Source: a phage
Sequence record: PZ019084.1
Direction: 5' to 3' (one strand)
DNA length: 64,000 bases
Shown here: positions 1 through 64,000 of the stretch, one piece after another
How the letters are laid out: each line of letters opens with the position of its first letter
How positions within the stretch are numbered: position 1 is the first letter of the stretch
Program-made: the position numbers and the translations under genes
The notes under the pieces: model-generated
Told to the model about the DNA's origin: nothing
The model's input: the letters and a program-made list of their open reading frames with translations, nothing else
Database searches by the model: none

Positions 1-366
1 AACGAAGATGTCGCTGAGACTCTGCTAACCCTGAGCGGTCAAATTCATCAATAACGATTACTTTTTGACGACCATCAAATGAAGCTGCACTAGCAAAATT
101 AGTCAAAGGACCACGAACGAAATCAATTTTACAGTCTGATCCATTCACAAACATCATATCAGCATTTACATCATGACACAATGCTTTTGCTACAGTCGTT
201 TTACCTGTTCCTGGAGAAGGAGAATGAAGAATAATATGTGGAATCTTACCTTTACTTGTAATAGATTTAAAGGTTTCTTTATCAAAGGCGGGAAGAATAC
301 ATTCATCGATAGTAGATGGACGATATTTCTGTTCAAGAATGTGTTCTTTTTCATTTACAGTAATCA
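1..366 (-). CDS. 44: Clamp loader large subunit gp44, N-terminal part (gene runs off the window start)
   Basis: Minus-strand translation from ATG at 366-364 reads MITVNEKEH...; P-loop SPSPGTGKT encoded near 200-230; sits immediately downstream of gene 45 as in T4. Confidence 0.85.
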
Positions 367-399
367 TAATTTCCTCATTCAAGTTTTAGTGTAAATTTA

Positions 400-411
400 A
401 GGGCCGAAGCC
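400..411 (-). terminator. UUCG-loop GC hairpin between genes 45 and 44
   Basis: Minus strand gggcTTCGgccc in the 50 nt spacer between the 45 stop and 44 start. Confidence 0.45.
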
Positions 412-416
412 CTTTA

Positions 417-1103
417 TTAAAAGTCGTGGGTAGAATCAGCTTCAAGAGCTACTACATAATTCGCATGTTCACCTTCAAATTTAGCAGCGCCTTGTTTACC
501 TTTTGCCCAGAGCAGAAGTTTATAATTTCCTGGTTGCATTTTCATATTTGCCATATTGATAATGAAATTAAATGTATTTTCACCATCATAATCACCAAGA
601 GTCAAAGAATATTTAACACGGGTCAAAGCAGAATCTTCCACTTTATTAAAACCGTTAATTACAATTTTACCTTCTTTTACTGTGATAGCAATTGTATCAA
701 TCTGCAGACCACGAGATACACGCAACAGCTGTTGAAGGTCTTCAGCTTTAATTTCAGTAACAACAGATGCTACCGGGAATGGAATTGGTTTATTAGGAGC
801 AACTACTGTGCTCGGATCAGCTGCTGGCCAAAAAATTGTTGAACGGGCATCAGCAATTTTAATATTTCCATCTTCTGACTGGGAAATTTCTGCATCGTCA
901 TTAACTAAGGACAGAATACCGAGAAAACCGTTCAAATCGTAAATCGCTACATCAAAATCAATAGTGTCAGAAATATTTGCTTCCGCATAAGTTGTACCAT
1001 TAACTGCGCGAGTCATAATAAATTGACCGGATTTAAGCATAATACCGGAGTTAATAGTAGCGAAATTTTTAAGCAGAGCAGTAGTATCTTTAGACAGTTT
1101 CAT
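417..1103 (-). CDS. 45: Sliding clamp gp45
   Basis: 228 aa; sequence MKLSKDTTALLKNFATINSGIMLK... matches the T4 gp45 I remember almost residue for residue. Confidence 0.95.
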   Translation of the reverse strand: MKLSKDTTALLKNFATINSGIMLKSGQFIMTRAVNGTTYAEANISDTIDFDVAIYDLNGFLGILSLVNDDAEISQSEDGNIKIADARSTIFWPAADPSTVVAPNKPIPFPVASVVTEIKAEDLQQLLRVSRGLQIDTIAITVKEGKIVINGFNKVEDSALTRVKYSLTLGDYDGENTFNFIINMANMKMQPGNYKLLLWAKGKQGAAKFEGEHANYVVALEADSTHDF

Positions 1104-1158
1104 GTAATTTCCTTCAATTCAAATGAGATTTAATTTTATAACTAATTTAATAAAGCAA

Positions 1159-1548
1159 TTAACGATTAAAATCAGCAGCAATTGTTTCCGCAACAATTTG
1201 AGCAGCAACAATTAGACGTTCATCTGCATTACCGCAATAATCATCTTCAAGGCGTTCACCACATGAAGTCATAATAAATTTAGCACCAGCATTTAGAGAT
1301 TCTGCCGTATGTTTGCGCATCAGTTCAATCCATTTATCACTCACTTCACGATCGATGGCTTCATAATACGCATGACGAGCAGGTGCAGATTTAATTTTGC
1401 TCTGAATAACTTCCATTGCGTTATCAGAAAGAGACAAAACCCATGCTCGACGAATTTTATTTTGGTTTTGTGGATTTGAATCAGAACGCACGTGTTTTGG
1501 CTGAATATCTTTTACATCAACAGTATAATTCACAGTAATTTTAGTCAT
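1159..1548 (-). CDS. rpbA: RNA polymerase-binding protein RpbA
   Basis: 129 aa ORF directly upstream of gene 45; length and position match T4 rpbA. Confidence 0.75.
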
Positions 1549-1557
1549 AATACACCT

Positions 1558-1749
1558 TTAGTCATAATAATCAGTAACAGTCCAAGCTTCATTCCTGTTG
1601 GACATTATTTTCGTATATTCTGATTTAAATGCATTCTTAAGCATAGATTCAGTAACTATATGCTCTTCATTAGAAAAATTATTTCTCAGAATATATCGTT
1701 TTATTTCAGGAATAGTTAATAGATGCTGTCCAGTTGAATATTCTGCCAC
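1558..1749 (-). CDS. Small early protein (position of T4 45.2)
   Basis: 63 aa ORF between rpbA and gene 46 region; assignment by position and length only. Confidence 0.45.
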   Translation of the reverse strand: MAEYSTGQHLLTIPEIKRYILRNNFSNEEHIVTESMLKNAFKSEYTKIMSNRNEAWTVTDYYD

Positions 1750-1759
1750 AGTTCCTCCG

Positions 1760-1767
1760 TATAAATA
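1760..1767 (+). promoter_or_regulatory. Late promoter (TATAAATA) for the HNH endonuclease gene
   Basis: Exact TATAAATA 34 nt upstream of the HNH ATG, followed by AAAGGA RBS. Confidence 0.65.
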
Positions 1768-1800
1768 TGTTTATCACTCGCTGTATCAAAAGGATATGTT

Positions 1801-2517
1801 ATGAATTATAAACTAATTTATGAAAAGTTAATCTCTAATGCTAAATCTCGAAAACTTGATTGCTATACTGAATCTCATCACATTATACCACGCTGTTTAA
1901 ATGGTAGCGATGACGCTTCAAACTTAGTAGATTTAACACCAGAAGAGCACTATGTAGCTCATCAACTTTTAGTAAAAATTTATCCTTCTGAACCAAAATT
2001 AGTCTATGCTGCTAACATGATGACAGTTTCTACGAAATACGCTAAACGTAACAATAAAACTTTCGGCTGGATTCGTCGTAAACTCTGGGAAATAGAAAAG
2101 AATAAAGAGTTCTCCCAAGAGACACGAAAGAAAATGTCCGACGCAGTAGCTAATAAAGCAAGACTAACTTGTCCACATTGCGGTAAGTCTGGATTAAGCG
2201 GGAATATGAATCGATGGCATTTTGATAACTGCCCAAATCACCCCAATCCTAAAGTTAGACCGCCAATGTCTAAAGAACACAGAAATAATATCTCAAACGG
2301 GCTTAAAGCAATCGTTCTTGAAGAAACATCATGCGAATTCTGCGGAATGATAGGCAAGAAATGCGTTATCGCAGCGCATAGAAATTTCTGCAAGAAAAAT
2401 CCAAATGGACGCAAGAAAACTGAAAAGACTGGTACTTGCGTCCATTGTGGTAAAGTTACCACGTTCGGAAATTTATCAAGATGGCATAATGATAATTGTA
2501 AATATAAACCTAGCTAA
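1801..2517 (+). mobile_element. Free-standing HNH homing endonuclease gene with C-terminal Cys/His zinc-finger repeats
   Basis: 238 aa; HNH motif ESHHIIPRCLNGSDDASNLVDLTPEEH; repeats CPHCGKSG...RWHFDNC and CVHCGKVT...RWHNDNC; only plus-strand gene in a minus-strand block; TATAAATA at 1760-1767. Confidence 0.8.
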
Positions 2518-4198
2518 TCTTAGCTAAACTAAATCTACCAACTTTTTCCATTTGAATGTGCTGACCATATTCCTGTGGGTCATGGTCTTTATGCGAAATT
2601 ATGAAGAAGTTGGTATCCTTCAAACCATCTAAAATTTTAGCCACATTTTTAATACCTTCAGCATCAAATGCACCGTCATACACTTCATCAAGAAATAAAC
2701 AACTTATTTTAACACCTGAAACTTTTTCAGCAATATCACGCCAAGTAAATAAAAGAGCAATATCAATTCGTGCTTTTTCACCTTGACTAAATGAAGCATA
2801 ACTAAAATCTTCACGACCACGGGATTTAATTGTCTCATTAAATTCTTCATCTAATGTAAACACATAATCCGCTTCCATTATTTTAAGATAATGATTAATC
2901 TGCTTATTAAATAATGGAATGTACTTTTTAATAATAGCACCTTTAATACCAGAATCTTTGAGCATATCAGTCAAAATTCCTCTATGGTATTTTTCCATTA
3001 CTAAATTAGTTTTTGTCTTAACAATTTTATCAAGTTCTTCTTGAAGCAGTGCTATTTCATCAGCATGGTCAATAAACTCAGATGATGCTTTTTCTATAGC
3101 TGCTTTAACTTTTTTAGCTTTATCTACAGTCGTGATTAGAGATTGCTTTTTATTGCGAATATCATTCGCCAACGTCTGCTGGGTTTTAATATTATCTCGG
3201 TATTCATCAACGAGAACTTTTAAATTATCACGATGTGTTGAAAGCTGTTCAAACGAATGCGTGCATTCAGAAACTTTATCTTTAATTTTAGAAACAACTT
3301 TATCACCGGAACTTAATTGTGACAAACAGGTTGGACATAATCCACCTTCGTGATACATATTAATGACTTTATTATACGAGTCAATTTTTGATTTAATTAA
3401 AAATGCTTCTTGACCGATTTTATTAAATGCATCAGTCGGGTCTTCATCCAAAACAATATTAACTAATCTTTCATTAGCTTCTTCTATTTCCGATTTTAGC
3501 GTTCTAGCTTCTTTTGCCAAATCATCATACATATTCTGCAGACGAGTAAGGTTATCACCGGTTAATTTTTTCTGACGTTCAACGTTATCATTATATATTT
3601 TAATTTGTTGGATAATACTATCTTTTTTAACATCAAGCACTTGGTTTTGTGAATTTAATTCACGTATTAGTGCTTTATTAAGCTTATCCATTTCAGCTAA
3701 TGTTCCTACCTCGAGTAGGTCTTCGACAAGCTTTCTTCTTGCAGGAGTGGATAAGCCCATAAAAGGGGTATATCCAGCCGTGCCGAGTACGACGATCTGT
3801 TTGAAACTGGCGTATGACATTCCGATAAGCTGTTCAAATTCTGCTTGGAAATCTTTACTGCTGGCAGATTCATTAAGACGTGTACCGTTAACGGTGATTT
3901 CGAAAACGTTTGGTTTTTGTCCTCTTTTGATATAGTACTTTTTCTCATCATATTCCATCCACAGTTCAACTAAAAGTTCTTTCTTATTTGTACTGTTTAT
4001 TAATTGGCCTTTCTTTACATCACGAAATGGCTTGCCAAAAAGCCCAAATGTGATGGCTTCTAACATAGTAGACTTACCACCGCCATTTCGCCCAGTAATA
4101 AGAGTTTTTTGAACCTTATCTAGTTGAATGTCAATAGGATTTCCACCTACTGACATTATATTTTGATACCTAACTCGGTTTAGTTTAAAATTCTTCAC
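2510..4198 (-). CDS. 46: Recombination endonuclease subunit gp46 (Rad50/SbcC-like ATPase)
   Basis: 562 aa; Walker A GRNGGGKST near N-terminus, long coiled-coil middle, Cys motif CPTC, C-terminal Walker B region LFLDEV; size matches T4 gp46. Confidence 0.9.
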   Translation of the reverse strand: MKNFKLNRVRYQNIMSVGGNPIDIQLDKVQKTLITGRNGGGKSTMLEAITFGLFGKPFRDVKKGQLINSTNKKELLVELWMEYDEKKYYIKRGQKPNVFEITVNGTRLNESASSKDFQAEFEQLIGMSYASFKQIVVLGTAGYTPFMGLSTPARRKLVEDLLEVGTLAEMDKLNKALIRELNSQNQVLDVKKDSIIQQIKIYNDNVERQKKLTGDNLTRLQNMYDDLAKEARTLKSEIEEANERLVNIVLDEDPTDAFNKIGQEAFLIKSKIDSYNKVINMYHEGGLCPTCLSQLSSGDKVVSKIKDKVSECTHSFEQLSTHRDNLKVLVDEYRDNIKTQQTLANDIRNKKQSLITTVDKAKKVKAAIEKASSEFIDHADEIALLQEELDKIVKTKTNLVMEKYHRGILTDMLKDSGIKGAIIKKYIPLFNKQINHYLKIMEADYVFTLDEEFNETIKSRGREDFSYASFSQGEKARIDIALLFTWRDIAEKVSGVKISCLFLDEVYDGAFDAEGIKNVAKILDGLKDTNFFIISHKDHDPQEYGQHIQMEKVGRFSLAKIS

Positions 4199-4458
4199 AA
4201 AAGATTCCTTTTAATGTATCTTTTAGACCATTCTATCATATCATCATAATCTAAAAAGTATTCATCAAATTCAGCCATGCAAACAACACCTTGTGCTGCT
4301 TTTGATGTAATATAAATTATTCCAACATATCTAGAATCTTCTTCGGTGTAATCAATATTTGCTATGAATTCATCGTTAATGTCAAATGTCGAAAACTTCA
4401 CAGTATGCATCCTTAATACAAGATACAGCCATATCTTGTAATGATTTAGGTGTGTCAT
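4195..4458 (-). CDS. Small acidic protein; true start probably the internal ATG at 4410
   Basis: Stop overlaps gene 46 start (ATGA coupling). The longest-ORF start overlaps the upstream ORF by 77 nt, so the internal Met (MHTVKFSTFD...) is more likely. Confidence 0.35.
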   Translation of the reverse strand: MTHLNHYKIWLYLVLRMHTVKFSTFDINDEFIANIDYTEEDSRYVGIIYITSKAAQGVVCMAEFDEYFLDYDDMIEWSKRYIKRNLL

Positions 4459-4645
4459 TATCTAAAATGTTGAAGTTAAAAGATACAGCCCAGTCAGTGC
4501 AGACCGTGACCTTTTTAATACAATTATCTTCAACCTCTAGCGGTTCAAACCAATATTCAATAATTTCTTTATGCCCAATATCATCTTTTACTTCGCATTC
4601 AAAATGCTGACTCATCATAACATTTTTAAATTCATCAAAAGTCAT
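4382..4645 (-). CDS. Small acidic protein between genes 47 and 46
   Basis: 87 aa; start ATG overlaps gene 47 stop (ATGA), suggesting translational coupling. Confidence 0.4.
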   Translation of the reverse strand: MTFDEFKNVMMSQHFECEVKDDIGHKEIIEYWFEPLEVEDNCIKKVTVCTDWAVSFNFNILDNDTPKSLQDMAVSCIKDAYCEVFDI

Positions 4646-5661
4646 TGTGTTGCCTCTACATATAACTGATTTGCATATTGAATAAGTGCTTCGCGGTCAG
4701 AATCAGTGATGTCTGGAATTGTATTAATGTATTCTTCCATCAACGTCTGAAGAGATTGAACTTCAACTTCTTCACTATCATCTGACTCGATAGAGTTATC
4801 AATCTTTGACACAACTCGTAATGAATGCACAACTTTTTCTAGTTCAGATTCGAACTTCGTTAGATTTTTGTCTACCTCAGTTACTATAACACGTACTGAT
4901 AGATTTGTAAAATCTTTATAGTCAATTTTTCCCTTAAATGGATACTGAATTCGACGGTGCCAAGTAGTGTTGTTTGGAATAAATTCCATTCGTTCTGTTT
5001 CTGTATCAAACATCCAGAACCCGCGAGGGTCATTCTCGTCACCTGCAGTTAGTGTCCATGGTGTCCCAATATATCTGACGTTAGCAGCCTCAGAGATAGT
5101 ATGGAAGTGACCAGACCACACCTCTTTATAAGTCTTAAGGAAATCAGGTTCAAGACCGTGAGATTTCATTCCTTTATAAAAATAAAATCCATTCAGTTCC
5201 CAGTGACCAACACAAAAAGAAGCAGATGAAGTTTTGATGTGTTCAAGAATTTCACCAGTATTTTCTTCGCACATCCAAGGAATTAAATCAATCAAACATC
5301 CGTCAAAATCTACTGTAGTAGGCTTATCATATACTTTAACATTAGGATATTTAGCCAAAAGCTCAGTAGAAGCATTTGGAGTTAAAGTATTTTTAAAGTG
5401 CATATCATGGTTTCCTACAACAGTATGTAGGGTAATACCAGCATCATCAAGCATTTGAACTATTTCACGAGCGAACTCCATAGTTTTATGCGTGATTGCT
5501 TTTCGCACATCAAAAATATCGCCGTATTGAATCCATGTAGTAATTCCGTTTTTCTTAGAATATTCTATTGCTTGTTTAATTCCATCCAACTGAATGGATT
5601 GAACCCACTCATCATCGGCTTTAACACCTAAATGCCAATCACCTAAATTTAAAATTTTCAT
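4642..5661 (-). CDS. 47: Recombination endonuclease subunit gp47 (Mre11/SbcD-like phosphoesterase)
   Basis: 339 aa; calcineurin-like phosphoesterase motifs (MKILNLGDWHLG, GDIFD, GNHD, GH.H); same size as T4 gp47. Confidence 0.9.
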   Translation of the reverse strand: MKILNLGDWHLGVKADDEWVQSIQLDGIKQAIEYSKKNGITTWIQYGDIFDVRKAITHKTMEFAREIVQMLDDAGITLHTVVGNHDMHFKNTLTPNASTELLAKYPNVKVYDKPTTVDFDGCLIDLIPWMCEENTGEILEHIKTSSASFCVGHWELNGFYFYKGMKSHGLEPDFLKTYKEVWSGHFHTISEAANVRYIGTPWTLTAGDENDPRGFWMFDTETERMEFIPNNTTWHRRIQYPFKGKIDYKDFTNLSVRVIVTEVDKNLTKFESELEKVVHSLRVVSKIDNSIESDDSEEVEVQSLQTLMEEYINTIPDITDSDREALIQYANQLYVEATQ

Positions 5662-5821
5662 ATATCAAGAACCGTCATTGAAATGCAAAATAAAATTATT
5701 GAAATAAATCCGTCCGGAGTGCTAAAGAACCCAATCCAACATGCTCTAGTGAATAGATAAAATGCGAGAAAAAGTATCACATATCCAAGAAATATCATTA
5801 TATCAAACTCCGTATAAAGCT

Positions 5822-5840
5822 AAAGGGCCGAAGCCCTTTA
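5822..5840 (-). terminator. UUCG-loop GC hairpin at the a-gt stop
   Basis: Minus strand taaagggcTTCGgccctttag overlapping the a-gt stop codon, followed by T-rich sequence. Confidence 0.5.
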
Positions 5841-7040
5841 TTTTGTAATAATGTCAAACTGTTCTTTAAAGCAGAAGCTTGAATCTTGATGCTGATACAA
5901 AAATTCATAAGCTTTTTCGCGTTCACGGTCATAAAGAGCTCGGTCAGATGACAGTTCTTTAATACGCTCAAATGTTGATTCCATGTCATTTTCATCAAAC
6001 CAAACGATACCGCTATCATGAGAAATTAACGGAGTATTATCAACACGGAATTTTAAATTTTCGCCAGTAGATTTCCAAAATACTGGAATTGTTCCACATG
6101 CACCAAGCTCGAGATGAGTATATTCTAAAGAACGTTGTAGATATTTTTTGTCCAACTTACTCAGCTGATAACCAAATCCAGATTTACTCATGCGTTCAAG
6201 CATTTCGCTATTTACATAACGGTCAAGAATTTGCGTTGGCAAATTAGGAGCAATTTTAATTTGGTCTACTTGATGAAGACGATAATACTCGTATGGAATT
6301 CCTTTTTCTTTAATAGGAATGAACGCTGGAGAACGTTCCAGACCTTCCATAATAGTACTTAACCCTGCAGGTTTAAGATGTTTTTCGTGAAAATCAAACA
6401 TCTGATAAAAACCTTTCCATGTAGTAGTACGACCAATCCAACGGTTGATATTCATGTTAATTTCAGAAACATCTTTCCAGTAAGTTGATCGAACCTTCGC
6501 AATATCCATAGGAGGCTGAAAGTTGTATACAGTCGGTGCTTCTTCAATATCATCAAACAGTGAAACAGTTTCTGGATACCATTCTTTCATCAGAACTTTA
6601 TTAAAATCACCATTATCAGAATGACTAAAAATAACATCAGCTCGGCGAACAGTTTCTTCTAATCCCAAATTTCGACGCAAAGAAAGAGAAGAATGGTCAT
6701 GTTGATAAACTACAACACGAACCGAAGGTTTAATGTTATCAATAATTTTTTTATAGTTATTAATAGTGTCTTCTTCGACTGAAGTAGCAGGAACTGAATT
6801 GATAACTAGAATATCACAATCATTTACCAGCTTAAGCGTTTTATCGTATTCTTTTGCCAATAAAACCGGAATTGAAAATGATTTATAATCATGCGCGCAA
6901 TTACGTGTAAATGATTTATCTTTAGCATAAACCAAAGTTACTTCATGACCATTTTTAATAAACCAATCACGCTGCTCAAGAGAAAATTTAGTTACGCCAC
7001 AACCTTCAAGACCTCGAGCCATAAAAATGCATACTTTCAT
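5838..7040 (-). CDS. a-gt: DNA alpha-glucosyltransferase
   Basis: 400 aa, same as T4 AGT; N-terminus CIFMARGLEGCGVTKFSLEQRDWF matches remembered T4 AGT. Confidence 0.85.
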   Translation of the reverse strand: MKVCIFMARGLEGCGVTKFSLEQRDWFIKNGHEVTLVYAKDKSFTRNCAHDYKSFSIPVLLAKEYDKTLKLVNDCDILVINSVPATSVEEDTINNYKKIIDNIKPSVRVVVYQHDHSSLSLRRNLGLEETVRRADVIFSHSDNGDFNKVLMKEWYPETVSLFDDIEEAPTVYNFQPPMDIAKVRSTYWKDVSEINMNINRWIGRTTTWKGFYQMFDFHEKHLKPAGLSTIMEGLERSPAFIPIKEKGIPYEYYRLHQVDQIKIAPNLPTQILDRYVNSEMLERMSKSGFGYQLSKLDKKYLQRSLEYTHLELGACGTIPVFWKSTGENLKFRVDNTPLISHDSGIVWFDENDMESTFERIKELSSDRALYDREREKAYEFLYQHQDSSFCFKEQFDIITK

Positions 7041-7061
7041 TTAATATCCTCATTGTTTTGG

Positions 7062-7089
7062 TTTATTTTACCAAAAATTTATAAAGCAA
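7062..7089 (-). promoter_or_regulatory. Candidate middle (MotA-dependent) promoter for a-gt
   Basis: Minus strand reads attGCTTTAtaaatttttggTAAAAT: MotA-box-like TGCTTTA followed about 12 nt later by TAAAAT, about 25 nt upstream of the a-gt ATG. Confidence 0.4.
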
Positions 7090-7090
7090 T

Positions 7091-7110
7091 ATAGGAGCCG
7101 AAGCTCCTAT
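7091..7110 (-). terminator. UUCG-loop hairpin upstream of a-gt promoter
   Basis: Minus strand ataggagcTTCGgctcctat. Confidence 0.45.
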
Positions 7111-7283
7111 CCGCATAATACGCCATACAAAGGCTCGTTAGAGCTTCTAAATTTTATGCGCTTATATGTTATAGTTCCTTCTGCTTTAGCTTTATCGTGA
7201 GCCTCTTTAAAGCGTCTCATCATTTCTACTTTAGAGGAACGAATTTTATTATAATCTATTTCAGAAGTCTGGGTGTTCATCTT

Positions 7284-7490
7284 TCACAATTGCCACCATT
7301 TTTTGACTTGATAAGAATCAACCCACACTTTCATGTTAGGGTCTGCTCTTACAATAGGAGGATTAACTTCTTTAATTGAACTATCATGGTATTCTTTTTC
7401 AGAAATTTTCACACAAAGATGACCATTCAAAGATTCAGTAAATCCTGCATTAATTTTAAGACGCTTGAATTTTACGTGTGTAAGCATCAA
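7284..7490 (-). CDS. Hypothetical small protein
   Basis: 68 aa ORF in the 55 to a-gt interval; coding strand consistent with neighbours. Confidence 0.3.
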   Translation of the reverse strand: MMLTHVKFKRLKINAGFTESLNGHLCVKISEKEYHDSSIKEVNPPIVRADPNMKVWVDSYQVKKWWQL

Positions 7491-7773
7491 TCATATCCTC
7501 AATCTGCGATCTAGTAGTCTTCCAAAGAATACTAATGAGTTCATCGTTATATGGCTGTTTTAGAATATCCCGACTTTTCTTGATAGCATATTCGTATTGA
7601 GCAAAATTATTGTTTTCAGCTGCAATCTGAGCGTGCTTATAAAGACGGTTCAGTTCGCGTTTATTTTTAGACAATAACTTATTTGCTTTTCTTTCTGCTT
7701 CAAGACGGTTCTTTTCTTCAATAGAAGAAATAAGCTTTTCCACTTCATCATTAATTTCGGGTTTATCAGTCAT
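7456..7773 (-). CDS. Hypothetical protein, predicted coiled coil
   Basis: 105 aa, charged and helical-looking (EKNRLEAERKANKLLSKNKRELNRL). Confidence 0.45.
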   Translation of the reverse strand: MTDKPEINDEVEKLISSIEEKNRLEAERKANKLLSKNKRELNRLYKHAQIAAENNNFAQYEYAIKKSRDILKQPYNDELISILWKTTRSQIEDMIDAYTRKIQAS

Positions 7774-7774
7774 A

Positions 7775-7993
7775 TTATTTCTCTAATATAAAATAAAAAT
7801 CATCATCTGTTAAATGATACCGATAGTTTAATTCTACACCATTAGATTTAAAAGCGGTATCATACGGATTTTCTGGATCAATATCAATGTCAAGAGCTAA
7901 AACTTCCCTGAGATACATTTTAAGTAAATAGGGAATAGCTTCAACTTCAGGTATTTCTTCCAAGAATCCGGAGAGGTTAATCGTTAGCCTCAT
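7775..7993 (-). CDS. Hypothetical small protein
   Basis: 72 aa ORF, stop 1 nt before next gene start. Confidence 0.4.
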
Positions 7994-8534
7994 ATAAAAA
8001 ATCCAAACTAGGAGAATCGTCTACAACACTTTTCTTTTCAGCCCCCGGTGTTCTATAGGTTGATTCTTCGTAATGCGTCATTTTATCGTAGATGTCTTGA
8101 ATAAAAGTTTCATCTACTAACGCAACCATATCGTCGTCACGACTGTCATAGACATTGTGAACGAAGTAACTGTATTTCTTTGCAACTTCCTTACGTTCTT
8201 TTTTAATACGTTGGACGAATGCATTAAAACAAGCTTGAGTTATATATGCATGTGGGTTTTTATATTTCGTTTCATCAAAATTATGAAGCCCCTTAATAGA
8301 AGCTTCTATACCATCTGCAATCATTTCTTGTTTCCAGGATTGGGTGTATCCTGAAAAGTTGAAACGTTTAGATAAGCCTTCTGCAATAAGCATAATGGCC
8401 AATCCGATAGTATCATTCTGACGAACTACTTTATTTGGGTCTTTATTATTTGCTAATTCTGTTTTCCAATCAATAATAGCTTGTAAAAGCTCTTTATTGT
8501 TTACGTAATTATATTTAGGCTTAGTTTCTGACAT
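7977..8534 (-). CDS. 55: Late-transcription sigma factor gp55
   Basis: Translation ...[33 protein letters not shown]... matches remembered T4 gp55; start set at the MSETKPKY Met. Confidence 0.85.
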
Positions 8535-8612
8535 TTTCACCTCTTAGCTCAATTCATAGATCTATTATATCATAATATTTGAAGATCTATCTTAAAGCAT
8601 AGAGGATATCAG

Positions 8613-8882
8613 TTATCTAAGTAAGCAGTATGCTTGGAACACTTTCTCCATCATCTTTTTAAATTCATGAATATCTATGTAATGACTAGTTAAATCAGCA
8701 TGATATAAAAAGTCTAAAAACTTTTCATGCGTGCTAACATATTCAATTTCATTTAATTCAGAAACATGGCTTTCCCAATATCCAACACCAGTCTTATTTG
8801 GGAAAAATGAAATTTTCATATATTGGTCAACATAGAAAATTCCATAATTTTCAATAGTAATAGAAATATTAATAAATTTCAT
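8613..8882 (-). CDS. Hypothetical small protein
   Basis: 89 aa ORF in the 55-to-nrdH block of small early genes. Confidence 0.4.
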   Translation of the reverse strand: MKFINISITIENYGIFYVDQYMKISFFPNKTGVGYWESHVSELNEIEYVSTHEKFLDFLYHADLTSHYIDIHEFKKMMEKVFQAYCLLR

Positions 8883-9094
8883 ACATTCATCAACTTAGCC
8901 GCTTCAAGAGCTGCATCTAGTGAATCAAATTGGTCAACGTATTCAATCAATTTGCCGTAATTAGCGTATAACCACCATTGGCTAAATTCATACTCAAGAA
9001 TGAATCCATTTCCTTCAATTTGAGTTAAACCAATGCCGTTTGTATTTACTTCATATCCGGCAAGACGTAAATCGTTAATAAGAGCTTCATTCAT
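8879..9094 (-). CDS. Hypothetical small protein
   Basis: 71 aa; start/stop overlap with neighbours (operon-like packing). Confidence 0.4.
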   Translation of the reverse strand: MNEALINDLRLAGYEVNTNGIGLTQIEGNGFILEYEFSQWWLYANYGKLIEYVDQFDSLDAALEAAKLMNV

Positions 9095-9096
9095 AA

Positions 9097-9423
9097 TTAT
9101 GCCTTAGTAATTTTCAGATCAGCAAATTTTTTCTTGCGTTGATTTTTCATACGACGAATAGTTTTATCGGAAATTTCATGCTTTTGATAAGCTTTAGATT
9201 CTACACCAAAAGCTTTAACATCAAATTCTGACAAGATATATTGAACCAACAATTCACGGATAGTATTTCGTCCAATTTTTTGATCATTCTGTTTCATCGT
9301 CTGATGAAGCTCTTTTTCCCATTTATCCAAAATTTGAGGAGTTACAATATCGCCTTTTTCTAGCAGAGAAACTACTTTATCATATGCATAAGAATTGATG
9401 GCGTTTTTAATTTGAATAGTCAT
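9097..9423 (-). CDS. Hypothetical small basic protein
   Basis: 108 aa ORF; lysine/arginine-rich C-terminus. Confidence 0.4.
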   Translation of the reverse strand: MTIQIKNAINSYAYDKVVSLLEKGDIVTPQILDKWEKELHQTMKQNDQKIGRNTIRELLVQYILSEFDVKAFGVESKAYQKHEISDKTIRRMKNQRKKKFADLKITKA

Positions 9424-9461
9424 ACATTATCCTCAATTACGTTAAAATTTTATTATCCAAA

Positions 9462-9477
9462 AAGGGCCGAAGCCCTT
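9462..9477 (-). terminator. GC hairpin with UUCG loop followed by U-run (intrinsic terminator)
   Basis: Minus strand reads aagggcTTCGgcccttTTTTgg. Confidence 0.6.
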
Positions 9478-9676
9478 AGCTAAACTGTTTGGCACCCTTC
9501 CAGCCTTCGTACATCATTGCAGCTGATATTAATATTGCTCCTGCGCATTTTGAATATTTGTGATTCCAAAACCAGTTCAGAAAAACTTCGTCATCAATAC
9601 CTTGGGCTATCATATTTTCAAAGAACTGGCGACGAGCTTCAGCAATTCGTTGCGATAATTTAGATTCAGGATTCAT
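9476..9676 (-). CDS. Hypothetical small protein
   Basis: 66 aa ORF ending at the terminator hairpin. Confidence 0.4.
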   Translation of the reverse strand: MNPESKLSQRIAEARRQFFENMIAQGIDDEVFLNWFWNHKYSKCAGAILISAAMMYEGWKGAKQFS

Positions 9677-9892
9677 TTAAATTTTCCAGTTACCGTTTTC
9701 ATCAATGAATTTAATCCAGTCATTTACTGACCACTTGGTGGTATCGCCTTTTGGAGCAATATTTAAAGTGTATAATCCTTGTTTAAAAAGCATGCGTTTG
9801 ATATTCATATTTTCCTCAGCTGTAACGATAGCACTCGTTTGATTTACGCTTAGCAACTCGTTGAGAAGTATTGTAATCAAAATCATCGTCAA
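9677..9892 (-). CDS. Hypothetical small protein; start may be the internal ATG at 9808
   Basis: ORF-finder start overlaps upstream ORF by 77 nt; internal Met at 9808 has GAGGA-type RBS. Confidence 0.3.
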   Translation of the reverse strand: MTMILITILLNELLSVNQTSAIVTAEENMNIKRMLFKQGLYTLNIAPKGDTTKWSVNDWIKFIDENGNWKI

Positions 9893-10109
9893 TGTAAACT
9901 GATTTTTTCAACTTTCTTACTTCACCACGCAATTGACGATTTAGCTCATCTTTAACTTCTGAATCAATGCCTTTCATTCTACGCCATTTATCAGAGCGAA
10001 AAATGTTTTCAACCATATCTTTATGACTTACACCATCAGGAGCTTTACGCTTTCCGAAATAGTCATAATCACGAACTTTCAAGTCTTTACGACGATACGT
10101 TTTACCCAT
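9816..10109 (-). CDS. Hypothetical basic protein
   Basis: Start set at MGKTYRRKDLK with AAGGAAA RBS 9 nt upstream; longer ORF-finder start would overlap the upstream gene. Confidence 0.4.
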   Translation of the reverse strand: MGKTYRRKDLKVRDYDYFGKRKAPDGVSHKDMVENIFRSDKWRRMKGIDSEVKDELNRQLRGEVRKLKKSVYIDDDFDYNTSQRVAKRKSNECYRYS

Positions 10110-10284
10110 GGAGTTTAATTTCCTTAGCAACTGAACTAAATACAGCACGATCGCAAATCATCTGTTTATGTAACTTGAGTATAAGATAATAAACTTCAAA
10201 ACCGTTTACATAAGTAACACGAACAACATTACCATTAATAAAATAATATTGTCCCTTTTTAATTTCTTTATCAACCACAACCAT
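10102..10284 (-). CDS. Hypothetical small protein
   Basis: 60 aa ORF immediately downstream of an early promoter. Confidence 0.35.
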   Translation of the reverse strand: MVVVDKEIKKGQYYFINGNVVRVTYVNGFEVYYLILKLHKQMICDRAVFSSVAKEIKLHG

Positions 10285-10311
10285 ATCAAATCCTCAAAGG
10301 CAATTCATGTG

Positions 10312-10344
10312 TTAATAATACCACAGTTTGAACTTCTTGTAAAC
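10312..10344 (-). promoter_or_regulatory. T4-type early promoter
   Basis: Plus strand shows -10 complement ttaataatacca, then gtaaac (-35 GTTTAC) and the recurrent aactttgtgaaa upstream element. Confidence 0.55.
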
Positions 10345-10424
10345 AACTTTGTGAAAATTATTTTAGGGAATGATAAGAAGGGAACGATAGCTTAGAATGG
10401 TAATATACAGAATGTGAGAAAGAA

Positions 10425-10439
10425 AGGCCCAGAGGGCCC
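10425..10439 (-). terminator. GC hairpin plus T-rich tract downstream of nrdH
   Basis: Minus strand reads cgggccctctgggccTTTCTTTC directly after the nrdH stop. Confidence 0.45.
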
Positions 10440-10442
10440 GTC

Positions 10443-10751
10443 TTAGTCTTCTATGATATCTCTATCATATCCAAGTGAAATGAGAGTTTCTTTGAAGTGT
10501 TTAATGTTCTTTTGTCTAGAATCATTGATGAAAATGACTGGATAACGAATGTTAAGAGATGTGAATCCAGCGCGTTTAGCAAGAGATACAATCAGTGGAC
10601 GATCATACTCAATCTTACCATTATTTGTAAGAACTTTATAGAAAGTAAAAGGAGCATTGAGCTCCTTTAGAAGTTTTGTAACTGATTGACATCCAGGACA
10701 ACGACCTACTTCATCTGGAATTCCATAGACTTCAATCTTGTTTTGTTTCAC
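10443..10751 (-). CDS. nrdH: Glutaredoxin-like protein NrdH
   Basis: 102 aa with CPGC redox motif (GRCPGCQSV); adjacent to nrdG/nrdD. Confidence 0.7.
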   Translation of the reverse strand: MKQNKIEVYGIPDEVGRCPGCQSVTKLLKELNAPFTFYKVLTNNGKIEYDRPLIVSLAKRAGFTSLNIRYPVIFINDSRQKNIKHFKETLISLGYDRDIIED

Positions 10752-10753
10752 AA

Positions 10754-10966
10754 CTATTCCTTACTAAGAGCAGCATTCAGCTTGTTAGTAATTTTATCCA
10801 GACGCTCATTGAACTCGCTAGAAGATAGTCCTTTTTCTGGAGAAATTAAGCTAATCACGAAAAATATAGCAATAAAAGGAATAAGGAAAATAGCTCCAAC
10901 TGCCATAAACAAAAAGAATGTTACAGTTGTAAGAAAATCAGCTAAACCTTTACGAAATTTATACAT
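10754..10966 (-). CDS. Small membrane protein
   Basis: 70 aa with one long hydrophobic segment (FLTTVTFFLFMAVGAIFLIPFIAIFFVISLI). Confidence 0.4.
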   Translation of the reverse strand: MYKFRKGLADFLTTVTFFLFMAVGAIFLIPFIAIFFVISLISPEKGLSSSEFNERLDKITNKLNAALSKE

Positions 10967-11081
10967 ATTTTACCCTTAATTGATTAACCAAGCATTGATA
11001 AGCACTAAACTATATTGCGAATAAAATTCTGGACCAAAATGAAAAATCATATCATTTATAGTGTCCATAATATAATTCAAT

Positions 11082-11552
11082 TTAATCATGTTTCCACACC
11101 CCATCGGTATTTGACCAAAGTCGCTGATTATCTGATCCTCGCCACAGCTTTTTAGTCGGAAGATTTTTCTCATACTTCCCATCAATAATAACATCAACAT
11201 ATTTAAGCATTTCTAGTTGTTTAATATCTTCAAACTTGTATCCTGTCCACAACCAAATGCTTTTATTTGGATAAAGATTTTTTACCGTTTGAACAATACA
11301 ATGAACAACATCCCGGTTATCAGGATAAAGAGGGTCTCCTCCAGTTATAGTTAATCCTTCTATATAATCATTATTCAAACATTCAATTAATTGTTCTAGT
11401 GTTTCACCAGTGAATGGAACGCCATTTCTAGCATTCCATGTTGATTTATTATAACATCCTTCACATTTATGCAAACACCCCGTAACGAAAAGAACGACCC
11501 TGCATCCAGGGCCATTCACAAAATCACAGGGATAAAATCTATCGTAATTCAT
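11082..11552 (-). CDS. nrdG: Anaerobic ribonucleotide reductase activating protein NrdG (radical SAM)
   Basis: 156 aa; cysteine cluster GCLHKCEGCYNK; same size as T4 NrdG; directly downstream of nrdD. Confidence 0.9.
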   Translation of the reverse strand: MNYDRFYPCDFVNGPGCRVVLFVTGCLHKCEGCYNKSTWNARNGVPFTGETLEQLIECLNNDYIEGLTITGGDPLYPDNRDVVHCIVQTVKNLYPNKSIWLWTGYKFEDIKQLEMLKYVDVIIDGKYEKNLPTKKLWRGSDNQRLWSNTDGVWKHD

Positions 11553-13366
11553 TGGTGTTTAACCCTATGCATGATTTCTTTATTTTTGCCGAGATTAAAT
11601 CCACGTTCATTCGGATTTCCCAAATAACCACAAGTTCTTCTTATTGTGTTCATCTTTTTAGGATCAGTTTCTCCACAAATAGAACAAACAAACCCGTTTT
11701 CAGTAGGAGTCATTTCATGAGTACTTCCGCATGTAAAACATTTATCTACTGGCATATTAACACCAAAATAATCTAAATGTTGTGCAGCATAATCCCAGAC
11801 AGCCTCAAGACCTTTTAGGTTATTTTTCATATCAGGAAGTTCAACATAAGAAATGTGACCACCTGTCGCAATGAAATGATATGGGGCTTCGCGAGAAATC
11901 TTTTCAAACGGGGTGATATTTTCTTCTACTGAAACGTGGAAACTGTTAGTGTACCAGCCTTTATCAGTAACATCCTTTACACTTCCATATTTCTCAGTAT
12001 CAAGTTTACAGAAGCGATAGCACAGGTTTTCAGCAGGAGTAGAATACAAGCTAAAAGCAAAACCGGTTCTTTCAGTCCACTGCTTAAGACGAGCATTCAT
12101 TTTAGTTAAAATTTCCTGTCCAATATCACGACCGACAAGAATATTCAATTCGTGAATACCAATGTATCCTAGGGACACTGAACTTCTACCATTTTTAAAT
12201 AACTCAATTATGTCATCATCAGGTTTAAGACGAACCCCGAATGCACCTTCTTGGTAAAGAATAGGAGCAACAGTCGCTTTAACTCCTTTTAAGGAACTAA
12301 TTCTACACATCAAAGCTTCAAAACACAAATCCATTCGTTCATTGAACAATTCGGCAAATTTCTGTTCATTGAATTGTGTTCCAATATAAGAATCTAACGC
12401 AATACGAGGAAGATTCAGTGTTACAACACCAAGATTATTACGTCCATCAAGAATTTCATTACCAGTCGAATCTTTCCATACGCTCAAGAAACTGCGGCAA
12501 CCCATTGGAGAAACAGGAATAGATGAACCTGTGATAGCTTTATTATTCTTAACTGAAATAATATCAGGATACATTCTTTTGCTTGCGCATTCTAGAGCAA
12601 GCTGCTTAATATCATAGTTCGGATCGTCTTTATAAAGATTGACACCCTCTTCAATGAACATAACAAGTTTAGGGAAAATAGGAGTTATCCCATCACGACC
12701 AAGACCTTTAATACGATTTTTCAGAATTGCCTTCTGAATCATTCGTTCAGTCCAGTCAGTTCCCGTGCCAAACGTAATTGTTACAAAAGGCGTTTGTCCG
12801 TTTGAACTAAAGAGAGTATTTACTTCATATTCATAAGCTTGGAATGCATCGTATACGTCTTTTTCTGTTTTAGATTGGGCATAATTCAAAGCATCAGCGA
12901 TTTGCCATTTTTCTGCATCCTCAATATGTTTTGCATAGGTGCGTTTAACATAAGGAGAAAGTACTTTATCTACATTAGCAAAAGTCGTTCCGCCATACTG
13001 ATGTGAAGCAACCTGTGCGGTAATTTGTGCCATAATTGCAGTAGCAACACCAATCGATTTAGGCGTTTCAATTTGAGCATTACCTAGCTTAAATCCTTTT
13101 TCAAGCATTCCTTTTAAATCTACTAAACAGCAATTAGTAAATGGAAGAGCAGGGGAATAATCAATATCATGAAAATGGATAATTCCGCTTTCATGTGCTT
13201 TCATAATAAAAGACGGGACCATATTTTTGGCAATGTGCTTAGACACAATACCAGCCATAAGGTCCCGTTGAGTTGGAAAAACACGAGAATCTTTATTAGC
13301 ATTCTCGTTTAAAAGGTCTTTATTAGTTTTATGAATCAATCCTTCAATTTCTTTTTCAATTGTCAT
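11549..13366 (-). CDS. nrdD: Anaerobic ribonucleoside-triphosphate reductase NrdD, uninterrupted
   Basis: 605 aa continuous ORF; C-terminal glycyl-radical motif RRTCGYLG and zinc-ribbon cysteines (CFTCGS...CSICG). Confidence 0.9.
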   Translation of the reverse strand: MTIEKEIEGLIHKTNKDLLNENANKDSRVFPTQRDLMAGIVSKHIAKNMVPSFIMKAHESGIIHFHDIDYSPALPFTNCCLVDLKGMLEKGFKLGNAQIETPKSIGVATAIMAQITAQVASHQYGGTTFANVDKVLSPYVKRTYAKHIEDAEKWQIADALNYAQSKTEKDVYDAFQAYEYEVNTLFSSNGQTPFVTITFGTGTDWTERMIQKAILKNRIKGLGRDGITPIFPKLVMFIEEGVNLYKDDPNYDIKQLALECASKRMYPDIISVKNNKAITGSSIPVSPMGCRSFLSVWKDSTGNEILDGRNNLGVVTLNLPRIALDSYIGTQFNEQKFAELFNERMDLCFEALMCRISSLKGVKATVAPILYQEGAFGVRLKPDDDIIELFKNGRSSVSLGYIGIHELNILVGRDIGQEILTKMNARLKQWTERTGFAFSLYSTPAENLCYRFCKLDTEKYGSVKDVTDKGWYTNSFHVSVEENITPFEKISREAPYHFIATGGHISYVELPDMKNNLKGLEAVWDYAAQHLDYFGVNMPVDKCFTCGSTHEMTPTENGFVCSICGETDPKKMNTIRRTCGYLGNPNERGFNLGKNKEIMHRVKHQ

Positions 13367-13836
13367 TTTAAACTCTTTCTAAGCTGCTTCTTAAATGAAG
13401 CTATTAATTGTGTTTTGGTGTCAGATTCATTATATTCAAATCCTCTTTGAAGCATCTCAGCCATCATTTCCTCTTTTCCTAAACGAGAAAATTCCTTTGA
13501 TTTATCTCCAACGAAGTTAGGGTGAATATTATTTTGGGTGTAATCGGATTTTAAATAAGTAAGTAAATTTTCTAACCATTCAAGATAATCAACGCCTTGT
13601 CCCTTTAAGCCAGAACGATTAAATTTGTGCTTCATTTGACCTTCTGCAGCATTACACAGATTACATAGCAACCCACGTACCTTTCCTGCTTTTGGTCCAT
13701 TTAATTCATGGTCATGGTCAAGGTGATTAGCTTGAACATCAGGATTTAGTTCTCGTTGGCAAATTAAGCATTTACCGTTTTGTGCATTATAAAATTTCTG
13801 TTTTTCTTCTTTGTATAATTTGCCAGTCAATAACAT
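13363..13836 (-). CDS. 49: Endonuclease VII (Holliday junction resolvase) gp49
   Basis: 157 aa; MLLTGKLYKEEKQKFY...CLICQREL...HLDHDHELNG matches remembered T4 endo VII nearly exactly. Confidence 0.95.
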   Translation of the reverse strand: MLLTGKLYKEEKQKFYNAQNGKCLICQRELNPDVQANHLDHDHELNGPKAGKVRGLLCNLCNAAEGQMKHKFNRSGLKGQGVDYLEWLENLLTYLKSDYTQNNIHPNFVGDKSKEFSRLGKEEMMAEMLQRGFEYNESDTKTQLIASFKKQLRKSLK

Positions 13837-13885
13837 AATAAAACCCTTACCTTGAATAGATAAGGGTATTTATTATTTTCAAGTA

Positions 13886-14350
13886 TTAAAATGCTCGGCC
13901 AGAAAAAGAATTTTGAGTTTCAAGCCATTCAATATATTCTGCTGCAGCTTGCATTAAATTTCCTTCATAGCCATCGTTATTTTCTTGTGCAGCTAATTTA
14001 GCTAATGCATATGAAATACGTTCACCTTGAAAAGCGGCTTTAGGTTTATGAATAGCTTGATCAACTCGTTCTACAACTTCTTCAATCTCGCCATTTTCTA
14101 CTGATTCAGTATTCCACAAGCACCAATACGTAATTGGCTTATCATAGATGTTAATAACCTTTCCGTCAGAAAGTTCAATTTCAATAATTCCAGTATCAGG
14201 TTCTATATCATCTTCGCATTCTTTTGCAAGTTCACGAACTTTAAAGACAGTACCTGCACTAAGTTCCGGCCAGTAATTACACAGCCCTTTATCAGCACGA
14301 TTAATTCTAAACCACTTATCTACTGTAATCATGTCCCATCTCCATATCAA
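13886..14350 (-). CDS. Hypothetical acidic protein (position of T4 pin/49.x; not confirmed)
   Basis: 154 aa ORF; assignment by position only. Confidence 0.4.
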   Translation of the reverse strand: MIWRWDMITVDKWFRINRADKGLCNYWPELSAGTVFKVRELAKECEDDIEPDTGIIEIELSDGKVINIYDKPITYWCLWNTESVENGEIEEVVERVDQAIHKPKAAFQGERISYALAKLAAQENNDGYEGNLMQAAAEYIEWLETQNSFSGRAF

Positions 14351-14455
14351 TTAAGTCATTTATTGTTGGTTCATTATATACTGTTTCTTCATCAGTGTAA
14401 ACCGGTTCTTCCGGCTCTGGCTCTACTGTTTCCCATCTAGCCGCCCACCAAGGTT

Positions 14456-14776
14456 TTATAGCGTAATCCATTCTCGTATTGTCTGAGTTACTACACGTTC
14501 ACGGGGCTCGACTAGTTCAACAGTCGGAACTGCATAATACCAGTCAGAATGGTAAGAACCTGAGCGAGATTCATTTACAGACACATGAACGTTATGTTTT
14601 GGACTAAAATAAACGCACTGCCGATATTGGCATTTGCCATCTTGTACCCAATCTTCTATTTCGACAGGTTTAAGATAATCCGAAAAATCGAAATCATAAT
14701 TTTCTGAAAATGCATCATGGTCTTCGATGATTTCACTCAGAACTGCATCAACATCTAATTTATTTTCAATAGTCAT
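14456..14776 (-). CDS. Hypothetical acidic protein
   Basis: 106 aa ORF. Confidence 0.4.
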   Translation of the reverse strand: MTIENKLDVDAVLSEIIEDHDAFSENYDFDFSDYLKPVEIEDWVQDGKCQYRQCVYFSPKHNVHVSVNESRSGSYHSDWYYAVPTVELVEPRERVVTQTIREWITL

Positions 14777-14786
14777 TTGTCACCAA

Positions 14787-14996
14787 TTAATTTCGCAATT
14801 TATTAAGTTCTTCATAATCAATCCAGGATTCTAATCCTGATGGCAAATCAGATTCAATTTCCCAAAGAAGTTCTTCAATTTTCTGAAGACGATCTAATTC
14901 TTCGGCAGGAATAGTAACCATTGACGGAGTTCTTGATACACTAATATCGTAAATCATATTTACCCCAGTTTGACCATGCAATCGCCATATTTCCAT
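14787..14996 (-). CDS. Hypothetical small protein
   Basis: 69 aa ORF. Confidence 0.35.
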   Translation of the reverse strand: MEIWRLHGQTGVNMIYDISVSRTPSMVTIPAEELDRLQKIEELLWEIESDLPSGLESWIDYEELNKLRN

Positions 14997-15175
14997 TTAG
15001 AAATAGACTTTTCACCGTTAGAATAATAAACTTCGAGTTTAGCACGATTATTTTTAATTTGAATAACCTTGGCTGTCATCAAAGTTCCATACCCGTAATA
15101 AACTGCAACCTCATCACCTACATATACCGCGCTTCCGCGGTAGTCATGGATATAATCAGTTCCTTCGAGCATCAT
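14960..15175 (-). CDS. Hypothetical small protein
   Basis: 71 aa ORF; stop overlaps next start. Confidence 0.35.
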   Translation of the reverse strand: MMLEGTDYIHDYRGSAVYVGDEVAVYYGYGTLMTAKVIQIKNNRAKLEVYYSNGEKSISKWKYGDCMVKLG

Positions 15176-15435
15176 TTAAAGTATTCCCGCAATTGGTCAA
15201 ATCCACCAATATGACTTCCATCAGGAGCAAATACTTGTGGCATTGTCAAACCAATTTGAGTATCACGACCTAGTTTAGTCAGAAGCTCAGCGATTTTCTC
15301 ATCATCAAAAACACCTTTTTCTGGCATAATGTTGATAAATTCAAATGGCTGTTTCTTCACAGTCAAGAGACGTTTTGCATTATCGCAATACACACATTTA
15401 TGGATGTTGCTATCATAACCATATACTTTAAACAT
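15172..15435 (-). CDS. nrdC: Glutaredoxin/thioredoxin NrdC
   Basis: 87 aa; MFKVYGYDSNIHKCVYCDNAKRLL... matches remembered T4 NrdC including the CVYC active site. Confidence 0.95.
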   Translation of the reverse strand: MFKVYGYDSNIHKCVYCDNAKRLLTVKKQPFEFINIMPEKGVFDDEKIAELLTKLGRDTQIGLTMPQVFAPDGSHIGGFDQLREYFK

Positions 15436-15436
15436 A

Positions 15437-15679
15437 TTATTCCTTAATTCCTAGTACTTGTTTAAAAGTCTCGTCGTAATCAAGACTTTGACCTGTTTGT
15501 TCTTTATGTTTGTATATAATATCACTTACTTCTGATAGCATATTTTTATATGAACGAGTTAAAGCAGATTTAAGCACGCTGTATCTATCAGGAAATTTAC
15601 CATGTTCATTATAATACGCTATTGCTAATTCACGGACTGCCCTTTCAGCAGTCTCCATATATTCTTTACGCTTTGTCAT
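15437..15679 (-). CDS. Hypothetical small protein
   Basis: 80 aa ORF. Confidence 0.4.
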
Positions 15680-15962
15680 TTTCTTCTCGGTTAAATCGGT
15701 GTTTGCAATGACGGCATTTATAACGAAGATTACTAGTCTGCCAATGGACTAATTGAACCTGTTCAGTACCGCATTCAGGACAATTAGGAACGTTTTTAGA
15801 AGCCCTTTCGCGACGTTCAACCATAGCCATAATGGCATCCCAAGCTGGAGGTTTAAAATCTAAATCGTCAGTAACTAGCAGTCCTTTATCAAACCCAGCG
15901 CATGGAGTCCATTCAGGAAAATCTGAAGCTTCGGCAATATCTTCTAATAGACGCTTTTTCAT
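15666..15962 (-). CDS. Small zinc-ribbon protein
   Basis: 98 aa; paired Cys motifs CPECGTE...CRHCKH. Confidence 0.45.
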
Positions 15963-16888
15963 TTCAATACCTCAATAGCATTACGTAAACCATTTGCTTT
16001 TGCATTAAGAGCTTTTAACAATTTAGTGTGTTCGGCAATCTGGGCTTCAACTTCAATCAAACGAGCATTGAGATATTCGCGTTCTTCGCTCAGGCTATCA
16101 ACCTTTTCTACTTTAGGTTCTTTTACAATTGGCTTGTATGTATTAGGGTTCTTCAGTTTAATTAGAATGCGTGAGCTGTATAACATTGAACCATTATCTT
16201 CGGTTTCGTCATACATTTCTACTACGTCCATGATTTTTAACATCATGCGGAGTTTATAAGACAACGAACGAATAGTTTTGTTGTGCTTATTAATTTCTCT
16301 AGCTGTCATGGTGCCGAGATTACGTGAGTAATAATAAGGAACCTGGATATTAATTAATACTGATGAACCACCTGGCTTGTGTGTTACTTCATCAGCAATA
16401 ACCCAGTCCTTAACATGAACTGTATTTGTACGGTCATCACCCGCGGTAAACAGTTTGCGAGCATGCTTAAAAAGCATATTCACTTGGTCATTGAATTGAC
16501 AAGCAAATTTATCAGCAAATTTAGTTTCAGGAATGGTAGATAACCAATCAGCCAAATGGGTCTTTTTAACATCGTTAACAATAGTAAATTCAACCAAATC
16601 GGTTATAGATGTCGCAGATTTAATGAAGCTCGGCTTCATAAAGTTTTTAATGTTATCACTAGCTACAGTAGAAGATAACAGACGAGAACGTTTAAACCAT
16701 TGAAGCAAATTGCCTAACGAATGAGAATAAGCGTTTTGAGTATCTTTACAGATATGATTTTCCTGGCCAACATATTGAAGGAAATCACGAAGAATATTAT
16801 TGATTATTGCTCTGTGCCCAATCTGATAATTACGATGTTTAGTAATAAGACTGTCAAAATAATCAATATAATGTTTACGAGTTTTCAT
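15959..16888 (-). CDS. Early protein, member of a tandem paralog family with C-terminal coiled coil
   Basis: 309 aa; starts MKTRKHYIDYFD; C-terminal heptad-like helix ([33 protein letters not shown]). Confidence 0.5.
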   Translation of the reverse strand: MKTRKHYIDYFDSLITKHRNYQIGHRAIINNILRDFLQYVGQENHICKDTQNAYSHSLGNLLQWFKRSRLLSSTVASDNIKNFMKPSFIKSATSITDLVEFTIVNDVKKTHLADWLSTIPETKFADKFACQFNDQVNMLFKHARKLFTAGDDRTNTVHVKDWVIADEVTHKPGGSSVLINIQVPYYYSRNLGTMTAREINKHNKTIRSLSYKLRMMLKIMDVVEMYDETEDNGSMLYSSRILIKLKNPNTYKPIVKEPKVEKVDSLSEEREYLNARLIEVEAQIAEHTKLLKALNAKANGLRNAIEVLK

Positions 16889-16940
16889 GTTCTTCTCACT
16901 TGGTTAATGATTTATACTCCGAGCCATCCTTGGCTTTAAA

Positions 16941-17942
16941 TTACTTAATTAACTGTAAAGCTTGTTCAAGACGATCCAGACGATTAACAGATTCTTCCCA
17001 AATCCTTTTAGCCTGCTCATATTCTTTCTGCGCTTTATTAGAAATTTCTAGAGCTTCTTTATAAGCTTTTTCTAGTGCAATAACTTCTGGACGAATTTCT
17101 ACATGTTCAGGCGAATCATCAAGATTATCCATTAGTTCCTCAAGTGTAATTTCTTCTTTAGGAGTATTCACAATTTCATCACATTTTTGTTGGTAAATTT
17201 CTTTATCAGTCGGTAAATAAGCACATTTCACTTCACGAAGACTAACTACAATTTTATATCCTTCCCAACCGCATATATTCTTAAAAGGATACGTATGAAT
17301 ATTTTCTACTGTTTCCATACAAAGTAATGCGGTTTCTAATTGACGAGTTATAGTGCTAGCAATTGAGAAAAATTTATTAATGTTCTTTTGGTTAGTTTCT
17401 GGTGTAAAAAATCCATAATTCACAAAAATAGATACTTTATTTTTATCAAGTTCATATTCTTTTATGATAATCATATCAGAAGCCAAAGGATGAATTTGAC
17501 GATAATCGCCATAACATAATTTAGAAGCTGATTTTAGAATCTGTCCTTTGAAAAGTCTGAAATTACTAATCCAACGACGAGTAAAAATATTCTCAGGGTC
17601 TTCTTTATTATTAAGATGATAAGAATTAACATCACCGAACCAATTATATCCTACTACATCTTTGGTTCGTTTAATTTCTTTCCCAAAATTACCAAGAATA
17701 TCCCGATTAACCAAATATGAAAGAAGACGAGACTCTTTAAAGGTTTTCTTGATAACATCTTTATCTACACGGCTAGAAATTTTACGAATTTCATGAATAA
17801 ATTTAGTAGAAGAAACAATACCTGCATCAACACTATTGAGCCATTGATTGATAATAGAAATAACGCTATTTTGACCAAACATCGGTATAGCTTTATCATC
17901 AATAACGCTGTTGAATGATTTGATATATTCGTTACGAGTCAT
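16941..17942 (-). CDS. Early protein, paralog family member
   Basis: Start set at MTRNEYIKSF (GAGGAG RBS; longer ORF start lies inside the promoter); C-terminal coiled coil. Confidence 0.5.
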   Translation of the reverse strand: MTRNEYIKSFNSVIDDKAIPMFGQNSVISIINQWLNSVDAGIVSSTKFIHEIRKISSRVDKDVIKKTFKESRLLSYLVNRDILGNFGKEIKRTKDVVGYNWFGDVNSYHLNNKEDPENIFTRRWISNFRLFKGQILKSASKLCYGDYRQIHPLASDMIIIKEYELDKNKVSIFVNYGFFTPETNQKNINKFFSIASTITRQLETALLCMETVENIHTYPFKNICGWEGYKIVVSLREVKCAYLPTDKEIYQQKCDEIVNTPKEEITLEELMDNLDDSPEHVEIRPEVIALEKAYKEALEISNKAQKEYEQAKRIWEESVNRLDRLEQALQLIK

Positions 17943-17970
17943 AATAATCTCCTCAGTAGAAAGTAAGAAC

Positions 17971-18000
17971 ATTATACCACATCCTTGTGGCGAAGTAAAC
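17971..18000 (-). promoter_or_regulatory. T4-type early promoter with spacer stem-loop (PeSL-like)
   Basis: Plus strand cattataccacATCCTTgtggcgaagtaaac: -10 complement, hairpin ccaca/tgtgg around ATCCTT, and gtaaac (-35). Confidence 0.55.
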
Positions 18001-19028
18001 TAGTTTAGTGCATTTAGTGCATTGTTTAGTTTAGAACGTTGCTTCGTGAGATTTTTGACTTTTTCTTGAGCTTTTTCTAGCATCTTTTCAGCTTCTAACA
18101 CTTCATTAGTTGCTTTAACGAGTTCATCATCTACTGCCTTGATAGACTTCTCAATCGCATCGGCATGCCATTTTTCAACAGGTTTAAGACTCGGATTTTC
18201 AACAGGAAGAAAATTCACTTTATTGAATTTCCATGCATCATTATTACCTGAACTATACATCCAAAATTTAGGATCGTTTGATGAGTAATTGGATAAATTT
18301 AAATTTAAGTTATCTTGCACTTCTTGCTTTTTCTCTTGTGTAACTTCGTCCTTTCTCAAAAATTCATATTTAAATGAAACGATCATATCAAGTTCATACG
18401 TTGTTGTATGTTCCCAATTTCGCTCAAAACGAGGTAAAATCTTAGACTGAACTGCAGCAACAACATCCATATACTTAAATGCTTCTGTCAACTGCGATTT
18501 AAGGCATTCGCAAATTGAAAGAGAATTTTTTGTATTAGGTTTAAAGCTAATTCGTGCAGTTCTGTTATTTTCTTTTAATGGTCTTACTTCCATCTGAAGA
18601 GTATAACCATCAAATTTCAGATTCTTTAAGTTAATATCAGAACCTTTTAATCGACTCGCAGTTGATAAAATTTGCTTTAATTGTCTACGGAACAGAGCAA
18701 TAAATCTCCATTCAATACGATAATGATTTGGATTGAAAAATCCAGATAATAAATCGACCTTACTTTGACCAACGCCTTGAACAAATAGAGGATTTTTATA
18801 ATCAATAGTTTTACAGAAATCTGTGAGCTGCTCACGAGCCGTCATTTGTGTAATATACCCCGCTTTACTAAAATTACTCACCCATTCACTGCTATTTAGA
18901 TATTTAAAATGATGAATAGCACGATTAACTTTATCAGGGTCTAAATTATTTTGACACAAAAATGTCATAACATCACGAGTATAGCTGGCATTACGAACCA
19001 TATCTTCAATTTGAGAACGAGTTTTCAT
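18000..19028 (-). CDS. Early protein, paralog family member
   Basis: 342 aa; starts MKTRSQIEDMV; C-terminal coiled coil (EKMLEKAQEKVKNLTKQRSKLNNALNALN). Confidence 0.5.
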   Translation of the reverse strand: MKTRSQIEDMVRNASYTRDVMTFLCQNNLDPDKVNRAIHHFKYLNSSEWVSNFSKAGYITQMTAREQLTDFCKTIDYKNPLFVQGVGQSKVDLLSGFFNPNHYRIEWRFIALFRRQLKQILSTASRLKGSDINLKNLKFDGYTLQMEVRPLKENNRTARISFKPNTKNSLSICECLKSQLTEAFKYMDVVAAVQSKILPRFERNWEHTTTYELDMIVSFKYEFLRKDEVTQEKKQEVQDNLNLNLSNYSSNDPKFWMYSSGNNDAWKFNKVNFLPVENPSLKPVEKWHADAIEKSIKAVDDELVKATNEVLEAEKMLEKAQEKVKNLTKQRSKLNNALNALN

Positions 19029-19036
19029 GGTGTTCC

Positions 19037-19948
19037 TTAAGATTTAAGTAAATCAACAATTTTAATTAACTTTTCACGCTCAGATTTAGCTTTACTACTC
19101 AATCCAGATAGTCTGAAAATTTCATCGTCATATTGTTGAATAGAAATATTCAGCTCTTCAATCTGCTTATTAAAATAATCAATTTGTTCAGAATGTTTTT
19201 CGTTACTACGAACTGGTACAGGTTTTGTAGGCAATGTAGTTGAACTGGATTCATCCGGGCGATAAATTAAAATACAGCTTGAACCAATAGGGCATTTTTC
19301 ACCAGATGAATATTCTAATGTTCCAGCTTCTTTTAAAACTTCAAAAGCTAAACAGAGATGATGACCCATATTAACATAATCTGTAGAGTGAGCTCTGATG
19401 TAATAATCATCTCCACGAATACTAAATTTAAAGCATTTAAGGTCTTCTGTATTATTGGTCTTAAAAATCATTTGTTTATCTAGACCTTTAGCTAATCGAG
19501 CGCCTAATGCTAATAGTCGTCGTTGATTTTCCCACAAATCTGCGATCATTTGATCGAATGATAATTTTGGCATCAGTCGACCATAAAGGTCATATCCTTT
19601 ATTGTAATTACGAAGAATTTCACTCGCGTTAATACGAGACAATGCTCCAATTTTATTAAGGGCTTTCATAATGCGATTAGATAAACTCATTCCAGACCCA
19701 TTTGTTCGCTGTAAATGTTTTTCTAATCCAAATCCAATATCAACTTTAAACTTATCTAAAATTTCTGCATGAACATCTCTGTCGATAACATTCAAATCCA
19801 AAGTTGAGTTAAATCTATGAAAAAATTTATCTGGCTCTCCACGACGAAGTACAGTCCATTCATTCATCATTTTTTTATTAACTAAAGATTTAATTACTGC
19901 ATTGACATTATTAATTACTACTGACATATTTTCCTCACTCAATTTCAA
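19037..19948 (-). CDS. Early protein with C-terminal coiled coil (possible fourth family member)
   Basis: 303 aa; similar size and C-terminal helix, but N-terminus differs (MKLSEENMSV). Confidence 0.45.
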   Translation of the reverse strand: MKLSEENMSVVINNVNAVIKSLVNKKMMNEWTVLRRGEPDKFFHRFNSTLDLNVIDRDVHAEILDKFKVDIGFGLEKHLQRTNGSGMSLSNRIMKALNKIGALSRINASEILRNYNKGYDLYGRLMPKLSFDQMIADLWENQRRLLALGARLAKGLDKQMIFKTNNTEDLKCFKFSIRGDDYYIRAHSTDYVNMGHHLCLAFEVLKEAGTLEYSSGEKCPIGSSCILIYRPDESSSTTLPTKPVPVRSNEKHSEQIDYFNKQIEELNISIQQYDDEIFRLSGLSSKAKSEREKLIKIVDLLKS

Positions 19949-20342
19949 TTTTACTAAATATACAGAATAAGATGGAACAGACTATATAAGCACCACACAC
20001 AGATTGAACTAATACCATTCCAAAGAACCAAACAATATTATCAAACAATGTCTGTTTTACGTCGAAAGGACGTAAACTTACAGTAATATTATCACCTTTT
20101 TCTATTGAAGAATACATCTCTGGGGAAATATATTCACTAAATCTATAACCATCTTTGAGTTCATATACGGCAATAAACGATAAACTAGACCCTTTTCCTT
20201 GTGTTCCTGTAATGGTATTAACTACAGTAACATCATAATCTTTATAATGCATATAATCATTAATTGCGTAATAACCATATGCAACTACTACACATAAACA
20301 ACATATCAATAAATTCAATCTTTTAATTATCAACTGTTTCAT
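19935..20342 (-). CDS. Membrane protein
   Basis: 135 aa; hydrophobic N-terminal and C-terminal segments. Confidence 0.45.
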   Translation of the reverse strand: MKQLIIKRLNLLICCLCVVVAYGYYAINDYMHYKDYDVTVVNTITGTQGKGSSLSFIAVYELKDGYRFSEYISPEMYSSIEKGDNITVSLRPFDVKQTLFDNIVWFFGMVLVQSVCGAYIVCSILFCIFSKIEIE

Positions 20343-20370
20343 AATAATCTCAATTAAAAGGGCTTAGAAC

Positions 20371-20396
20371 CATTATACCATCCTTGGTATAAAGCG
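20371..20396 (-). promoter_or_regulatory. Early promoter -10 region with spacer stem-loop (weak -35)
   Basis: Plus strand cattataccATCCTTggtataaagc: TGGTATAATG on coding strand; hairpin tacca/tggta around ATCCTT. Confidence 0.4.
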
Positions 20397-20397
20397 G

Positions 20398-20925
20398 TTA
20401 TGCGAGTACCGTCTTTAACCGTTCTTCAAACTTCCGAAGAGTATTTTGGCGTTCAGCTCTTTGCTTTTTGTAAGTTTCAATACGCTCTGAAATGAGAGTG
20501 TATCGTTCATTTACTGATTCTTTCATAAAATCAGGAATTTCACGAGAAGCTTTAATCTCGTCAAATTTATCAATAACAGCTTGCTCTTCAGCAATTAAGT
20601 TATCATACATTAAAATATCTTTCTTGATGAACTCAATATCTTCTTGAGTTACACGAGATAATTTAGATGCTTTATCCTTTTTGTACTGTTCATTAGTATC
20701 ACGAGACCAGTGTAATGTACGATTTTTATTCGTATTTTTGTAAATTTCTACAATACCAATCTCATCAATAATAACGATCCAATTCCAACGGGATTTGTAA
20801 ATTTGTCCTCCATCAACAGTGATTTCACCTCCGATTGAGATGTCGTTAAAGAACTTGCTTTGTGCTTCAGATTTAAATTTACCATCGTTGTAATTTACCA
20901 AGTTGAAAATATCTTTAGCGTTCAT
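20398..20925 (-). CDS. Hypothetical protein
   Basis: 175 aa ORF downstream of an early promoter. Confidence 0.45.
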   Translation of the reverse strand: MNAKDIFNLVNYNDGKFKSEAQSKFFNDISIGGEITVDGGQIYKSRWNWIVIIDEIGIVEIYKNTNKNRTLHWSRDTNEQYKKDKASKLSRVTQEDIEFIKKDILMYDNLIAEEQAVIDKFDEIKASREIPDFMKESVNERYTLISERIETYKKQRAERQNTLRKFEERLKTVLA

Positions 20926-20952
20926 TTTGTGTTCCTCCGTAGTTGATAGTTG

Positions 20953-20983
20953 TATAGTACCACAGAGGAACAGTCTTGTAAAC
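20953..20983 (-). promoter_or_regulatory. T4-type early promoter
   Basis: Plus strand tatagtacca...(spacer)...gtaaac; coding strand GTTTACA N18 TACTATA with TGG upstream. Confidence 0.6.
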
Positions 20984-20985
20984 TA

Positions 20986-21300
20986 CTAAAAGAAACTTCT
21001 TTCACAATTTTTTCCACTGAACCATGCGCTCACTACTTTCTTAGTCTCAGGAGCAGTGTTATCCATAAACCATTCAAAGGCAGCCTTTTTATGATTCTGG
21101 AGGGCTTCTCGGGCTTTAATCTGCTCGCGGTCTATTAACACTAACATATGAGCCTTTCTTGTCACCATGGGCTTCTTATGATTTTTTGAATACTCCCAGT
21201 CATTTGTCCATCGCATTGTCGTTGCGAACTGAAATACTGCTTCTTTAATTTTAGTTTCGTAAATTTCACGAGCCTTTGAGTATAACATCACTACCTCCAT
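20986..21300 (-). CDS. Hypothetical protein
   Basis: 104 aa ORF. Confidence 0.4.
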   Translation of the reverse strand: MEVVMLYSKAREIYETKIKEAVFQFATTMRWTNDWEYSKNHKKPMVTRKAHMLVLIDREQIKAREALQNHKKAAFEWFMDNTAPETKKVVSAWFSGKNCERSFF

Positions 21301-21389
21301 TCACCAGTTTAATTCTAGTCATCTTTTTAATGGCAGTCCATATAATCTATTTCTGAACTGCCTTTTTGTCATAGAAGTCCTCTTATGAA

Positions 21390-22358
21390 TTATTTCAGAA
21401 GAGTAACCTCAGCGATTTCTTCCCAACCGTTTTTATCGGTCATAATAAAGTCAGCAAGATAAAGAGCAGTACGCAGTGAAACATTGCGTAAACGATTAAC
21501 ATTAACTTTCATCCATGATAATGCTTTATAAGTTTCTTCATCAGAAAGACCGCGCTTTTGCATCATGTCAGTTGAAAGAATAACATCTTCAACCCTGACC
21601 ATAATTTCTTCATTAGTGTGAACACCCAAATCCAAATAAACCGAGCGGGACACTAATGCTTGTAAATGTGGAGCAAGTTTAGTACCACGGTCTAATTCGC
21701 GGTCAATGTCAACGTTTGTGATAAAAACAATCGTTCCTTTAAATTCAAACTCACGGTCAATGCCTTTTTCTTCTAAGTAAGAAGACGCAGTGCTCCAGCA
21801 GACTTTACGGGTCTCTCCAGTGTCCAGAGCGGCTTTTAGAAGATTAAGAATGTCCATATCAGAGAAAACATCCACATCATCAATCAAAAGGACAGAATTC
21901 TCTTCACGATTATTCCAAAGCTGCTCATAAAGACCAATACCAGAGATTTTACCATTAATACTTTTATATTCAATGTATCCAATATCATTTGCTTTATTTA
22001 AAGCTTTATCTAAAGAATACGTTTTACCAATACCTGCTGCGCCAGAGATAATCAATGAACGAATATTTCCGTTAATAATACCATTCGTCATCATTCCCAT
22101 AACATTAAATCTTTTATTAATGCGGGTTTTCATATCTTCATACGATTCTTTAACTTCCTCAACTTTTACACCATCATATGAAATATCTGATTTGTAAACC
22201 CAAACACCGCGACGTTTACCGTCAATTTCAACAAAAACTTTACCATCTCCTTGTGCATCTACCGGAGCATTATCTGGGAACCATTCGCCTAAGAGCTCAA
22301 AAGTTCCAGAGATTTCTTTACCGAAGTAGATACCCTTATTGATAGTTACAGTTTTCAT
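21390..22358 (-). CDS. P-loop ATPase (AAA-like)
   Basis: Walker A GAAGIGKTY and Walker B-like LLIDDVD; start set at MKTVTINKG (GGAG RBS) just downstream of the early promoter. Confidence 0.6.
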   Translation of the reverse strand: MKTVTINKGIYFGKEISGTFELLGEWFPDNAPVDAQGDGKVFVEIDGKRRGVWVYKSDISYDGVKVEEVKESYEDMKTRINKRFNVMGMMTNGIINGNIRSLIISGAAGIGKTYSLDKALNKANDIGYIEYKSINGKISGIGLYEQLWNNREENSVLLIDDVDVFSDMDILNLLKAALDTGETRKVCWSTASSYLEEKGIDREFEFKGTIVFITNVDIDRELDRGTKLAPHLQALVSRSVYLDLGVHTNEEIMVRVEDVILSTDMMQKRGLSDEETYKALSWMKVNVNRLRNVSLRTALYLADFIMTDKNGWEEIAEVTLLK

Positions 22359-22391
22359 TTTATTCTCCAAATCCGTATCAGTTGATAGTTG

Positions 22392-22422
22392 TATAGTACC
22401 ATAAAGCTTTATGCTTGTAAAC
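22392..22422 (-). promoter_or_regulatory. T4-type early promoter
   Basis: Plus strand tatagtacca...gtaaaccgttttgtgaaaaaa. Confidence 0.6.
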
Positions 22423-22453
22423 CGTTTTGTGAAAAAATTTTGAAATAAAAAAA

Positions 22454-22471
22454 GGGAGCCCGAAGGCTCCC
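22454..22471 (-). terminator. UUCG-loop GC hairpin with U-run (intrinsic terminator)
   Basis: Minus strand gggagccTTCGggctcccTTTTTTT directly after the stop of the 337 aa ORF. Confidence 0.65.
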
Positions 22472-22473
22472 TA

Positions 22474-23487
22474 TCATTTATAATAACTTCGGTGGTTTTC
22501 AAGATAAACCCTCTCAAGGAAGTCATCCCAGAAACCCATGTCTACTTTTTGCTGCATACCGTTCTTAGAAGCTTCAATGGATGCTGCTTCTACTTGATCG
22601 ACCACATCTTCCAAAAACTCTTGAACAGTTTTAAATGGATGTTTACCCAGCTTCACGTCGAGAATAAATGGAGCGTCTTGAAGTGGATAGACTAAGTCAC
22701 CAGTTTTGTAAATTTCCAATAGTTGGAGTCCACCACGACAAGCATGACTCAGAGCTTTCCAGTCAATGCCCTCATTCGCTTCAGCCTTACGAGCACGTTC
22801 GCCATATTCAGCATCTAATTTATTCAGTGACTGTTTAAGCTCGATAAGAGAAAGCGTTGTTTGATATTTACGACCCAACACAGTGTAGAACGTTTGTGGG
22901 CCTGTTTTCTCATGATTATGGAATACCCATTCACAGAATTCGTTCTCTGGAAGACGATGCTTAATATCTTCAACTTTAGTTCGACGAAGTCTATCAGGGA
23001 TTCCTTCTTGATAATCAACCCACTGATCGGGGATTTGATTAACTACTTTCAATACATCACGCAATGCGGCCAAACGAGAACCCTTGACGCCGTATTTAGA
23101 AGCTTGCTTGCGAACATATCCTAAATAGGATTTCATGTTAGTCGTATAAAAACGAGAACGATTGTCTTGAATAAACTTCCATACATCAGGCAAATCAGAT
23201 TTAACTACCAGTTCAGGTGGAGTGTGAAGCATATCCAATGCTACAGTTTCACCATCTGCTGCTAATTTAAAGAAATATTTAAGACTATATAGTTCATGGT
23301 CAATATCATCTTTAGTGTTTTTAGATGATGTATTGTTAGTGTTTTTGCTCATATGCTCTTTAACATTTCCGATAAGAATATCGCGAGCAGGAGGAACAAA
23401 GATTTCTTTAAAATCTACATCAGATTCTGGAGTAGAAGTTCCATAAAGATGACTACCAAAATAGCTTTTCATTACTGTTTTCATCAT
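22474..23487 (-). CDS. Predicted nucleotidyltransferase-fold protein (Pol-beta-like NTase motif)
   Basis: 337 aa; N-terminal FGSHLYGTSTPESDVDF fits the hG[GS]x(9-13)DhD NTase signature; helical C-terminal region. Confidence 0.5.
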   Translation of the reverse strand: MMKTVMKSYFGSHLYGTSTPESDVDFKEIFVPPARDILIGNVKEHMSKNTNNTSSKNTKDDIDHELYSLKYFFKLAADGETVALDMLHTPPELVVKSDLPDVWKFIQDNRSRFYTTNMKSYLGYVRKQASKYGVKGSRLAALRDVLKVVNQIPDQWVDYQEGIPDRLRRTKVEDIKHRLPENEFCEWVFHNHEKTGPQTFYTVLGRKYQTTLSLIELKQSLNKLDAEYGERARKAEANEGIDWKALSHACRGGLQLLEIYKTGDLVYPLQDAPFILDVKLGKHPFKTVQEFLEDVVDQVEAASIEASKNGMQQKVDMGFWDDFLERVYLENHRSYYK

Positions 23488-23945
23488 TCAGCCTTATATT
23501 CAATAACAGGACATACTTTAGCTTTACGCGCTTTTAAAAATTCGACGATAATAGATTTCTTGGGTTGAATAGGAGGTAAACCCTTATACGCCCTATCAAT
23601 ATTTTCTACATGTAAAGCATAATCCTTTTTCCATTTATAATCTTTATATTTTTCATGCAGTTGTGCAGGAATAACAAATGAACCAATAATAAGTAAAACA
23701 AGCAAAATGGCAAGTATAAATGCTGATGGAATAAGAGTCCATAAACTACCAAAAATAAGCCATTTCTGTATGATTTCTGCGCAGATAATAGTTAGACCTG
23801 CGAGCATAGTACATCCGAATAAAGAAACGAAAAATGTAGGGATAACAATAGACCAAAAATACGCGCACAGTGTCTTAGGTCGTTTCCATTCGTCGTTAAA
23901 CATTTTGAATAATTTATAATGCCAAGAGTTTTCATTAATAATCAT
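23484..23945 (-). CDS. Membrane protein
   Basis: 153 aa with at least three hydrophobic spans. Confidence 0.45.
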   Translation of the reverse strand: MIINENSWHYKLFKMFNDEWKRPKTLCAYFWSIVIPTFFVSLFGCTMLAGLTIICAEIIQKWLIFGSLWTLIPSAFILAILLVLLIIGSFVIPAQLHEKYKDYKWKKDYALHVENIDRAYKGLPPIQPKKSIIVEFLKARKAKVCPVIEYKAE

Positions 23946-23947
23946 AA

Positions 23948-24469
23948 TTATCCTTTCATTGAAGGTGTAACAGTTGTTAAATACTTAATCATAGCTTCAG
24001 CTTCTGATTTTGATAATGAAATTTCTCCACTGTTTTGACGAATAGAAATAAAATCCGGATGACGGTCACCACCAGCTTTTAAAACACACATATAAGTATC
24101 AGTTTCATCTTCAATATCTGAAATGATTGAAGCAGTTCCGCATGAATGCGGTTTTTGATAAATCAATGCAGCTTTTCTTCCACCGTTTGACTGTTCATAA
24201 ACTTTTAACACATCAAACAAATCACTTCTTTTATCAATAGCTAAGATGTTGTTTTCATCTTCAATGTTAAATCCTTCGGATACTTCATAAAGTGTCACCC
24301 ATAAATCACCTATATCGATAGTAGCATTTACTTTTCCATGGCTTTCAAGAGCATGACAAATTTTCTTGATTTCGTCATAACTCATTTTAATAATATCATC
24401 TCCTTGAATAAGGAAGATGTCATTTTTAAATTCAACACGAATTAAACCACTTTCACTTGAAATAAACAT
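23948..24469 (-). CDS. Hypothetical protein, paralog of the next gene
   Basis: 173 aa; C-terminal region resembles that of ORF 24476-25033 (SKSEAEAMIKYLTTVTPSM vs TKDEAIALKTYLDSVIPTM). Confidence 0.45.
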   Translation of the reverse strand: MFISSESGLIRVEFKNDIFLIQGDDIIKMSYDEIKKICHALESHGKVNATIDIGDLWVTLYEVSEGFNIEDENNILAIDKRSDLFDVLKVYEQSNGGRKAALIYQKPHSCGTASIISDIEDETDTYMCVLKAGGDRHPDFISIRQNSGEISLSKSEAEAMIKYLTTVTPSMKG

Positions 24470-24475
24470 ATTTCC

Positions 24476-25033
24476 TCACTTTGAAATCATAGTTGGAATG
24501 ACAGAATCAAGATAAGTCTTTAGCGCAATAGCTTCGTCTTTGGTAAATGTGACAATATGTGATCGAAAATCGTCAATTTGGCGAATAGTTAAGACATCTC
24601 CCTCTTCATAACATTTTGATACATTTAAAAGAGTTTCATCATTCTGATTGCAAGCGTTAGTAATAATAGCATTGCAATTTTTGAGCCATTTTAAACTATG
24701 TTTTCTTTCATTAGAATAATAAAAATATTTAATCTTAGCTATAAAACTATCCCAATGGATAACTGATAAACACATTGACTCACTGTTAATATTAAATCCT
24801 GGGCATGAAGAATAAAAATGAATTTTGTGCTCATCATTGATGCTTACTATTTTATCAGTATAAGGATATTCAATTTGGGTTAAATGAATGATTTCACTAG
24901 GCGTAAAATATAGCATATCGTCTTCTTGCGTCAAACGATACATGTTATTTACTTTTTCTATAGCCAATTCACCAAAAAGTGGACTAACTTCTAATACCAA
25001 TCGTTTCATATTGATTCTCTTCGACTCACTCAC
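24476..25033 (-). CDS. Hypothetical protein, paralog of the previous gene
   Basis: 185 aa; shared C-terminal motif with ORF 23948-24469. Confidence 0.45.
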   Translation of the reverse strand: MSESKRINMKRLVLEVSPLFGELAIEKVNNMYRLTQEDDMLYFTPSEIIHLTQIEYPYTDKIVSINDEHKIHFYSSCPGFNINSESMCLSVIHWDSFIAKIKYFYYSNERKHSLKWLKNCNAIITNACNQNDETLLNVSKCYEEGDVLTIRQIDDFRSHIVTFTKDEAIALKTYLDSVIPTMISK

Positions 25034-25167
25034 AATTACATACTCCTTTGAATAGTATCAATAATGTTGTTCACCAGATTATAAGTAAACATTGGATAAT
25101 TATATTGAATCATCACATACACAACAAACAAAACTTTCATTCTCTTCTCCTTGGCAGTTGACAAGAT

Positions 25168-25198
25168 TACTATACCATAACCTTGCCAACTTGTAAAC
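25168..25198 (-). promoter_or_regulatory. T4-type early promoter
   Basis: Plus strand tactatacca...ttgtaaacaa. Confidence 0.5.
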
Positions 25199-25200
25199 AA

Positions 25201-25374
25201 TTAAATGACGTTTTCAATAAAATTCTGAAGCTTTGTGTGAGCATCAACCATGATTTTCATTTCTTCCTTTGCGAAAGCTGTACCTCTTTCTCGAGCAGAA
25301 TACTCATAGTCAGAAACTGCATTAGCATATTCTTCAATTAGCTTCATTAAAAACATCTGCTTTTCAGTTTTCAT
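25201..25374 (-). CDS. Small protein (57 aa), not in ORF track
   Basis: Minus-strand ATG at 25374 preceded by AGGTGG RBS; translates MKTEKQMFLMKLIEEYANAVSDYEYSARERG... to TAA at 25201. Confidence 0.3.
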   Translation of the reverse strand: MKTEKQMFLMKLIEEYANAVSDYEYSARERGTAFAKEEMKIMVDAHTKLQNFIENVI

Positions 25375-25558
25375 TATTCCACCTAATCATTTCAAGATAT
25401 TGAACTAACTTAGCTTTGGATTTATCCAAATCCTTTTTAGCTGCTTCTATACCATCGTACGAATATCCTTCACAGTGCTCAACTGCCAATTGGTATGAAT
25501 CTATTTCAATATCACGTGCTAATTTAATGATTTTTTCAAACTGTTCACGTGTTAGCAT
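25364..25558 (-). CDS. Hypothetical small protein
   Basis: 64 aa ORF. Confidence 0.35.
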   Translation of the reverse strand: MLTREQFEKIIKLARDIEIDSYQLAVEHCEGYSYDGIEAAKKDLDKSKAKLVQYLEMIRWNNEN

Positions 25559-25560
25559 AC

Positions 25561-25800
25561 TTAAACTCTCGTATTATGATCGATAATTTCATCAAGAAAC
25601 ATATCTAAAGCTTCTACAGCATTATCAACTTTAGCTTCAAGTTCTTCAGCACCTTTATTTGCAATGCCTGACGAAAACCAAGCAAAGTCACTAAGTTCCT
25701 CATCTGCTTTGCGAATTAAAGCTACCAATTCTTTAATTTTATCTGCTTGTTCAATGCTAATCATTATTCCACCACATATGAAAGAGAGAATATTGCACAC
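25561..25800 (-). CDS. Hypothetical small acidic protein
   Basis: 79 aa ORF. Confidence 0.35.
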
Positions 25801-25952
25801 GCCATGTGAGTTGCAGCTTCATCACACATATCATAACGTTTCTTAAGAAGTTCTACAAGTTCTTCACTAGTAACGTCATCCATGTTGACGAAAAAATCAC
25901 CATTAATGATGACGTAGATATTTCCTTCTTGATTAAGTGCTTCAATTTTCAT
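25764..25952 (-). CDS. Hypothetical small protein
   Basis: Start set at [10 protein letters not shown] with GAGGAG RBS; longer ORF start lies inside the promoter. Confidence 0.35.
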
Positions 25953-25979
25953 GATGTTCTCCTCTTTATCCGATGGTTG

Positions 25980-26010
25980 TATAGTATCACAGCTCAAATG
26001 GAAAGTAAAC
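25980..26010 (-). promoter_or_regulatory. T4-type early promoter
   Basis: Plus strand tatagtatcac...gaaagtaaac. Confidence 0.55.
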
Positions 26011-26025
26011 CGGTAAAATGAAAAA

Positions 26026-26043
26026 AGTCTCCCGAAGGAGACT
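26026..26043 (-). terminator. UUCG-loop GC hairpin with U-run (intrinsic terminator)
   Basis: Minus strand agtctccTTCGggagacTTTTTT. Confidence 0.65.
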
Positions 26044-26047
26044 ATTG

Positions 26048-26434
26048 TTATTCGAGGGAAAGAAGATACTTACTCTGGTAAAACATTCCAGTAATATCAT
26101 CTATCGTGCTTTGAATGGCTGGAGGCATTTCTTTATAAATGCTGTTAGATTGGTCTAGTATGCGATCAATCATTTTAACTGTATCAGTAGGAAGTTTACT
26201 AGCATCTGGAATTGAAGGTGTGTATTTTCTACCAGAATACCCCAAATATTGCTCACCAAATTTATCAATCAAATCTGGCAACTCAGAGAAAATAAAATCG
26301 TATGCTTTGTGTCTAGCATAACTTTTAGTTTCAAAATGCGCAGAATGAAAATAAGCTTGTGCAGCCATTAATAAACCTAAGTATTCATCTGCCTTTGAAG
26401 GTTTTCCGCTTTGTGAAAAGTCGCTGAATTTCAT
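26048..26434 (-). CDS. Hypothetical protein (position of T4 rI.1)
   Basis: 128 aa ORF immediately downstream of rI. Confidence 0.45.
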
Positions 26435-26724
26435 TCAGTCTCCAATTTAATGTTCATAATTCTAGCGTATGATTGTGCCATCTCCGCGCCTCGTTCTATG
26501 CATTCAAAATCAGAAGAGCACGGGTCATTTTTATAGGTCGTTCGCATGAAACTATAGAACTGTTTAGATGATTCTACGCTTTTATTTTCAAAAAGCGTAT
26601 AAACATGTCTAATACCAGATTCCATAAATTTATCAAAATGAGGATCAACATTCGCTTCAATCGGCGGAGATAAAACAAATGCTAATCCTAGCATGGCGAA
26701 TAATGCCGCTGCTTTTAAGGCCAT
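26431..26724 (-). CDS. rI: Lysis inhibition regulator RI (signal-anchored periplasmic protein)
   Basis: 97 aa; MALKAAALFAMLGLAFVLSPPIEANVDPHFDKFMESG... matches remembered T4 RI. Confidence 0.9.
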   Translation of the reverse strand: MALKAAALFAMLGLAFVLSPPIEANVDPHFDKFMESGIRHVYTLFENKSVESSKQFYSFMRTTYKNDPCSSDFECIERGAEMAQSYARIMNIKLETE

Positions 26725-26736
26725 AAAGGCCTCCTA

Positions 26737-26949
26737 TCATTTTTGTCCTGTATTTACTTTATGCCGATGCACGGCCTTAACTTTATCAAGGTATTTTTCA
26801 AAATTTCGCAATCTAGTATAGTCTGCCGGAGATTGGTTGAGTGATACTTCTCGACGCAAAGCTGAAATGATATTTCCAACTTCCCTACGAATTTCATCTA
26901 ATTGAAGAACAGTAAGATTGCGAAGTTGCTTTTCAGTTAATTGTAGCAT
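26737..26949 (-). CDS. Hypothetical small protein
   Basis: 70 aa ORF between tk and rI. Confidence 0.4.
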
Positions 26950-26997
26950 ATATACATATACCCCTTTAGTTAGATAAACCTATTTATAACTTTTGCA

Positions 26998-27579
26998 CTA
27001 ACCGAGCTTTTTAGTTAATTCATTCCAATGTTTTCTACACAAAGAAACATAAATTTCATCACCAATACAGATTTGATTACCTTCTTTAACTGGTGTTCCA
27101 TCTTCCATTAATCGAGCTGTCATAATAGCTTTTTTACCACAATGACAAACTGCTTTTAGTTCAATAAGTTTATCTGCAATCGCCAAAAGTTCTTTAGAAC
27201 CTTCAAATAATTTTCCGGCGAAATCAGTCCTTAACCCATAAGCCATAACAGGAACATTATATGTATCAACAATTCGGCTTAATTGATGCACCTGTTCAGT
27301 TTTTAAAAACTGAGCTTCATCTACAAATACACAATGAATATCTTTTTGTGCTTCAGCCCATTTATAGAACTCAAAAATATCCATATTATCCGTAATAATA
27401 TTCGCTTCCTGTTTAATTCCAATGCGAGAAACGACTTCACAGACAGAATCGCGAGTATCAATAGCAGGCTTAAGAACTAATACACCCATTCCACGTTCTT
27501 TATAATTATGCGCAGCAGTCAAAAGAGAAGCAGATTTTCCAGCATTCATTGCTGCATAAGTAAAAATTAAACTCGCCAT
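26998..27579 (-). CDS. tk: Thymidine kinase
   Basis: 193 aa; P-loop AAMNAGKS, zinc-ribbon cysteines near C-terminus; same length as T4 Tk. Confidence 0.9.
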   Translation of the reverse strand: MASLIFTYAAMNAGKSASLLTAAHNYKERGMGVLVLKPAIDTRDSVCEVVSRIGIKQEANIITDNMDIFEFYKWAEAQKDIHCVFVDEAQFLKTEQVHQLSRIVDTYNVPVMAYGLRTDFAGKLFEGSKELLAIADKLIELKAVCHCGKKAIMTARLMEDGTPVKEGNQICIGDEIYVSLCRKHWNELTKKLG

Positions 27580-27580
27580 C

Positions 27581-27769
27581 TTAGTCCTTAGTTAAATTTT
27601 CTAAATATGTTTCTAAATCATTTTCAGCTTTATCGATAGATTTTACTAATTCGTAATATGTTTCGGCATCTCCATAATCTGAAGCCGCTTCAAAAGATAA
27701 ATCTCGTTCTAAACTAACAATTTCGCTGATTAAAAATCGTATTTCATTCTTTTGTTCGCGAGTAATCAT
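27581..27769 (-). CDS. Hypothetical small acidic protein
   Basis: 62 aa ORF. Confidence 0.35.
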   Translation of the reverse strand: MITREQKNEIRFLISEIVSLERDLSFEAASDYGDAETYYELVKSIDKAENDLETYLENLTKD

Positions 27770-27972
27770 AAGGAATTTATATAATCAATAAGTTCTTGTT
27801 CTTTATCGTCGAAATCTTTACACAGTTCTTCGTATTCATCGGTATTAAAAGGACCGCATTCATCACAAACTTTTTCTAATTCATTGTTTTTATCCATAAC
27901 TTCGTGAATAAGAGAAAATAGTCTGTCTTTTTGTTCTTTACTCAGACTCATAACCATGTAACCTTTAAGCAA
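27766..27972 (-). CDS. Hypothetical small acidic protein
   Basis: 68 aa ORF. Confidence 0.35.
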   Translation of the reverse strand: MLKGYMVMSLSKEQKDRLFSLIHEVMDKNNELEKVCDECGPFNTDEYEELCKDFDDKEQELIDYINSL

Positions 27973-28160
27973 TATTCTTCTACGTGCTGTTTACGACCTT
28001 TCTTATCAATAAAGGTATATTCAACGAATGTTCCAATATAGTCTTTATCTACATTATGTGGACTATTAATTGGGCATTTAGTACTGCAAATGCGTTCCCA
28101 TTGACGAATAATTTCCACTTTGTTTTTAGGATCAAACGGATGCGGGTAATGTACTTTCAT
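27948..28160 (-). CDS. Hypothetical small protein
   Basis: 70 aa ORF. Confidence 0.35.
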   Translation of the reverse strand: MKVHYPHPFDPKNKVEIIRQWERICSTKCPINSPHNVDKDYIGTFVEYTFIDKKGRKQHVEEYCLKVTWL

Positions 28161-28611
28161 AATCCACCACTATTAAATCAATATCAGGAGTAAACATGTC
28201 AATTAATTTAGAAACCTTATCCCAATCACCACCAGCAATACCGCAACCTATGCGTGGAATGTAAATTACTGGTTTAAACAAAAGGGTTTCTGCCTGTAGA
28301 TTTAATTCTATCATGCAGTTTACTAAAGCACCATAATCAAGATTAGGACCCGGTTCGTATTGCGTATACAGGTTATAGCATATACCAAATCCTGTAGGAC
28401 TATGTTTAAAAACAATAGACATATCGCCTAATTTATCACGAGAACCGTACTCGGTAGTGGTTTTATCTATTTCTAAAATTTTGGGATAGGCTCTTGCTAA
28501 TTGACCTGCTACGCCAGAGCCCATTGTGTGGAAGCAATTGCACCCGTGCGCAATAATATTACCTTGAAGAAATAGGGCGACAATATCGCCCTTGATATAT
28601 TTTACAATCAT
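28132..28611 (-). CDS. Macro-domain protein (ADP-ribose binding/processing fold)
   Basis: 159 aa; IIAHGCNCFHTMGSGVAGQLA resembles the macro-domain NAAN...GGGVxG motif; later glycine-rich IGCGIAGGDWD segment. Confidence 0.55.
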   Translation of the reverse strand: MIVKYIKGDIVALFLQGNIIAHGCNCFHTMGSGVAGQLARAYPKILEIDKTTTEYGSRDKLGDMSIVFKHSPTGFGICYNLYTQYEPGPNLDYGALVNCMIELNLQAETLLFKPVIYIPRIGCGIAGGDWDKVSKLIDMFTPDIDLIVVDYESTLPASV

Positions 28612-28955
28612 CTAGTACTCAATCCTCGATTATAAGAATCTACCAAACGGTCAACCATTGAATGACAAGCGGCTTTATCTTTCTCCTCCGCAACTGAACA
28701 TTCTAAGGTATTCCACTTTTTAGCATATCGTTTTAATAAAGTATCGTTCTTGTATCTACTTGTTTTATCTCTTTCTCCGTCTTTATATGCATATATTAAT
28801 TTCTGCGCAAATTCAGCTTGGCATGCTTTATTTTTCCCACAATAATCCGCGGCAGTACGGTTTACATACTCTCTAACTTCAGAATATGATATATCTGCTG
28901 ATGCAGAAGCAGAAAATGAAATTAATCCTATACATAAAACCAAAATTTTAGTCAT
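28608..28955 (-). CDS. Secreted protein with signal peptide (position and size of T4 vs; identity unconfirmed)
   Basis: 115 aa; N-terminal signal peptide MTKILVLCIGLISFSASASA. Confidence 0.4.
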   Translation of the reverse strand: MTKILVLCIGLISFSASASADISYSEVREYVNRTAADYCGKNKACQAEFAQKLIYAYKDGERDKTSRYKNDTLLKRYAKKWNTLECSVAEEKDKAACHSMVDRLVDSYNRGLSTR

Positions 28956-29493
28956 TTACTATTTCCAAAAGTTTATTATTTTTAAGGTAGTTAGCCTTTT
29001 CTAGGACTTCAGAAGCATATTTAGAACCTGCTTTAACATTCCATCCCGAATTATAAGAGGATATTGCTTTTCTTATATCACCCTTATGTATATTTAACCA
29101 ATAAGAAAGTTCAATGTACGCCCAGGAAGCTGAATTGGACCGTTTATTCAACATTCTTTTTATTTCAGCATCAGTCATATTATAACCAAGTTCCTTAACT
29201 CTTGCTCGCATAGTTGGCAAATAATTTTGGAACATTCCATAGGCATGATGCTTTGGTTTAGATTTTAAATTAACTCCGGCAGAGCTTTCTTGCCATAAAA
29301 TAGCAGCCATTATATGACCTAATCCGCTCTTGTGGATGTTTTTGTGTGTTTTATATTTTCCATCCTTAGAAAATTGTTCCCCGAATTGATACGCGTAACG
29401 CATGTTATCGAGTTGGACATTACTGAAAGTATGCTCGGAGCTATGCGCCATCATTGAAATGGCCAATAGACCAGCGAGTAGTGCTTTTCTCAT
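28948..29493 (-). CDS. Secreted lytic-transglycosylase-like protein
   Basis: 181 aa; signal peptide MRKALLAGLLAISMMAHS; SLT-like segment AAILWQESSAGVN...YGMFQ. Confidence 0.5.
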   Translation of the reverse strand: MRKALLAGLLAISMMAHSSEHTFSNVQLDNMRYAYQFGEQFSKDGKYKTHKNIHKSGLGHIMAAILWQESSAGVNLKSKPKHHAYGMFQNYLPTMRARVKELGYNMTDAEIKRMLNKRSNSASWAYIELSYWLNIHKGDIRKAISSYNSGWNVKAGSKYASEVLEKANYLKNNKLLEIVND

Positions 29494-29500
29494 GCTTACC

Positions 29501-29962
29501 TCATTGAGTTTTAATTACTGCTTTAGAAGCCTTTCCCGGTAAACGACGACTGTTGATAATTGCCATCCTGCATTGAAGCGACGGGTCTTTGAACTTCGCA
29601 TTAGGTTTACAAACTGTAAATCCAAGCCAAAGATTTCCATCTGTGATTTCTAAACGCCCAGGACGATATTCAACCCCATCAATAAAATCCTCGTCAATGT
29701 CAGGACGCGGAGGCATACTCAGGAATTCATTAACTTCTAAAACATGGTCTTTTATTTTGTGGAATAATTCAAAAACATATGTCTCATCAATCTCCCGTTG
29801 AATTGCACGATCAAGGAGATGCTGAGAATATTTTAGATGAAACGATGAGACCCCTGCTGCTTTTGATGCCTCACGAATCTCATTGTTAATTTGACGAAAC
29901 TCCGACTCAAAGTGACGACGAAGCTTATTTCGACGGATAAAAACTTCTGTGTTGATAGTCAT
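29501..29962 (-). CDS. regB: Endoribonuclease RegB
   Basis: 153 aa, same length as T4 RegB; GAGGAG RBS; early promoter immediately upstream. Confidence 0.85.
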   Translation of the reverse strand: MTINTEVFIRRNKLRRHFESEFRQINNEIREASKAAGVSSFHLKYSQHLLDRAIQREIDETYVFELFHKIKDHVLEVNEFLSMPPRPDIDEDFIDGVEYRPGRLEITDGNLWLGFTVCKPNAKFKDPSLQCRMAIINSRRLPGKASKAVIKTQ

Positions 29963-29989
29963 GTTATTCTCCTCTTAACTGATAGAAAA

Positions 29990-30019
29990 ATTATACCACA
30001 GTCAAGAGGAAAAGTAAAC
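29990..30019 (-). promoter_or_regulatory. T4-type early promoter (regB)
   Basis: Plus strand attataccaca...aaagtaaac. Confidence 0.55.
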
Positions 30020-30021
30020 AG

Positions 30022-30342
30022 TTATTCTTTAAATCTAATCAATTTATTCATAGACTTTGTAACTTCTGCACGAACCTCATGTAAGTTTTTAAGCTGTTCA
30101 AGACGCTGCTCGTAGTAAGCAATTTCATCTTCTTCGAGACAGTCTTGTGAATCTTCTTTAAGATAACGTGCATAATCCTGGAAAGCTTTACGGACTACTT
30201 CTTGGAAGTCATCAAGACTTTGAATTTTCTTAGGAGCAACAGATACACGACGAGGGGCAGTATAATACTCATAACCAAACCCTGCGCTTAATTGAGCCAT
30301 TAATATTTTTCCTCTGGTTGGAACACAGCACGACAAGCCCAC
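30022..30342 (-). CDS. Hypothetical protein
   Basis: 106 aa ORF. Confidence 0.4.
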
Positions 30343-30566
30343 ATACTAGCTTCTTTGAGTTTCGTTTTAGCAATAGTTAACTGATCGAGGCTTTCAGCAT
30401 AATTCTTTGCGAATTCGCAGTCTTCACAATTATCTAGTGCTTCCCAGAATTCGTCATATAAAGCGTCAAAGATAAGTCCTAAACGAACTTCAGCGTCTTT
30501 GATAGCATTCACTTTACCGATTTTCTCTTCAGTGTGCGGCTTATAACCTTTAATGTCTTCAATCAT
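30300..30566 (-). CDS. Hypothetical small acidic protein (positional candidate for T4 vs.4)
   Basis: 88 aa ORF; assignment by gene order only. Confidence 0.4.
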
Positions 30567-30780
30567 ATTCTACTTCCTCACCAGTACATAAATCATATTC
30601 AACTAAACGAATAGGTTCATGAATGCCATATCCTTGAACAGAAATTTCTGTCGTAGGATAAATTCCATCAATATCACCCATGGTCCACGCTTCATTAAAT
30701 TGCTGTTCGCCTGAATTACTAAACCACTCGGCGAAAGCATTTAACACATCTTTAGAACCTTCAATAATTATCTTTGCCAT
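30559..30780 (-). CDS. Hypothetical small protein
   Basis: 73 aa ORF. Confidence 0.4.
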   Translation of the reverse strand: MAKIIIEGSKDVLNAFAEWFSNSGEQQFNEAWTMGDIDGIYPTTEISVQGYGIHEPIRLVEYDLCTGEEVEYD

Positions 30781-31142
30781 TACAAGCTCTCAGTAAAGGT
30801 ACGAGCGATAACGTCGCGCTGCTGTTCCGGAGTCAGAGAGTTAAAGCGAACTGCATAACCGGATACACGGATGGTCAGCTGCGGATATTTTTCCGGATGC
30901 TTAACTGCATCTTCCAGAGTTTCACGACGCAGAACGTTAACGTTCAGGTGTTGACCACCTTCAATTTTAACTGTAGGCTGTTGTTCAATTTCAATTTCAC
31001 GGGTGTGCAAACCGTAGAAAATTTCTGGGTCTACAAAAGAGTCCTCTTTAAAAGTTTTAGAGACAATAATTCGTGCCTGAATACCATCTTCAAAATAAAT
31101 AGTACCTTTATGTGTGCCTTCAAGAATTTGATATGCTTTCAT
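30780..31142 (-). CDS. Autonomous glycyl-radical cofactor (GrcA/YfiD-like)
   Basis: 120 aa; C-terminal [60 protein letters not shown] matches my memory of E. coli GrcA, including the RVSGY radical motif. Confidence 0.85.
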
Positions 31143-31148
31143 ATAACC

Positions 31149-31481
31149 TCAATTAGAAAATAAATTTATCCAAGACTGTTCTTTAATTAAAAATGGCTCA
31201 GAATCATATGCCATTAAACTTTGGGTGATTAGTCCTTTAAAAGGCCCATCAATAAATTCCATGGTAAAATATGGAATTTTATTCATTAATCTTGCATTAG
31301 GAGCAGTGCACAAAACTCTGCATCCTTTGAATACGCCTTTTTGTAATTTGTATTGCTTAGGATAAAATTCGCTCAAGACGTTGTTATTTGCCAAAATTTC
31401 AAAATGATTCACCAATTTATTTTTAATAGTTTTTGGCGAAAAATAAAGATATTCGAAAAGTTGCGTATCTGTCATCATTGC
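31149..31481 (-). CDS. Hypothetical protein
   Basis: Start set at internal MMTDTQLFEYL to avoid a 55 nt overlap with the upstream gene. Confidence 0.35.
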   Translation of the reverse strand, partial: AMMTDTQLFEYLYFSPKTIKNKLVNHFEILANNNVLSEFYPKQYKLQKGVFKGCRVLCTAPNARLMNKIPYFTMEFIDGPFKGLITQSLMAYDSEPFLIKEQSWINLFSN

Positions 31482-32062
31482 ATTCCAATTACGAAAAACT
31501 GTGGACGAGTAATACCACCAATGCAACATTTACTATTGCAGCAGTGTTGCACAGTTTCAATATGAATATCGTAAATTTTATCCATATCAGGAGATTTAAC
31601 AGGCTCATCGATTATATACAAGATTCGAGAAAGCGATAAACCTCTGAACTTGCTACCTCTATTACCAACAAAACTACGGACAGAATCGGTAAATAAGCGA
31701 AATCGAATATCATCGCTAGAATAACGAGAAAATTCTTTTTTAATGTGGCCCGCAGAAATTTTAGCGTAAGCTGAAGTATTAGAAAGAACAATAACTGTTC
31801 CACCGTCATACAGCCAATTAGCAGCAAAATTAGTCACAGCAGTTGATTTACCAGATTGGCGTCCACCATCTAGTCGAAGTGTACAATATTGTTTAAGCAA
31901 GTCTTCAAATGGTGGGATATAATCGTTTTTACAAATTTCTTCTACTCTAGCATCAGAATGGTGTGTAAAAGCATTCATCAGGGATAGATAAGGACCAGTT
32001 AAAAATGTTCTCATTTTATTCTCTCTAAATTTGGGCCATTCCATGGCGCATGAATTGTCCAT
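31475..32062 (-). CDS. Small P-loop NTPase
   Basis: Walker A GGRQSGKST and Walker B LYIIDEP; true start may be the MRTFLTG Met at 32014 (GAGAGAA RBS). Confidence 0.5.
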   Translation of the reverse strand: MDNSCAMEWPKFRENKMRTFLTGPYLSLMNAFTHHSDARVEEICKNDYIPPFEDLLKQYCTLRLDGGRQSGKSTAVTNFAANWLYDGGTVIVLSNTSAYAKISAGHIKKEFSRYSSDDIRFRLFTDSVRSFVGNRGSKFRGLSLSRILYIIDEPVKSPDMDKIYDIHIETVQHCCNSKCCIGGITRPQFFVIGMQ

Positions 32063-32167
32063 TTCTGTATTTACCCATTACCGCACTTGGGCTCGACCTT
32101 ATTACAGGTTGGCGGGAATCCCTCATAGAATCATGAGGTCCAGCTTGTTCCCATATTTCTTATTTGC

Positions 32168-32641
32168 TTATTTGAATGATTTGACGTACTGAATAGAGCC
32201 TTTGCTATTCACGAAAGCGATTTTACCATTTTTATTATACATGGTAGCAGTACGCTGATAACCATAAGTTTGCTTACCAGATTGATAACCAACTAATGCA
32301 AAATTATCTTCACCCATTTTATTCTGTTTAGCGCGGATGCGTTCATGACCGTGTGCCATAAGAACCTTAGCGTCGCCAGTTGCAATGGATCTACGAGTTT
32401 TTTCATCTTCAACTGTATTAACAAAATCGTCAAATGAATCAAATTTAGCATGGGATTTATTATACAGTTTTCCATCTACTGCATAATTATATCCTTGTAC
32501 ATCCATCTCAACTTCTGTACCGTCATCCAATACAGCAGTGATTTTTTGACCTTTTTTAAATTTCAAAAGATCAGTAAAAGATTCAGCAATAATTTGAGAA
32601 TTAATAGCTGCTTCAGTAATAAATTCTTGGTATGTTTTCAT
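32168..32641 (-). CDS. Internal protein with capsid targeting sequence (ipII locus)
   Basis: 157 aa; N-terminus MKTYQEFITEA is the T4 CTS pattern; located between ipIII and the position where denV would be. Confidence 0.6.
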   Translation of the reverse strand: MKTYQEFITEAAINSQIIAESFTDLLKFKKGQKITAVLDDGTEVEMDVQGYNYAVDGKLYNKSHAKFDSFDDFVNTVEDEKTRRSIATGDAKVLMAHGHERIRAKQNKMGEDNFALVGYQSGKQTYGYQRTATMYNKNGKIAFVNSKGSIQYVKSFK

Positions 32642-32747
32642 GTATATCCTTTAAATGTAAATAATTTTATTCTTTAAGTTTGGGACAATTCACACATGAA
32701 TTGTCCATTTCTGTATTTATCTATTACCGAGTTCGGACTTGGCTTTA

Positions 32748-33326
32748 TTAATTACCACGGGCTGCATTAGCAACGGCGTAAGCATACTGAACATTAGCGT
32801 CCTTAAACGTACCTTTAGAGGTATCTATTTCTGCCTTAAAGCCGCCTTTAGCCATAACATCAGCAAATTCTTTACGGAAGGCCATTGCATCAAGACCTTT
32901 CCATGATGATTTATGCTTGGCGAATTCAAGACCAGCGTAGTTGACAGCCTTAGCTAATTTATTATCAATAACCCATTTACCAGCTTTAGGCACAAACACC
33001 GGGCCTTTCTGTTTAGAGAATAGTTTTAAATTCCAGCGACGAAGGTCACCGTCAGCTTTAACAAAAGCTGCATCCAAGTTACTAGCAACAACATCTTGAA
33101 TATGGCCAAATTTAAGCCCATCAACTTCAATATTTAGATCAGTACGCCAGCGAAGTCCTTCCCAAGCGAAAGCTTTAAAGTCGGAAGCTTTTGTGGCTAG
33201 ATATCGTTCAAGTGGAGCAGTTTTAGGGTCAAAGCCGTTTCCACCACGATAGTTCCACTCGTCCTTATTAATGCCTTTGGCCTTTTCCGCAGAAGCTTCA
33301 GCGATAAATTCTTTATACGTTTTCAT
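32748..33326 (-). CDS. ipIII: Internal protein III
   Basis: 192 aa; N-terminal CTS MKTYKEFIAEA; position next to e and size match T4 IPIII. Confidence 0.75.
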   Translation of the reverse strand: MKTYKEFIAEASAEKAKGINKDEWNYRGGNGFDPKTAPLERYLATKASDFKAFAWEGLRWRTDLNIEVDGLKFGHIQDVVASNLDAAFVKADGDLRRWNLKLFSKQKGPVFVPKAGKWVIDNKLAKAVNYAGLEFAKHKSSWKGLDAMAFRKEFADVMAKGGFKAEIDTSKGTFKDANVQYAYAVANAARGN

Positions 33327-33361
33327 GTGTTTCCTTTAAATATTTTAATTAGTAACTATGA

Positions 33362-33393
33362 ATATACTATCACAGTTCTAGGAGAAAGTAAAC
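33362..33393 (-). promoter_or_regulatory. T4-type early promoter
   Basis: Plus strand atatactatcaca...aaagtaaacaac. Confidence 0.55.
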
Positions 33394-33397
33394 AACT

Positions 33398-33928
<531 letters not shown>

Positions 33929-34384
33929 TTAAAAGAGGCTGTTCATTATTCGGTAAAGTGAAGGACCCATCACATATTGCCATTGAGCACGAGGAATAAG
34001 AGCAAAAGCATCCATCTCTGGAATCATAACGCCATCTTTATTTTCAAAATAAGACTCGCAATAGCAATTTCTAAACATCTCATGCTCTACTGGAATCGTA
34101 TAATAAAATAACTGTAAGTCTTTATTACTAGAATATTTAAATACACCTAGGTCTTCTAGAAGGTCTGGATTATAATTGCTAAAACCGGTCTCTTCTAAGC
34201 ATTCTCTTCGTGCTGCATCTAGTGCGCTCAAATCAGAATTTTCTACACGGCCTTTTGGAATATCCCAGCGATGTGCCATCATTCCAGGCTTACGAGAACC
34301 AGTAACTCGTCCCATAAATAAATCTTTATCTTCTGTCATAAAGATAATACCAGCTGATAGTGTTTTCATTTTAATTTCCTGCAT
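33929..34384 (-). CDS. Nudix hydrolase
   Basis: 151 aa; Nudix box GRVENSDLSALDAARRECLEETG. Confidence 0.7.
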   Translation of the reverse strand: MQEIKMKTLSAGIIFMTEDKDLFMGRVTGSRKPGMMAHRWDIPKGRVENSDLSALDAARRECLEETGFSNYNPDLLEDLGVFKYSSNKDLQLFYYTIPVEHEMFRNCYCESYFENKDGVMIPEMDAFALIPRAQWQYVMGPSLYRIMNSLF

Positions 34385-34854
34385 TCAGTGATAAAGTTAT
34401 TTAAATTTTGAGCATATTTCTTTTCATCAAAAATCTTTTGCTGCCTACGTAAACGCCATGGCATTTCAATGAACACGCACCATATTCCTGATAGTACTGC
34501 TGCTGTAAAAATATTAACAAGTATGATTAAAAGAATCCAATCTCCCGTTCTGCCTACTGGACTTTCTCCAAAGAAGCAAAATACAAATGATGTCACAGGA
34601 AAACTAATAATATACCACAGAATCATAATCTTATCTGTGAACCAATCAGCGTTCGTTAATTTAGCGCGACCATTATGAATACACACGAATTTATCATCTG
34701 TTGCAGTAGATGGCTTAACTGGTTGATATCCCATTCTAAACTCCCTAATCAGCAAATTTTTCATATCTTCGGAACAGCCATTCCAGTCAACTCTATCAAC
34801 TGAAATGCCATCGTCCCCATCATCTAAATCATACCAGCGAGTTTTTAAAATCAT
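34366..34854 (-). CDS. Membrane protein
   Basis: 162 aa with two long hydrophobic helices. Confidence 0.4.
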   Translation of the reverse strand: MILKTRWYDLDDGDDGISVDRVDWNGCSEDMKNLLIREFRMGYQPVKPSTATDDKFVCIHNGRAKLTNADWFTDKIMILWYIISFPVTSFVFCFFGESPVGRTGDWILLIILVNIFTAAVLSGIWCVFIEMPWRLRRQQKIFDEKKYAQNLNNFITECRKLK

Positions 34855-35225
34855 TTAATTTTCCTACAATCACTCACAAACTCTTCCATTGATTCTTTTT
34901 CAATATAAGACATGTAGTTATTATATTCCTTTAATTGTATTTTGTAATCCTTTTTTCTTTGCCAATTTATTTTAAAATTATCATAATGAAAATATAACAT
35001 GGTACCAAAGAATGAAAATAATGAAATTGCTATAGTATAACGAAGTTCACTCCAAACTTCTATTATATCTACTATACCGCTGACATTACTGCGGATGTTT
35101 AAAATAATACAATCAATCATTAATCCAATAAGACTACCAGCAAGAGCTGCAGCCAACGCCACAGCAAAAATTAAAAATGACTCAGAAAAAGAATATTTAA
35201 CTTTATTTAGTTTTGGCTTTTGCAT
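34851..35225 (-). CDS. Membrane protein
   Basis: 124 aa with two hydrophobic helices. Confidence 0.4.
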   Translation of the reverse strand: MQKPKLNKVKYSFSESFLIFAVALAAALAGSLIGLMIDCIILNIRSNVSGIVDIIEVWSELRYTIAISLFSFFGTMLYFHYDNFKINWQRKKDYKIQLKEYNNYMSYIEKESMEEFVSDCRKIK

Positions 35226-35620
35226 CGTGATTCCTTAACAAATTTCATAATTTCATTAAATTCATGCATATCTAATTTAAGCTGGTGTTCCTTTTTAATC
35301 TTTTTACACTGAGCTTTCCATTCGCGTACACGTTTACGATAATGTCTTCCTTGATACCAATATCCTACCCAATTTACAGGTACCAATAAAAATGGAACTA
35401 CTAATGGAAGAATTAATACTAACAAAAATATTACGCCAGATTCAATATCAGTCATAAAGTCTATAACCATTCCAATAATCAATAGAATTACAAATGATAT
35501 AGCTGTCACAGGACCTATTAATACATCAGTAGGAATTAGCTGGCGCTTTAATTCATACTTCACAGGTTTACTTGGAAGGTATAGTGATGGCTTTAACATA
35601 TTCTCTACATTCCTTAACAA
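35207..35620 (-). CDS. Membrane protein
   Basis: 137 aa with two hydrophobic helices; start may be an internal Met. Confidence 0.4.
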   Translation of the reverse strand: MLRNVENMLKPSLYLPSKPVKYELKRQLIPTDVLIGPVTAISFVILLIIGMVIDFMTDIESGVIFLLVLILPLVVPFLLVPVNWVGYWYQGRHYRKRVREWKAQCKKIKKEHQLKLDMHEFNEIMKFVKESRCKSQN

Positions 35621-36176
35621 ATTTTTCTAATAATAAATCGCTTTCAAAACTAGGATTTTCCACGAATTTATCAAAAAGATCATCAACAATATTCAAGATA
35701 TTCCTTTTACTAAGAATACGTTTATTTTCATGTTTCGTTTCAGAATCAACTATAAGAGTAAAGAAATATTTCTTTCCCTGAAATTTTACTGTAGTATCAA
35801 TATAGAATAAATTTGACTTTTGTAAGTTACGTTTAAACCATGCGTCACTTAAACTATAAACACCGAGATAATCAAAATCGTCGTTTAAATAACATACTGT
35901 CCATTCAGGAGAAATGAAATCAGTAAATTCAACATCAAAATCACACGTCAATGAATGAATTGATTCAATACTGTTAATAAGTATTCCAGGGCGTATTAAA
36001 GACTTTTTACCTCTAGAAAATCTTCCAGAAAGACTTTCATCAGTTTCATATGAAGACCCCCAATAGTAATTACGTCCTTCTGCCATACGTTTAAGAGCAT
36101 TTAGTAATTGGTCTGGAACATCAACCTGTCTTTGGAACTCTTCAAACATTGAATTGAAATCACTTTGCATTTTCAT
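35568..36176 (-). CDS. Hypothetical protein
   Basis: 202 aa ORF. Confidence 0.4.
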   Translation of the reverse strand: MKMQSDFNSMFEEFQRQVDVPDQLLNALKRMAEGRNYYWGSSYETDESLSGRFSRGKKSLIRPGILINSIESIHSLTCDFDVEFTDFISPEWTVCYLNDDFDYLGVYSLSDAWFKRNLQKSNLFYIDTTVKFQGKKYFFTLIVDSETKHENKRILSKRNILNIVDDLFDKFVENPSFESDLLLEKFVKECREYVKAITIPSK

Positions 36177-36197
36177 TCCTATTTACTCCAAGTAATA

Positions 36198-36211
36198 GGG
36201 GCCGAAGCCCC
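36198..36211 (-). terminator. UUCG-loop GC hairpin
   Basis: Minus strand ggggcTTCGgcccc between two ORFs. Confidence 0.45.
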
Positions 36212-36217
36212 TTATCA

Positions 36218-36811
36218 TTATTTCAGAGAATTAATATATTCCTGAACATCGGCAGAGGTAGTTTCAACCCCGGAAATATTACCGTTAAAGGTTTCAACTC
36301 GAGCAAGGGTATCTTCAATATCAACCTTAGTCAGCGCTGCGATTTCAACTACATCATCGGCAGTACTAATTCCAAGGGCATTTGCTGCACGAGTTTCACG
36401 GATATATTCCAATTTAACTGCAAGTTCTTGGCGAGCATCATCTAATTCAACTACTTTCTTGGCGATTTCAATTCGCATTTCAGCATAACCGTCAGCTTTA
36501 GTAGTCAACTGCTCAGCTGTTCGACGATATAGTAAACCGAGTTTAGCATGCATTGTTACATCTTGACCTTCAGAAAGAAGTTTACGAATTTCACGCTCTT
36601 TTGATTCGGCTTGTCGATTCTTTTCGACAATAAGTTCACGAATACGTTTTTCTTCATTAATAGATTTAACAGAAGCAGTTTTTAGATCTTTAATTTTATC
36701 AAGCAGTTTTGCTGCTGCAGCAGTATACTGTTCTTCAACAGATAGATTTTTAGCCATAGCAGAACCAAGTTTAGTGCGAATAAACTCAACAATTTTCTTC
36801 AGTGTGTTCAT
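36218..36811 (-). CDS. Coiled-coil protein (PspA/IM30-like features; tentative)
   Basis: 197 aa, almost entirely helical/charged with alanine-rich heptads; resemblance to PspA family judged by eye only. Confidence 0.35.
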
Positions 36812-36854
36812 AGTATTTCCTTAGGTTAATTGAGATTTAAAATCCGTGGGAGTA

Positions 36855-37031
36855 TTATACTCCAAAGAGTTTATAAACTATTTCGACATCGCCTTTTGCT
36901 GCTTTATAACCTTCAGCCCAGGATACAACCGAATTTTTATCTGAAGATTCAAACTCTGGCATTGGGCTTTCACCAATATTCACGCAGTATGTTTCTTCAT
37001 TCTCGTCAAACCAAATAATTAAAGTAGTCAT
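36855..37031 (-). CDS. Small protein (58 aa), not in ORF track
   Basis: Minus-strand ATG at 37031 preceded by GGAGAAATAA RBS; translates MTTLIIWFDENEETYCVNIGESPMPEF... Confidence 0.3.
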   Translation of the reverse strand: MTTLIIWFDENEETYCVNIGESPMPEFESSDKNSVVSWAEGYKAAKGDVEIVYKLFGV

Positions 37032-37065
37032 TTATTTCTCCGTTTCTGTATTTGTTTTGATAAGT

Positions 37066-37095
37066 CTATAATAACACCATCCTTGGTGTTTGTAC
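37066..37095 (-). promoter_or_regulatory. Early promoter-like element with spacer stem-loop
   Basis: Plus strand ctataataacaccATCCTTggtgtttgtaca: hairpin cacca/tggtg around ATCCTT next to a TATTATAG -10-like box. Confidence 0.4.
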
Positions 37096-37105
37096 ATCAT
37101 TATTT

Positions 37106-37438
37106 TTAATTTTTCCAACTTAACAACTTGTAGTGTCCTTCATTCATACGTGGTTTATCCCAAGAAATACTAATATATGATTCACTGTCAATAGAAGTCG
37201 CCGGGTTTTTCTCTACCGTAAGACCTTCACTTTCCAGCCATTCAATAGTATTTGCGCATAAATCGGAAGAACACCTCATCGGAAACCGGCAAGATTTTTC
37301 ACCTTTAGATGCAGCGTTATACATCTTTTCTAAAATACGCTTTTGCACGTTTTTAAAAATAGTTTCAGCGGATTCTTCAGATTTTTTATTCAGTTCAATA
37401 TAAAGACTCATAACATTCTTCTCATTAATAGGGCTCAT
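37106..37438 (-). CDS. Hypothetical protein
   Basis: 110 aa ORF. Confidence 0.4.
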   Translation of the reverse strand: MSPINEKNVMSLYIELNKKSEESAETIFKNVQKRILEKMYNAASKGEKSCRFPMRCSSDLCANTIEWLESEGLTVEKNPATSIDSESYISISWDKPRMNEGHYKLLSWKN

Positions 37439-37466
37439 AATATCTCAATCATGAGCCTGTGTAAAC

Positions 37467-37742
37467 TTATTTCATATTATTGAAATATTCTTCTGCGATT
37501 TCGTCGTTATCATGGTAAACTTTAGAAGACAGTTTAACATAACCTTCAGCAGTGAACATGTTAATCACAACCTTTACAGTATACCACTGACCGTCTTCAT
37601 TACCCATTACTGCGTAAGTTTCAAACATCGGATGGTCAGGACCGATAACTTTAATATCATTCACTGTACGACCGAAATCTTCTGAAACGCATTTCATAAA
37701 GAAGTTGAACAGTTCGCCGTAATTATCCATTTTATTCTCCAA
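37467..37742 (-). CDS. Hypothetical protein
   Basis: 91 aa ORF downstream of an early promoter. Confidence 0.4.
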   Translation of the reverse strand: MENKMDNYGELFNFFMKCVSEDFGRTVNDIKVIGPDHPMFETYAVMGNEDGQWYTVKVVINMFTAEGYVKLSSKVYHDNDEIAEEYFNNMK

Positions 37743-37773
37743 GTTGTTTTCAGTATCAGTAGTTGATAGTTGT

Positions 37774-37804
37774 ATAGTACCATGGAAGAACAGAGATGTA
37801 AACC
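37774..37804 (-). promoter_or_regulatory. T4-type early promoter
   Basis: Plus strand tatagtacca...gatgtaaaccgttttgtgaaaaaa. Confidence 0.6.
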
Positions 37805-37941
37805 GTTTTGTGAAAAAATTTTAAAAATTTTTAGGGAATTCTAGGGCAGGGAGGGGCAATTAAAAGATAGGATAATATATTATAAAGGGTAGAAACTAAA
37901 TGATGCCTAGAGAGGTCCAGAAAGGCCTAGATGCCAAAAAG

Positions 37942-37960
37942 CCCTATCATTTAGATAGGG
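37942..37960 (-). terminator. Hairpin plus U-run (intrinsic terminator)
   Basis: Minus strand ccctatctaaatgatagggcTTTTTgg just downstream of ORF 37969-38532. Confidence 0.55.
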
Positions 37961-37968
37961 ATTTAAAA

Positions 37969-38532
37969 TTATTTATCTAGTTTAGTTATTATAGCTTCTG
38001 CGGCAGCTTTTAGCTTAGATGCGGTGTTAATACGATTTTTAATTTCAGTATACGCATCGCCAAGAACATCAAGGCTATCAGAATAAACACTTACACTATT
38101 GCGTTCGCTATTTGAAATAGAACCTTTAGTTTTACGATCAAAATCGGTGTACACGTCTTGAAGATCACGGGCTGCCTTCTTTGCATCATCCAATGCGTCA
38201 AGAGCTTTATTCAAAGCATTAACGTATTTTTTAGTGTCAAACATATTCTTAGAAATTTTAACAGGTGCGCGTTCAGGAGTAGCTAATGCAGATTTAGGAA
38301 CCTGAGCGCCAGATGCCAATTTCTTAGAAATTTTGAAAAACGCTTTATTGAATTTATTTTCTTGACTCATCGTAAAAGAACTATTATCGATGTTGTACAT
38401 TTCAATAGCTTTAGCTTTCCACTTAAGAAAATTGCCGCGGTCTTTTGGGTCCAAGTGGAAGAATACTTTAGTAAGATCTGCTTCAGATGGTAATTTTGCT
38501 GCTTCGGTTAAAAATTCGGCATAGGTTTTCAT
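37969..38532 (-). CDS. Candidate capsid-targeted internal protein (CTS-like N-terminus)
   Basis: 187 aa; N-terminus MKTYAEFLTEAAK resembles the CTS of ipII/ipIII; lysine/alanine-rich. Confidence 0.5.
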   Translation of the reverse strand: MKTYAEFLTEAAKLPSEADLTKVFFHLDPKDRGNFLKWKAKAIEMYNIDNSSFTMSQENKFNKAFFKISKKLASGAQVPKSALATPERAPVKISKNMFDTKKYVNALNKALDALDDAKKAARDLQDVYTDFDRKTKGSISNSERNSVSVYSDSLDVLGDAYTEIKNRINTASKLKAAAEAIITKLDK

Positions 38533-38627
38533 TTAAAATCCTTGAAATAATTTATCAGTTGGTTATTAATTATTTATTACTTTGTTATTATCCGTAACAG
38601 CATTCTCTATGTGATTCAAACTAAAAA

Positions 38628-38650
38628 GCCCCAACCTTTCGGTCGGGGCT
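38628..38650 (-). terminator. Hairpin plus U-run (intrinsic terminator)
   Basis: Minus strand agccccgaccgaaaggttggggcTTTTTag. Confidence 0.6.
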
Positions 38651-38657
38651 AAGAATG

Positions 38658-39131
38658 TTATTTGATTTGTTTAGCAGACCAAATGCGGTCTTTAATAATT
38701 TTTTGGATGTCTTCAACATACTCAAGAGAGTGAACATGTGGATTATCTTTGAAACTATAAGCACGGGCTAACTTTTGGCCTTCGGTTTTGATTACTAAAA
38801 GCTCTTTAAGGATAGCTTCATATTTAGCGATAATTCCTTTAACGATATTTTTTTCTTGTGCAGCTTTAGGATCTGCTTTAGGAGCAGGTTTACCCGAAGC
38901 CTTTGCAAAAGCAGCACCAGTAGCAACTAAACTTTTCCAGGCCATACTAACCGCATTTCCCGTAAATCCTTCTGCTTTCATGTCGCGAGCAAATTGGAAT
39001 CGTGATTCGTCAGAAGCATCTTTATAGGAATATTTACCCGCTGCAATGGCTGCTTTTGCGACAGCTTGAATTTCGGTGCTAGATGCTTCATTTAACACCG
39101 CTTCATTTAAAAATTGAGCATATGATTTCAT
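38658..39131 (-). CDS. Candidate capsid-targeted internal protein (CTS-like N-terminus)
   Basis: 157 aa; N-terminus MKSYAQFLNEAVLNEA resembles the CTS; late promoter TATAAATA 40 nt upstream. Confidence 0.5.
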   Translation of the reverse strand: MKSYAQFLNEAVLNEASSTEIQAVAKAAIAAGKYSYKDASDESRFQFARDMKAEGFTGNAVSMAWKSLVATGAAFAKASGKPAPKADPKAAQEKNIVKGIIAKYEAILKELLVIKTEGQKLARAYSFKDNPHVHSLEYVEDIQKIIKDRIWSAKQIK

Positions 39132-39171
39132 CTTATTTCCTGTTTTAATTCGTAGATTTAATATACTACTA

Positions 39172-39179
39172 TATTTATA
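39172..39179 (-). promoter_or_regulatory. Late promoter (TATAAATA)
   Basis: Plus strand tatttata = TATAAATA on coding strand, between terminator hairpin and ORF 38658-39131. Confidence 0.6.
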
Positions 39180-39186
39180 CTAAAAA

Positions 39187-39208
39187 GCCCCGACCTTTCG
39201 GTCGGGGC
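39187..39208 (-). terminator. Hairpin plus U-run (intrinsic terminator)
   Basis: Minus strand gccccgaccgaaaggtcggggcTTTTTa, downstream of the stable-RNA/tRNA region. Confidence 0.6.
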
Positions 39209-39258
39209 TAAGCCTTGCGGCAACCTTGTCGGGGTTCCACCTGCTAAGGCAAGTGTTT

Positions 39259-39420
39259 GTACGAAACGCCGGGATTCGAACCCGGTTATTAAGCAGTTGA
39301 CGCTACTCAATATTTTTAAAAGGCCATATCTCGACCATATCCGAACGTTCCGTCAAAAACGCTACTCGGCTTACGGCAAAGATATTTCCTCGAATCGATA
39401 ATTCTGTGCGCCGTTTCTGC
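39259..39420 (-). ncRNA. Candidate stable RNA with tRNA-like 3-prime domain (T4 species 1/2-like)
   Basis: Minus strand contains ACCGGGTTCGAATCCCGG (T-arm-like) followed by CGTTTCG pairing with AGAAACG about 150 nt upstream; too long for a tRNA, no ORF. Confidence 0.35.
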
Positions 39421-39426
39421 TGTGAT

Positions 39427-39475
39427 GTAAGGGGACATTAACAGATCGTAAAGATTTGTTAATGCCAGTCCTTAC
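39427..39475 (-). ncRNA. Extended imperfect hairpin, possible second small stable RNA
   Basis: Nested inverted repeats gtaagg/ccttac and cattaaca/tgttaatg in a non-coding stretch upstream of the tRNA-like RNA. Confidence 0.3.
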
Positions 39476-39520
39476 CCAGGGAACATCAGTCCGACGACTT
39501 ACCGGTAGCGACCCGGTTTC

Positions 39521-39871
39521 TTAATATTCTTTTAAAGCATTAATCTGTTCACGACGTTTACGCCATAAATCAATTACTTCATACGCAGATTCAGCATTTC
39601 GAATTGGACGGCATTTATATAAAGACTTATGATTTTGATATTGTGTAGATAACGGAATTTTATCTAAAAGGTCTTTACGTTCAAAGTATTCGTAACCATC
39701 TAAGCCAAATGAACGATTTTTGAGAAATTGCCAATGACCAAATTCGTTTTGAATATAAATATAATCCGCGTGTTGATAAAGTAAATTAATTTCACGAAAT
39801 GAGATATGTTTTTCATATTCATTGAAGTAAAATGTTAAATCATGAACTACTAAATAAACATTACCTTTCAT
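39521..39871 (-). CDS. Hypothetical protein embedded in the tRNA/stable-RNA region
   Basis: 116 aa ORF between tRNA-Arg and the stable-RNA region; no recognisable motif. Confidence 0.4.
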   Translation of the reverse strand: MKGNVYLVVHDLTFYFNEYEKHISFREINLLYQHADYIYIQNEFGHWQFLKNRSFGLDGYEYFERKDLLDKIPLSTQYQNHKSLYKCRPIRNAESAYEVIDLWRKRREQINALKEY

Positions 39872-39889
39872 ATTTTCCTCACTTATAAT

Positions 39890-39965
39890 TGGTCGAGGCA
39901 GTAGGGATCGAACCTACGACCTAGGACTTAGAAGGTCCTTGCTCTTCCTTCTGAGCTATGCCCCG
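39890..39965 (-). tRNA. tRNA-Arg (anticodon TCT)
   Basis: Minus strand folds as cloverleaf: acceptor CGGGGCA/TGCCTCG, anticodon loop CTTCTAA, T-arm GGTTCGATCC, CCA encoded. Confidence 0.8.
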
Positions 39966-40046
39966 TAATTGGGGTGACCGATGGGAGTCGAACCCATGAC
40001 TACGAGAATCACAATCTCGAGTTCTACCAACTGAACTACGGCCACA
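39966..40046 (-). tRNA. tRNA-His (anticodon GTG)
   Basis: Acceptor GTGGCCG/CGGTCAC, D-arm GTTCAGTTGGTAGAAC, anticodon loop TTGTGAT, T-arm GGGTTCGACTCCC, CCA encoded; no encoded G-1. The tRNA itself is approximately 39971-40046. Confidence 0.6.
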
Positions 40047-40159
40047 TTAATACCTACTCCAACAATCAAGATGTCTTCACACGAAATTAAGAGAAGAGTG
40101 ATCAGTTCAACCCCTATAATCGCGTCAAGTAGATATTAATGTGACAGTTGTCACAAATT

Positions 40160-40234
40160 TGGCGGACGTGATAGGATTCGAACCTATAACCAATCGCTTA
40201 ACAGGCGATCGCTCTGCCATTGAGCTACACATCC
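40160..40234 (-). tRNA. tRNA-Asn (anticodon GTT)
   Basis: Acceptor GGATGTG/CACGTCC, anticodon stem ATCGC/GCGAT with loop CTGTTAA, T-arm AGGTTCGAATCCT, CCA encoded. Confidence 0.7.
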
Positions 40235-40238
40235 AAAT

Positions 40239-40325
40239 TGGTGGGGAGTGATGGAGTCGAACCACCCGAGTCGCAATGACAATGGATTTACAGTCCACAC
40301 CGCTACCTCTACGGGATAACTCCCC
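40239..40325 (-). tRNA. tRNA-Tyr (anticodon GTA), long variable arm
   Basis: Acceptor GGGGAGT/ACTCCCC, anticodon loop CTGTAAA, long variable arm, T-arm GGTGGTTCGACTCCATC, CCA encoded. Confidence 0.65.
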
Positions 40326-40338
40326 TTAATTCTTAATT

Positions 40339-40413
40339 TGGTGGCCCTGGGTGGAATTGAACCACCATCTGGCGATTATGAGTCGCTTGCTTGAACCTTC
40401 CAGCTACAGGGCC
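40339..40413 (-). tRNA. tRNA with CAT anticodon (Ile, as in T4, or Met)
   Basis: Acceptor GGCCCTG/CAGGGCC, anticodon loop CTCATAA, T-arm GGTGGTTCAATTCCACC, CCA encoded; position matches T4 tRNA-Ile. Confidence 0.65.
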
Positions 40414-40414
40414 T

Positions 40415-40490
40415 TGGTGCTGATTGACGGAATCGAACCGCCGACCTTCTCATTACAAGTGAGTTGCTCTACCTACTGAGCTAAATCAGC
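40415..40490 (-). tRNA. tRNA-Thr (anticodon TGT)
   Basis: Acceptor GCTGATT/AATCAGC, D-arm GCTCAGTAGGTAGAGC, anticodon loop CTTGTAA, T-arm GGCGGTTCGATTCCGTC, CCA encoded. Confidence 0.8.
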
Positions 40491-40495
40491 AAAAC

Positions 40496-40585
40496 TGGCG
40501 GAGGCGATAGGATTTGAACCTATGAGTCGCCGGAGCGACTGCCGGTTTTCAAGACCGGTGCATTAAACCACTCTGCCACGCCTCC
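40496..40585 (-). tRNA. tRNA-Ser (anticodon TGA), long variable arm
   Basis: Acceptor GGAGGCG/CGCCTCC, anticodon stem CCGGT/ACCGG with loop CTTGAAA, long variable arm, T-arm AGGTTCAAATCCT. Confidence 0.8.
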
Positions 40586-40587
40586 AG

Positions 40588-40661
40588 TCTCCATACAAGG
40601 ATTTGAACCTTGGACCTCCTGATCCCAAATCAGGCGCTCTACCAAACTGAGCTACACGGAG
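40588..40661 (-). tRNA. tRNA-Pro (anticodon TGG), CCA not encoded
   Basis: Acceptor CTCCGTG/TATGGAG, anticodon stem CCTGA/TCAGG with loop TTTGGGA, T-arm AAGGTTCAAATCCTT. Confidence 0.75.
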
Positions 40662-40671
40662 TAAATTAAAT

Positions 40672-40745
<74 letters not shown>

Positions 40746-40750
40746 AAATT

Positions 40751-40837
40751 TGGTGCGAGAAGTGGGACTCGAACCCACAAGGAAATCATTCCGCAGCATT
40801 TTAAGTGCTGTGCCTTTACCAATTTGACCATTCTCGC
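40751..40837 (-). tRNA. tRNA-Leu (anticodon TAA), long variable arm
   Basis: Acceptor GCGAGAA/TTCTCGC, anticodon loop CTTAAAA, long variable arm, T-arm GGGTTCGAGTCCC, CCA encoded. Confidence 0.8.
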
Positions 40838-40838
40838 G

Positions 40839-40911
40839 CTGGGAATAAAGGACTTGAACCTTTGCATCCTGGAATCAAAATCCAGTGCCTTACCAACTTG
40901 GCTAATTCCCA
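40839..40911 (-). tRNA. tRNA-Gln (anticodon TTG), CCA not encoded
   Basis: Acceptor TGGGAAT/ATTCCCA, anticodon stem CTGGA/TCCAG with loop TTTTGAT, T-arm AAGGTTCAAGTCCTT. Confidence 0.75.
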
Positions 40912-41008
40912 ATTATTAACAAAGGCTCTCAAACAAGAACCCTTGATGATAGAGGGTATTAATCAGTGCGATATGAGTTAATAATAACAAATAATTCTTA
41001 AAGCATAT

Positions 41009-41296
41009 TTACCATTTATGATAATACATATTTACGATGCATTCAAGATCTAAAGGATTCTTGAAAATATCATATTCAAGAGGACCTTTTTCCGTTTCAA
41101 TAAAGAAATCAAAGTTAACTGTGTTAAATTTACGGTCTTCCTTCACTAATTTAACTTGAGAAGATGAACGGTCAATGTAAACCTTTTCAACTTCAAAATA
41201 TGTTAAAATGCCATAATCATCAATCAAGGCTTTAGCCGCGTCTTGATCATATTTATATCCATTTTCAATGGACGATACTTTCGCATAAAGAATCAT
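41009..41296 (-). CDS. Hypothetical protein
   Basis: 95 aa ORF upstream of the tRNA cluster. Confidence 0.4.
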   Translation of the reverse strand: MILYAKVSSIENGYKYDQDAAKALIDDYGILTYFEVEKVYIDRSSSQVKLVKEDRKFNTVNFDFFIETEKGPLEYDIFKNPLDLECIVNMYYHKW

Positions 41297-41298
41297 TA

Positions 41299-41709
41299 TT
41301 AACCTTTATCAACAATAGTATGAGTATGGGCATTTACAATTTGCCACCAGTCGAAACTATCGCCAAATCGTTTTGATTTATTGTCTTCAATAATTTGGCG
41401 TAATTCATCTTCTGTTTCAGCATACGCAATCAAATCATCATATCCACCGCAAGGATAGTAATTATCGCCTGCGAACAAAAGAAAATTTACTTTAGATGGG
41501 TCTACATAATAATGCTCTTTAGGATATTTAGTTCCTCTCCAATCAGTTACTTCAACATAACGATAAGAAAATCCATTTTTACTTTCAATCCAACTCCACG
41601 CTTCAAAAGGAGTATTAAAAACTTTATCAGGTATTAAATTACCTTCAAAATGAGAAGGATTTGCATAATCCCCAGCATAAACATAGTATTCGTTAATACT
41701 TACACTCAT
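41299..41709 (-). CDS. Hypothetical protein
   Basis: Start set at MSVSINEYYV (AGGTGA RBS); aromatic-rich. Confidence 0.4.
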   Translation of the reverse strand: MSVSINEYYVYAGDYANPSHFEGNLIPDKVFNTPFEAWSWIESKNGFSYRYVEVTDWRGTKYPKEHYYVDPSKVNFLLFAGDNYYPCGGYDDLIAYAETEDELRQIIEDNKSKRFGDSFDWWQIVNAHTHTIVDKG

Positions 41710-41710
41710 T

Positions 41711-41896
41711 CTATTCACCTTTAGAAATTTTATCCATAACAATAGCGATTAAACCAATTAAAAATGCTACTACAAGTGAAAAAACATTTTCTGCTGTAGT
41801 CAATAATCCGCATATAAATCCAACAAACATTGAAAAACTAAAAGCGGAAGCAGAAATTGCAATAGCAACATTTCGAATTAATTCACAACGTTTCAT
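41711..41896 (-). CDS. Small membrane protein
   Basis: 61 aa, two hydrophobic segments; downstream of early promoter. Confidence 0.4.
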   Translation of the reverse strand: MKRCELIRNVAIAISASAFSFSMFVGFICGLLTTAENVFSLVVAFLIGLIAIVMDKISKGE

Positions 41897-41922
41897 TTTA
41901 TTCTCCTCGGTAGTTGATAGGG

Positions 41923-41954
41923 TAATAGTATCACAACTAAAACCCTATGTAAAC
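41923..41954 (-). promoter_or_regulatory. T4-type early promoter with flanking inverted repeat
   Basis: Plus strand atagggtaatagtatcacaactaaaaccctatgtaaac: -10 complement inside inverted repeat ataggg/ccctat, then gtaaac. Confidence 0.55.
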
Positions 41955-41972
41955 AACTTTGTGAAATATTTA

Positions 41973-42260
41973 TTACAAAAGATTTTTAGCAATAATCTTG
42001 AGATATGCCGCAGAAATGTGTTTAGCTTTAAACAACGCAGTTTCTTCAGCAGGAGAGATAATGATTGTAGCACCATCCTTTTTAGCAGACCACCCATCAC
42101 CTAGGTAAACAGTACCTTTGATTTCTTCGCCATCAACCAAGCTAATCATTGGTTTACCTTCTCGTCCTTTATTTGCTTTAATAACTTCAGAAGTAAGAGT
42201 AGCTTCAGTAATAGTAGAAACCGGGGTAGTTGTAGAAGTAAATTCTTTGAAAGTTTTCAT
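41973..42260 (-). CDS. Internal protein at the ipI locus (CTS-like N-terminus)
   Basis: 95 aa (same as T4 IPI precursor length); N-terminus MKTFKEFTSTTT; located just upstream of 57B as ipI is in T4. Confidence 0.5.
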   Translation of the reverse strand: MKTFKEFTSTTTPVSTITEATLTSEVIKANKGREGKPMISLVDGEEIKGTVYLGDGWSAKKDGATIIISPAEETALFKAKHISAAYLKIIAKNLL

Positions 42261-42288
42261 TTTATTTTCCTAATTAATTTTGATGAGA

Positions 42289-42320
42289 TAATAGTATCAC
42301 TACCTCATCAGCATGTAAAC
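42289..42320 (-). promoter_or_regulatory. T4-type early promoter with flanking inverted repeat
   Basis: Plus strand gatgagataatagtatcactacctcatcagcatgtaaac: -10 complement within gatgag/ctcatc repeat, then gtaaac. Confidence 0.55.
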
Positions 42321-42332
42321 AACTTTGTGAAA

Positions 42333-43029
<697 letters not shown>

Positions 43030-43030
<1 letters not shown>

Positions 43031-43743
43031 TATAGTACCTTTAGTGTATTTTTAATTTTAGAAAAAAGTTCTTCAAGAGAACCATCGTTTGTAATTACTA
43101 AATCGCCATCACGAATTGGCAATCCAGCTTCTGTAATATGAGTATCATTGGATTTTTGACCAGGACGAACTACATGAATTACTGTAGCACCCATCGCCCT
43201 AGCCGCATCCATTTCATGATCTTGACGAGTATCAGGAACGATATAATAATCATAACCTGAGTTAAATTTATCAAGATAATCTAAAGCAAATAATTTTACC
43301 CAATACATGCGGTCGAAGTTATTAACAATCAAATCCGTACCTAGGGCTTGCATCAGACGACGGACTGACCATTGATCTTCAATATTATTTATAACGTCAG
43401 CAATCTTGTTAAATGCTACGAAATTAACTGCGTCATCAAAAACAAACACACCTTTAATTGGACTTTTACTATTAAGATAGCAAAATGCTTGTCCCATAAT
43501 CGTAATTACTTCTAATTTAGTCAGATTTAAATTAGTCTCACGATCATAGTCAATTCCTTCAAACTCTTTACGAGTTAAGCAAGGATAGTCAGTGTTTGCT
43601 GCAAATACACCCCATGCATAAGCCAATGCATCTTTAATAGGACCAGCAAGTTGATATTTAACTGCAGAATAATTATTCATAATAAAATCTGCAGTAGTAT
43701 CTTTTCCACTACGCTTTACACCACTTAAAAAGATTAGTTTCAT
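43030..43743 (-). CDS. 1: dNMP kinase gp1
   Basis: 237 aa; P-loop GVKRSGKDT near N-terminus; position between 57A and gene 3. Confidence 0.85.
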
Positions 43744-43792
43744 ATGTTTCTCCTCAAATTTAGTTAAGATTATAACACATGAAACTGAAGCA

Positions 43793-44323
43793 TTAAACTT
43801 CTGCTATAATTTTACCATCTTTTTCTACTTGAAAATACGTATAAGGAATCGTTGCTGTACATACTAAAGCCGGGTCTGAATCTTCCGTGTAGCTAAATTC
43901 TACTTCAGACAGGTCAGAAACCCAAGGCTTATAAAAATTTATTGACATCACGATTTCAGTTTTACTATTATCTAAAATGTAAAGCGTAATGTATTCAGGA
44001 CCTGTTTTTTGGGCAGTATTTTCGCCTGTAAGATAGTTACTAGTTCCTAGCATCCATTCATACATTCCTATCCACGACTTAAGTTCTTCATCAACTATAA
44101 ATCTCACGATGAGTGGGTCGTACTCAAATGTAACACCTGGACGTTGTGCTCGGCCTAGTCCAAACGGCCCAGTCACGGTATCAGTAACAGGTATCCTAAT
44201 TCCCGGAATAGGAACTGACTGAGCATTTAAAGTAAAAGCAGATGTAGTATTACTATGCGGTATTGATACTACAAAGTTAGTTGTATTTGCTTGGTTAAAA
44301 ATTTGTTGTAGTGCTTGCGACAT
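43793..44323 (-). CDS. 3: Tail completion/sheath stabiliser gp3
   Basis: Start set at MSQALQQIFNQ with GAGGA RBS, giving 176 aa (the T4 gp3 length as I remember it); the longer ORF-finder start lacks an RBS. Confidence 0.7.
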   Translation of the reverse strand: MSQALQQIFNQANTTNFVVSIPHSNTTSAFTLNAQSVPIPGIRIPVTDTVTGPFGLGRAQRPGVTFEYDPLIVRFIVDEELKSWIGMYEWMLGTSNYLTGENTAQKTGPEYITLYILDNSKTEIVMSINFYKPWVSDLSEVEFSYTEDSDPALVCTATIPYTYFQVEKDGKIIAEV

Positions 44324-44429
44324 ATATTCCTCATAATGCTTCATAAATGTTAGTGGTATAATGGGTCTAAGTCCCTTCCATTCAATTCCAATTAGAACAA
44401 ACAATAGAAAAGAATGGAAGATAATAGAA

Positions 44430-45254
44430 TTAGATATTTGACCAGACTTTGTTTGCAGAGAAACGTTTTCCTTTTGAAACGAACTGCTGAAGTGGCATTA
44501 ACACAACGTTCGCCCAGTCTTTCGGGGCGATTTCAACAAGGCTACCCATAATATTACCGGGTATATATGCCTTAATCATTTGGTCTGCACCCCTAAATCC
44601 TTTCACTTGACTCCAATCAATTTTTAATTTCGTTTTATTAGTAATAGTAGGCGTATTTGAATATTGCTTTAAAAGCTCTTCTAGAAATTGCTGACGAGCT
44701 TTAGGTGGAATATAGTGCAAGTTCAATCCGTACATTAAATTATGTTTACCTAAACCGAGGTAAATTATCAAAGGAAATTTATCCCAGTAAGGAAGAGTTT
44801 CTTTGTGTTTAGCATCATAAGCAAAAGCATATATTCGTCCCGGCTGAGGGCGAACAACTTTATGTCCTTTTACTTGCTTAATAGTTTCAGCAAACCACTT
44901 TCTGGTTTTATTATTAATTGCTGCACCTTCATTACGAATTTTATCACGCAATGTTTGCCTGAATGAATTTATCATAAGCAGTTGTCTTTCTTGCTTATTG
45001 AGTTTATTCATTGGTTTTGATTCAAGCTTTTGAATCTTTTCAGCCGTTTTAATTCCTGAAGCATATTTTGACATTGCCGAAGTAAACGTAGAGTATTTGA
45101 TTCCTCTTTCTTCAGCAAATTGCTTTCCTGTCATTCCTTTTGCTTTGGCCTTTCTGTATTCAAGACCTATCTGAATCCATTTCTTTTCGTTTAATGATTG
45201 CTTAACCTTTGGAACTTGGGGAGTGCTTTCATTAATTATTTGAAAAATAGCCAT
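44430..45254 (-). CDS. 2: DNA end protector gp2
   Basis: 274 aa, same as T4 gp2; position between genes 3 and 4. Confidence 0.8.
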
Positions 45255-45706
45255 TATGCCCCCTTAAAGCCAAGAGCTCGTAATCCATCTTCTGTTAGAA
45301 TTCTAAATTTTATTCCACGCTTTTCAGCTAAAGCTTGCGCTGCTTTCCATTTGTCAGTATTAACGGAATATGTATAAATTTCATTCATAAATCTTTTCTT
45401 CGCTGCAGTTGTTAGATGTGCTGGTTTAACTGGTGGTTGTGTTTCTTTTTTAGGTTTTATTTCAATAAAAAATTCTTGTCCAGAAGAATCTTTCATCCAA
45501 ATGTCCATGAAGTATCTACGTTTTTTCCCTTCTGCATTACAAAAATAAGGAATTACTGCTGTTTCACTACCCCATGCAATAATTTCTGGATTTTTATCTA
45601 ACCATTCAAAAAAGAATTTTTCCCAATTTGATCTATACGTAATTTTTTTAGGGTCACCTCTATATTTTGATATATTTTTAGGAACCCATTTTCCAGAATA
45701 TGCCAT
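45254..45706 (-). CDS. 4: Head completion protein gp4
   Basis: 150 aa, same as T4 gp4; late promoter directly upstream. Confidence 0.8.
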
Positions 45707-45717
45707 TGGATTCTCCT

Positions 45718-45740
45718 TATAAATAGATAATATATTTATA
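45718..45740. promoter_or_regulatory. Divergent late promoters for gene 53 (plus) and gene 4 (minus)
   Basis: TATAAATA on plus strand at 45718-45725; tatttata (TATAAATA on minus) at 45733-45740. Confidence 0.7.
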
Positions 45741-45753
45741 AACAGGAGGGCCC

Positions 45754-46344
45754 ATGCTCTTTACATTTTTTGATCCGATTGAATATGCGGCCAAAACGGT
45801 GAATAAAAACGCGCCGACTATTCCTATGACAGATATTTTTAGAAACTATAAAGACTATTTTAAACGCGCTCTTGCGGGATACCGCTTACGTACTTACTAT
45901 ATCAAAGGTTCACCACGCCCGGAAGAATTAGCAAATACTATATATGGAAATCCACAGTTGTATTGGGTTTTATTGATGTGTAATGATAATTATGATCCGT
46001 ATTATGGATGGATTACTTCGCAAGAAGCTGCTTATCAAGCATCTATACAAAAATATAAAAATGTAGGTGGAGACCAAATAGTATATCACGTGAATGAGAA
46101 TGGTGAAAAATTTTATAATTTAGTATCATACGATGATAATCCATATGTTTGGTATGACAAAGGCGATAAAGCTAGAAAATATCCTCAATATGAAGGAGCA
46201 CTTGCTGCTGTTAATACGTATGAAGATGCTGTTCTTGAAAATGAAAAACTTCGTCAAATAAAAATAATAGCAAAATCAGACATCAATTCATTTATGAACG
46301 ACCTTATACGTATAATGGAGAAATCTTATGGAAATGATAAGTAA
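45754..46344 (+). CDS. 53: Baseplate wedge protein gp53
   Basis: 196 aa, same as T4 gp53; first gene of the plus-strand baseplate module. Confidence 0.8.
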   Translation: MLFTFFDPIEYAAKTVNKNAPTIPMTDIFRNYKDYFKRALAGYRLRTYYIKGSPRPEELANTIYGNPQLYWVLLMCNDNYDPYYGWITSQEAAYQASIQKYKNVGGDQIVYHVNENGEKFYNLVSYDDNPYVWYDKGDKARKYPQYEGALAAVNTYEDAVLENEKLRQIKIIAKSDINSFMNDLIRIMEKSYGNDK

Positions 46345-48055
46345 TAACCTTAATTGGTTTGTCGGTGTTGTTGAAGATAGAATGGACCCATTAAAATTAG
46401 GTCGTGTTCGTGTTCGTGTGGTTGGTCTGCATCCACCACAAAGAGCACAAGGTGATGTAATGGGTATTCCAACTGAAAAATTACCATGGATGTCAGTTAT
46501 TCAACCTATAACTTCTGCAGCAATGTCAGGAATTGGAGGTTCTGTTACTGGACCGGTAGAAGGAACTAGAGTTTATGGTCATTTTTTAGACAAATGGAAA
46601 ACTAACGGAATTGTCCTTGGCACGTATGGTGGAATAGTTCGCGAAAAACCGAATAGACTTGAAGGATTTTCTGACCCAACTGGGCAGTATCCTAGACGTT
46701 TAGGAAATGATACTAACGTATTAAACCAAGGCGGAGAAGTAGGATATGATTCCTCTTCTAATATTATCCAAGATAGTAACTTAGACACCGCAATAAATCC
46801 TGATGATAGACCACTATCAGAGATTCCAACCGATGATAATCCAAATATGTCAATGGCTGAAATGCTTCGCCGTGATGAAGGATTAAGATTAAAAGTTTAT
46901 TGGGATACTGAAGGATATCCGACAATTGGTATTGGTCATCTTATCATGAAGCAGCCAGTTCGTGATATGGCTCAAATTAATAAAGTTTTATCGAAACAAG
47001 TTGGTCGTGAAATTACTGGAAACCCAGGTTCTATTACAATGGAAGAAGCGGTAACTTTATTTGAACGTGATTTAGCTGATATGCAACGTGACATTAAATC
47101 ACATTCTAAAGTTGGCCCAGTTTGGAAAGCAGTTAATCGTTCTCGTCAAATGGCGTTAGAAAATATGGCATTTCAGATGGGTGTTGGTGGTGTAGCTAAA
47201 TTTAACACAATGTTAACTGCTATGTTAGCCGGAGATTGGGAAAAAGCATATAAAGCTGGTCGTGATTCATTATGGTATCAACAAACAAAAGGCCGTGCAT
47301 CCCGTGTTACCATGATTATTCTTACGGGAAATTTGGAATCATACGGTGTTGAAGTGAAAACCCCAGCTAGGTCTCTATCAGCAATGGCTGCTACTGTAGC
47401 TAAATCTTCTGACCCTGCTGACCCTCCTATTCCAAATGACTCGAGAATTTTATTCAAAGAACCAGTTTCTTCATATAAAGGCGAATATCCTTATGTGCAT
47501 ACAATGGAAACTGAAAGTGGACATATTCAGGAATTTGATGATACCCCTGGGCAAGAACGATACAGATTAGTTCATCCAACTGGAACTTATGAAGAAGTAT
47601 CACCGTCAGGAAGAAGAACAAGAAAAACTGTTGATAATTTGTATGATATAACCAACGCTGATGGTAATTTTTTGGTAGCTGGCGATAAAAAGACTAACGT
47701 CGGTGGATCAGAAATTTATTACAACATGGATAATCGTCTTCACCAAATAGATGGAAGCAATACAATATTTGTACGTGGCGATGAAACTAAGACGGTTGAA
47801 GGTAATGGAACTATCCTAGTCAAAGGTAATGTTACTATTGTAGTTGAAGGTAATGCTGACATTACAGTTAAAGGAGATGCTACCACTTTAGTTGAAGGTA
47901 ATCAAACTAATACAGTAAATGGAAATCTTTCTTGGAAAGTTGCTGGGACGGTTGATTGGGACGTTGGCGGTGATTGGACAGAAAAAATGGCATCTATGAG
48001 TTCTATTTCATCTGGTCAATACACAATTGATGGATCGAGGATTGACATTGGCTAA
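46328..48055 (+). CDS. 5: Baseplate hub/cell-puncturing protein gp5 with lysozyme domain
   Basis: 575 aa; internal lysozyme domain (EGLRLKVYWDTEGYPTIGIGHL) resembling gene e product; C-terminal VEGN/VKGN beta-helix repeats. Confidence 0.9.
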   Translation: MEMISNNLNWFVGVVEDRMDPLKLGRVRVRVVGLHPPQRAQGDVMGIPTEKLPWMSVIQPITSAAMSGIGGSVTGPVEGTRVYGHFLDKWKTNGIVLGTYGGIVREKPNRLEGFSDPTGQYPRRLGNDTNVLNQGGEVGYDSSSNIIQDSNLDTAINPDDRPLSEIPTDDNPNMSMAEMLRRDEGLRLKVYWDTEGYPTIGIGHLIMKQPVRDMAQINKVLSKQVGREITGNPGSITMEEAVTLFERDLADMQRDIKSHSKVGPVWKAVNRSRQMALENMAFQMGVGGVAKFNTMLTAMLAGDWEKAYKAGRDSLWYQQTKGRASRVTMIILTGNLESYGVEVKTPARSLSAMAATVAKSSDPADPPIPNDSRILFKEPVSSYKGEYPYVHTMETESGHIQEFDDTPGQERYRLVHPTGTYEEVSPSGRRTRKTVDNLYDITNADGNFLVAGDKKTNVGGSEIYYNMDNRLHQIDGSNTIFVRGDETKTVEGNGTILVKGNVTIVVEGNADITVKGDATTLVEGNQTNTVNGNLSWKVAGTVDWDVGGDWTEKMASMSSISSGQYTIDGSRIDIG

Positions 48056-48584
48056 TATACTTCCAATGAGCGCTGATTTAGGAGAATCCATGGAAGGTTC
48101 TTCTATCGACGTCACCTTTACCGCTCAATTAGAAACAGGTGAAACGTTAGTATCTATAAATATAACTAGTTACGAAGAAACTCCTGGGGTTTTAGTAGAA
48201 GAAAATCGTTTATATGGAACGTATGAATCTGTATTTGGATTTGGAAATGATGCGTTGAAATATCGTTTAGATAATGAATTTAAAACCGCTGCTTCATGGG
48301 AAGACCTTCCAACTGATTCTAATACTCAGTTATATCTATGGAAAGCTCCTCAAAACCTCCAGAAGACATTCACTTACGAAGTAACATTAATATATGACTA
48401 CCAAGAACAAGGTGAATCTGGAGGTTCTGGCAGTAATTCTAGGTCATCTTCTGATACTACTGAACCAACGAATCCTCCGGCTCCAATAAGAAAAACTCTT
48501 GTTAAAAATTACACAAAAACTATAGTTGGAAATTGGAGTCGTTGGGCTAATAAATTGAGAAGCTACGTGTATGAGAGGCCATAA
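48027..48584 (+). CDS. gp5.1-like protein
   Basis: 185 aa ORF overlapping the gp5 stop; true start may be the Met at 48066. Confidence 0.5.
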
Positions 48585-48878
48585 ATGTCAGGATTAAGTT
48601 ATGATAAGTGTGTTACTGCCGGCCATGAAGCATGGCCTCCAACGGTTGTGAATGCTACACAAAGTAAAGTATTCACCGGAGGAATTGCTGTTCTTGTAGC
48701 AGGCGATCCAATTACAGAACATACAGAAATTAAAAAGCCATATGAAACACATGGCGGAGTGACACAACCTAGAACTTCTAAGGTATATGTCACTGGAAAG
48801 AAAGCTGTTCAAATGGCTGATCCAATATCATGCGGTGATACTGTGGCTCAGGCATCATCTAAAGTATTCATTAAATAG
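48585..48878 (+). CDS. 5.4: PAAR-repeat spike tip protein gp5.4
   Basis: 97 aa, same as T4 gp5.4; position right after gp5/5.1. Confidence 0.7.
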
Positions 48879-48886
48879 GATTTAAA

Positions 48887-50869
48887 ATGGCAAATACCCC
48901 TGTAAATTATCAATTAACAAGAACAGCAAATGCTATTCCCGAGATATTCGTCGGGGGTACGTTTGCTGAAATAAAACAAAACCTCATTGAATGGCTTAAT
49001 GGCCAAAATGAATTTTTGGATTATGATTTTGAAGGCTCAAGATTAAACGTTCTGTGTGACCTTTTGGCTTATAATACGCTGTACATTCAGCAGTTTGGTA
49101 ATGCTGCTGTGTATGAAAGCTTTATGCGTACTGCTAACTTACGTAGTTCAGTAGTTCAAGCGGCACAAGATAATGGATATTTACCTACTTCAAAATCAGC
49201 TGCTCAAACTGAAATTATGCTAACTTGTACAGACGCATTGAATAGAAATTACATTACTATTCCTCGCGGTACTCGCTTTTTAGCATATGCAAAAGATACT
49301 TCAGTTAATCCTTACAACTTTGTATCTACTGAAGATGTTATTGCTATTCGTGATAAAAATAACCAATATTTTCCACGTTTAAAATTGGCCCAGGGACGTA
49401 TAGTAAGAACTGAAATCATTTATGATAAATTAACACCTATTATCATTTATGACAAAAATATTGATAGAAACCAGGTTAAATTATATGTTGATGGAGCGGA
49501 ATGGATTAACTGGACAAGAAAGTCAATGGTTCATGCTGGTTCAACATCAACGATTTACTATATGCGTGAAACTATTGATGGAAACACTGAATTCTATTTT
49601 GGCGAAGGTGAAATTTCTGTTAATGCTTCTGAAGGAGCTTTGACCGCTAATTATATCGGAGGTCTTAAACCTACCCAGAACTCTACGATTGTTATTGAGT
49701 ACATCAGTACTAACGGCGCAGATGCGAATGGCGCAGTCGGATTTTCATATGCAGATACATTAACAAATATAACTGTCATCAATATTAACGAAAACCCAAA
49801 TGATGACCCAGATTTTGTTGGGGCAGATGGCGGCGGCGATCCAGAAGATATTGAACGTATTCGCGAATTGGGTACTATTAAACGCGAAACCCAGCAACGC
49901 TGCGTAACTGCGACTGACTATGATACATTCGTTTCAGAGAGATTTGGTTCTATTATTCAAGCAGTTCAGACGTTCACTGATTCTACTAAACCTGGTTATG
50001 CATTTATTGCTGCTAAACCTAAATCAGGGCTATATTTAACTACTGTACAGCGCGAAGATATTAAAAATTATCTCAAAGACTATAATTTAGCTCCTATTAC
50101 GCCATCAATTATTTCTCCTAATTATCTTTTTATTAAGACTAATTTAAAAGTCACATATGCTTTAAATAAGCTACAAGAATCCGAACAGTGGCTCGAAGGT
50201 CAAATAATTGATAAAATTGATCGTTATTATACCGAAGACGTAGAAATTTTTAACTCATCTTTCGCTAAATCTAAGATGTTGACATATGTAGATGATGCAG
50301 ATCACTCTATCATTGGCTCATCAGCGACAATTCAAATTGTTCGTGAAGTACAAAACTTCTATAAAACGCCTGAAGCAGGTATTAAATACAATAATCAAAT
50401 AAAAGATCGTTCTATGGAATCTAATACGTTTTCATTTAATTCTGGACGAAAGGTTGTGAATCCTGATACTGGTTTAGAAGAAGATGTATTATATGACGTT
50501 CGTATAGTATCAACAGACCGAGATTCTAAAGGAATTGGTAAAGTTATTATTGGTCCATTTGCTTCTGGCGATGTTACAGAAAATGAAAACATTCAGCCGT
50601 ATACAGGCAACGATTTTAACAAATTAGCAAATTCTGATGGACGCGACAAATACTATGTTATCGGTGAAATAAATTATCCAGCTGATGTGATTTATTGGAA
50701 TATCGCTAAAATTAATTTAACATCTGAAAAATTTGAAGTTCAGACCATCGAATTATATTCTGACCCAACCGATGATGTTATCTTTACTCGCGACGGTTCA
50801 CTGATTGTATTTGAAAATGACTTACGTCCACAATACTTAACTATCGATTTGGAGCCTATATCACAATGA
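48887..50869 (+). CDS. 6: Baseplate wedge protein gp6
   Basis: 660 aa, same as T4 gp6; gene order. Confidence 0.85.
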   Translation: MANTPVNYQLTRTANAIPEIFVGGTFAEIKQNLIEWLNGQNEFLDYDFEGSRLNVLCDLLAYNTLYIQQFGNAAVYESFMRTANLRSSVVQAAQDNGYLPTSKSAAQTEIMLTCTDALNRNYITIPRGTRFLAYAKDTSVNPYNFVSTEDVIAIRDKNNQYFPRLKLAQGRIVRTEIIYDKLTPIIIYDKNIDRNQVKLYVDGAEWINWTRKSMVHAGSTSTIYYMRETIDGNTEFYFGEGEISVNASEGALTANYIGGLKPTQNSTIVIEYISTNGADANGAVGFSYADTLTNITVININENPNDDPDFVGADGGGDPEDIERIRELGTIKRETQQRCVTATDYDTFVSERFGSIIQAVQTFTDSTKPGYAFIAAKPKSGLYLTTVQREDIKNYLKDYNLAPITPSIISPNYLFIKTNLKVTYALNKLQESEQWLEGQIIDKIDRYYTEDVEIFNSSFAKSKMLTYVDDADHSIIGSSATIQIVREVQNFYKTPEAGIKYNNQIKDRSMESNTFSFNSGRKVVNPDTGLEEDVLYDVRIVSTDRDSKGIGKVIIGPFASGDVTENENIQPYTGNDFNKLANSDGRDKYYVIGEINYPADVIYWNIAKINLTSEKFEVQTIELYSDPTDDVIFTRDGSLIVFENDLRPQYLTIDLEPISQ

Positions 50870-53800
50870 CAGTAAAAGCACCTTCAGTCACTAGTCTCAG
50901 AATTTCCAAGTTATCCGCAAATCAGGTGCAAGTACGCTGGGATGACGTTGGTGCTAATTTCTACTATTTTGTAGAAATCGCTGAGACAAAAACAAACTCG
51001 GGGGAAAATCTCCCGAGTAATCAATATAGATGGATTAACTTAGGATATACTGCAAATAACAGCTTCTTTTTTGATGATGCTGACCCGTTGACATCATACA
51101 TTATCAGAGTAGCTACTGCTGCGCAAGATTTTGAGCAGTCTGATTGGATTTATACCGAAGAGTTTGAAACTTTTGCTACAAATGCTTATACATTTCAAAA
51201 CATGATTGAAATGCAATTAGCTAATAAATTCATTCAGGAAAAATTTACTCTTAATAATTCTGATTATGTCAATTTTAATAATGACACTATAATGGCTGCA
51301 TTAATGAATGAATCATTTCAGTTCAGCCCATCATATGTTGACGTTTCATCAATAAGCAATTTTATTATTGGTGAAAATGAGTATCATGAAATACAGGGTT
51401 CTATTCAGCAAGTATGTAAGGATATTAACCGAGTTTATTTGATGGAATCAGAAGGGATTCTATACCTTTTTGAGCGTTATCAACCTGTAGTTAAAGTATC
51501 CAATGATAAAGGACAAACTTGGAAAGCTGTAAAGCTCTTCAATGACCGCGTAGGATATCCTTTATCTAAGACAGTATATTACCAATCTGCGAACACAACA
51601 TACGTTCTAGGATACGACAAGATTTTCTATGGCCGCAAATCGACTGATGTTAGATGGTCAGCTGACGATGTCAGATTTAGTTCGCAGGATATAACATTCG
51701 CTAAACTTGGCGACCAATTACATTTAGGATTTGATGTAGAAATTTTTGCCACTTACGCGACTTTACCAGCGAATGTATATCGCATTGCAGAAGCTATTAC
51801 TTGCACCGATGATTACATTTACGTTGTCGCCAGAGACAAAGTTAGATACATAAAAACGAGCAATGCACCTATAGATTCTGATCCATTATCTCCAACATAT
51901 TCGGAAAGGCTTTTTGAACCTGATACGATGACTATAACCGGAAATCCTAAAGCAGTATGCTATAAAATGGATTCTATCGGTGATAAAGTTTTTGCTCTTA
52001 TTATTGGTGAAGTTGAAACATTAAATGCTAATCCTAGAACATCAAAAATAATTGATTCTGCTGATAAAGGAATATATGTTTTAAATCATGACACAAAAAC
52101 ATGGAAAAGAGTTTTTGGCAATACTGAAGAAGAAAGAAGACGTATTCAACCGGGGTATGCGAATATGTCAACTGATGGTAAATTAGTTTCTCTATCATCG
52201 AGTAATTTTAAATTTTTAAGTGATAATATTGTTAATGACCCTGAAACTGCAGTAAAATATCAGTTAATCGGTGCTGTTAAATATGAATTTCCTCGTGAAT
52301 GGTTAGCTGATAAGCATTATCATATGATGGCATTTATAGCAGATGAAAAGTCTGATTGGGAAACTTTTACTCCTCAGCCGATGAAATACTATGCAGAACC
52401 ATTCTTTAACTGGTCTAAAAAATCTAACACACGTTGTTGGATAAACAACTCTGATAGGGTTGTAGTAGTTTATGCTGATTTGAAATACACTAAGGTTATA
52501 GAAAATATTCCTGAAACATCACCAGATAGATTAGTTCATGAATACTGGGATGATGGCGATTGCACTATAGTAATGCCAAATGTTAAATTCACTGGATTTA
52601 AAAAATATGCGTCTGGGATGCTTTTCTATAAAGCCTCTGGCGAAATAATTTCTTACTATGATTTTAACTATCGTGTTAGAGACACTGTCGAAATTATTTG
52701 GAAGCCAACTGAAGTATTTTTAAAAGCATTTTTACAAAACCAAGAGCATGAAACTCCTTGGTCGCCTGAAGAAGAGCGTGGATTAGCTGACCCTGATTTA
52801 AGACCGTTGATTGGCACAATGATGCCTGATTCTTATTTGTTACAGGATTCGAATTTTGAGGCATTTTGCGAAGCATATATTCAGTATCTTTCTGATGGAT
52901 ATGGAACCCAGTATAATAATTTACGAAATTTAATTCGTAACAAATATCCACGAGAAGAGCATGCATGGGAATATTTGTGGTCAGAGATATATAAAAGAAA
53001 CATTTATTTAAATGCTGACAAACGCGATGCTGTTGCAAGATTTTTCGAATCACGTAGCTATGATTTTTATTCTACTAAAGGAATTGAAGCATCATACAAA
53101 TTTCTTTTTAAAGTTCTTTATAATGAAGAGGTTGAAATTGAAATTGAATCTGGGGCTGGTACTGAATATGATATAATCGTTCAATCTGATTCTTTGACTG
53201 AAGACTTAGTAGGACAAACGATTTATACAGCCACAGGAAGATGTAATGTTACTTATATAGAAAGAAGCTATTCTAATGGTAAATTGCAATGGACCGTAAC
53301 TATTCATAATCTTTTGGGAAGATTGATTGCCGGTCAAGAAGTTAAAGCAGAAAGACTTCCTAGTTTTGAAGGCGAAATTATTCGTGGCGTTAAAGGAAAG
53401 GATTTGCTTCAAAACAATATAGACTATATTAATAGAAGTAGATCATACTATGTAATGAAAATTAAATCCAATTTACCTTCTTCCCGCTGGAAATCTGACG
53501 TTATTCGTTTTGTTCATCCAGTAGGATTTGGATTTATAGCAATTACCCTTTTAACAATGTTTATTAATGTTGGTTTAACTCTTAAACATACAGAGACTAT
53601 AATTAATAAATACAAAAACTATAAATGGGATTCTGGATTGCCTACTGAATACGCTGATAGAGTAGCTAAATTGACTCCAACTGGAGAAATTGAGCATGAT
53701 TCAGTAACAGGCGAAGCAATTTATGAGCCTGGCCCAATGGCTGGCGTAAAATATCCTCTTCCTGATGACTATAATGCTGAAAATAATAATTCAATATTTC

Positions 53801-53964
53801 AAGGTCAATTGCCGTCTGAACGACGTAAATTAATGAGTCCTTTATTTGATGCATCTGGAACAGCATTTGCACAATTTAGGGATTTAGTTAATAAACGTCT
53901 AAAAGATAATATAGGAAATCCAAGAGACCCTGAAAATCCAACACAGGTTAAAATAGATGAATGA
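50866..53964 (+). CDS. 7: Baseplate wedge protein gp7
   Basis: 1032 aa, same as T4 gp7; gene order. Confidence 0.85.
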   Translation: MTVKAPSVTSLRISKLSANQVQVRWDDVGANFYYFVEIAETKTNSGENLPSNQYRWINLGYTANNSFFFDDADPLTSYIIRVATAAQDFEQSDWIYTEEFETFATNAYTFQNMIEMQLANKFIQEKFTLNNSDYVNFNNDTIMAALMNESFQFSPSYVDVSSISNFIIGENEYHEIQGSIQQVCKDINRVYLMESEGILYLFERYQPVVKVSNDKGQTWKAVKLFNDRVGYPLSKTVYYQSANTTYVLGYDKIFYGRKSTDVRWSADDVRFSSQDITFAKLGDQLHLGFDVEIFATYATLPANVYRIAEAITCTDDYIYVVARDKVRYIKTSNAPIDSDPLSPTYSERLFEPDTMTITGNPKAVCYKMDSIGDKVFALIIGEVETLNANPRTSKIIDSADKGIYVLNHDTKTWKRVFGNTEEERRRIQPGYANMSTDGKLVSLSSSNFKFLSDNIVNDPETAVKYQLIGAVKYEFPREWLADKHYHMMAFIADEKSDWETFTPQPMKYYAEPFFNWSKKSNTRCWINNSDRVVVVYADLKYTKVIENIPETSPDRLVHEYWDDGDCTIVMPNVKFTGFKKYASGMLFYKASGEIISYYDFNYRVRDTVEIIWKPTEVFLKAFLQNQEHETPWSPEEERGLADPDLRPLIGTMMPDSYLLQDSNFEAFCEAYIQYLSDGYGTQYNNLRNLIRNKYPREEHAWEYLWSEIYKRNIYLNADKRDAVARFFESRSYDFYSTKGIEASYKFLFKVLYNEEVEIEIESGAGTEYDIIVQSDSLTEDLVGQTIYTATGRCNVTYIERSYSNGKLQWTVTIHNLLGRLIAGQEVKAERLPSFEGEIIRGVKGKDLLQNNIDYINRSRSYYVMKIKSNLPSSRWKSDVIRFVHPVGFGFIAITLLTMFINVGLTLKHTETIINKYKNYKWDSGLPTEYADRVAKLTPTGEIEHDSVTGEAIYEPGPMAGVKYPLPDDYNAENNNSIFQGQLPSERRKLMSPLFDASGTAFAQFRDLVNKRLKDNIGNPRDPENPTQVKIDE

Positions 53965-54961
53965 TTCAAGTGTTATCTATCGTGCGATAGTTACTTCAAA
54001 ATTTAGAACAGAAAAAATGTTGAATTTTTATAATTCAATTGGAAGTGGTCCGGATAAAAACACTATCTTTATCACATTTGGAAGATCAGAACCATGGTCA
54101 TCAAATGAAAATGAGGCGGGCTTTGCCCCGCCTTATCCCACTGATTCTGTATTAGGTGTAACTGATATGTGGACACATATGATGGGAACAGTAAAGGTTC
54201 TTCCATCAATGCTTGATGCTGTTATTCCTCGCAGAGATTGGGGAGATACTAGATATCCGGATCCATACACATTTAGAATTAACGATATTGTAGTGTGTAA
54301 CTCAGCTCCTTACAATGCTACTGAATCAGGCGCAGGCTGGCTAGTATATCGTTGTTTAGATGTTCCTGATACTGGAATGTGTTCAATAACATCTTTAACT
54401 GATAAGGATGAATGCCTCAAATTAGGTGGAAAATGGACTCCTTCTGCTAGGTCAATGACTCCTCCTGAAGGTCGAGGAGACGCGGAAGGAACAATCGAAC
54501 CCGGCGACGGATATGTTTGGGAATATCTTTTTGAGATTCCGCCTGATGTATCTATAAATAGATGCACGAATGAATATATCGTGGTTCCTTGGCCTGAGGA
54601 ATTAAAAGAAGACCCGGCTAGATGGGGGTATGAAGATAATCTCACTTGGCAACAAGATGATTTTGGATTAATTTACCGTGTTAAGGCAAATACTATCCGT
54701 TTTAAAGCATATTTAGATTCAGTTTATTTTCCTGAAGCTGCATTGCCGGGAAATAAAGGATTTAGACAAATATCAATAATCACGAATCCTCTTGAAGCTA
54801 AAGCTAATCCAAATGACCCAAACGTTAAAGCTGAAAAGGATTATTATGATCCGGAAGATTTAATGAGGCATTCGGGCGAAATGATTTATATGGAAAATAG
54901 GCCACCTATTATCATGGCAATGGATCAAACAGAAGAAATCAATATTCTGTTTACATTTTAA
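53957..54961 (+). CDS. 8: Baseplate wedge protein gp8
   Basis: 334 aa, same as T4 gp8; followed by terminator hairpin. Confidence 0.85.
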   Translation: MNDSSVIYRAIVTSKFRTEKMLNFYNSIGSGPDKNTIFITFGRSEPWSSNENEAGFAPPYPTDSVLGVTDMWTHMMGTVKVLPSMLDAVIPRRDWGDTRYPDPYTFRINDIVVCNSAPYNATESGAGWLVYRCLDVPDTGMCSITSLTDKDECLKLGGKWTPSARSMTPPEGRGDAEGTIEPGDGYVWEYLFEIPPDVSINRCTNEYIVVPWPEELKEDPARWGYEDNLTWQQDDFGLIYRVKANTIRFKAYLDSVYFPEAALPGNKGFRQISIITNPLEAKANPNDPNVKAEKDYYDPEDLMRHSGEMIYMENRPPIIMAMDQTEEINILFTF

Positions 54962-54966
54962 CTTAA

Positions 54967-54984
54967 GGGAGCCCATGGGCTCCC
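54967..54984 (+). terminator. GC hairpin plus T-run (intrinsic terminator after gene 8)
   Basis: gggagcccatgggctccc followed by tttttcttt. Confidence 0.6.
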
Positions 54985-54992
54985 TTTTTCTT

Positions 54993-55000
54993 TATAAATA
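54993..55000 (+). promoter_or_regulatory. Late promoter (TATAAATA) for gene 9
   Basis: Exact TATAAATA about 25 nt upstream of the gp9 ATG. Confidence 0.7.
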
Positions 55001-55024
55001 CTATAAACTCATAAGGAAACCGCT

Positions 55025-55891
55025 ATGTTCATTCAAGAACCAAAGAAATTGATTGATACCGGCGAAATTGGTAACGCTTCTACTGGTGATATCTTATTCG
55101 ACGGTGGTAATAAAATTAATAGTGATTTTAACGCAATTTATAATGCGTTTGGCGATCAACGCAAAATGGCAGTAGCAAATGGCACTGGAGCAGATGGCCA
55201 AATTATCCATGCTACTGGATATTATCAAAAACACTCTATTACAGAGTACGCAACTCCAGTAAAAGTTGGCACTAGGCATGATATTGATACCTCTACTGTA
55301 GGTGTTAAAGTTATCATTGAAAGAGGCGAACTCGGCGATTGTGTTGAATTCATTAACTCAAATGGATCAATATCAGTTACTAATCCTTTAACAATTCAAG
55401 CTATTGATTCAATTAAAGGTGTTTCGGGTAATTTAGTAGTAACTAGTCCATATAGTAAAGTTACTTTACGCTGTATTTCATCTGATAATTCTACATCGGT
55501 TTGGAACTATTCTATTGAAAGTATGTTTGGGCAAAAGGAATCACCAGCTGAAGGTACATGGAATATTTCTACATCCGGATCAGTTGATATTCCACTATTT
55601 CATCGCACTGAATACAATATGGCTAAATTGTTAGTTACATGCCAATCGGTAGATGGAAGAAAAATTAAAACAGCAGAAATAAATATTCTTGTGGATACTG
55701 TTAATTCAGAGGTAATTTCTTCTGAATATGCTGTCATGCGAGTTGGTAATGAAACCGAAGAAGACGAAATCGCTAATATTGCATTTAGTATTAAAGAAAA
55801 TTATGTAACGGCGACTATAAGTTCTTCAACTGTCGGTATGAGAGCAGCAGTTAAAGTTATCGCTACGCAGAAAATCGGGGTGGCTCAATAA
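55025..55891 (+). CDS. 9: Baseplate protein gp9 (long tail fibre socket)
   Basis: 288 aa, same as T4 gp9; gene order. Confidence 0.85.
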   Translation: MFIQEPKKLIDTGEIGNASTGDILFDGGNKINSDFNAIYNAFGDQRKMAVANGTGADGQIIHATGYYQKHSITEYATPVKVGTRHDIDTSTVGVKVIIERGELGDCVEFINSNGSISVTNPLTIQAIDSIKGVSGNLVVTSPYSKVTLRCISSDNSTSVWNYSIESMFGQKESPAEGTWNISTSGSVDIPLFHRTEYNMAKLLVTCQSVDGRKIKTAEINILVDTVNSEVISSEYAVMRVGNETEEDEIANIAFSIKENYVTATISSSTVGMRAAVKVIATQKIGVAQ

Positions 55892-57699
55892 TGAAACAAA
55901 ATATTAATATCGGTAATGTTGTAGATGATGGTACCGGTGACTACCTGCGTAAAGGTGGTATAAAAATAAATGAAAACTTTGATGAGCTTTATTATGAGCT
56001 CGGTGATGGAGATGTTCCATATTCAGCCGGTGCCTGGAAAACTTATGATGCTTCATCTGGCCAAACATTAAAAGCTGAGTGGGGGAAATCATACGCTATT
56101 AATACCTCTTCTGGAAGAGTAACTATAAATCTTCCAAAAGGAACTGTCAATGATTACAACAAGGTAATTAGAGCTAGAGACGTATTTGCTACATGGAACG
56201 TCAACCCAGTTACATTAGTAGCTGCTTCCGGCGATACGATTAAAGGGTCTGCAGTACCAGTTGAAATTAATGTTCAATTCAGCGATTTGGAATTAGTGTA
56301 TTGCGCCCCAGGACGTTGGGAATATGTCAAAAATAAGCAAATTGACAAAATTACCAGTTCAGACATTAGTAATGTAGCTCGTAAAGAATTTTTAGTCGAA
56401 GTCCAAGGACAAACAGACTTTTTAGATGTTTTCCGTGGAACTAGTTATAATGTAAATAACATCAGAGTAAAACATCGTGGTAACGAATTGTATTACGGCG
56501 ATGTATTTAGTGAAAACAGCGATTTTGGCTCTCCGGGCGAAAACGAAGGTGAATTAGTTCCTCTTGATGGATTTAATATTCGATTAAGACAGCCTTGTAA
56601 TATTGGTGATACTGTTCAAATTGAAACATTTATGGATGGCGTATCACAGTGGAGAAGTTCATATACAAGACGTCAAATTAGATTGTTAGATTCAAAATTA
56701 ACGTCAAAAACTTCTCTAGAAGGAAGTATTTACGTTACTGATTTATCAACAATGAAATCAATTCCATTTTCTGCTTTTGGATTAATTCCAGGAGAACCTA
56801 TTAATCCTAACTCTCTTGAAGTTCGTTTTAATGGAATTTTACAGGAATTGGCTGGCACAGCTGGAATGCCATTATTTCATTGTGTTGGTGCCGATTCAGA
56901 CGATGAAGTAGAATGCTCTGTTTTAGGTGGAACTTGGGAACAATCTCATACCGATTATTCAGTTGAAACTGATGAAAACGGCATACCAGAAACATTGCAC
57001 TTCGATAGAGTATTTGAGCATGGCGACATTATCAATATCACCTGGTTTAATAATGATTTAGGTACATTATTAACAAAAGATGAGATTATTGATGAAACCG
57101 ATAATCTCTATGTATCGCAAGGGCCGGGAGTAGATATTTCTGGTGATGTAAATTTAACAGACTTCGATAAAATTGGTTGGCCAAATGTAGAAGCAGTTCA
57201 ATCTTATCAACGCGAATTTAATGCTGTTTCAAATATCTTTGATACGATTTATCCTATTGGAACTATATATGAAAACGCTGTTAATCCAAATAACCCTGTT
57301 ACATATATGGGATTCGGCTCATGGAAATTATTTGGGCAAGGAAAAGTTTTAGTTGGATGGAATGAAGATATTTCGGACCCTAACTTTGCTCTAAATAACA
57401 ACGATTTAGATTCGAGCGGAAATCCTTCGCATACTGCAGGTGGAACAGGTGGTTCTACTTCTGTTACATTGGAAAATGCTAATCTTCCTGCAACTGAAAC
57501 AGATGAAGAAGTTCTAATAGTTGATGAAAATGGATCAGTCATTGTTGGTGGGTGTCAATACGATCCAGATGAATCCGGTCCAATTTACACTAAATACCGT
57601 GAAGCTAAAGCATCTACTAACTCTACTCACACTCCGCCAACATCAATAACTAACATTCAACCATATATTACAGTTTATCGTTGGATAAGGATTGCATAA
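55891..57699 (+). CDS. 10: Baseplate wedge protein gp10
   Basis: 602 aa, same as T4 gp10; gene order. Confidence 0.85.
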
Positions 57700-58358
57700 T
57701 GAGTTTACTTAATAATAAAGCGGGAGTTATTTCCCGCTTAGCCGATTTTCTTGGTTTTAGACCTAAAGCTGGTAATATAGACGTAATGAATCGTCAATCA
57801 GTTGGGTCAGTGACAATTTCTCAATTAGCGAAAGGATTTTATGAACCTAACGTAGAATCAGCTATTAATGATGTTCATAATTTTTCTATAAAAGACGTTG
57901 GTACAATTATTACTAATAAAACTGGTGTTTCTCCTGAGGGTGTTTCTCAAACTGATTATTGGGCATTTTCAGGAACTGTGACAGATGATTCGCTTCCTCC
58001 TGGTTCTCCTGTTACTGTATTAGTATTTGGTCTTCCAGTTTCAGCAACAACCGGAATGACAGCTATCGAGTTTGTTGCCAAAGTTCGCGTTGCACTGCAA
58101 GAAGCTATTGCGTCATTTACTGCTATCAACTCATATAAAGACCATCCAACAGATGGTAGTAAATTAGAAGTTACTTATTTAGATAATCAAAAACATGTAT
58201 TAAGCACATATTCTACATATGGAATAACTATTTCGCAGGAAATTATTTCTGAGTCTAAACCTGGCTATGGTACATGGAATTTATTAGGCGCACAAACTGT
58301 AACTTTAGATAATCAGCAGACTCCTACAGTATTTTATCATTTTGAGAGAACAGCATGA
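57699..58358 (+). CDS. 11: Baseplate wedge protein gp11 (short tail fibre attachment)
   Basis: Start set at [10 protein letters not shown] (TAATG overlap with gp10 stop), giving 219 aa as in T4. Confidence 0.85.
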
Positions 58359-59938
58359 GTAATAATACATATCAACACGTTTCTAATGAATCTCGTTATG
58401 TAAAATTTGATCCTACCGATACAAATTTTCCACCAGAGATTACTGATGTTCAGGCTGCTATAGCAGCCATTTCTCCTGCTGGCGTAAATGGAGTTCCTGA
58501 TGCATCGTCAACAACAAAGGGAATTTTATTTCTTGCCACTGAACAGGAAGTTATAGATGGAACTAATAATACCAAAGCAGTTACACCAGCAACGTTGGCA
58601 ACAAGATTATCATATCCAAACGCAACTGAAACTGTTTACGGATTAACAAGATATTCAACCGATGATGAAACCATTGCTGGAGTTAATAATGAATCTTCTA
58701 TAACTCCTGCTAAATTTACTGTCGCCCTTAATAATGCCTTTGAAACTCGTGTTTCAACTGAATCATCAAATGGGGTTATTAAAATTTCATCTCTACCGCA
58801 AGCATTAGCTGGCGCAGATGATACTACTGCAATGACTCCATTAAAAACACAACAGTTAGCTGTTAAATTGATTGCGCAAATTGCTCCTTCTAAAAATGCT
58901 GCTACAGAATCTGAACAAGGCATAATTCAGTTAGCTACAGTAGCACAGGCTCGTCAGGGAACTTTAAGAGAAGGATACGCAATTTCTCCTTATACGTTTA
59001 TGAATTCTACTGCTACTGAAGAATATAAAGGCGTAATTAAATTAGGAACACAGTCAGAAGTTAACTCGAATAATGCTTCTGTTGCGGTTACTGGCGCAAC
59101 TCTAAATGGTCGTGGTTCTACGACGTCAATGAGAGGCGTAGTTAAATTAACTACAACCGCCGGTTCACAGAGTGGAGGCGATGCTTCATCAGCCTTAGCT
59201 TGGAATGCTGACGTTATCCACCAAAGAGGCGGTCAAACTATTAATGGAACACTTCGCATTAATAACACACTTACAATAGCTTCAGGTGGAGCAAATATTA
59301 CCGGAACAGTTAACATGACTGGCGGTTATATTCAAGGTAAGCGTGTCGTAACACAAAATGAAATTGATAGAACTATTCCTGTCGGAGCTATTATGATGTG
59401 GGCCGCTGATAGTCTTCCTAGTGATGCTTGGCGTTTTTGCCACGGTGGAACTGTTTCAGCGTCAGATTGTCCATTATATGCTTCTAGAATTGGAACAAGA
59501 TATGGCGGAAGCTCATCAAATCCCGGATTACCTGACATGCGTGGTCTTTTTGTTCGTGGTTCTGGTCGTGGCTCTCACTTAACAAATCCAAATGTTAATG
59601 GTAATGACCAATTTGGTAAGCCTAGATTAGCTGTAGGTTGTACCGGCGGATATGTTGGCGAAGTACAAAAACAGCAGATGTCTTATCATAAACATGCTGG
59701 CGGATTTGGTGAATGGGATGATGCTGGAGCATTTGGTAATACCCGCAGATCAAATTTTGTCGGTACACGCAAAGGACTTGACTGGGATAACCGTTCATAC
59801 TTCACTAATGACGGATATGAAATTGACCCAGCATCACAACGAAATTCCAGATATACATTAAATCGTCCCGAATTAATTGGAAATGAAACACGTCCATGGA
59901 ACATTTCTTTAAACTACATAATTAAGGTAAAAGAATGA
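58355..59938 (+). CDS. 12: Short tail fibre protein gp12
   Basis: 527 aa, same as T4 gp12; gene order. Confidence 0.85.
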
Positions 59939-61398
59939 CAGATATTGTACTGAATGACTTACCATTCGTTGACGGCCCTCCTGCAGAGGGCCAGAGCCGC
60001 ATTTCCTGGATTAAAAACGGCGAAGAAATATTAGGAGCTGACACACAATATGGAAGTGAAGGCTCAATGAATAGACCTACAGTTTCTGTACTAAGAAATG
60101 TTGAAGTTCTTGATAAAAACATTGGAATACTTAAAACATCTTTAGAAACCGCAAATAGTGATATTAAAACAATTCAGGGCATCTTAGATGTATCTGGTGA
60201 TATTGAAGCTTTGGCCCAAATAAGTATCAATAAAAAGGATATTTCTGACCTCAAAACGCTAACCAGTGAACACACAGAAATATTAAATGGAACTAATAAT
60301 ACGGTTGACAGTATTCTTGCCGATATTGGTCCATTTAACTCCGAGGCCAACTCTGTATACAGAACAATCAGAAATGATTTACTGTGGATAAAGCGTGAAC
60401 TTGGACAATACACTGGTCAAGATATTAATGGTCTTCCTGTTGTAGGAAATCCTAGTAGTGGAATGAAGCATCGCATTATTAATAATACCGATGTCATTAC
60501 TTCACAGGGAATACGTTTAAGCGAATTAGAAACAAAATTTATTGAATCTGATGTAGGTTCTTTGACTATTGAAGTTGGTAATCTCCGTGAAGAGCTTGGA
60601 CCTAAACCACCGTCATTTTCACAAAACGTTTATAGCCGCTTAAATGAAATTGACACTAAACAGACAACAGTTGAGTCTGACATTAGCGCTATTAAGACCT
60701 CAATAGGATATCCAGGAAATAATTCGATTATCACGAGTGTTAATACAAACACTGATAATATTGCATCTATTAATTTAGAGCTAAATCAAAGTGGAGGTAT
60801 TAAACAGCGTTTAACCGTTATTGAAACTTCTATTGGTTCAGATGATATTCCTTCGAGTATTAAAGGTCAAATCAAAGATAATACGACTTCAATTGAAGCT
60901 CTAAATGGAATCGTCGGTGAAAACACTTCATCCGGTTTAAGAGCGAATGTTTCGTGGTTAAACCAAATTGTTGGAACTGATTCTAGCGGTGGACAGCCTT
61001 CTCCTCCTGGGTCTCTTTTAAACCGAGTTTCTACAATTGAAACTTCTGTTTCAAGCTTGAACAACGATGTTCAGAACCTACAAGTAGAGATTGGTAATAA
61101 CAGCACAGGAATTAAAGGGCAAGTTGTAGCATTAAATACTTTAGTAAATGGAACTAATCCAAACGGTTCAACTGTTGAAGAACGCGGATTAACCAATTCA
61201 ATAAAAGCTAACGAAACCAACATTGCATCAGTTACACAAGAAGTGAATACAGCCAAAGGTAGTATATCTTCTCTGCAAGGTGATGTTCAAGCTCTACAAG
61301 AAGCAGGTTATATTCCTGAAGCTCCAAAAGATGGTCAAGCTTACGTTCGTAAAGACGGCGAATGGGTATTACTTTCTACCTTTTTATCACCAGCATAA
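59935..61398 (+). CDS. wac: Fibritin (whisker) wac
   Basis: 487 aa; long coiled coil; C-terminal foldon [27 protein letters not shown] matches remembered T4 fibritin foldon. Confidence 0.9.
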
Positions 61399-61401
61399 CA
61401 T

Positions 61402-61417
61402 GGGGCCGCAAGGCCCC
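61402..61417 (+). terminator. GNRA-loop GC hairpin after wac (terminator or RNA-stability hairpin)
   Basis: ggggccGCAAggcccc; only a weak T-tract follows. Confidence 0.4.
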
Positions 61418-61430
61418 AAAGGATTTTTAA

Positions 61431-63132
<1,702 letters not shown>

Positions 63133-63173
63133 TAAATATTATAAACTAATTAAAGCCCAGATTAGGAGAAATC

Positions 63174-63992
63174 ATGTTTGGTTATTTTTATAATTCGTCT
63201 TTTAGACGATATGCTACCTTGATGGGCGATTTGTTTTCAAATATCCAAATCAAACGTCAGTTAGAATCTGGTGATAAGTTTATACGTGTTCCTATTACGT
63301 ATGCATCAAAGGAACACTTCATGATGAAATTAAATAAATGGACATCGATAAATTCACAAGAAGATGTAGCTAAAGTTGAAACTATTCTACCTCGTATAAA
63401 TTTACATTTAGTTGATTTTAGCTATAATGCTCCATTTAAAACAAACATTTTAAATCAGAATTTACTGCAAAAAGGCGCAACTTCCGTAGTATCGCAGTAT
63501 AATCCATCTCCTATTAAAATGATTTATGAATTGAGTATCTTTACTCGCTACGAAGATGATATGTTTCAAATAGTTGAACAGATTCTTCCATATTTTCAAC
63601 CTCATTTTAATACAACTATGTACGAGCAGTTTGGAAATGATATTCCATTTAAAAGGGATATTAAAATTGTACTGATGTCTGCTGCTATAGACGAAGCTAT
63701 AGATGGGGATAATTTATCTCGTCGTAGAATTGAATGGTCATTAACATTTGAAGTAAATGGATGGATGTATCCTCCAGTAGATGATGCAGAAGGATTAATT
63801 CGTACTACTTATACAGATTTTCACGCCAATACAAGAGATTTGCCTGATGGCGAAGGTGTTTTTGAATCTGTTGATAGTGAAGTTGTTCCTCGAGATATTG
63901 ACCAAGAAGACTGGGATGGAACAGTAAAACAAACTTTCACTAGCAATGTAAATAGACCAACACCGCCAGAACCTCCTGGCCCAAGAACATAG
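63174..63992 (+). CDS. 15: Tail sheath stabiliser/terminator gp15
   Basis: 272 aa, same as T4 gp15; gene order. Confidence 0.8.
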   Translation: MFGYFYNSSFRRYATLMGDLFSNIQIKRQLESGDKFIRVPITYASKEHFMMKLNKWTSINSQEDVAKVETILPRINLHLVDFSYNAPFKTNILNQNLLQKGATSVVSQYNPSPIKMIYELSIFTRYEDDMFQIVEQILPYFQPHFNTTMYEQFGNDIPFKRDIKIVLMSAAIDEAIDGDNLSRRRIEWSLTFEVNGWMYPPVDDAEGLIRTTYTDFHANTRDLPDGEGVFESVDSEVVPRDIDQEDWDGTVKQTFTSNVNRPTPPEPPGPRT

Positions 63993-64000
63993 AGGTTATT

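Follow-up and report, generated by a model that had tools for sequence, protein, structure and literature searches.

In phage T4, two genes, mobD.1 and mobD, lie between mobD.2 and nrdC.11. MobD.1 (Y05I_BPT4) is described as a "y05I-like putative transcription factor." The second gene, mobD, encodes a free-standing HNH homing endonuclease and has been listed as a promoter-less cassette of unknown target; free-standing homing endonuclease genes in general are invading elements (PMC2988022). T4 tolerates a deletion that extends from nrdC.11 to mobD.3 (PMC9825161). No functional study of mobD.1, y05I, or nrdC.11 came up in literature searches, and a full-text search found mobD.1 in a single paper, as the marker of an insertion site. 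The GenBank records of phages RB14, RB32, and RB51 describe a different arrangement, in which RB32ORF097c is noted (in RB14) as "similar to mobD.1" and RB32ORF096c as "similar to RB69ORF104c and 44RRORF212c, replaces mobD."

Two cellular systems are also relevant to the proteins considered here. Eukaryotic Pur-alpha has three PUR repeats, the first two of which build a type I PC4-like domain and the third a type II dimerization domain. A review describes this combination as known only for Pur-alpha (PMC7549692). The Whirly-fold protein SsgB recruits FtsZ and is itself localized by the small membrane protein SepG (PMC8061694, PMC4852450). SsgA-like proteins, including SsgB (PDB 3cm1), are specific to actinomycetes, trimeric, and composed of a single domain.

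We analyzed a stretch of 64,000 nucleotides of phage DNA (record PZ019084.1), referred to here as the window. The window is a T4-like genome of the genus Tequatrovirus; its region from 22400 to 26500 has matches in 725 phage records, the best at about 97% identity. Compared with annotated relatives, the order of genes on the minus strand is tk, rI.1, rI, rI.-1, mobD.5, mobD.4, mobD.3, mobD.2a, and mobD.2, after which come two genes that we designate B and A, a membrane protein gene that we designate M, and then nrdC.11 and nrdC.10. The features of this block, in the direction of transcription, are as follows.

25197-25169, minus strand: T4-early-type promoter-like site (GTTTACA, 17-nt spacer, TG-n-TATAGT; consensus match only)
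25140-25036, minus strand: mobD.2 ortholog, 34 aa, first gene of the unit, at the position of T4 mobD.2
25033-24476, minus strand: B, y05I-family paralog, 185 aa from a GTG or 177 aa from the ATG at 25009
24469-23948, minus strand: A, y05I-family paralog, 173 aa, equivalent to RB32ORF097c
23945-23484, minus strand: M, membrane protein, 153 aa, equivalent to RB32ORF096c, of the RB69ORF104c family (phrog_944)
23487-22474, minus strand: nrdC.11, RlaP-type nucleotidyltransferase, last gene of the unit (PF10127, E = 3e-11; phrog_388, E = 2.5e-136)
22472-22453, minus strand: intrinsic-terminator-like hairpin, 8 pairs of which 6 are GC, then a T-run (consensus match only)

The three open reading frames given in a preliminary description of this DNA (23484-23945, 23948-24469, and 24476-25033) therefore exist, with 153, 173, and 185 aa, respectively. 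That description placed the two paralogs downstream of the membrane protein gene; as all three genes are on the minus strand, A and B in fact precede M in transcription.

The promoter-like site lies just past the stop codon of mobD.2a, agrees with the consensus at 10 of 12 positions, carries in addition the TG of an extended -10 element, and is the likely transcript start for mobD.2, B, A, M, and nrdC.11. At the other end, the hairpin begins 2 bases past the nrdC.11 stop codon, and the homologous site is an annotated terminator in phage JB75. A second terminator-like hairpin is found at 26043-26026; the JB75 annotation includes terminators corresponding to both, along with a predicted promoter that is nearer to the start of B than the site found here. 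Intergenic gaps are 2 to 6 nt, and the stop codon of M overlaps the start codon of nrdC.11 (ATGA). Scans for late promoters (TATAAATA) and for MotA-box middle promoters found none within the block. With promoter- and terminator-like sites at its ends, tight gaps, and no internal late or MotA patterns, B, A, M, and nrdC.11 look co-transcribed early, and the stretch from mobD.2 to the terminator at 22472-22453 looks like one early transcription unit. An Rfam scan of positions 22000 to 26500 gave just two sub-threshold matches, probably due to chance.

The window and T4 are collinear in this region, with 94 to 95% identity on both flanks in blastn alignments. B shares 86% identity with T4 MobD.1 (E = 3e-119) and by this measure is the ortholog of mobD.1. 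A and M are both missing from T4; A shares both Pfam domains with MobD.1 but is just 25 to 28% identical to it and has no T4 counterpart. The difference in gene content from T4 that had been anticipated for the whole block therefore applies to A and M, while B is present in T4 under the name mobD.1. Blastn breakpoints and alignments of the junctions define two segments.

23489-24450: segment swapped in T4, 962 bp, covering the whole of M plus A from about codon 7 onward; T4 has an 808-bp mobD cassette instead
24451-24475, minus strand: ribosome-binding site, start codon, and first six codons of A, retained in T4 ahead of mobD

At the right junction, T4 has kept the mobD.1 stop codon, the GGAAAT ribosome-binding site, the ATG, and the MFISSG codons of A. 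This remnant opens a 23-codon open reading frame, MFISSGTDMCYKCKAKLNETKNQ, whose stop codon overlaps the ATG of mobD. At the left junction, homology between T4 and the window picks up again at the nrdC.11 start codon, so that mobD sits exactly where A and M lie. No mobD sequence remnants flank M or A at the junctions between the window and T4, and the window has no HNH endonuclease open reading frame corresponding to mobD between nrdC.11 and B. When T4 MobD was compared with the window by tblastn, the sole match was far away, at 1858-2010 on the plus strand, in an unrelated HNH open reading frame (1801-2517). The absence of mobD from this locus, which had been noted previously, is thus confirmed, and the locus corresponds to the uninvaded state. 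Because the ribosome-binding site, the ATG, and the MFISSG codons of A persist in T4, T4 represents the derived state, in which mobD overwrote A and M. The GenBank wording has M replacing mobD, whereas the junctions indicate that mobD replaced M.

The distribution of these genes among phages was also considered. The block is present in T2, T6, RB14, and about 430 to 480 Tequatrovirus records. A is found at an identity of at least 80% in 434 phage records, and T4-type MobD at an identity of at least 95% in 47 records only. M, A, and B are intact in T6; in T2 the DNA of the block is present with frameshifts in M, A, and B; and in RB14 B is frameshifted. M occurs in 931 records, from Tequatrovirus, Mosigvirus, Gaprivervirus, Jiaodavirus, and phages of Enterobacter, Aeromonas, Edwardsiella, and Yersinia. 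RB69 and DK-13 each harbor one y05I gene followed by M and nrdC.11, and in a Klebsiella Jiaodavirus a 74-aa gene consisting of y05I_C only is directly upstream of M, so that a Klebsiella phage also preserves the order y05I, M, nrdC.11; altogether, a y05I or y05I_C gene directly precedes M in four genera. Genome records bearing the y05I family are all from T4-like phages. RB32ORF097c, RB32ORF096c, and RB69ORF104c are the same genes as those described here, with identities of 92 to 94% for A and about 90% for M and no material difference. The block is an ordinary, widespread early accessory cluster that is largely annotated already, and T4 is the odd one out. The comparative observation is not new, as the RB14, RB32, and RB51 records already note the uninvaded allele of the mobD site. 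The cluster of M, A, and B is nonessential, given the deletion tolerated by T4 and the T2 frameshifts in all three genes. Outside T4 and T2, all three are under purifying selection, with dN/dS values of 0.10 to 0.24.

A and B were compared by Smith-Waterman alignment, which gave a score of 92 between residues 2-171 of A and 15-182 of B; 2,000 shuffles gave a mean of 31.0, a standard deviation of 5.2, and a maximum of 58 (Gumbel P of about 2e-7). Both proteins exceed the gathering cut-offs of PF24449 (T4_y05I_N; 113.4 bits for A and 132.1 bits for B, cut-off 24.9) and PF24448 (T4_y05I_C; 82.5 bits for A and 74.9 bits for B, cut-off 27), and both match phrog_1502. T4 MobD.1 also detects A by BLASTP (E = 7e-10, 25% identity over 175 columns). 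A direct BLASTP comparison of A with B missed the relationship. We take this miss to be a seeding failure and reject it as evidence against homology, as the Smith-Waterman shuffles, the T4 ortholog, and Pfam agree. At the sequence level, A and B are true paralogs along their full length. The paralogy proposed in the preliminary description is therefore upheld and extended beyond the C terminus. The C-terminal motif reported there is real and nearly as given, the shared positions being E-A-x-A-x-x-x-Y-L-x-x-V-x-P-x-M with the K offset by one column. Conservation within the family is highest in this motif, which is also found in stand-alone proteins of 69 to 83 aa.

A is 27% identical to B, 25 to 32% identical to other branches of the family, and 56% identical to a closer A-type relative. 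A is no closer to B than to homologs from other genera. Therefore, either the two diverged long ago or A was gained by horizontal transfer; in relation to B, A is an old and divergent paralog. In P0011, a chimeric metagenomic protein, the N-domain of B is joined in register to the C-domain of A. An exhaustive HMMER search of 1.8 billion representative sequences gave 23 matches only for the y05I family, none of which extends the family. Three of them are weak and cover part of a much longer protein, and the others are short fragments or proteins of the size typical of the family. When M, A, B, NrdC.11, and NrdC.10 were scanned, NCBIfam yielded no meaningful match and PADLOC, which covers antiphage defense, no match at an E value of 0.1 or lower.

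How this locus arose can be read in other ways. The preliminary description regarded the block as a lineage-specific replacement, in which a T4-like ancestor bearing mobD would have lost that gene in this lineage and gained a membrane protein gene and a second paralog. This would be in line with a window that lacks mobD and an interval unlike that of T4. However, a fossil of A with its ribosome-binding site, ATG, and MFISSG codons precedes mobD in T4, records with the block outnumber those with T4-type mobD roughly 10 to 1, the order y05I, M, nrdC.11 recurs in other genera, M and A are under purifying selection, and free-standing homing endonuclease genes are the invaders (PMC2988022). T2 and T6 carry the block as well, that of T2 being frameshifted, so it is not confined to this lineage. 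We consider the replacement scenario extremely improbable. Another possibility is that a tandem duplication confined to this phage group gave rise to A and B recently and that the two are redundant in function. The genes do lie next to each other on one strand, with similar sizes and a common pair of domains, and the chimera P0011 shows that B and A can recombine. The identity between A and B (27%) is nevertheless no greater than that between A and homologs from other genera and falls below that between B and the single RB69 copy (43 to 45%), and purifying selection keeps both copies in hundreds of genomes. A recent origin with redundancy is therefore unlikely. The genomic and evolutionary part of our preferred reading, in which the interval represents the T-even nrdC.11-mobD.2 region in its common form without mobD, is held with high confidence; in the T4 lineage, the free-standing HNH homing endonuclease gene mobD overwrote M and all of A except its first six codons.

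The product of M is a small inner membrane protein with two hydrophobic spans, belonging to a family that is far wider than the y05I family. The multispan membrane protein noted earlier is recognizable in two long hydrophobic stretches, at about residues 25 to 60 and 62 to 98, with a Kyte-Doolittle maximum of 3.0 over 19 residues. Both termini are basic, which suggests a hairpin with the N and C termini inside; the C-terminal tail is rich in K and R, and the pI is 9.3. M matches the phrog_944 profile (E = 9.9e-50) and has no Pfam, NCBIfam, or PADLOC match. A profile search with M retrieved 172 proteins; not one of them contains a Pfam domain or carries an informative name. In one distant lineage, M is near RlaP, yet the 165-aa gene upstream is not y05I, and in three more distant contigs the M homologs are placed in unrelated phage contexts. 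The idea of an obligatory module of y05I, M, and RlaP nucleotidyltransferase was dropped, as distant M homologs occur without y05I and in unrelated contexts.

An AlphaFold2 model of A was built from an alignment of 17 sequences and had a mean pLDDT of 85.6; the full-length pTM was only 0.56. The model contains three strand-strand-strand-strand-helix (beta4-alpha) units, two of which make up one domain with the predicted topology of PC4-like and PUR-like proteins. The closest folds, with their match scores, were as follows.

Drosophila Pur-alpha repeats I-II: 10.2 (98 residues aligned)
SsgB: 8.3
MRP2: 8.2
MRP1: 7.1
Whirly p24: 7.1
PC4/Sub1, Borrelia Pur-alpha, and PUR repeat III: about 5 to 6

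The top matches are mostly proteins that bind single-stranded DNA or RNA. We consider it probable that the y05I proteins are each built from three beta-beta-beta-beta-alpha repeats of the PC4-like (Whirly/PUR) fold. In this prediction, the first two repeats come together within the molecule as a PC4-like (Whirly/PUR) domain, and repeat III is a half-domain bearing the conserved helix EAxALxxYLxxVxPxM. An alignment of repeats I and III by hhalign gave a probability of 75% and an E value of 2.5e-5, and the stand-alone proteins of 69 to 83 aa are made up of the repeat III domain. At the sequence level, no link to the PUR, PC4, or Whirly families was found in Pfam at an E value of 1 or lower, a profile search of PDB sequences gave nothing relevant to the y05I family, and a Foldseek search of BFVD retrieved only members of the family and uncharacterized phage proteins. 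The Pfam label "putative transcription factor" would be explained by the predicted fold. The reading of the MobD.1 family as three-repeat PC4-like proteins is a prediction that is mildly new here, and the family would be the second example of a combined type I and type II PC4-like architecture. The y05I proteins differ from Pur-alpha in that they have no detectable sequence similarity to it, are acidic rather than basic on balance, and are restricted to phages; no sequence relationship to the SsgA-like proteins was found either.

This architecture raises the possibility that the repeat III units of two proteins pair with each other, and A and B would then form homodimers or A/B heterodimers in the manner of Pur-alpha. 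Dimerization of this kind is a tentative proposal, which we regard as only slightly less probable than its absence. T4 keeps B without A or M, and B therefore does not depend on M or on an A/B heterodimer. The y05I proteins may act as early accessory factors that bind single-stranded nucleic acid or, being acidic, a host or phage protein. Most members of the family are acidic, with pI values of 4.2 to 5.8, and the DK-13 protein has a net charge of about -24. Such acidity is unusual among PC4-like nucleic acid binders, which tend to be basic. It appears to fit nucleic acid binding poorly and a protein-binding or mimic role better, as in SsgB, and binding of nucleic acid specifically by the y05I proteins is doubtful.

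The corresponding alternative is that A and B do not bind nucleic acid but are acidic proteins of Whirly-like fold that serve as protein-binding adaptors or inhibitors, like SsgB with SepG, or as nucleic acid mimics; they may also act together with the basic cytoplasmic tail of M. The low pI of the family against the pI of 9.3 and K/R-rich tail of M, the position of a y05I or y05I_C gene directly upstream of M in four genera, and the precedent of SsgB and SepG (PMC8061694, PMC4852450) all argue for it. On the other hand, the best fold matches are mainly to single-stranded DNA or RNA binders, T4 has kept B without M, and other phages have M homologs without y05I. Gene order is generally conserved among T4-like phages, so adjacency is weak evidence for a functional link. 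The adaptor or mimic role is possible, though hardly the expected one. A more specific proposal, that the y05I family is a phage-only, strongly acidic counterpart of Pur-alpha, with three PUR-like repeats arranged as a type I domain and a type II dimerization half-domain, whose two old paralogs in most T-even phages could heterodimerize via repeat III and act early as nucleic acid mimics or as inhibitors of a host factor instead of binding ssDNA or RNA in the classical way, is improbable in our estimation. The explanation as a whole, combining the history of the locus with the predicted fold and the possible roles in dimerization and binding, appears on balance to be the correct one.

The genomic observation itself changes little and documents an uninvaded allele of the T4 mobD site. 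What mobD displaced is delimited by the exact junctions together with the six codons of A that survive in T4. These also point to a candidate target region for cleavage by MobD, which in mobD-free phages such as this one would lie either at the 5' end of nrdC.11 or at the 3' end of mobD.1. The fold assignment provides a concrete hypothesis for a widespread early protein family of the T-even phages, whose members are predicted to be three-repeat, PC4-like, acidic, and possibly dimeric.

In phage T2, the genes for the membrane protein M and for the two y05I-family paralogs, A and B, are all disrupted (T2 locus, positions 485-2026). The M gene has lost 2 nt (nt 104-105), A carries indels at nt 153 and nt 381-382, and B carries indels at nt 127-128 and nt 356. 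Because the indels in A and in B add up to 3 nt in each gene, the reading frame is regained approximately 229 nt downstream, with stop codons within the shifted stretch. The same pattern of paired indels is present in both paralogs. Fragments of these T2 proteins are found as three separate UniProt entries in BFVD.

In phage T4, a remnant of A precedes the homing endonuclease gene mobD.

T4 locus 5209-5277, minus strand: unannotated 23-codon ORF (MFISSGTDMCYKCKAKLNETKNQ, followed by a stop codon), whose codons 1 to 6 are a fossil of A

The TGA of this ORF overlaps the ATG of mobD (ATGA), and with this overlap, translation of mobD could be coupled by way of A's former ribosome-binding site. A Mob-like gene is present in the window, and nrdC.10 lies on one side of the A/B/M block and an array of small genes on the other.

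1801-2517, plus strand: Mob-like HNH endonuclease ORF, 238 aa, starting with MNYKLIYEKL
21390-22526, minus strand: nrdC.10, 378 aa as called mechanically, reading through a terminator-like hairpin at 22453-22472
25201-25374, minus strand: mobD.2a
25364-25558, minus strand: mobD.3
25561-25800, minus strand: mobD.4

The 238-aa protein is 57% identical to T4 MobD over residues 25 to 75. Its gene lies on the strand opposite to that of its neighbors, abutting a 562-aa ORF (2510-4198, minus strand) whose product looks like a gp46-type recombination protein, and is probably that of a free-standing homing endonuclease. In the case of nrdC.10, the start annotated in relatives corresponds to an internal ATG at 22358, giving a protein of 322 aa (MKTVTINKG...) that weakly matches families of AAA and STAND NTPases. 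The products of mobD.2a, mobD.3, and mobD.4 all match Pfam DUF7438 (E = 1e-15 to 1e-17), and these three tandem paralogs form a second paralog array immediately upstream of the A/B/M block. RB14 and T6 harbor approximately 430 bp of additional sequence between mobD.2 and mobD.1, with a fourth DUF7438 copy and a Phage_tudor gene, whereas the window does not contain this stretch.

In the family of protein M (23484-23945, minus strand), conserved cytoplasmic positions include H9, Y10, C27 (within LCAYFW), and C145, P146, and E149 (within KVCPxIEY). As the conserved His/Cys set spans both cytoplasmic segments, the sequence raises the possibility that M might bind metal or be lipidated.

Klebsiella phage 15882-3-2 harbors the following arrangement.

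Klebsiella phage locus 2593-2998: a DUF7189 protein of 63 aa, then a y05I_C-only protein of 74 aa, then an M homolog

The 74-aa protein matches DUF7189 weakly (E = 8e-4), as does repeat I of A. Given these matches, DUF7189 may be a further relative of the y05I fold, one that consists of a single repeat. The metagenomic protein P0011 (179 aa) is an in-register chimera, with an N-domain 95% identical to that of B and a C-domain 72% identical to that of A. Such a chimera fits an unequal recombination event between A and B, which lie in tandem, that left a single fused gene.

What the first reader, a model, noticed from the sequence alone, without database searches (positions are those of the whole stretch)
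28132..28611. Macro-domain protein in the tk-regB early region
The ...HGCNCFHTMGSGVAGQLA... and later glycine-rich segments fit the macro-domain ADP-ribose-binding signature. Phage macro domains can reverse ADP-ribosylation, and ADP-ribosylation is used both by T-even phages (Alt/ModA/ModB) and by host toxin systems such as DarT. The gene is therefore a candidate counter-defence or regulatory eraser.
Basis: partly seen in the sequence, partly recalled or inferred. Interest (0 to 1): 0.5.

Follow-up and report, generated by a model that had tools for sequence, protein, structure and literature searches.

The report
T4 Tk.4/AdfM macrodomain, divergent allele
This gene is a real macrodomain (ADP-ribose-removing) protein, the counterpart of phage T4 gene tk.4, which a 2025 preprint already showed protects T4 against the bacterial DarTG2 DNA-ADP-ribosylating defence, so the finding is correct but already known.

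Summary

It lies between vs and tk.3 in a Tequatrovirus tk-regB block, so it is the positional orthologue of T4 tk.4. A November 2025 preprint (HIDEN-SEQ) found tk.4 to be the only T4 gene conditionally essential on a DarTG2 host. A clean knockout sensitised T4, and the gene was named adfM.

This work adds three points:
- The family has an invariant Gln84 where TARG1 and DarG have the catalytic Lys. That matches the essential Gln85 of SCO6735, which cleaves thymidine-linked ADP-ribose on DNA. It is therefore not a captured DarG.
- It lacks SCO6735's DNA-positioning lysines and is acidic (pI 5.0).
- The window carries a distinct allele, 58% identical in protein to T4's, set as a sharp divergence island in flanks that are 84-96% identical.

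Hydrolysis of ADP-ribosyl-thymidine by this family remains inferred and has not been shown.

The parts
28132..28611 (-). tk.4 / adfM orthologue: a 159-aa stand-alone macrodomain of the ALC1-like class with a Gln-type active site
28497..28548 (-). Codons 22-38: HGCNCFHTMGSGVAGQL, the first ADP-ribose-site loop (invariant H22, G23, N25, C26, G33, A35)
   Evidence: Invariant in 63/63 homologues. N25 aligns with Asn23 of PhiKZ AdfM, whose mutation lowers de-ADP-ribosylation of DNA. H22 aligns with Poa1p His23 and T29 with Poa1p Ser30 (alignment; the numbering offset is inferred from the names of the mutant entries).
28360..28374 (-). Codons 80-84: NLYTQ, the end of the central strand. Gln84 sits where TARG1 has Lys84 and DarG has Lys80, and it equals SCO6735 Gln85.
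   Evidence: hhalign of the family profile against TARG1 and BT1257. BT1257 and SCO6735 align NMIGQ to NMIGQ, with Gln85 confirmed by the chain numbering offset. Q84 is invariant in 63/63. SCO6735 Q85A is inactive (PMC9411070).
28222..28257 (-). Codons 119-130: PRIGCGIAGGDW, the second glycine-rich (diphosphate-binding) loop. Ala126 sits where TARG1 has Asp125.
   Evidence: P119, G122, G124 and W130 are invariant. It aligns to PRIGCGLAGGKW of BT1257, PRIGCGLAGGTW of SCO6735 and PRIGCGLDRLQW of TARG1.
28140..28570 (.). Divergence island relative to T4: an allelic cassette confined to the tk.4 coding sequence
   Evidence: Nucleotide identity to T4 is 61.7% in tk.4, against 96% in vs, 84% in tk.3, 88% in tk.2 and 90% in tk.1. 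The first 36 nt of the ORF and the upstream sequence are identical.
28608..28611 (-). ATGA overlap of the vs stop codon and the tk.4 start codon, suggesting translational coupling within one transcript
   Evidence: Read directly from the sequence.
29990..30018 (-). Nearest strong sigma-70-like promoter match upstream on the coding strand (TTTACT-17-TATAAT with TG), upstream of regB. It is a candidate early promoter for regB-vs.1-vs-tk.4.
   Evidence: Consensus scan only. The number of such matches in the region is not above shuffles, so this part is tentative. No MotA-box match lies between regB and tk.4.

Best explanation
The ORF encodes the Tequatrovirus Tk.4/AdfM protein. It is a free-standing macrodomain made from the regB-vs.1-vs-tk.4 transcription unit. 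The host DarT2 toxin ADP-ribosylates thymidines in single-stranded phage DNA and so blocks replication. Tk.4 binds the ADP-ribose through its two glycine-rich loops and hydrolyses the ribose-N3(thymine) bond, releasing ADP-ribose and restoring replicable DNA.

The chemistry is most likely that of the SCO6735 type. An invariant Gln84 positions the distal ribose and a backbone-held water does the catalysis. There is no lysine or Schiff-base step as in TARG1 and DarG.

Shown here: the fold, the structural class, the active-site residues and the orthology to T4 tk.4. Shown by others for T4: the gene is needed only on DarTG2 hosts. Inferred: that this 58%-identical allele does the same job, and that the job is enzymatic hydrolysis rather than toxin binding.
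For: - It matches the macrodomain half of the DarG models in PADLOC (E = 5e-7) and NCBIfam (E = 1.5e-6).
- It is syntenic with and homologous to T4 tk.4.
- T4 tk.4 was the sole hit conditionally essential on DarTG2, and its knockout is DarTG2-sensitive. T4 lacking adfA and adfN stays DarTG2-resistant, so another factor was expected.
- Gln84 equals SCO6735 Gln85 and is invariant in 63/63 homologues. SCO6735 removes ADP-ribose from thymidine in DNA, rescues cells from DarT toxicity, and is dead as Q85A.
- Asn25 equals Asn23 of PhiKZ AdfM, a phage macrodomain shown in vitro to strip DarT2-made ADP-ribose from a TNTC oligonucleotide.
Against: - No biochemical assay exists for any Tk.4-family protein.
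- The genetic evidence comes from a preprint and from an allele only 58% identical. That allele differs inside the diphosphate loop: IGAGIGKGNW in T4 against IGCGIAGGDW here.
- The two lysines that position DNA in SCO6735 are not conserved. K34 corresponds to Ser32, and K89 lies in a loop insertion that Tk.4 lacks.
- The protein is acidic (pI 5.0, against about 8.6 for BT1257 and TARG1), which is unusual for an enzyme that works on ssDNA.
- By sequence, Poa1p, an ADP-ribose-1''-phosphate phosphatase, is as close as the DNA-acting relatives.
Confidence: 0.72

Rival explanations
1. It is an ADP-ribose-1''-phosphate phosphatase, the historical 'A1pp phosphatase' annotation. In this reading it clears a small-molecule by-product of RNA 2'-phosphotransfer or repair, as yeast Poa1p does.
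Against: The T4 orthologue has a specific DarTG2 phenotype and is dispensable otherwise. From my own knowledge, the T4 Pnk/Rnl1 tRNA-repair route does not produce a 2'-phosphate or Appr>p, so no source of the substrate is evident. The 'phosphatase' label is transferred from a motif, not from an assay.
Confidence: 0.08
2. It neutralises DarT2 mainly by binding and inhibiting the toxin stoichiometrically, with hydrolysis secondary.
For: Catalytically dead SCO6735 Q85A, DarG K80A and TARG1 K84A all inhibit DarT in vitro, and SCO6735 does so most strongly. A sharp allelic divergence confined to the gene is what co-evolution with variable toxin surfaces would give. The acidic surface is poorly suited to DNA.
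Against: The protein lacks the C-terminal DarT-binding domain of DarG (it covers model positions 2-142 of 338). Every residue of the ADP-ribose site is invariant across 63 homologues down to about 40% identity, which argues for selection on catalysis or ligand binding. The family occurs in 2,860 phage records from many hosts, which fits a toxin-independent product-erasing activity better.
Confidence: 0.1
3. It erases ADP-ribose from another substrate. Candidates are protein or RNA marks laid down by the phage's own Alt/ModA/ModB enzymes, ADP-ribosylated RNA from other defence toxins, and NAD-derived immune signals.
For: SCO6735 and TARG1 also act on protein-linked ADP-ribose. A survey of viral NAD/ADPr systems argued that phage macrodomains may mostly target small ADP-ribose derivatives (PMC9503650). 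T-even phages do use ADP-ribosylation.
Against: No phenotype other than DarTG2 sensitivity was reported for T4 tk.4. From my own knowledge, Alt/ModA/ModB modify arginine, a linkage macrodomains are not known to cleave. Nothing in the window links the gene to these systems.
Confidence: 0.08

Closest known systems
T4 Tk.4 = AdfM (anti-DarT factor macrodomain), bioRxiv 10.1101/2025.11.20.689424
   Same: Same position between vs and tk.3, same length class, homologous over the full length (58% identity, E = 1e-70). The ADP-ribose-site residues called invariant here (H22, N25, Q84, G122, G124, W130) are shared.
   Different: 42% of residues differ, including inside the second glycine loop (IGCGIAGGDW here, IGAGIGKGNW in T4). 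The nucleotide divergence is confined to the gene (61.7%, against 84-96% in neighbouring genes). This allele has not been tested.
SCO6735 (Streptomyces coelicolor) and BT1257 (Bacteroides thetaiotaomicron): orphan ALC1-like macrodomains. SCO6735 cleaves thymidine-linked ADP-ribose on DNA (PMC9411070).
   Same: Best sequence and fold matches. Stand-alone proteins with no adjacent darT. Gln at the position of the TARG1/DarG catalytic Lys, and Ala-Gly-Gly in place of TARG1 Asp125.
   Different: Tk.4 lacks the 6-residue longer 'mobile loop' that carries K89, has Ser or Ala at the position of K34, and is acidic rather than basic. Identity is only about 26-29%.
DarG antitoxin macrodomain (M. tuberculosis 5M3I, T. 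aquaticus 5M31/5M3E, T. africanus DarTG 7OMU)
   Different: No C-terminal DarT-binding domain, no linked darT gene, Gln instead of the catalytic Lys80, and a score far below the equivalog cut-off (27.7 against 250 bits).
PhiKZ gp104, also named AdfM (Cell Rep 2026, PMC13309987)
   Same: A phage-encoded stand-alone macrodomain that counters DarTG2. The conserved Asn (N23 there, N25 here) aligns.
   Different: Barely detectable pairwise similarity (BLASTP E = 0.001 over 23 residues). gp104 carries an FPTK motif (Lys type) where Tk.4 has YTQ, although hhalign is not reliable in that segment. gp104 is imported into the phage nucleus. The shared name therefore covers two independent recruitments.
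Yeast Poa1p (ADP-ribose-1''-phosphate phosphatase) and human TARG1/OARD1
   Different: TARG1's Lys84/Asp125 dyad is replaced by Gln84/Ala126. The Poa1p similarity by sequence is mostly in the N-terminal half.

Membership tests
Macro domain superfamily (Pfam PF01661) | Profile match above the curated gathering score | tested here: met
   32 bits against a cut-off of 22, E = 1.3e-7, covering profile positions 2-117 of 118.
Macro domain superfamily (Pfam PF01661) | Three-layer alpha/beta/alpha macro fold | tested here: met
Macro domain superfamily (Pfam PF01661) | Two glycine-rich loops lining the ADP-ribose cleft | tested here: met
   M30-G-S-G33 and G122-C-G-I-A-G-G128. G33, G122 and G124 are invariant in 63 homologues.
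Macro domain superfamily (Pfam PF01661) | Binds ADP-ribose | not testable with these tools
   Needs ITC, a thermal-shift assay or a co-crystal.
ALC1-like macrodomain class (TARG1 / DarG / SCO6735 / Poa1p) | Closest structural neighbours are members of the class, separated from MacroD-like and other classes | tested here: met
TARG1/DarG lysine-type hydrolases | Catalytic Lys at the end of the central strand (TARG1 K84, DarG K80) | tested here: not met
   Gln84 aligns with TARG1 Lys84 and is invariant in 63/63 homologues.
TARG1/DarG lysine-type hydrolases | TARG1 Asp125 partner of the dyad | tested here: not met
   Ala126 aligns with Asp125.
SCO6735/BT1257 glutamine-type sub-class | Gln at the position of the catalytic Lys (SCO6735 Gln85, essential) | tested here: met
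   Tk.4 NLYTQ aligns with BT1257 NMIGQ. BT1257 NMIGQ aligns with SCO6735 NMIGQ, and chain index 105 minus a 20-residue tag gives Gln85. Essentiality is from PMC9411070.
SCO6735/BT1257 glutamine-type sub-class | Extended mobile loop with Lys89, plus Lys34, for DNA positioning | tested here: not met
   BT1257 has a 6-residue insertion after the Gln that Tk.4 lacks. The K34 position is Ser32, and Ala in most homologues.
DarG antitoxin (NCBIfam NF048014 equivalog; PADLOC DarG) | Two-domain protein (macrodomain plus C-terminal DarT-binding domain) scoring above the equivalog cut-off | tested here: not met
   27.7 bits against a cut-off of 250. The match covers model positions 2-142 of 338 only, and PADLOC positions 3-144 of 329.
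DarG antitoxin (NCBIfam NF048014 equivalog; PADLOC DarG) | Encoded next to a darT toxin gene | tested here: not met
   The neighbours are vs and tk.3 (DUF7202), with no ADP-ribosyltransferase.
T-even AdfM (T4 tk.4) | Full-length homology and the same genomic slot between vs and tk.3 | tested here: met
   58% identity over 155 aa with no gaps, E = 1e-70. T4 annotation and gene order. Flanks 84-96% identical.
T-even AdfM (T4 tk.4) | Required for growth on DarTG2-carrying hosts | not testable with these tools
   Shown only for the T4 allele.
Poa1p-type ADP-ribose-1''-phosphate phosphatase | His23 and Ser30 of Poa1p (residues mutated in PDB 6LFS and 6LFT) | tested here: inconclusive
   His22 is conserved and invariant. 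The Ser30 position is Thr29, which is variable in the family: T in 40 of 63, and also V, M, Q and L. The residue numbering offset is inferred from the PDB chain.

The most novel reading that the evidence does not exclude
The discrete tk.4 allele classes are specificity variants kept by an arms race. Evidence for discrete classes: 313 phage records are at 90% protein identity or more to this allele, almost none lie between 80% and 90%, and the T4 type sits at about 58%. All of this occurs in otherwise near-identical backbones. On this reading, the window allele and the T4 allele would neutralise different DarT2 variants or different ADP-ribose linkages, partly through direct toxin recognition. 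That would make tk.4 a swappable counter-defence cassette, not a generic product eraser.
Probability: 0.15. Interest if true: 0.55.

Novelty: already known. Interest (0 to 1): 0.27.

Why it matters
DarTG systems stop phages by ADP-ribosylating their DNA, and T-even phages carry layered answers to them. AdfA and AdfN act against DarTG1 and Tk.4/AdfM acts against DarTG2. Recognising this gene helps predict which therapeutic or environmental T4-like phages can grow on DarTG2-bearing strains.

The small additions made here matter for mechanism:
- The T-even protein is a glutamine-type relative of the orphan SCO6735/BT1257 branch, not a captured DarG.
- It lacks the known DNA-positioning lysines.
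- It exists in sharply distinct alleles.

These points give concrete mutants (Q84A, N25A) and allele swaps to test. None of it changes the fact that the macrodomain annotation and the anti-DarTG2 role are already in the literature.

Tried and rejected
- **A captured DarG antitoxin.** Rejected on domain architecture, on score and on the missing catalytic Lys.
- **The raw phmmer pairwise alignment to BT1257.** It placed Tk.4 Gln84 opposite an Asp because it did not open a gap for the BT1257 loop insertion. The profile alignment corrects this, so I did not use the phmmer register.
- **hhalign against PhiKZ gp104.** It is unreliable around the strand-end motif, with blank confidence values. The Lys-type assignment of gp104 therefore rests on its FPTK motif and is only probable.
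- **A middle (MotA-box) promoter directly upstream of tk.4.** None was found between regB and tk.4. The sigma-70-like scan is not enriched over shuffles, so the promoter assignment stays tentative.
- **Genomic context of a bacterial homologue.** The homologue (Pelagimonas, 40% identity) is a stand-alone gene with no darT nearby. This says nothing further about function.
- **Failed literature calls.** Searches failed only because a search term was shorter than three characters.

Full report
**The observation**

The window has an ATG-to-stop ORF at exactly 28132..28611 on the minus strand, 159 codons long. The later glycine-rich segment is PRIGCGIAGGDW at residues 119-130. The ORF start overlaps the stop codon of the upstream gene in an ATGA. 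Its 3' end overlaps the next ORF by 29 nt.

The neighbours on the same strand are:
- thymidine kinase at 26998-27579 (PF00265, E = 1.5e-60);
- two DUF7438 paralogues and a DUF7202 protein, which are T4 tk.1, tk.2 and tk.3;
- the 115-aa vs gene;
- an SLT-domain protein, vs.1;
- RegB at 29501-29962 (PF10715, E = 1.4e-68).

A 2.1-kb stretch around the ORF is 95-97% identical to many Tequatrovirus genomes. The gene order is that of T4, where the gene in this slot is tk.4, annotated 'phosphatase; contains A1pp phosphatase motif'.

**Is it a macrodomain?**

Yes. The evidence is as follows:
- The protein passes Pfam's Macro model over its full length: 32 bits against a cut-off of 22.
- It matches PHROG 335 at E = 1.2e-71.
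- By sequence it matches solved macrodomains: BT1257 3.7e-10, Poa1p 1.6e-9, SCO6735 8.5e-8, M. tuberculosis DarG 4.9e-5, TARG1 0.01.
- An AlphaFold2 model built on 63 homologues is confident, with pLDDT 94.3 and pTM 0.89.
- Foldseek gives probability 1.0 to TARG1, BT1257, Poa1p, DarG and SCO6735.

**What is already known**

T4 lacking both adfA and adfN remains fully resistant to DarTG2, and the authors of that study suggested a further factor (PMC11825919).

A November 2025 preprint (bioRxiv 10.1101/2025.11.20.689424) ran a T4 transposon library on a DarTG2 host. [quoted passage not shown] A clean tk.4 knockout sensitised T4 to DarTG2. The authors noted structural similarity to the M. tuberculosis DarG macrodomain and named the gene adfM. 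They state that enzymatic removal of ADP-ribose from DNA 'seems likely', which means it was not assayed.

Independently, a 2026 Cell Reports paper gave the same name, AdfM, to PhiKZ gp104. That work showed in vitro that gp104 removes DarT2-made ADP-ribose from a TNTC oligonucleotide, and that an N23A mutation reduces the activity (PMC13309987).

Several GenBank records already label the gene in this slot 'macro domain-containing protein' or 'Poa1p-like'. The finding is correct but not new.

**What the active site says**

I aligned the 63-sequence family profile to TARG1. I supplied the TARG1 sequence from memory. It is consistent with the literature numbering K84/D125 and with the fragment printed. 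The alignment puts Tk.4 Gln84 on TARG1 Lys84 and Ala126 on Asp125.

Aligning the profile to BT1257 puts NLYTQ84 on NMIGQ, followed by a 6-residue insertion in BT1257. BT1257 and SCO6735 align NMIGQ to NMIGQ. The 5E3B chain numbering carries a 20-residue offset, which I checked against the published Val25 and Lys34. With that offset, this Gln is SCO6735 Gln85.

The SCO6735 study reports the following (PMC9411070):
- The SCO6735 sub-class lacks the TARG1 and DarG catalytic residues.
- Q85A abolishes activity.
- The enzyme efficiently removes ADP-ribose from thymidine in DNA.
- It rescues cells from DarT toxicity.

In the Tk.4 family, Gln84 is invariant in 63 of 63 sequences, down to about 40% identity. 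H22, G23, N25, C26, G33, A35, N80, Y82, P119, G122, G124 and W130 are also invariant. Asn25 aligns with Asn23 of PhiKZ AdfM. T4's own Tk.4 also has NLYTQ.

The T-even AdfM is therefore best described as a glutamine-type relative of the orphan SCO6735/BT1257 branch. It is not a captured DarG. Four observations support this:
- It matches only the macrodomain half of the DarG models.
- It scores 27.7 bits against an equivalog cut-off of 250.
- It has no C-terminal toxin-binding domain.
- It has no darT neighbour.

PhiKZ gp104 is barely similar to Tk.4 in a pairwise comparison (E = 0.001 over 23 residues). It carries FPTK where Tk.4 has YTQ. The two proteins called AdfM are therefore independent recruitments. 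The exact register in that segment is not reliable.

**Points that do not fit neatly**

- SCO6735 needs Lys34 and Lys89 to position DNA, and the double mutant is dead. In Tk.4 the Lys34 position is Ser32, which is Ala in most of the family. Lys89 lies in the loop insertion that Tk.4 lacks.
- The protein is acidic, with pI 5.0 here and 5.9 in T4. BT1257 and TARG1 are at about 8.6.

How Tk.4 engages single-stranded DNA is therefore open. A contribution from direct toxin inhibition cannot be excluded, since dead SCO6735, DarG and TARG1 all show it in vitro.

**The allele in this window**

The protein is only 58% identical to T4 Tk.4. Nucleotide identity to T4 by gene is:

| Gene | Identity to T4 |
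|---|---|
| tk.4 | 61.7% |
| vs | 95.7% |
| tk.3 | 84% |
| tk.2 | 88% |
| tk.1 | 90.5% |

The divergent block runs from about 28140 to 28570. The first 36 nt of the ORF and the upstream sequence are identical to T4.

Across 50,697 phage records the family occurs in 2,860. By protein identity to this allele, 313 records are at 90% or more, only 7 at 80-90%, 103 at 60-80% and the rest below 60%. The alleles are therefore discrete. One record, Escherichia phage PBM-1, is 100% identical. Shigella phage pSs-1 is 99.4% identical at the DNA level.

The two alleles differ inside the diphosphate loop, with IGCGIAGGDW here and IGAGIGKGNW in T4. The window's version is the family consensus. This pattern fits cassette exchange of a counter-defence gene. 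Mosaic divergence of early genes is common in T-even phages (my own knowledge), so I rate a specificity difference as possible but unproven.

**Mechanism and rivals**

The best-supported explanation, at confidence about 0.72, has these steps. The protein is made from the regB-vs.1-vs-tk.4 unit. It binds ADP-ribose attached by DarT2 to thymidine in phage ssDNA and hydrolyses the linkage with SCO6735-type chemistry, which restores replication.

The rivals are:
- an ADP-ribose-1''-phosphate phosphatase like Poa1p, which shares His22 and has Thr at the Ser30 position, but has no evident substrate source in T4 infection and no supporting phenotype;
- stoichiometric inhibition of DarT2;
- erasure of other ADP-ribose conjugates or signals.

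Each is listed with the result that would refute it.

**Expression**

The ATGA overlap with vs suggests coupled translation. The nearest strong sigma-70-like match on the coding strand lies upstream of regB at 30018-29990. The scan is not enriched over shuffles, and no MotA-box match lies between regB and tk.4. 'Early' expression is therefore plausible from T4 knowledge but was not established here.

**Verdict**

Residual interest lies in three things: the untested biochemistry of the glutamine-type phage enzyme, its missing DNA-binding lysines, and the discrete alleles.

Noticed in passing
window 28140-28570 (within tk.4): A sharp divergence island relative to T4. tk.4 is 61.7% identical at the nucleotide level, while vs, tk.3, tk.2 and tk.1 are 84-96% identical. 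Protein identities across phage records are bimodal: 313 records at 90% or more, 7 at 80-90%, and the T4 type at about 58%.
   Followed up: partly
window 28608-28955 (vs), minus strand: The 115-aa Vs protein begins MTKILVLCIGLISFSASASA, which looks like a cleavable Sec signal peptide. That is odd for a protein described as a modifier of the cytoplasmic valyl-tRNA synthetase. It has no Pfam match. The HIDEN-SEQ preprint reports vs as the T4 gene most strongly depleted in minimal medium.
   Followed up: no
window 28948-29493 (vs.1), minus strand: Vs.1 has a signal-peptide-like N-terminus (MRKALLAGLLAISMMAHS) and an SLT lytic-transglycosylase domain (PF01464, E = 4.8e-5). This suggests an exported murein-cleaving enzyme encoded right next to vs.
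   Followed up: no
window 28574-28592, within codons 7-13 of tk.4: A perfect 8-bp stem with a 3-nt loop (AGGGCGATATTGTCGCCCT) lies 20 nt downstream of the start codon. It is identical in T4 and sits at the 5' edge of the divergent block. It could affect translation or mark a recombination boundary, or it could be chance.
   Followed up: partly
window 27581-27769 and 27766-27972 (tk.1, tk.2): The two small ORFs downstream of tk.4 and tk.3 are paralogues. Both match DUF7438 (E = 3.6e-15 and 4.3e-19). tk.3 matches DUF7202. The functions of all three are unknown.
   Followed up: no
literature: PMC13309987 versus bioRxiv 10.1101/2025.11.20.689424: The name AdfM is used for two macrodomain proteins that are barely similar: PhiKZ gp104 (FPTK, Lys type, assayed in vitro) and T4 Tk.4 (YTQ, Gln type, genetics only). 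BLASTP between gp104 and the window protein gives only E = 0.001 over 23 residues.
   Followed up: yes
L002 6001-6459 (Pelagimonas phthalicica chromosome): A bacterial homologue at 40% identity is a stand-alone gene among unrelated housekeeping-type genes, with no darT nearby. In this it resembles the orphan SCO6735.
   Followed up: partly

Follow-up and report, generated by a model that had tools for sequence, protein, structure and literature searches.

The 64,000-nucleotide stretch of phage DNA analysed here (hereafter the window) contains an 88-codon open reading frame (ORF) at 30300-30566, near regB, and a 57B gene at 42333-42788. Does this phage carry the anti-CBASS genes of T4, with the short ORF specifying the cyclic-nucleotide sponge Vs.4/Acb2 and 57B the nuclease Acb1? 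The original prediction had arrived at Vs.4 from position alone and had left the strand of the ORF unstated. Vs.4 of T4 is the protein also known as Acb2, anti-CBASS protein 2 (Jenson et al. 2023; Huiting et al. 2023), which soaks up the cyclic nucleotides that serve as alarm signals in CBASS, a form of bacterial immunity.

Judging from its DNA, the window is derived from a T4-like phage (Tequatrovirus) that is a close relative of T4 but not identical to it. Hundreds of Tequatrovirus records were matched both by a 5-kb piece around the ORF and by a 25-kb piece (20000-44999). The nearest deposited relatives are about 96-97% identical at the DNA level, with Escherichia phages ECO07P2, REP4 and vB_EcoM_G50 giving the top matches at this level of identity. 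When 42 proteins encoded at 58-76 kb in T4 were compared with the window by tblastn, the T4 order was found to be kept, with mobD.2a through gene 3 colinear. The cassette differences within this order are the genes denV, e.7 and segB, which are missing relative to T4.

We examined the ORF at 30300-30566 and its product by comparison with known structures, protein families and T4 itself. The ORF is real and lies on the minus strand, where it runs from ATG to TAA over 88 codons. A search of PDB chains with the 88-residue product returned 7UQ2, whose molecule is named 'Vs.4', with an E value of 1.9e-57 and identity at 88 of 88 positions. The next matches, the PaMx33 Acb2 ('p26') structures 8IXZ and 8H2J, were weak (phmmer E of about 0.03) and extended over the full length. 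The product also matches the Pfam family PF24729 (Acb2_Tad1_hairpin; 'Acb2/Tad1, hairpin domain') with 71.4 bits, well above the gathering score of 27, and an E value of 7.1e-20 over profile positions 1-58 of 58. Alignment of 30300-30566 with T4 Vs.4/Acb2 had been proposed as the check on the original prediction; against the translated T4 vs.4 gene (NC_000866 63078-63344, NP_049728) the two proteins proved identical in all 88 residues (100%). A positional look-alike that is unrelated to Vs.4 is ruled out by the identity to 7UQ2 together with the match to PF24729.

The arrangement of the surrounding genes was compared with that of T4. The genes vs, vs.1, regB, vs.3, vs.4, vs.5, vs.6, vs.7 and vs.8 follow one another exactly as in T4 (NC_000866), all on the minus strand. 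The positional landmark of the prediction, the gene for the RegB endoribonuclease, is found at 29501-29962 (minus strand); its product matches Pfam PF10715 (REGB_T4) at 1.4e-68 and is identical to T4 RegB in 152 of 153 residues. Read in the direction of transcription, vs.4 comes before regB, with vs.3 between them, as in T4. The latter gene (30022-30300, minus strand) encodes 92 residues from an ATG at 30300, and its product belongs to phrog_2037 and is 96.7% identical to T4 Vs.3; in Pfam it gave only a match to Tex_N below threshold (19.1 bits, cut-off 32). The stop codon of vs.4 and the start codon of vs.3 overlap by 1 nt (TAATG). The identical protein, the PF24729 match and the T4 gene order thus uphold what had been guessed from position: neither a lack of similarity to Acb2 nor a mismatch with the T4 gene order was found. 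We conclude that 30300-30566 almost certainly encodes Vs.4/Acb2, one of a T4-like pair of anti-CBASS genes in the window.

We considered whether the ORF might have arisen by chance, or be a degraded relic, with no functional protein made from it. It is short, an AT-rich genome yields many short ORFs by chance, and 40 ORFs of at least 30 residues are listed in 4 kb. The substitutions relative to T4 argue otherwise. The DNA of vs.4 differs from that of T4 at 16 of 267 nucleotides (6%), and all 16 differences are synonymous and none non-synonymous (pS 0.32, pN 0), so that the protein is 100% that of T4 Vs.4. Such an all-synonymous pattern would have a probability of about 2e-12 if the changes were random. 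In addition, a Shine-Dalgarno-like GAGGA, read from the sequence at 30575-30579 (minus strand) 8 nt 5' of the vs.4 ATG, is also kept in the alignment with T4 and ECO07P2. Homologues are widespread as well. When the 88-residue protein was searched by tblastn against 50,697 phage records, a Vs.4 homologue was found in 1,232 of them, and full-length homologues in 1,228. At least 99% identity was seen in 122 of the 1,232, T4 and RB55 among them, and a second large group at 60-80% identity comprises phages of Escherichia, Klebsiella, Enterobacter, Citrobacter and other phages. A chance ORF or pseudogene at 30300-30566 is ruled out by the identity to T4 Vs.4 and the exclusively synonymous substitutions, and we assign it practically no probability.

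The synonymous divergence of vs.4 from T4 is the highest among the eight genes compared, with a pS of 0.32 against 0.06-0.23 for the others. The vs.4 allele of this phage is therefore comparatively far from that of T4 as DNA, and its protein is fully conserved. Since the highest pS among its neighbours is combined with no amino-acid change at all, vs.4 is a genuine gene on which purifying selection acts strongly. That Acb2 is fully conserved when about 32% of synonymous sites have diverged is a further, minor sign of tight constraint on the protein. The gene is presumed to be expressed in this phage. A scan of 29300-33500 for sigma-70 consensus sites found 12 promoter-like sites compared with 14.4 expected from shuffled sequence. 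Overall, promoters and terminators in this interval showed no enrichment over shuffles, and the scan is uninformative about transcription either way.

The gene preceding vs.4 differs from its annotated T4 counterpart. In the window, vs.5 is an ORF of 73 codons at 30559-30780 (minus strand) whose product matches phrog_1986 at 9.4e-43 over its full length; the Pfam search of the neighbours gave no match for it. The final 8 nt of vs.5 (ATGATTGA) are shared with the start of vs.4, so that the two genes could be translationally coupled. The T4 reference sequence lacks one C (alignment column 72) that is present in both the window and ECO07P2, and its frame is shifted after residue 17. Consequently, the annotated T4 Vs.5 (58 residues; 5382-5558 of T4 locus L001) agrees with the 73-residue form in the first 17 residues only, and the annotated gene ends 36 nt before vs.4. 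Because 987 of 988 matching phage records, at identities down to 42%, keep the 73-codon frame intact, it seems that vs.5 of the T4 reference has undergone a frameshift or contains a sequencing error. One could go further and speculate that the intact 73-residue Vs.5 is translationally coupled to Acb2 and perhaps works together with it, or is another anti-defence protein that was missed in studies of laboratory T4. Adjacency, overlap and conservation are what would point that way, and we consider this idea improbable.

The key residues of Acb2 were located in the window Vs.4. Y8, K23, D61, T68 and F82 are all present. In the alignment to the PaMx33 Acb2 structures 8H2J and 8IXZ, Y8 corresponds to Y11, K23 to K26, D61 to R67 and T68 to T74. 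In PaMx33 Acb2, Y11 holds the dinucleotide by pi-stacking, and the K26 residues of two protomers form salt bridges with it (PMC10312549); the T4 Acb2 alleles Y8A and F82C have lost binding (PMC12657218). The residues of the cyclic-dinucleotide pocket, the stacking tyrosine Y8 and the salt-bridging lysine K23, are thus both conserved in the window protein.

According to the summary in PMC10449767 of Jenson et al. 2023, T4 Vs.4 came to light when T4 was mutagenised and screened for factors that counteract a type II CBASS. The same summary describes it as binding cGAMP, as a crystal hexamer with three cGAMP and as a cyclic-nucleotide sponge that prevents the activation of CapV. For a sequence identical to that of the window, crystallography and ITC as summarised there have established a hexamer with three cGAMP, bound with high affinity and without degradation (7UQ2; PMC10449767). 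By this identity, nucleotide binding, hexamer formation and an anti-CBASS phenotype would be expected of the window protein too. Vs.4/Acb2 would form hexamers, each of which takes three cyclic dinucleotides (3'3'-cGAMP and related molecules) out of circulation. These would lie between paired protomers, at their N-terminal parts, with Tyr8 stacking on the bases and Lys23 forming salt bridges. Sequestration would hold the free signal at a level too low for CBASS effectors such as CapV to be activated, and with these effectors inactive the infected cell would not die before the phage cycle is completed.

The second pocket of Acb2, which accommodates cyclic trinucleotides, bears on how broad this sponge may be. 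The pocket is not universal in the Acb2 family and depends on R67 and T74 in PaMx33, through which the Acb2 proteins of PaMx33 and JBD67 bind cA3 (PMC10312549). If the window Vs.4 were a broader sponge than T4 Acb2, it would take up cA3 and cAAG in this second pocket as PaMx33 Acb2 does, and T68, the equivalent of T74, is indeed present. However, the window has the combination D61/T68 where PaMx33 has R67/T74, so that the trinucleotide pocket is not found, just as in T4 Acb2. The T4 protein takes up cyclic dinucleotides; it binds neither cA3 nor cAAG, and even a D61R mutant gained no cA3 binding (PMC10312549). Given that T4 Acb2 lacks this activity and has the very sequence of the window protein, a trinucleotide sponge is ruled out, and the broader specificity is exceedingly unlikely. 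D61 and T68 mark the T4 subtype and do not exclude membership of the family. We instead expect Vs.4 of this phage to be a dinucleotide-only sponge, since D61 and T68 are as in T4 Acb2; a protein of the T4 type would bind dinucleotides and leave the trinucleotides cA3 and cAAG unbound.

Carrying vs.4 may come at a cost. T4 Acb2 also sets off Panoptes, a defence system that detects the loss of the decoy 2',3'-c-di-AMP (PMC12657218). It is reasonably probable that vs.4 is a liability in some hosts, where Acb2 would soak up the decoy 2',3'-c-di-AMP and thereby trigger Panoptes (optSE), such that its net effect depends on the defence repertoire of the host. The identity of the window Vs.4 to the T4 protein favours this view. 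It would nevertheless be an addition to the sponge mechanism and not a replacement for it, and the full conservation of the protein at a pS of 0.32 argues that keeping vs.4 is favoured overall.

The second gene in question, 57B (acb1), is located at 42333-42788 (minus strand) and encodes 151 residues of a 2H-phosphoesterase-type nuclease predicted to cleave the cyclic oligonucleotides of CBASS. Its product matches Pfam PF23474 'Anti-CBASS protein Acb1' with 202.7 bits (cut-off 27) and an E value of 2.6e-60 over profile positions 1-144 of 144, and the Acb1 structure PDB 7T26 with an E value of 4e-62. It is identical to residues 2-152 of T4 57B, that is over 151 residues, and the two genes differ by 6 synonymous and 0 non-synonymous substitutions. 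The catalytic HxT/HxT tetrad of Acb1 consists of H44, T46, H113 and T115 in T4 numbering (Hobbs et al. 2022, PMC9117128). This tetrad is intact in the window as H43, T45, H112 and T114. The original prediction had named 57B as Acb1 and had noted that both H-x-T motifs are retained; the Pfam match and the identity to T4 57B agree with the former, and inspection of the catalytic residues with the latter. The product of 42333-42788 is Acb1 (gp57B), and its catalysis, the cleavage of CBASS cyclic oligonucleotides, would be that of the identical T4 protein. This phage carries an anti-CBASS gene pair as in T4, the Acb2 sponge and the Acb1 nuclease, both in their T4 forms.

Directly downstream of 57B is ipI (41973-42260, minus strand), which brings the known anti-defence genes of the window to three. 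Its product, 97.9% identical to T4 IPI, falls in Pfam PF11634 'Nuclease inhibitor from bacteriophage T4'.

Comparison with T4 brought out several further differences in the window. In the vs.8 region (31475-32126, minus strand; 6254-6913 of T4 locus L001), there is an 8-nt indel near the 5' end. T4 has a tandem CTTATAGAG repeat where the window and ECO07P2 have a single copy. As a result, residues 1-32 and 26-219 of T4 Vs.8 are in different frames in the window and the N-termini differ; the longest vs.8 ORF of the window has 195 codons and starts at 32062. In place of denV and ipII stands an ORF of 157 codons at 32168-32641 (minus strand). Its product begins with MKTYQEF like T4 internal proteins and matches Pfam DUF7412 (5.7e-96) and phrog_3155 'internal virion protein' (6e-102). 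No denV homologue was found by tblastn in the whole 64-kb window, and ipII gave only a weak match, 33% over 79 residues, to this internal-virion-protein gene. On the other side of vs.4, the macro-domain protein Tk.4 (28132-28611, minus strand) is about 57-58% identical to T4 Tk.4, compared with 90% for tk.3, 96.5% for vs and 85-99% for the neighbours overall, which suggests that tk.4, possibly a gene for ADP-ribose processing, has been exchanged for another allele.

The tRNA array (39890-40911, minus strand) has 11 genes compared with 8 in T4, with Tyr, Asn and His as the additional ones, and the homing endonuclease gene segB is absent. The array contains Gln, Leu, Gly, Pro, Ser, Thr, a 'Met' with a CAT anticodon, Tyr, Asn, His and Arg. 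From its position, the tRNA with the CAT anticodon is probably the counterpart of T4 tRNA-Ile. Between e.8 and the array, the interval 37106-39871 (minus strand) holds ORFs that are without a counterpart in that part of T4 and without an assigned function. These include two phrog_2280 paralogues (37969-38532 and 38658-39131, minus strand) and a phrog_3355 ORF (39521-39871, minus strand). A 110-codon ORF of phrog_18312 (37106-37438, minus strand) takes the place of e.7.

What the gene pair means for the phage can be anticipated from published work on the identical proteins: it should resist CBASS of the cGAMP type and should be sensitive to Panoptes. Such expectations could be of use when phages are to be selected or engineered for hosts whose defence repertoires are known. 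The two genes had been known before, having been characterised biochemically, structurally and genetically in T4, and nothing about them is new here; beyond correct annotation, the finding has little significance.

The likeness of the two proteins to known systems can be stated precisely. With T4 Vs.4, that is Acb2, the window gene shares every amino acid, its flanks (vs.3 downstream and vs.5 upstream), the single-nucleotide overlap with vs.3 and the ribosome-binding site. It differs in its synonymous changes and in being preceded by an intact vs.5 that overlaps it by 8 nt, whereas T4 vs.5 is annotated with 58 residues. The resemblance to PaMx33 Acb2 (p26; PDB 8H2J, 8IXZ and others) is more distant. 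The two have in common the Pfam family, the hairpin fold family and the dinucleotide pocket, where Y11/K26 of PaMx33 equal Y8/K23, but they are only about 24% identical (PMC10312549), with a phmmer E of 0.03, and R67 of PaMx33 is D61 in the window. The window 57B shares with T4 gp57B, that is Acb1 (NP_049750; homologue structures 7T26 and 7T27), 151 residues, the catalytic tetrad and the place between ipI and 57A. T4 has two tandem ATG codons at the start of the gene and the window only the second; the junction of the 57A stop and the 57B start reads TAATG in the window, whereas the annotated overlap in T4 implies ATGATG. Because the first of these two codons is missing, the product in the window is one residue shorter than that of T4 and its numbering is lower by one.

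Follow-up and report, generated by a model that had tools for sequence, protein, structure and literature searches.

How did the 3' half of a small gene in a lytic, T4-type phage come to look like that of its host, and what does the gene do? The question is raised by vs.6, a 120-codon gene in the 64-kb stretch of DNA analysed here (64,000 nucleotides of a Tequatrovirus genome, sequence record PZ019084.1), hereafter called the window. An initial annotation, made from the letters alone, had read the gene as a GrcA-like glycyl radical protein with a C-terminus that appeared identical to that of E. coli.

vs.6 and its neighbourhood

The interval occupied by vs.6 corresponds to exactly one ORF with its own start and stop codons (Table 1). 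The encoded protein matches the Pfam Gly_radical domain (PF01228, E 2.4e-18), and this C-terminal domain contains the PFL-type RVSGYAV loop. The top PDB match is GrcA (6OWR, E 9e-42). Next comes the C-terminal part of PFL, residues 697-759 of which (1H16) match the radical domain with an E value of 4.9e-26. Of the features of the GrcA/YfiD family (TIGR04365, IPR011140), the phage protein has the small stand-alone format (about 120-130 aa), the radical domain, and, with the weak homology described below, the N-terminal half. The protein scored 155 bits against the GrcA equivalog TIGR04365, for a cut-off of 170, with an alignment covering positions 25-126 of the 126 profile positions.

The window protein shares 117 of its 120 residues (97.5%) with T4 NP_049730.1 (T4p117), a product that RefSeq names 'autonomous glycyl radical cofactor GrcA' and whose gene lies between vs.7 and vs.5. 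In SwissProt, this T4 Vs.6 protein bears the name Y06I. The gene order vs.8-vs.7-vs.6-vs.5-vs.4-vs.3-regB is the same in the window and in T4, and both the high identity and the position between vs.7 and vs.5 place the gene in the T4 vs.6 orthologous group of the Straboviridae. It is one of a series of small genes that run leftward in this T4-type genome, with regB, vs.1, vs, and tk downstream and the T4 lysozyme gene e also present in the window, and about 10 kb around it are 94-96.5% identical to the Tequatrovirus-type phages Shfl2, EP01, and pSs-1. Thus, the window gene is the ortholog of T4 vs.6, a gene already known together with its function, and the Pfam match, the 6OWR match, and this orthology confirm that the protein is GrcA-like. 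A promoter and terminator scan stayed at chance level (8 sites for 7.8 expected), and we infer the expression of window vs.6 from that of T4.

Table 1. Coordinates of vs.6, its segments, and other features of the window
Feature	Coordinates	Strand	Basis or remark
vs.6 (Y06I) CDS, predicted autonomous glycyl radical cofactor, GrcA homolog	30780..31142	-	ORF; 120 aa + stop
Phage-type 5' half of vs.6, AT-rich, codons 1-59/60	30965..31142	-	hhalign; nucleotide identity
E. coli grcA-identical tract, 175 nt	30790..30964	-	longest exact run and alignments
Phage-type 10-nt tail (GAG AGC TTG TAA)	30780..30789	-	alignment
vs.7, upstream neighbour	31149..31478	-	synteny; dS vs Mosigvirus >1
vs.5, downstream neighbour	30559..30780	-	ATG start overlaps vs.6 stop (TAATG)
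vs.4, two places downstream of vs.6	30300..30566	-	Pfam Acb2_Tad1_hairpin, E 7e-20
vs.8 match	32126..32031 and 32062..31478		split over two frames (region 31475..32700)
157-aa ORF in the place of denV	32168..32641		internal-protein-like N-terminus, MKTYQEFI
T4 lysozyme gene e	33398..33892		
Cluster of 11 tRNA genes	39890..40911	-	Arg, His, Asn, Tyr, Met, Thr, Ser, Pro, Gly, Leu, Gln
tRNA-Tyr region matching E. coli records	about 40236..40329		megablast, ~90%
nrdD	11549..13366		
nrdG	11082..11552		

Three neighbouring regions can be mentioned in passing. vs.4 encodes the known anti-CBASS cyclic-nucleotide sponge Acb2 and differs from its Mosigvirus ortholog by about 34%, with a dS above 2. The vs.5 product is 73 aa long in the window, 74 aa in Mosigviruses, and 58 aa in the T4 RefSeq record (L002, 7382..7558), where the gene is shortened by a frame-shifting 1-nt indel (gctttcgCcgag vs gctttcg-cgag) corresponding either to a real frameshift or to an old sequencing error. 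Finally, tblastn detected no homolog of denV (endonuclease V) in the 64-kb window; the place that this gene occupies in T4, between vs.8 and ipII, is taken by an ORF whose product is 31% identical to IpII, and the vs.8 match itself is split.

A 175-nt tract identical to host grcA

The alignment of vs.6 to E. coli grcA, at both the protein and the DNA level, bears out the proposed identity of the C-terminus. The last 60 residues of the phage protein are identical to those of E. coli GrcA (60/60), and at the DNA level the longest exact run extends over 175 nt, from gene position 179 to 353, corresponding to E. coli grcA nt 200-374 and to phage codons 60-118. The product of this tract is the structured radical domain with the RVSGY glycine loop, indicating that the whole C-terminal domain, beyond the short radical motif, is common with GrcA, and a match of this kind greatly exceeds what chance would give. 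The 3' 185 nt of the gene (positions 179-363) have a grcA match in each of the 5426 complete E. coli genomes, at 95-99% identity, the best being 98.9%.

Both edges of the tract are sharp. Directly upstream of the run, identity to E. coli grcA falls to 43-47%, while downstream the tail reads GAG AGC TTG TAA, as compared to GAA AGC CTG TAA in E. coli, with two synonymous changes. This tail varies among Tequatrovirus, Mosigvirus, and Jiaodavirus, whereas the tract is the same in Tequatrovirus and Mosigvirus, with no fixed difference. The tract has a GC content of 49% and a GC3 of 45%, as compared to a GC3 of 42-43% in E. coli grcA, 22% in the 5' half of vs.6, and 22-33% in the neighbouring phage genes, and AT-rich phage-type sequence borders it on both sides. 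In a megablast search against the 5426 E. coli genomes, it was the sole protein-coding match of the 64-kb window. The other match to E. coli records was the tRNA-Tyr region, partly on plasmids; the window carries a cluster of 11 tRNA genes. We also considered that non-coding sequence flanking host grcA might have been captured, and rejected it: the 7-10 nt match seen past the stop in Mosigviruses arises by chance from a gapped alignment with the beginning of vs.5.

The N-terminal half differs, as initially described. Taken alone, the first 60 aa gave no family match in NCBIfam. By hhalign, residues 2-60 were aligned with residues 3-67 of bacterial GrcA (probability 93%, E 3.5e-7, 29% identity over 59 columns), a weak homology with full-length coverage, seen only when profile is compared with profile. 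The MKAYQILEG N-terminus is kept across Straboviridae homologs. In YfiD, residues 1-60 are disordered and promote both the binding to cleaved PFL and the installation of the radical, and residues 61-127 form a structured domain duplicating PFL 693-759 (PMC8683613). The conversion tract thus corresponds to the structured domain. Judged by the sequence of its two halves, vs.6 is an old phage homolog of grcA bearing a young patch and not a fusion.

Could the match be due to protein constraint? The initial annotation had left the choice between a relatively recent capture from the host and a strong constraint exerted by host partners. We compared 80 bacterial grcA loci. Over its last 183 nt, E. 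coli grcA is 98.9% identical to that of another Escherichia species, 92.9% to that of Citrobacter amalonaticus (the maximum reached in other Enterobacteriaceae), 87-91% to those of Pectobacterium, Serratia, and Edwardsiella, and 84% to that of Salmonella. The radical domains of Citrobacter, Pectobacterium, Serratia, and Edwardsiella nonetheless show 0 aa differences from E. coli, so that bacterial orthologs encoding the same 60 aa have DNA that is only 87-93% identical, i.e. 7-13% of their nucleotides differ. Synonymous sites therefore drift freely, constraint on the protein alone cannot explain a match of 175 nt, and the allele carried in the phage tract is specifically that of Escherichia. 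An ancient and single capture of grcA, kept identical solely by purifying selection from PflB and PflA, would fit with the extreme conservation of the domain as a protein, several genera having no aa difference from E. coli. It is nevertheless extremely improbable in view of these bacterial sequences, of the phage homologs from other hosts, which keep the protein with DNA that is 75-85% identical, and of the absence of any change over 175 nt in the window although synonymous sites are free and the flanks are saturated between phage genera.

Neither pflB nor tdcE can be the donor, since their DNA is only 70-80% identical to the tract, which leaves grcA. A transfer in the opposite direction, from phage to host, was rejected on three grounds: the 5' and 3' halves of E. 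coli grcA are equally near those of Escherichia sp. MOD1 (99.0% and 98.9%), the tract has a host-like GC3, and the phage variants are GC-to-AT derivatives of host alleles. Base composition and allele relationships thus point to a transfer from host to phage. An artefact from host reads or a chimeric assembly, for which we found nothing specific, has a negligible probability, as hundreds of independent genomes, the T4 and RB69 reference sequences among them, contain this in-frame mosaic with identical boundaries. The recent capture first proposed is therefore upheld at the nucleotide level and, at the same time, confined to a conversion tract of 175 nt within a phage homolog that is itself older.

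Age of the tract and its relation to host genus

In order to place the tract in time, the window was compared with the Mosigviruses RPN187, RB69, and WFL6982. vs.7, vs.5, and vs.4 are about 30% different, with a dS above 1, while the 5' half of vs.6 is 10-11% different (18-20 differences), with a dS of 0.33-0.37. The tract shows 0, 2, and 5 differences to the three phages, and the 10-nt tail 2-4. The differences observed within the tract in T4, RB69, phiEC1, and WFL6982 are private to single phages, except for position 219, which RB69 and phiEC1 have in common; most of these departures from the E. coli sequence are GC to AT, and a few are non-synonymous. We asked whether the WFL6982 variants could be alternative E. 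coli alleles, but none of the variant bases matched, indicating that they arose in the phage. Thus, the entry of the tract into these lineages, or its resetting there, postdates the divergence of the 5' halves of Tequatrovirus and Mosigvirus.

Two further observations concern this comparison. The 5' half of vs.6 is far less diverged than the flanks on either side (30300..30780 and 31149..31478), and the whole of vs.6 may have been exchanged between phage genera, perhaps by recombination seeded by the host-identical tract. Besides, the T4 RefSeq sequence (NC_000866) carries an R72H change within the tract (CGT>CAT, codon 73, gene position 218), while the T4 records T4T, KJ477684, and MT984581 have just the two tail mismatches to E. 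coli and appear to lack the R>H change; the RefSeq base is either a strain variant or a reference error.

Homologs of the vs.6 type were found in 1515 of 50,697 phage records. Those with a MKAYQILEG-type N-terminus include Straboviridae of Klebsiella, Citrobacter, Enterobacter, Providencia, and Aeromonas as well as T5-like Salmonella phages, and for most of these phages the 3' half reaches no more than 75-85% identity to the bacteria sampled. This is the case for the Slopekvirus, Pseudotevenvirus, Providencia, Aeromonas, and T5-like homologs, for which no close host match was present among the sampled bacteria. Across the database, identity to the E. coli tract reaches at least 95% in 639 phage records, and 106 records match the tract of K. 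pneumoniae at 95-99%, the reference for the latter being one allele taken from a chromosome mislabelled as a plasmid in PLSDB.

The K. pneumoniae and E. coli tracts are 87.4% identical, providing 22 diagnostic sites. The window and Mosigvirus RPN187 are E. coli-like at all 22 of them, whereas 17-19 of these sites are Klebsiella-like in the Jiaodaviruses Nispero, PSE-D1, and KPV15. The tracts of these three phages differ from K. pneumoniae at 6 of 175 nt, with exact runs of 101-140 nt, and they encode two Klebsiella-specific residues (LLDAVEHP vs LEDAVKHP in E. coli). The Jiaodavirus tract has the same 5' edge as that of the Escherichia phages and is followed by a phage-type tail, GAG GCA CTA TAA. 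The presence of the E. coli allele in Escherichia phages and of the Klebsiella allele in Jiaodaviruses requires two or more independent transfers from host to phage that share one 5' boundary. A further comparison concerns Roth21, whose 5' half differs from those of Nispero and PSE-D1 at only 2-4 of 178 nt and whose tract differs at 13-15 of 175. As 14 of the 17 differences between the Roth21 tract and K. pneumoniae are GC to AT, it looks like an older, decayed tract, that of Nispero and PSE-D1 being freshly converted.

Recurrent host-to-phage gene conversion is the explanation that these patterns favour. Within one host genus, independent conversions and the phage-to-phage spread of a converted tract are inseparable. 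A history with fewer events, in which one Escherichia and one Klebsiella conversion were followed by the spread of the tract or the gene from phage to phage while conversion by the host is not ongoing, is possible, although we consider it rather doubtful. The low dS of the 5' half as compared to its flanks suggests indeed that the gene moved between phage lineages and, within Mosigvirus, private changes in the tract accumulate at least at the pace of the 5' half (2-8 vs 1-4), with no visible resetting. However, the tract has no fixed difference between the two genera of Escherichia phages although the tail and the 5' half have them, Roth21 combines a 5' half nearly the same as that of Nispero and PSE-D1 with a very different tract, and at position 354 T4 agrees with E. 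coli, unlike the window and the Mosigviruses, a hint that the tracts may end at different points. In its strongest form, recurrent conversion would mean that the radical half of vs.6 evolves in concert with host grcA, lytic recombination repeatedly resetting about 175 nt to the current allele of the host genus (Escherichia or Klebsiella) with AT decay in between; to this we give an even chance.

Several records met during this survey call for a comment. The RefSeq genome of KPV15 (L096, 521..883) has a frameshift in the 5' half of vs.6, for which it lists two short CDSs, and an intact Klebsiella-like tract; the gene is possibly a pseudogene, or the frameshift a sequencing error. In T5-like Demerecviridae and in T4-like Aeromonas phages, a GrcA homolog lies beside tRNA genes, outside the vs region, for example in the Salmonella T5-like phage GEC_vB_N5 (L009, 420..788) and in Aeromonas phage 31 (L008, 417..785). 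The radical domain of these homologs is about 76% identical to any sampled bacterium, and they appear to be separate older acquisitions or relocations. Lastly, some 'plasmid' records of PLSDB/GenBank are whole or partial chromosomes (CP125156.1, L094; LR134122.1, L095; and L031), one example of such mislabelling being a 5.37-Mb K. pneumoniae 'plasmid unnamed2' that contains grcA.

Function, proposed conversion, and comparison with known systems

PMC8683613, which cites Wagner et al. 2001, describes only two validated spare-part proteins, E. coli YfiD and T4 Y06I. According to the same text, PFL activase installs a glycyl radical on T4 Y06I in vitro, and activated Y06I forms a complex with oxygen-cleaved PFL in vitro, restoring its activity (PMC8683613, citing Wagner et al. 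2001). Since the window protein is 97.5% identical to T4 Y06I, it is expected to rescue PFL in the same manner. By analogy with T4, host PflA would put the glycyl radical on the RVSGY loop of window vs.6, and the protein would then dock on host PFL whose radical C-terminal domain has been cut off by oxygen, bringing PFL activity back. As T4-type phages shut off host transcription, host grcA would presumably no longer be inducible, and the phage copy could keep host PFL, and with it the fermentative output of acetyl-CoA and ATP, going when oxygen enters during a microaerobic, gut-like infection. Our literature search returned no evidence on the in vivo role of vs.6 during infection.

The initial annotation had described vs.6 as encoded together with NrdD and its activase NrdG, suggesting that the phage maintains glycyl radical enzymes during infection. 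This link is not supported: nrdD and nrdG are present in the same window, but 17.4 kb away, and the NrdD loop, RRTCGYLG, has another context than the IRVSGYAV found in vs.6, GrcA, and PFL. That vs.6 services phage NrdD, with its activase NrdG, and not host PFL is highly improbable for the same reasons, to which are added the nature of its radical domain, which is that of GrcA with the PFL C-terminus as nearest relative, and the published activity, which is with PFL and PFL-AE. It can be said for such a role that oxygen cleaves every glycyl radical enzyme in the same way and that other spare parts have been speculated upon (PMC8683613). In a 2006 comparative paper, a role of vs.6 in nucleotide metabolism was a speculation from the shared Pfam domain only.

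Another possibility is that vs.6 acts as a decoy or modulator, soaking up PflA or occupying PFL in order to redirect host metabolism. The strong divergence of the N-terminal half, which in YfiD governs the binding to cleaved PFL and the efficiency of activation, could be viewed in this light. We regard this role as very unlikely, since the rescue of cleaved PFL by Y06I is reported in PMC8683613 and since the catalytic half is kept identical to that of a functional host protein.

Taken together, vs.6 is very probably a GrcA-type spare part whose 3' half was overwritten by recombination with host grcA. The patch structure of the gene, its host specificity, and the relative youth of the tract are apparent from the sequences compared. 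For the pathway, T4 recombination biology suggests that host DNA fragments carrying grcA could serve as donors for recombination-dependent repair or replication, homologous recombination during infection then overwriting the 3' half of vs.6. The conversion tract would be confined to the region in which the phage and host genes can be aligned. Conversion took place one or more times from each of Escherichia and Klebsiella and was probably repeated, each converted tract decaying afterwards by GC-to-AT substitutions. Moreover, an identical tract would be an even better recombination substrate afterwards.

The interest of vs.6 lies in this evolutionary pattern and not in the gene itself. It offers a clean natural case in which a strictly lytic phage that degrades host DNA would copy a short piece of its host into an existing homolog. 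The pattern recurs for two or more host genera, its boundaries being the same, and the GC-to-AT decay from a known start could be used as a measurable clock, the tract providing a testable assay for host-to-phage recombination. If evolution in concert with host grcA is confirmed, vs.6 would represent recurrent natural conversion from a host to virulent phages, which might keep the spare part matched to host PflB and PflA. Furthermore, the retention of vs.6 in more than 1500 genomes of Enterobacteria phages, both T4-like and T5-like, argues that a living host PFL matters for phage yield in oxygen-fluctuating, gut-like conditions. We did not find the nucleotide-level identity of the tract, or its conversion, in the searchable literature, although it may have been remarked before.

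Among the systems to which vs.6 can be compared, T4 Vs.6 is the nearest, with the same length, the same neighbourhood, and the E. coli-identical tract, the window protein differing by three substitutions, of which the R72H position of the T4 RefSeq record is one. E. coli GrcA/YfiD (P68066; NMR structure 6OWR) is likewise a stand-alone protein of about 14 kDa with the RVSGY loop, and its C-terminal 60 aa and the 175 nt are the same. However, GrcA exceeds the phage protein by 7 aa in length, the N-terminal halves are only about 29% identical, that of the phage being AT-rich in its coding sequence, and vs.6 is part of a phage early-region gene string whereas E. coli grcA is found at the ung-grcA locus. 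The C-terminal radical domain of PflB (residues about 693-759; 1H16) has the same fold element and loop as vs.6, but belongs to a 759-aa enzyme, and its DNA identity to the tract is 70-80%. GrcA2 and GrcA3 (NF008341 and NF038360; about 80 aa) have the radical domain in common with vs.6 and are devoid of the N-terminal half that vs.6 keeps; vs.6 scores far below the cut-offs of both.

As for the conversion itself, its closest counterpart is marker rescue in T4, in which the phage recombination machinery uses short stretches of homologous DNA within the infected cell as templates and copies them into phage genomes as these replicate. Such marker rescue, or plasmid-phage recombination, is the mechanism that we propose for the tract. 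Unlike in marker rescue, it is the host chromosome that would act as donor, under natural conditions, and the outcome would be fixed in whole phage genera.

Follow-up and report, generated by a model that had tools for sequence, protein, structure and literature searches.

The P-loop gene beside the internal-protein locus of a T4-like phage is vs.8, and the neighbouring denV was probably lost by cassette exchange

Does a compact P-loop NTPase take the place of endonuclease V, the product of denV, in this relative of phage T4? The question arises from 64,000 nucleotides of phage DNA (record PZ019084.1; the whole stretch is called the window below), in which an earlier note had described a small Walker A/B ORF where denV would be expected and had listed denV, mobD and the nrdD intron as missing. 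We hold with high confidence that both features of the locus are best explained together as follows: the ORF is the orthologue of T4 vs.8 and encodes a terminase-ATPase-like accessory protein, and denV was lost separately, through exchange of an ip4 cassette at the internal-protein (IP) locus. The gene name to be used is vs.8 (terminase-ATPase-like accessory protein) with its start at position 32014, which matters little beyond annotation.

Whole-window blastn identified a Tequatrovirus segment collinear with T4 31500..96193, and the best matches in the phage collection form a mosaic at 95-97% identity; the phage is related to T4 without being T4 itself, as the note had allowed. Around the ORF, the genes follow one another on the minus strand in the order regB, vs.3, vs.4, vs.5, vs.6, vs.7, vs.8, a 157-aa gene, ipIII, e and nudE (Table 1). 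By tblastn, homologues of the vs.8 product were found in 1010 phage records, nearly all of them T4-like myoviruses of enterobacteria, and the one identical protein is that of Shigella phage sb3. The product also matches PHROG_1488, the Vs.8 family, over its full length (E 1.1e-78, profile positions 2-177 of 177). Its position is orthologous as well, since the gene lies 5' of vs.7 with a 4-nt overlap, which is likewise 4 nt in the T4 annotation, and adjoins the IP/denV/e locus. The ORF is the orthologue of T4 vs.8 (AAD42678; PHROG_1488), an early accessory gene conserved in T4-like phages. In T4 the order is vs.7 - vs.8 - denV - ipII - ipIII - e, with vs.8 and denV side by side; T4 thus carries the same NTPase gene at the same spot beside denV, and the NTPase is therefore no substitute for denV. 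The statement in the note that the NTPase stands there "instead" falls with this comparison, T4 itself having the gene in that place.

Table 1. Features of the vs.8-e locus and of two further loci in the window (positions are those of the window)
Feature	Position	Strand	Remarks
nrdD	11549..13366	-	one uninterrupted 605-aa ORF without group I intron or I-TevII; T4 44815..45849 missing
Two unrelated ORFs of unknown function, 153 and 173 aa	23484..24469	-	at the T4 mobD position (blastn against T4)
vs.7, 109 aa	31149..31478	-	98% identity to T4 Vs.7; start overlaps vs.8 stop by 4 nt (ATGA)
Maximal ORF, 195 codons	31475..32062	-	real, not a chance ORF
vs.8 CDS as most likely translated, 179 aa	31475..32014	-	T4 Vs.8 87% aa, phage sb3 100% (tblastn)
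Walker B ILYIIDE with catalytic Asp-Glu	31604..31624	-	read from the sequence
Walker A / P-loop GGRQSGKS	31844..31867	-	read from the sequence; Arg-Gln of the terminase type precedes GK(S/T)
First 16 codons of the maximal ORF, probably untranslated	32015..32062	-	frame upstream of the ATG varies
Spacer, ip4 stop to vs.8 start, 153 nt	32015..32167	-	marks the left edge of the variable cassettes
Direct repeat D1, copy 1, 56 nt	32049..32104	.	3' flank of the ip4 cassette; 82% identical to copy 2
Segment without T4 counterpart, 453 nt, body of ip4	32157..32609	-	whole-window blastn; T4 has 64943..65686 (denV+ipII) there instead
ip4, internal (injected) head protein, 157 aa	32168..32641	-	capsid-targeting leader MKTYQEFITEA at the N-terminus
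Direct repeat D2, copy 1, 47 nt	32610..32656	.	ip4 ribosome-binding site and capsid-targeting leader; 85% identical to copy 2
Direct repeat D1, copy 2	32695..32750	.	3' flank of the ipIII cassette
ipIII, internal head protein	32748..33326	-	92% identity to T4 IpIII
Direct repeat D2, copy 2	33295..33341	.	5' end of ipIII
e, T4 lysozyme	33398..33892	-	conserved gene flanking the cassettes on the right; 97% identity to T4 e

The Vs.8 family is small: when 1.8 billion representative proteins were searched exhaustively with a profile, 51 clusters emerged, almost all of them with proteins of 150-185 aa. Two remote members that were looked up both lie in T4-like contigs; one of them, P0047 with 29% identity, occupies the same syntenic slot in a divergent contig, again without denV. 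The gene is the first of a same-strand row running from vs.8 to vs.3; vs.6 in this row encodes a GrcA-like glycyl-radical protein, and Vs.3 is TadIV-1, an inhibitor of type IV Thoeris (PMC13243611).

The 5' end of the gene is likely over-called in the 195-codon ORF, and we place the start of vs.8 at position 32014, where the ATG encodes M17 of the maximal ORF. All of 17 homologues, down to 41% identity, have this start Met, and the PHROG_1488 match begins only at residue 19 of the long ORF (residues 19-195). Upstream of the conserved ATG the length varies, T4 having 8 nt and Shfl2 1 nt more than the window, and the stretch is therefore read in three different frames. T4 Vs.8 is annotated with 219 aa, of which the first 40 residues come from the conserved upstream spacer; residues 1-32 match the window at 97% identity, in another frame. 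The difference of 8 nt together with this shift of frame indicates that the 40-residue N-terminal extension of the T4 protein is non-coding.

The two ATPase motifs that the note had recognised in the ORF at 31475-32062 are indeed present and are under strong conservation. In 41 homologues, the Walker A residues G51, R52, Q53, G55 and K56 are conserved at 90% or above, and in 17 close homologues the Walker B residue E137 is invariant and D136 is conserved at 90% or above. Some remote family members have neither the Walker A Lys nor the Walker B Glu, so that catalysis is not universally required in the wider Vs.8 family. For Vs.8 itself, the conserved catalytic residues suggest that it binds ATP and probably hydrolyses it. 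The AF2 model (pLDDT 80.7, pTM 0.81) is a single alpha/beta domain in which five strands alternate with helices. Foldseek matched this model to the first RecA-like domains of SF1/SF2 helicases and to terminase ATPase domains (7ks4, 4znk, 5hd9) with TM-scores of about 0.4-0.5 overall, the terminase domains scoring about 0.42-0.48 and no better than the helicase domains, and also to many small uncharacterised proteins of large myoviruses. Two tandem RecA-like domains, as in SF1/SF2 helicases, were not found, the model being a single domain that Foldseek aligns with the first helicase domain only.

Searches with the single Vs.8 sequence returned little: scans against Pfam, NCBIfam and PADLOC gave sub-threshold matches or none, with weak P-loop matches only; the match to Pfam PF03237 (Terminase_6N) stayed below the gathering threshold (14.6 bits vs 22), and phmmer against the PDB yielded nothing useful. 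A Pfam "Conotoxin" match was discarded as a Cys-rich artefact of the variable C-terminal loop. The homology to the T4 large terminase gp17 emerged only with a family profile of 41 sequences, an earlier hhalign comparison with a shallow profile of 17 sequences having reached a probability of 11.6%. With the 41-sequence profile, the top PDB matches in hmmsearch were T4 gp17 entries (E 5.7e-5), and hhalign aligned Vs.8 residues 32-147 with residues 142-266 of the gp17 N-terminal domain at a probability of 91.9% (E 7.1e-7), pairing GGRQSGKS with gp17 SRQLGKT and ILYIIDE with gp17 MIYIDE. In addition, PHROG_2 (terminase large subunit) matches the Vs.8 product (E 5e-6), and sub-threshold Terminase_6N matches were obtained for 20 of the 41 family members.

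On these profile comparisons, we classify Vs.8 as a stand-alone homologue of the gp17 ATPase subdomain I and not as a terminase. It has in common with gp17 (Terminase_6N; PDB 2o0h, 3cpe, 3ezk) the Arg-Gln-x-Gly-Lys-Thr/Ser P-loop and the hhhhDE motif, but it measures only about 179 aa and has neither subdomain II nor the RNase H-like nuclease domain. Vs.8 ends after the fifth strand, at residue 179, and the alignment stops at residue 266 of the 610 residues of gp17. The gene neighbourhoods differ too, vs.8 lying among early accessory genes and gp17 among late packaging genes. Vs.8 alone would presumably be incapable of packaging DNA. The homology itself is already published: PMC13601566 (Nat Commun, August 2026) presents vs.8 as ATPase-like, uncharacterised and a homologue of the ATPase of the T4 terminase.

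The function of Vs.8 is a question for all members of the family, that of T4 among them, and not one that the window raises on its own. The copy of T2 is split over three frames and that of T6 is missing, which suggests that Vs.8 is a dispensable accessory protein. The terminase-like fold, the patchy distribution and the neighbourhood of vs.3, the gene of TadIV-1, most likely point to a role in the conflict between phage and host, where Vs.8 would meet terminase-sensing immune receptors as a terminase look-alike. The T4 allele of vs.8 triggers the immune sensor EcAvs2 when the two are co-expressed (PMC13601566). The small phage proteins Ksap1 and Ksap2 of the same study resemble Vs.8 in that they have a terminase-ATPase-like sheet, are reported triggers of Avs2, are restricted to particular lineages and are not terminases; the likeness is drawn by description, and for vs.8 the data comprise co-expression toxicity and an AlphaFold 3 model only (PMC13601566).

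A tentative possibility within this frame is that Vs.8 serves as an anti-defence decoy, a terminase mimic made early that would occupy or mis-trigger receptors of the Avs or Upx type, or block another defence, before the late terminase appears. Such a role would suit a homologue of the gp17 ATPase subdomain whose gene stands in the same-strand vs.3-vs.8 row with a proven anti-defence gene (vs.3), and the dispensability and patchiness of vs.8, a pseudogene in T2 and deleted in T6, are usual for accessory counter-defence genes. The authors of PMC13601566, who leave the role of vs.8 open, raise the idea of an anti-defence protein themselves. However, the sole experimental datum is activation of EcAvs2 and not its inhibition, and since this activation harms the phage, it argues against Vs.8 being a simple decoy or inhibitor. 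Moreover, neither PADLOC nor any other search returned a match tying Vs.8 to a known anti-defence family, and the conserved catalytic residues suggest an enzymatic role and not a purely steric one.

The same residues would be at home in a protein of DNA packaging or DNA metabolism, which might assemble with gp17, gp16 or the portal or act on nucleic acid as a minimal loader or helicase-like ATPase: translocating ASCE ATPases typically have the Arg-Gln P-loop and the DE Walker B, and the fold is like that of the first RecA-like domains of SF1/SF2 helicases and of terminase ATPases. We nevertheless consider this role unlikely, because the AF2 model shows a lone RecA-like domain, lacking both a second domain and a module for nucleic-acid binding, and because vs.8 is lost in T6 and broken in T2, both of which package DNA normally. 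The timing also speaks against it. The packaging genes of T4 are expressed late and the accessory genes of the vs region early, and it is the latter that Vs.8 has as neighbours.

The second part of the question concerns denV. No DenV homologue was found in the 64-kb window, either by tblastn with T4 DenV and with the sb3-type DenV (an allele class that matches T4 DenV at about 78%) or by blastn with both genes, and the absence noticed earlier is borne out with both alleles. The sole DenV match below E=1 in the window covers 49 residues (E 5e-4) in a stretch collinear with T4 gene 49 (endonuclease VII); it is a short local similarity and not a denV. Nor did tblastn and blastn detect DenV anywhere in the complete genome of Shfl2, a phage with the identical locus and with 95% identity to a 901-nt junction probe. 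In every record inspected that has denV, the gene lies inside the vs.8-e locus. Given the lack of DenV in Shfl2 and the confinement of denV to this locus in the inspected records, it is very likely, short of proof, that the whole phage, of which 64 kb are visible, has no denV. That the gene sits outside the window is very improbable: the window is part of a genome and denV is movable, being next to vs.8 in T4 and between ip4 and e in sb3, but both of these places, like those in all other records inspected, are within the locus, and the complete genome of Shfl2 with its identical locus has none.

The DNA that occupies the place of denV in the window is not vs.8 but a 157-aa gene whose product matches Pfam DUF7412 (E 6e-96) and PHROG_3155 "internal virion protein" (E 6e-102), is 100% identical to a T2 protein and is annotated as Ip4 in Shfl2. 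The capsid-targeting leader and the IP family match make the product of 32168..32641 a T-even internal protein. In blastn, collinearity with T4 extends from window position 24451 to 32156, which corresponds to the denV stop codon of T4, and resumes at window position 32610, equal to T4 65687, inside the first 32 nt of ipII, i.e. in the ip leader. Since the 453-nt segment between these two break points is the body of ip4, the denV+ipII block of T4 is exchanged for ip4 here. The reading that a novel compact NTPase replaced denV and marks a special lineage has in its favour the missing denV and a P-loop ORF that comes next after the IP genes on that side. It is refuted by the T4 annotation and the alignment: T4 carries vs.8 and denV side by side, the window gene is 87% identical to T4 vs.8, and the DNA replacing denV+ipII (32157..32609) is ip4.

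Examination of the flanks revealed two pairs of direct repeats, D1 and D2 (Table 1), the first of which was also seen as a blastn match to T4 64808..64890. The blastn break point at 32610 coincides with the edge of the first D2 copy. The fillings between the vs.8 spacer and e vary among phages: denV-ipII-ipIII in T4, ip4-denV in sb3 and many others, ip4 alone in T2, and ip4-ipIII in the window. The window shares its arrangement, vs.8-ip4-ipIII-e, with at least nine phages (13 records), among them ECML-134, Shfl2, ECO07P2 and Yersinia phage PST. We propose that the ipII+denV block was swapped for a single ip4 cassette by homologous recombination at D1, D2 and the spacer, with the spacer upstream of vs.8 as the left exchange flank and the ip-gene leader with its ribosome-binding site as the right one; the recombination break points are placed from the alignments and would lie within these flanks. 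The absence of denV would then follow from the make-up of the neighbouring IP locus, which consists of exchangeable cassettes with repeated flanks, and denV appears to behave here as one more cassette of that locus.

Such exchange is already known as IP polymorphism and is ordinary biology. A repeat-flanked, PeSL-like shuffling of cassettes at the variable IP loci of T-even phages was described by Repoila et al. 1994, according to the passage that summarises their work in Arbiol et al. 2010 (PMC2839356), and the polymorphism is cited again in a passage of PMC12373910. The locus in the window shows no essential difference from these polymorphic loci: it has the same interchangeable ip cassettes, leader and repeated flanks, and Ip4 is a catalogued variant. 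It illustrates neatly how cassettes are exchanged in the internal-protein region of T-even phages.

The spacer upstream of vs.8 is nearly identical in T4, Shfl2, sb3 and the window, though the gene upstream of it differs (denV in T4, ip4 in the others). It presumably carries the vs.8 promoter and ribosome-binding site. A T4 fragment with the vs.8 promoter has been cloned, and this promoter was used to express Vs.3 to Vs.8 individually from plasmids (PMC13243611). When the coding strand of the spacer was scanned by consensus, neither a sigma-70-like promoter nor a terminator was recognised. We also considered a structured RNA, but an Rfam scan gave no match at E up to 10 besides chance snoRNA matches, and the predicted fold was no better than that of shuffled sequence (z = -0.47). 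The spacer may be regarded as a putative conserved regulatory and recombination element.

A broader and rather doubtful idea joins the two halves of the locus: Vs.8 would be an early mimic of the terminase ATPase that subverts terminase-sensing immunity (Avs1-3, Upx or an unknown sensor), and the spacer upstream of its gene would be a fixed recombination anchor for swaps of IP/denV cassettes. If this were true, a single site would let phages exchange UV repair for one or another anti-restriction internal protein; Ip1, Ip2 and Ip3 are inhibitors of GmrSD restriction enzymes, each of a different one (PMC12373910). Earlier papers already contain, at least in outline, both the immune-mimic idea and the spacer-anchor idea.

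The note had further suggested that the phage belongs with the T2/T6-type lineages, which holds in part for T2 and not for T6. The locus of T2 (AP018813) reads vs.7 - frameshifted vs.8 - ip4 - e and, like the window, lacks denV and encodes the identical Ip4; it differs from the window in that ipIII is not present there and vs.8 is frameshifted twice, so that it runs through three reading frames, whereas the window has an intact vs.8 and has kept ipIII. T6 has regB directly beside e and lacks vs.3-vs.8, denV, ipII and ipIII altogether, a gap that agrees with a T4-specific segment of about 3 kb (PMC13243611). By its gene order, the locus is of the Shfl2/ECML-134/PST type, with a T2-like ip4 allele and the T2-like lack of denV, and the exact arrangement is that of neither T2 nor T6. 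Without a pyrimidine-dimer glycosylase, the phage can reasonably be expected to show the higher UV sensitivity of T2; the predicted lack of pyrimidine-dimer excision repair, again as in T2, would be relevant where the phage is used under UV exposure. Vs.8 itself is unrelated to UV repair.

Two other differences from T4 that the note had listed were confirmed by the comparison. The nrdD gene has no intron, the T4 segment 44815..45849 being missing from its single ORF, and no match to I-TevII was obtained in the window. Likewise mobD is absent, and mobB, mobC, segB and segC are also absent from the window. The T4 segment 56449..57258, which holds mobD, is replaced by window positions 23489..24450. 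The larger of the two ORFs there, of 173 aa, was considered as a paralogue of MobD.1 and rejected by comparison. Shfl2 has the same pair of ORFs at the mobD position.

The spacer immediately 5' of vs.8 is nearly unchanged across T4, Shfl2, sb3 and the window despite the different upstream gene, and its conservation among these phages exceeds that of the adjoining coding DNA. In the T4 annotation, the N-terminus of Vs.8 is the translated counterpart of this spacer. A search of the window spacer against Rfam returned no matches, its RNA fold was not significant, and no consensus promoter was found in it. It may be where the vs.8 promoter is located, and it may also act as a fixed recombination anchor for the cassette locus. 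Each internal-protein cassette is flanked by two families of direct repeats (32049-32104/32695-32750 and 32610-32656/33295-33341).

Features of the window discussed here, with positions and strands
Feature	Position	Strand	Remark
HNH (Mob-like) homing-endonuclease ORF, 238 aa	1801..2517	+	opposite strand
ORF, 153 aa, hydrophobic	23484..23945	-	in place of T4 mobD
ORF, 173 aa	23948..24469	-	in place of T4 mobD
vs.3	30022..30300	-	retained
vs.6	30780..31142	-	retained; Pfam Gly_radical, E = 2e-18
Spacer 5' of vs.8	32015..32167	-	153 nt
Perfect hairpin, 10 bp	32683..32706		between ipIII and ip4
Eleven tRNA genes (Arg, His, Asn, Tyr, Met, Thr, Ser, Pro, Gly, Leu, Gln)	39890..40911	-

The same locus was also compared in T2 and T6. 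In T2 (AP018813, 5757..6400), vs.8 is broken by two frameshifts into three reading frames, and ip4 is the sole gene between vs.8 and e. In T6 (AP018814, 4490..5507), e comes directly after regB; therefore, vs.3-vs.8, denV, ipII and ipIII are all absent there.

Three remote homologues of Vs.8 (P0056, P0058 and P0060) have His in place of the Walker A Lys (SGHS/T) and are devoid of the Walker B Glu. Because these two residues have been lost, some members of the wider Vs.8 family are probably catalytically inactive. Regarding the neighboring genes, the C-terminal half of the window vs.6 product appears to be nearly the same as E. coli GrcA, the glycyl-radical cofactor. T4 vs.3 codes for TadIV-1, a type IV Thoeris sponge (PMC13243611).

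Residues 56-101 of T4 DenV matched window positions 13378..13524 (minus strand) with 41% identity over 49 residues (E = 5e-4). This match, which is also present in Shfl2, falls where the window is collinear with gene 49 of T4 (endonuclease VII). Local similarity between EndoV and EndoVII has been remarked on in older literature.

With regard to homing endonucleases, the HNH ORF sits in an insertion of ~790 bp between genes 45.2 and 46 that has no counterpart in T4. Its N-terminus shares 37-53% identity with T4 MobB, MobC and MobD; its 3' end and the start called for gene 46 overlap. The pair of ORFs at the mobD position is the same in Shfl2, and neither ORF had a match in NCBIfam. The 173-aa product was also considered as a paralogue of MobD.1, which was rejected.

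Several further differences from T4 were observed. The tRNA genes outnumber the eight of T4, and, unlike T4, the window lacks segB and tRNA-Ile. Non-T4 DNA of ~1.2 kb is found at 37960..39177. More short segments without a T4 counterpart lie at 14783..15171, 8607..8868 and 36827..37408; among them, gene 49.3 and e.7 are replaced, and one is an insertion of ~260 bp after gene 55.
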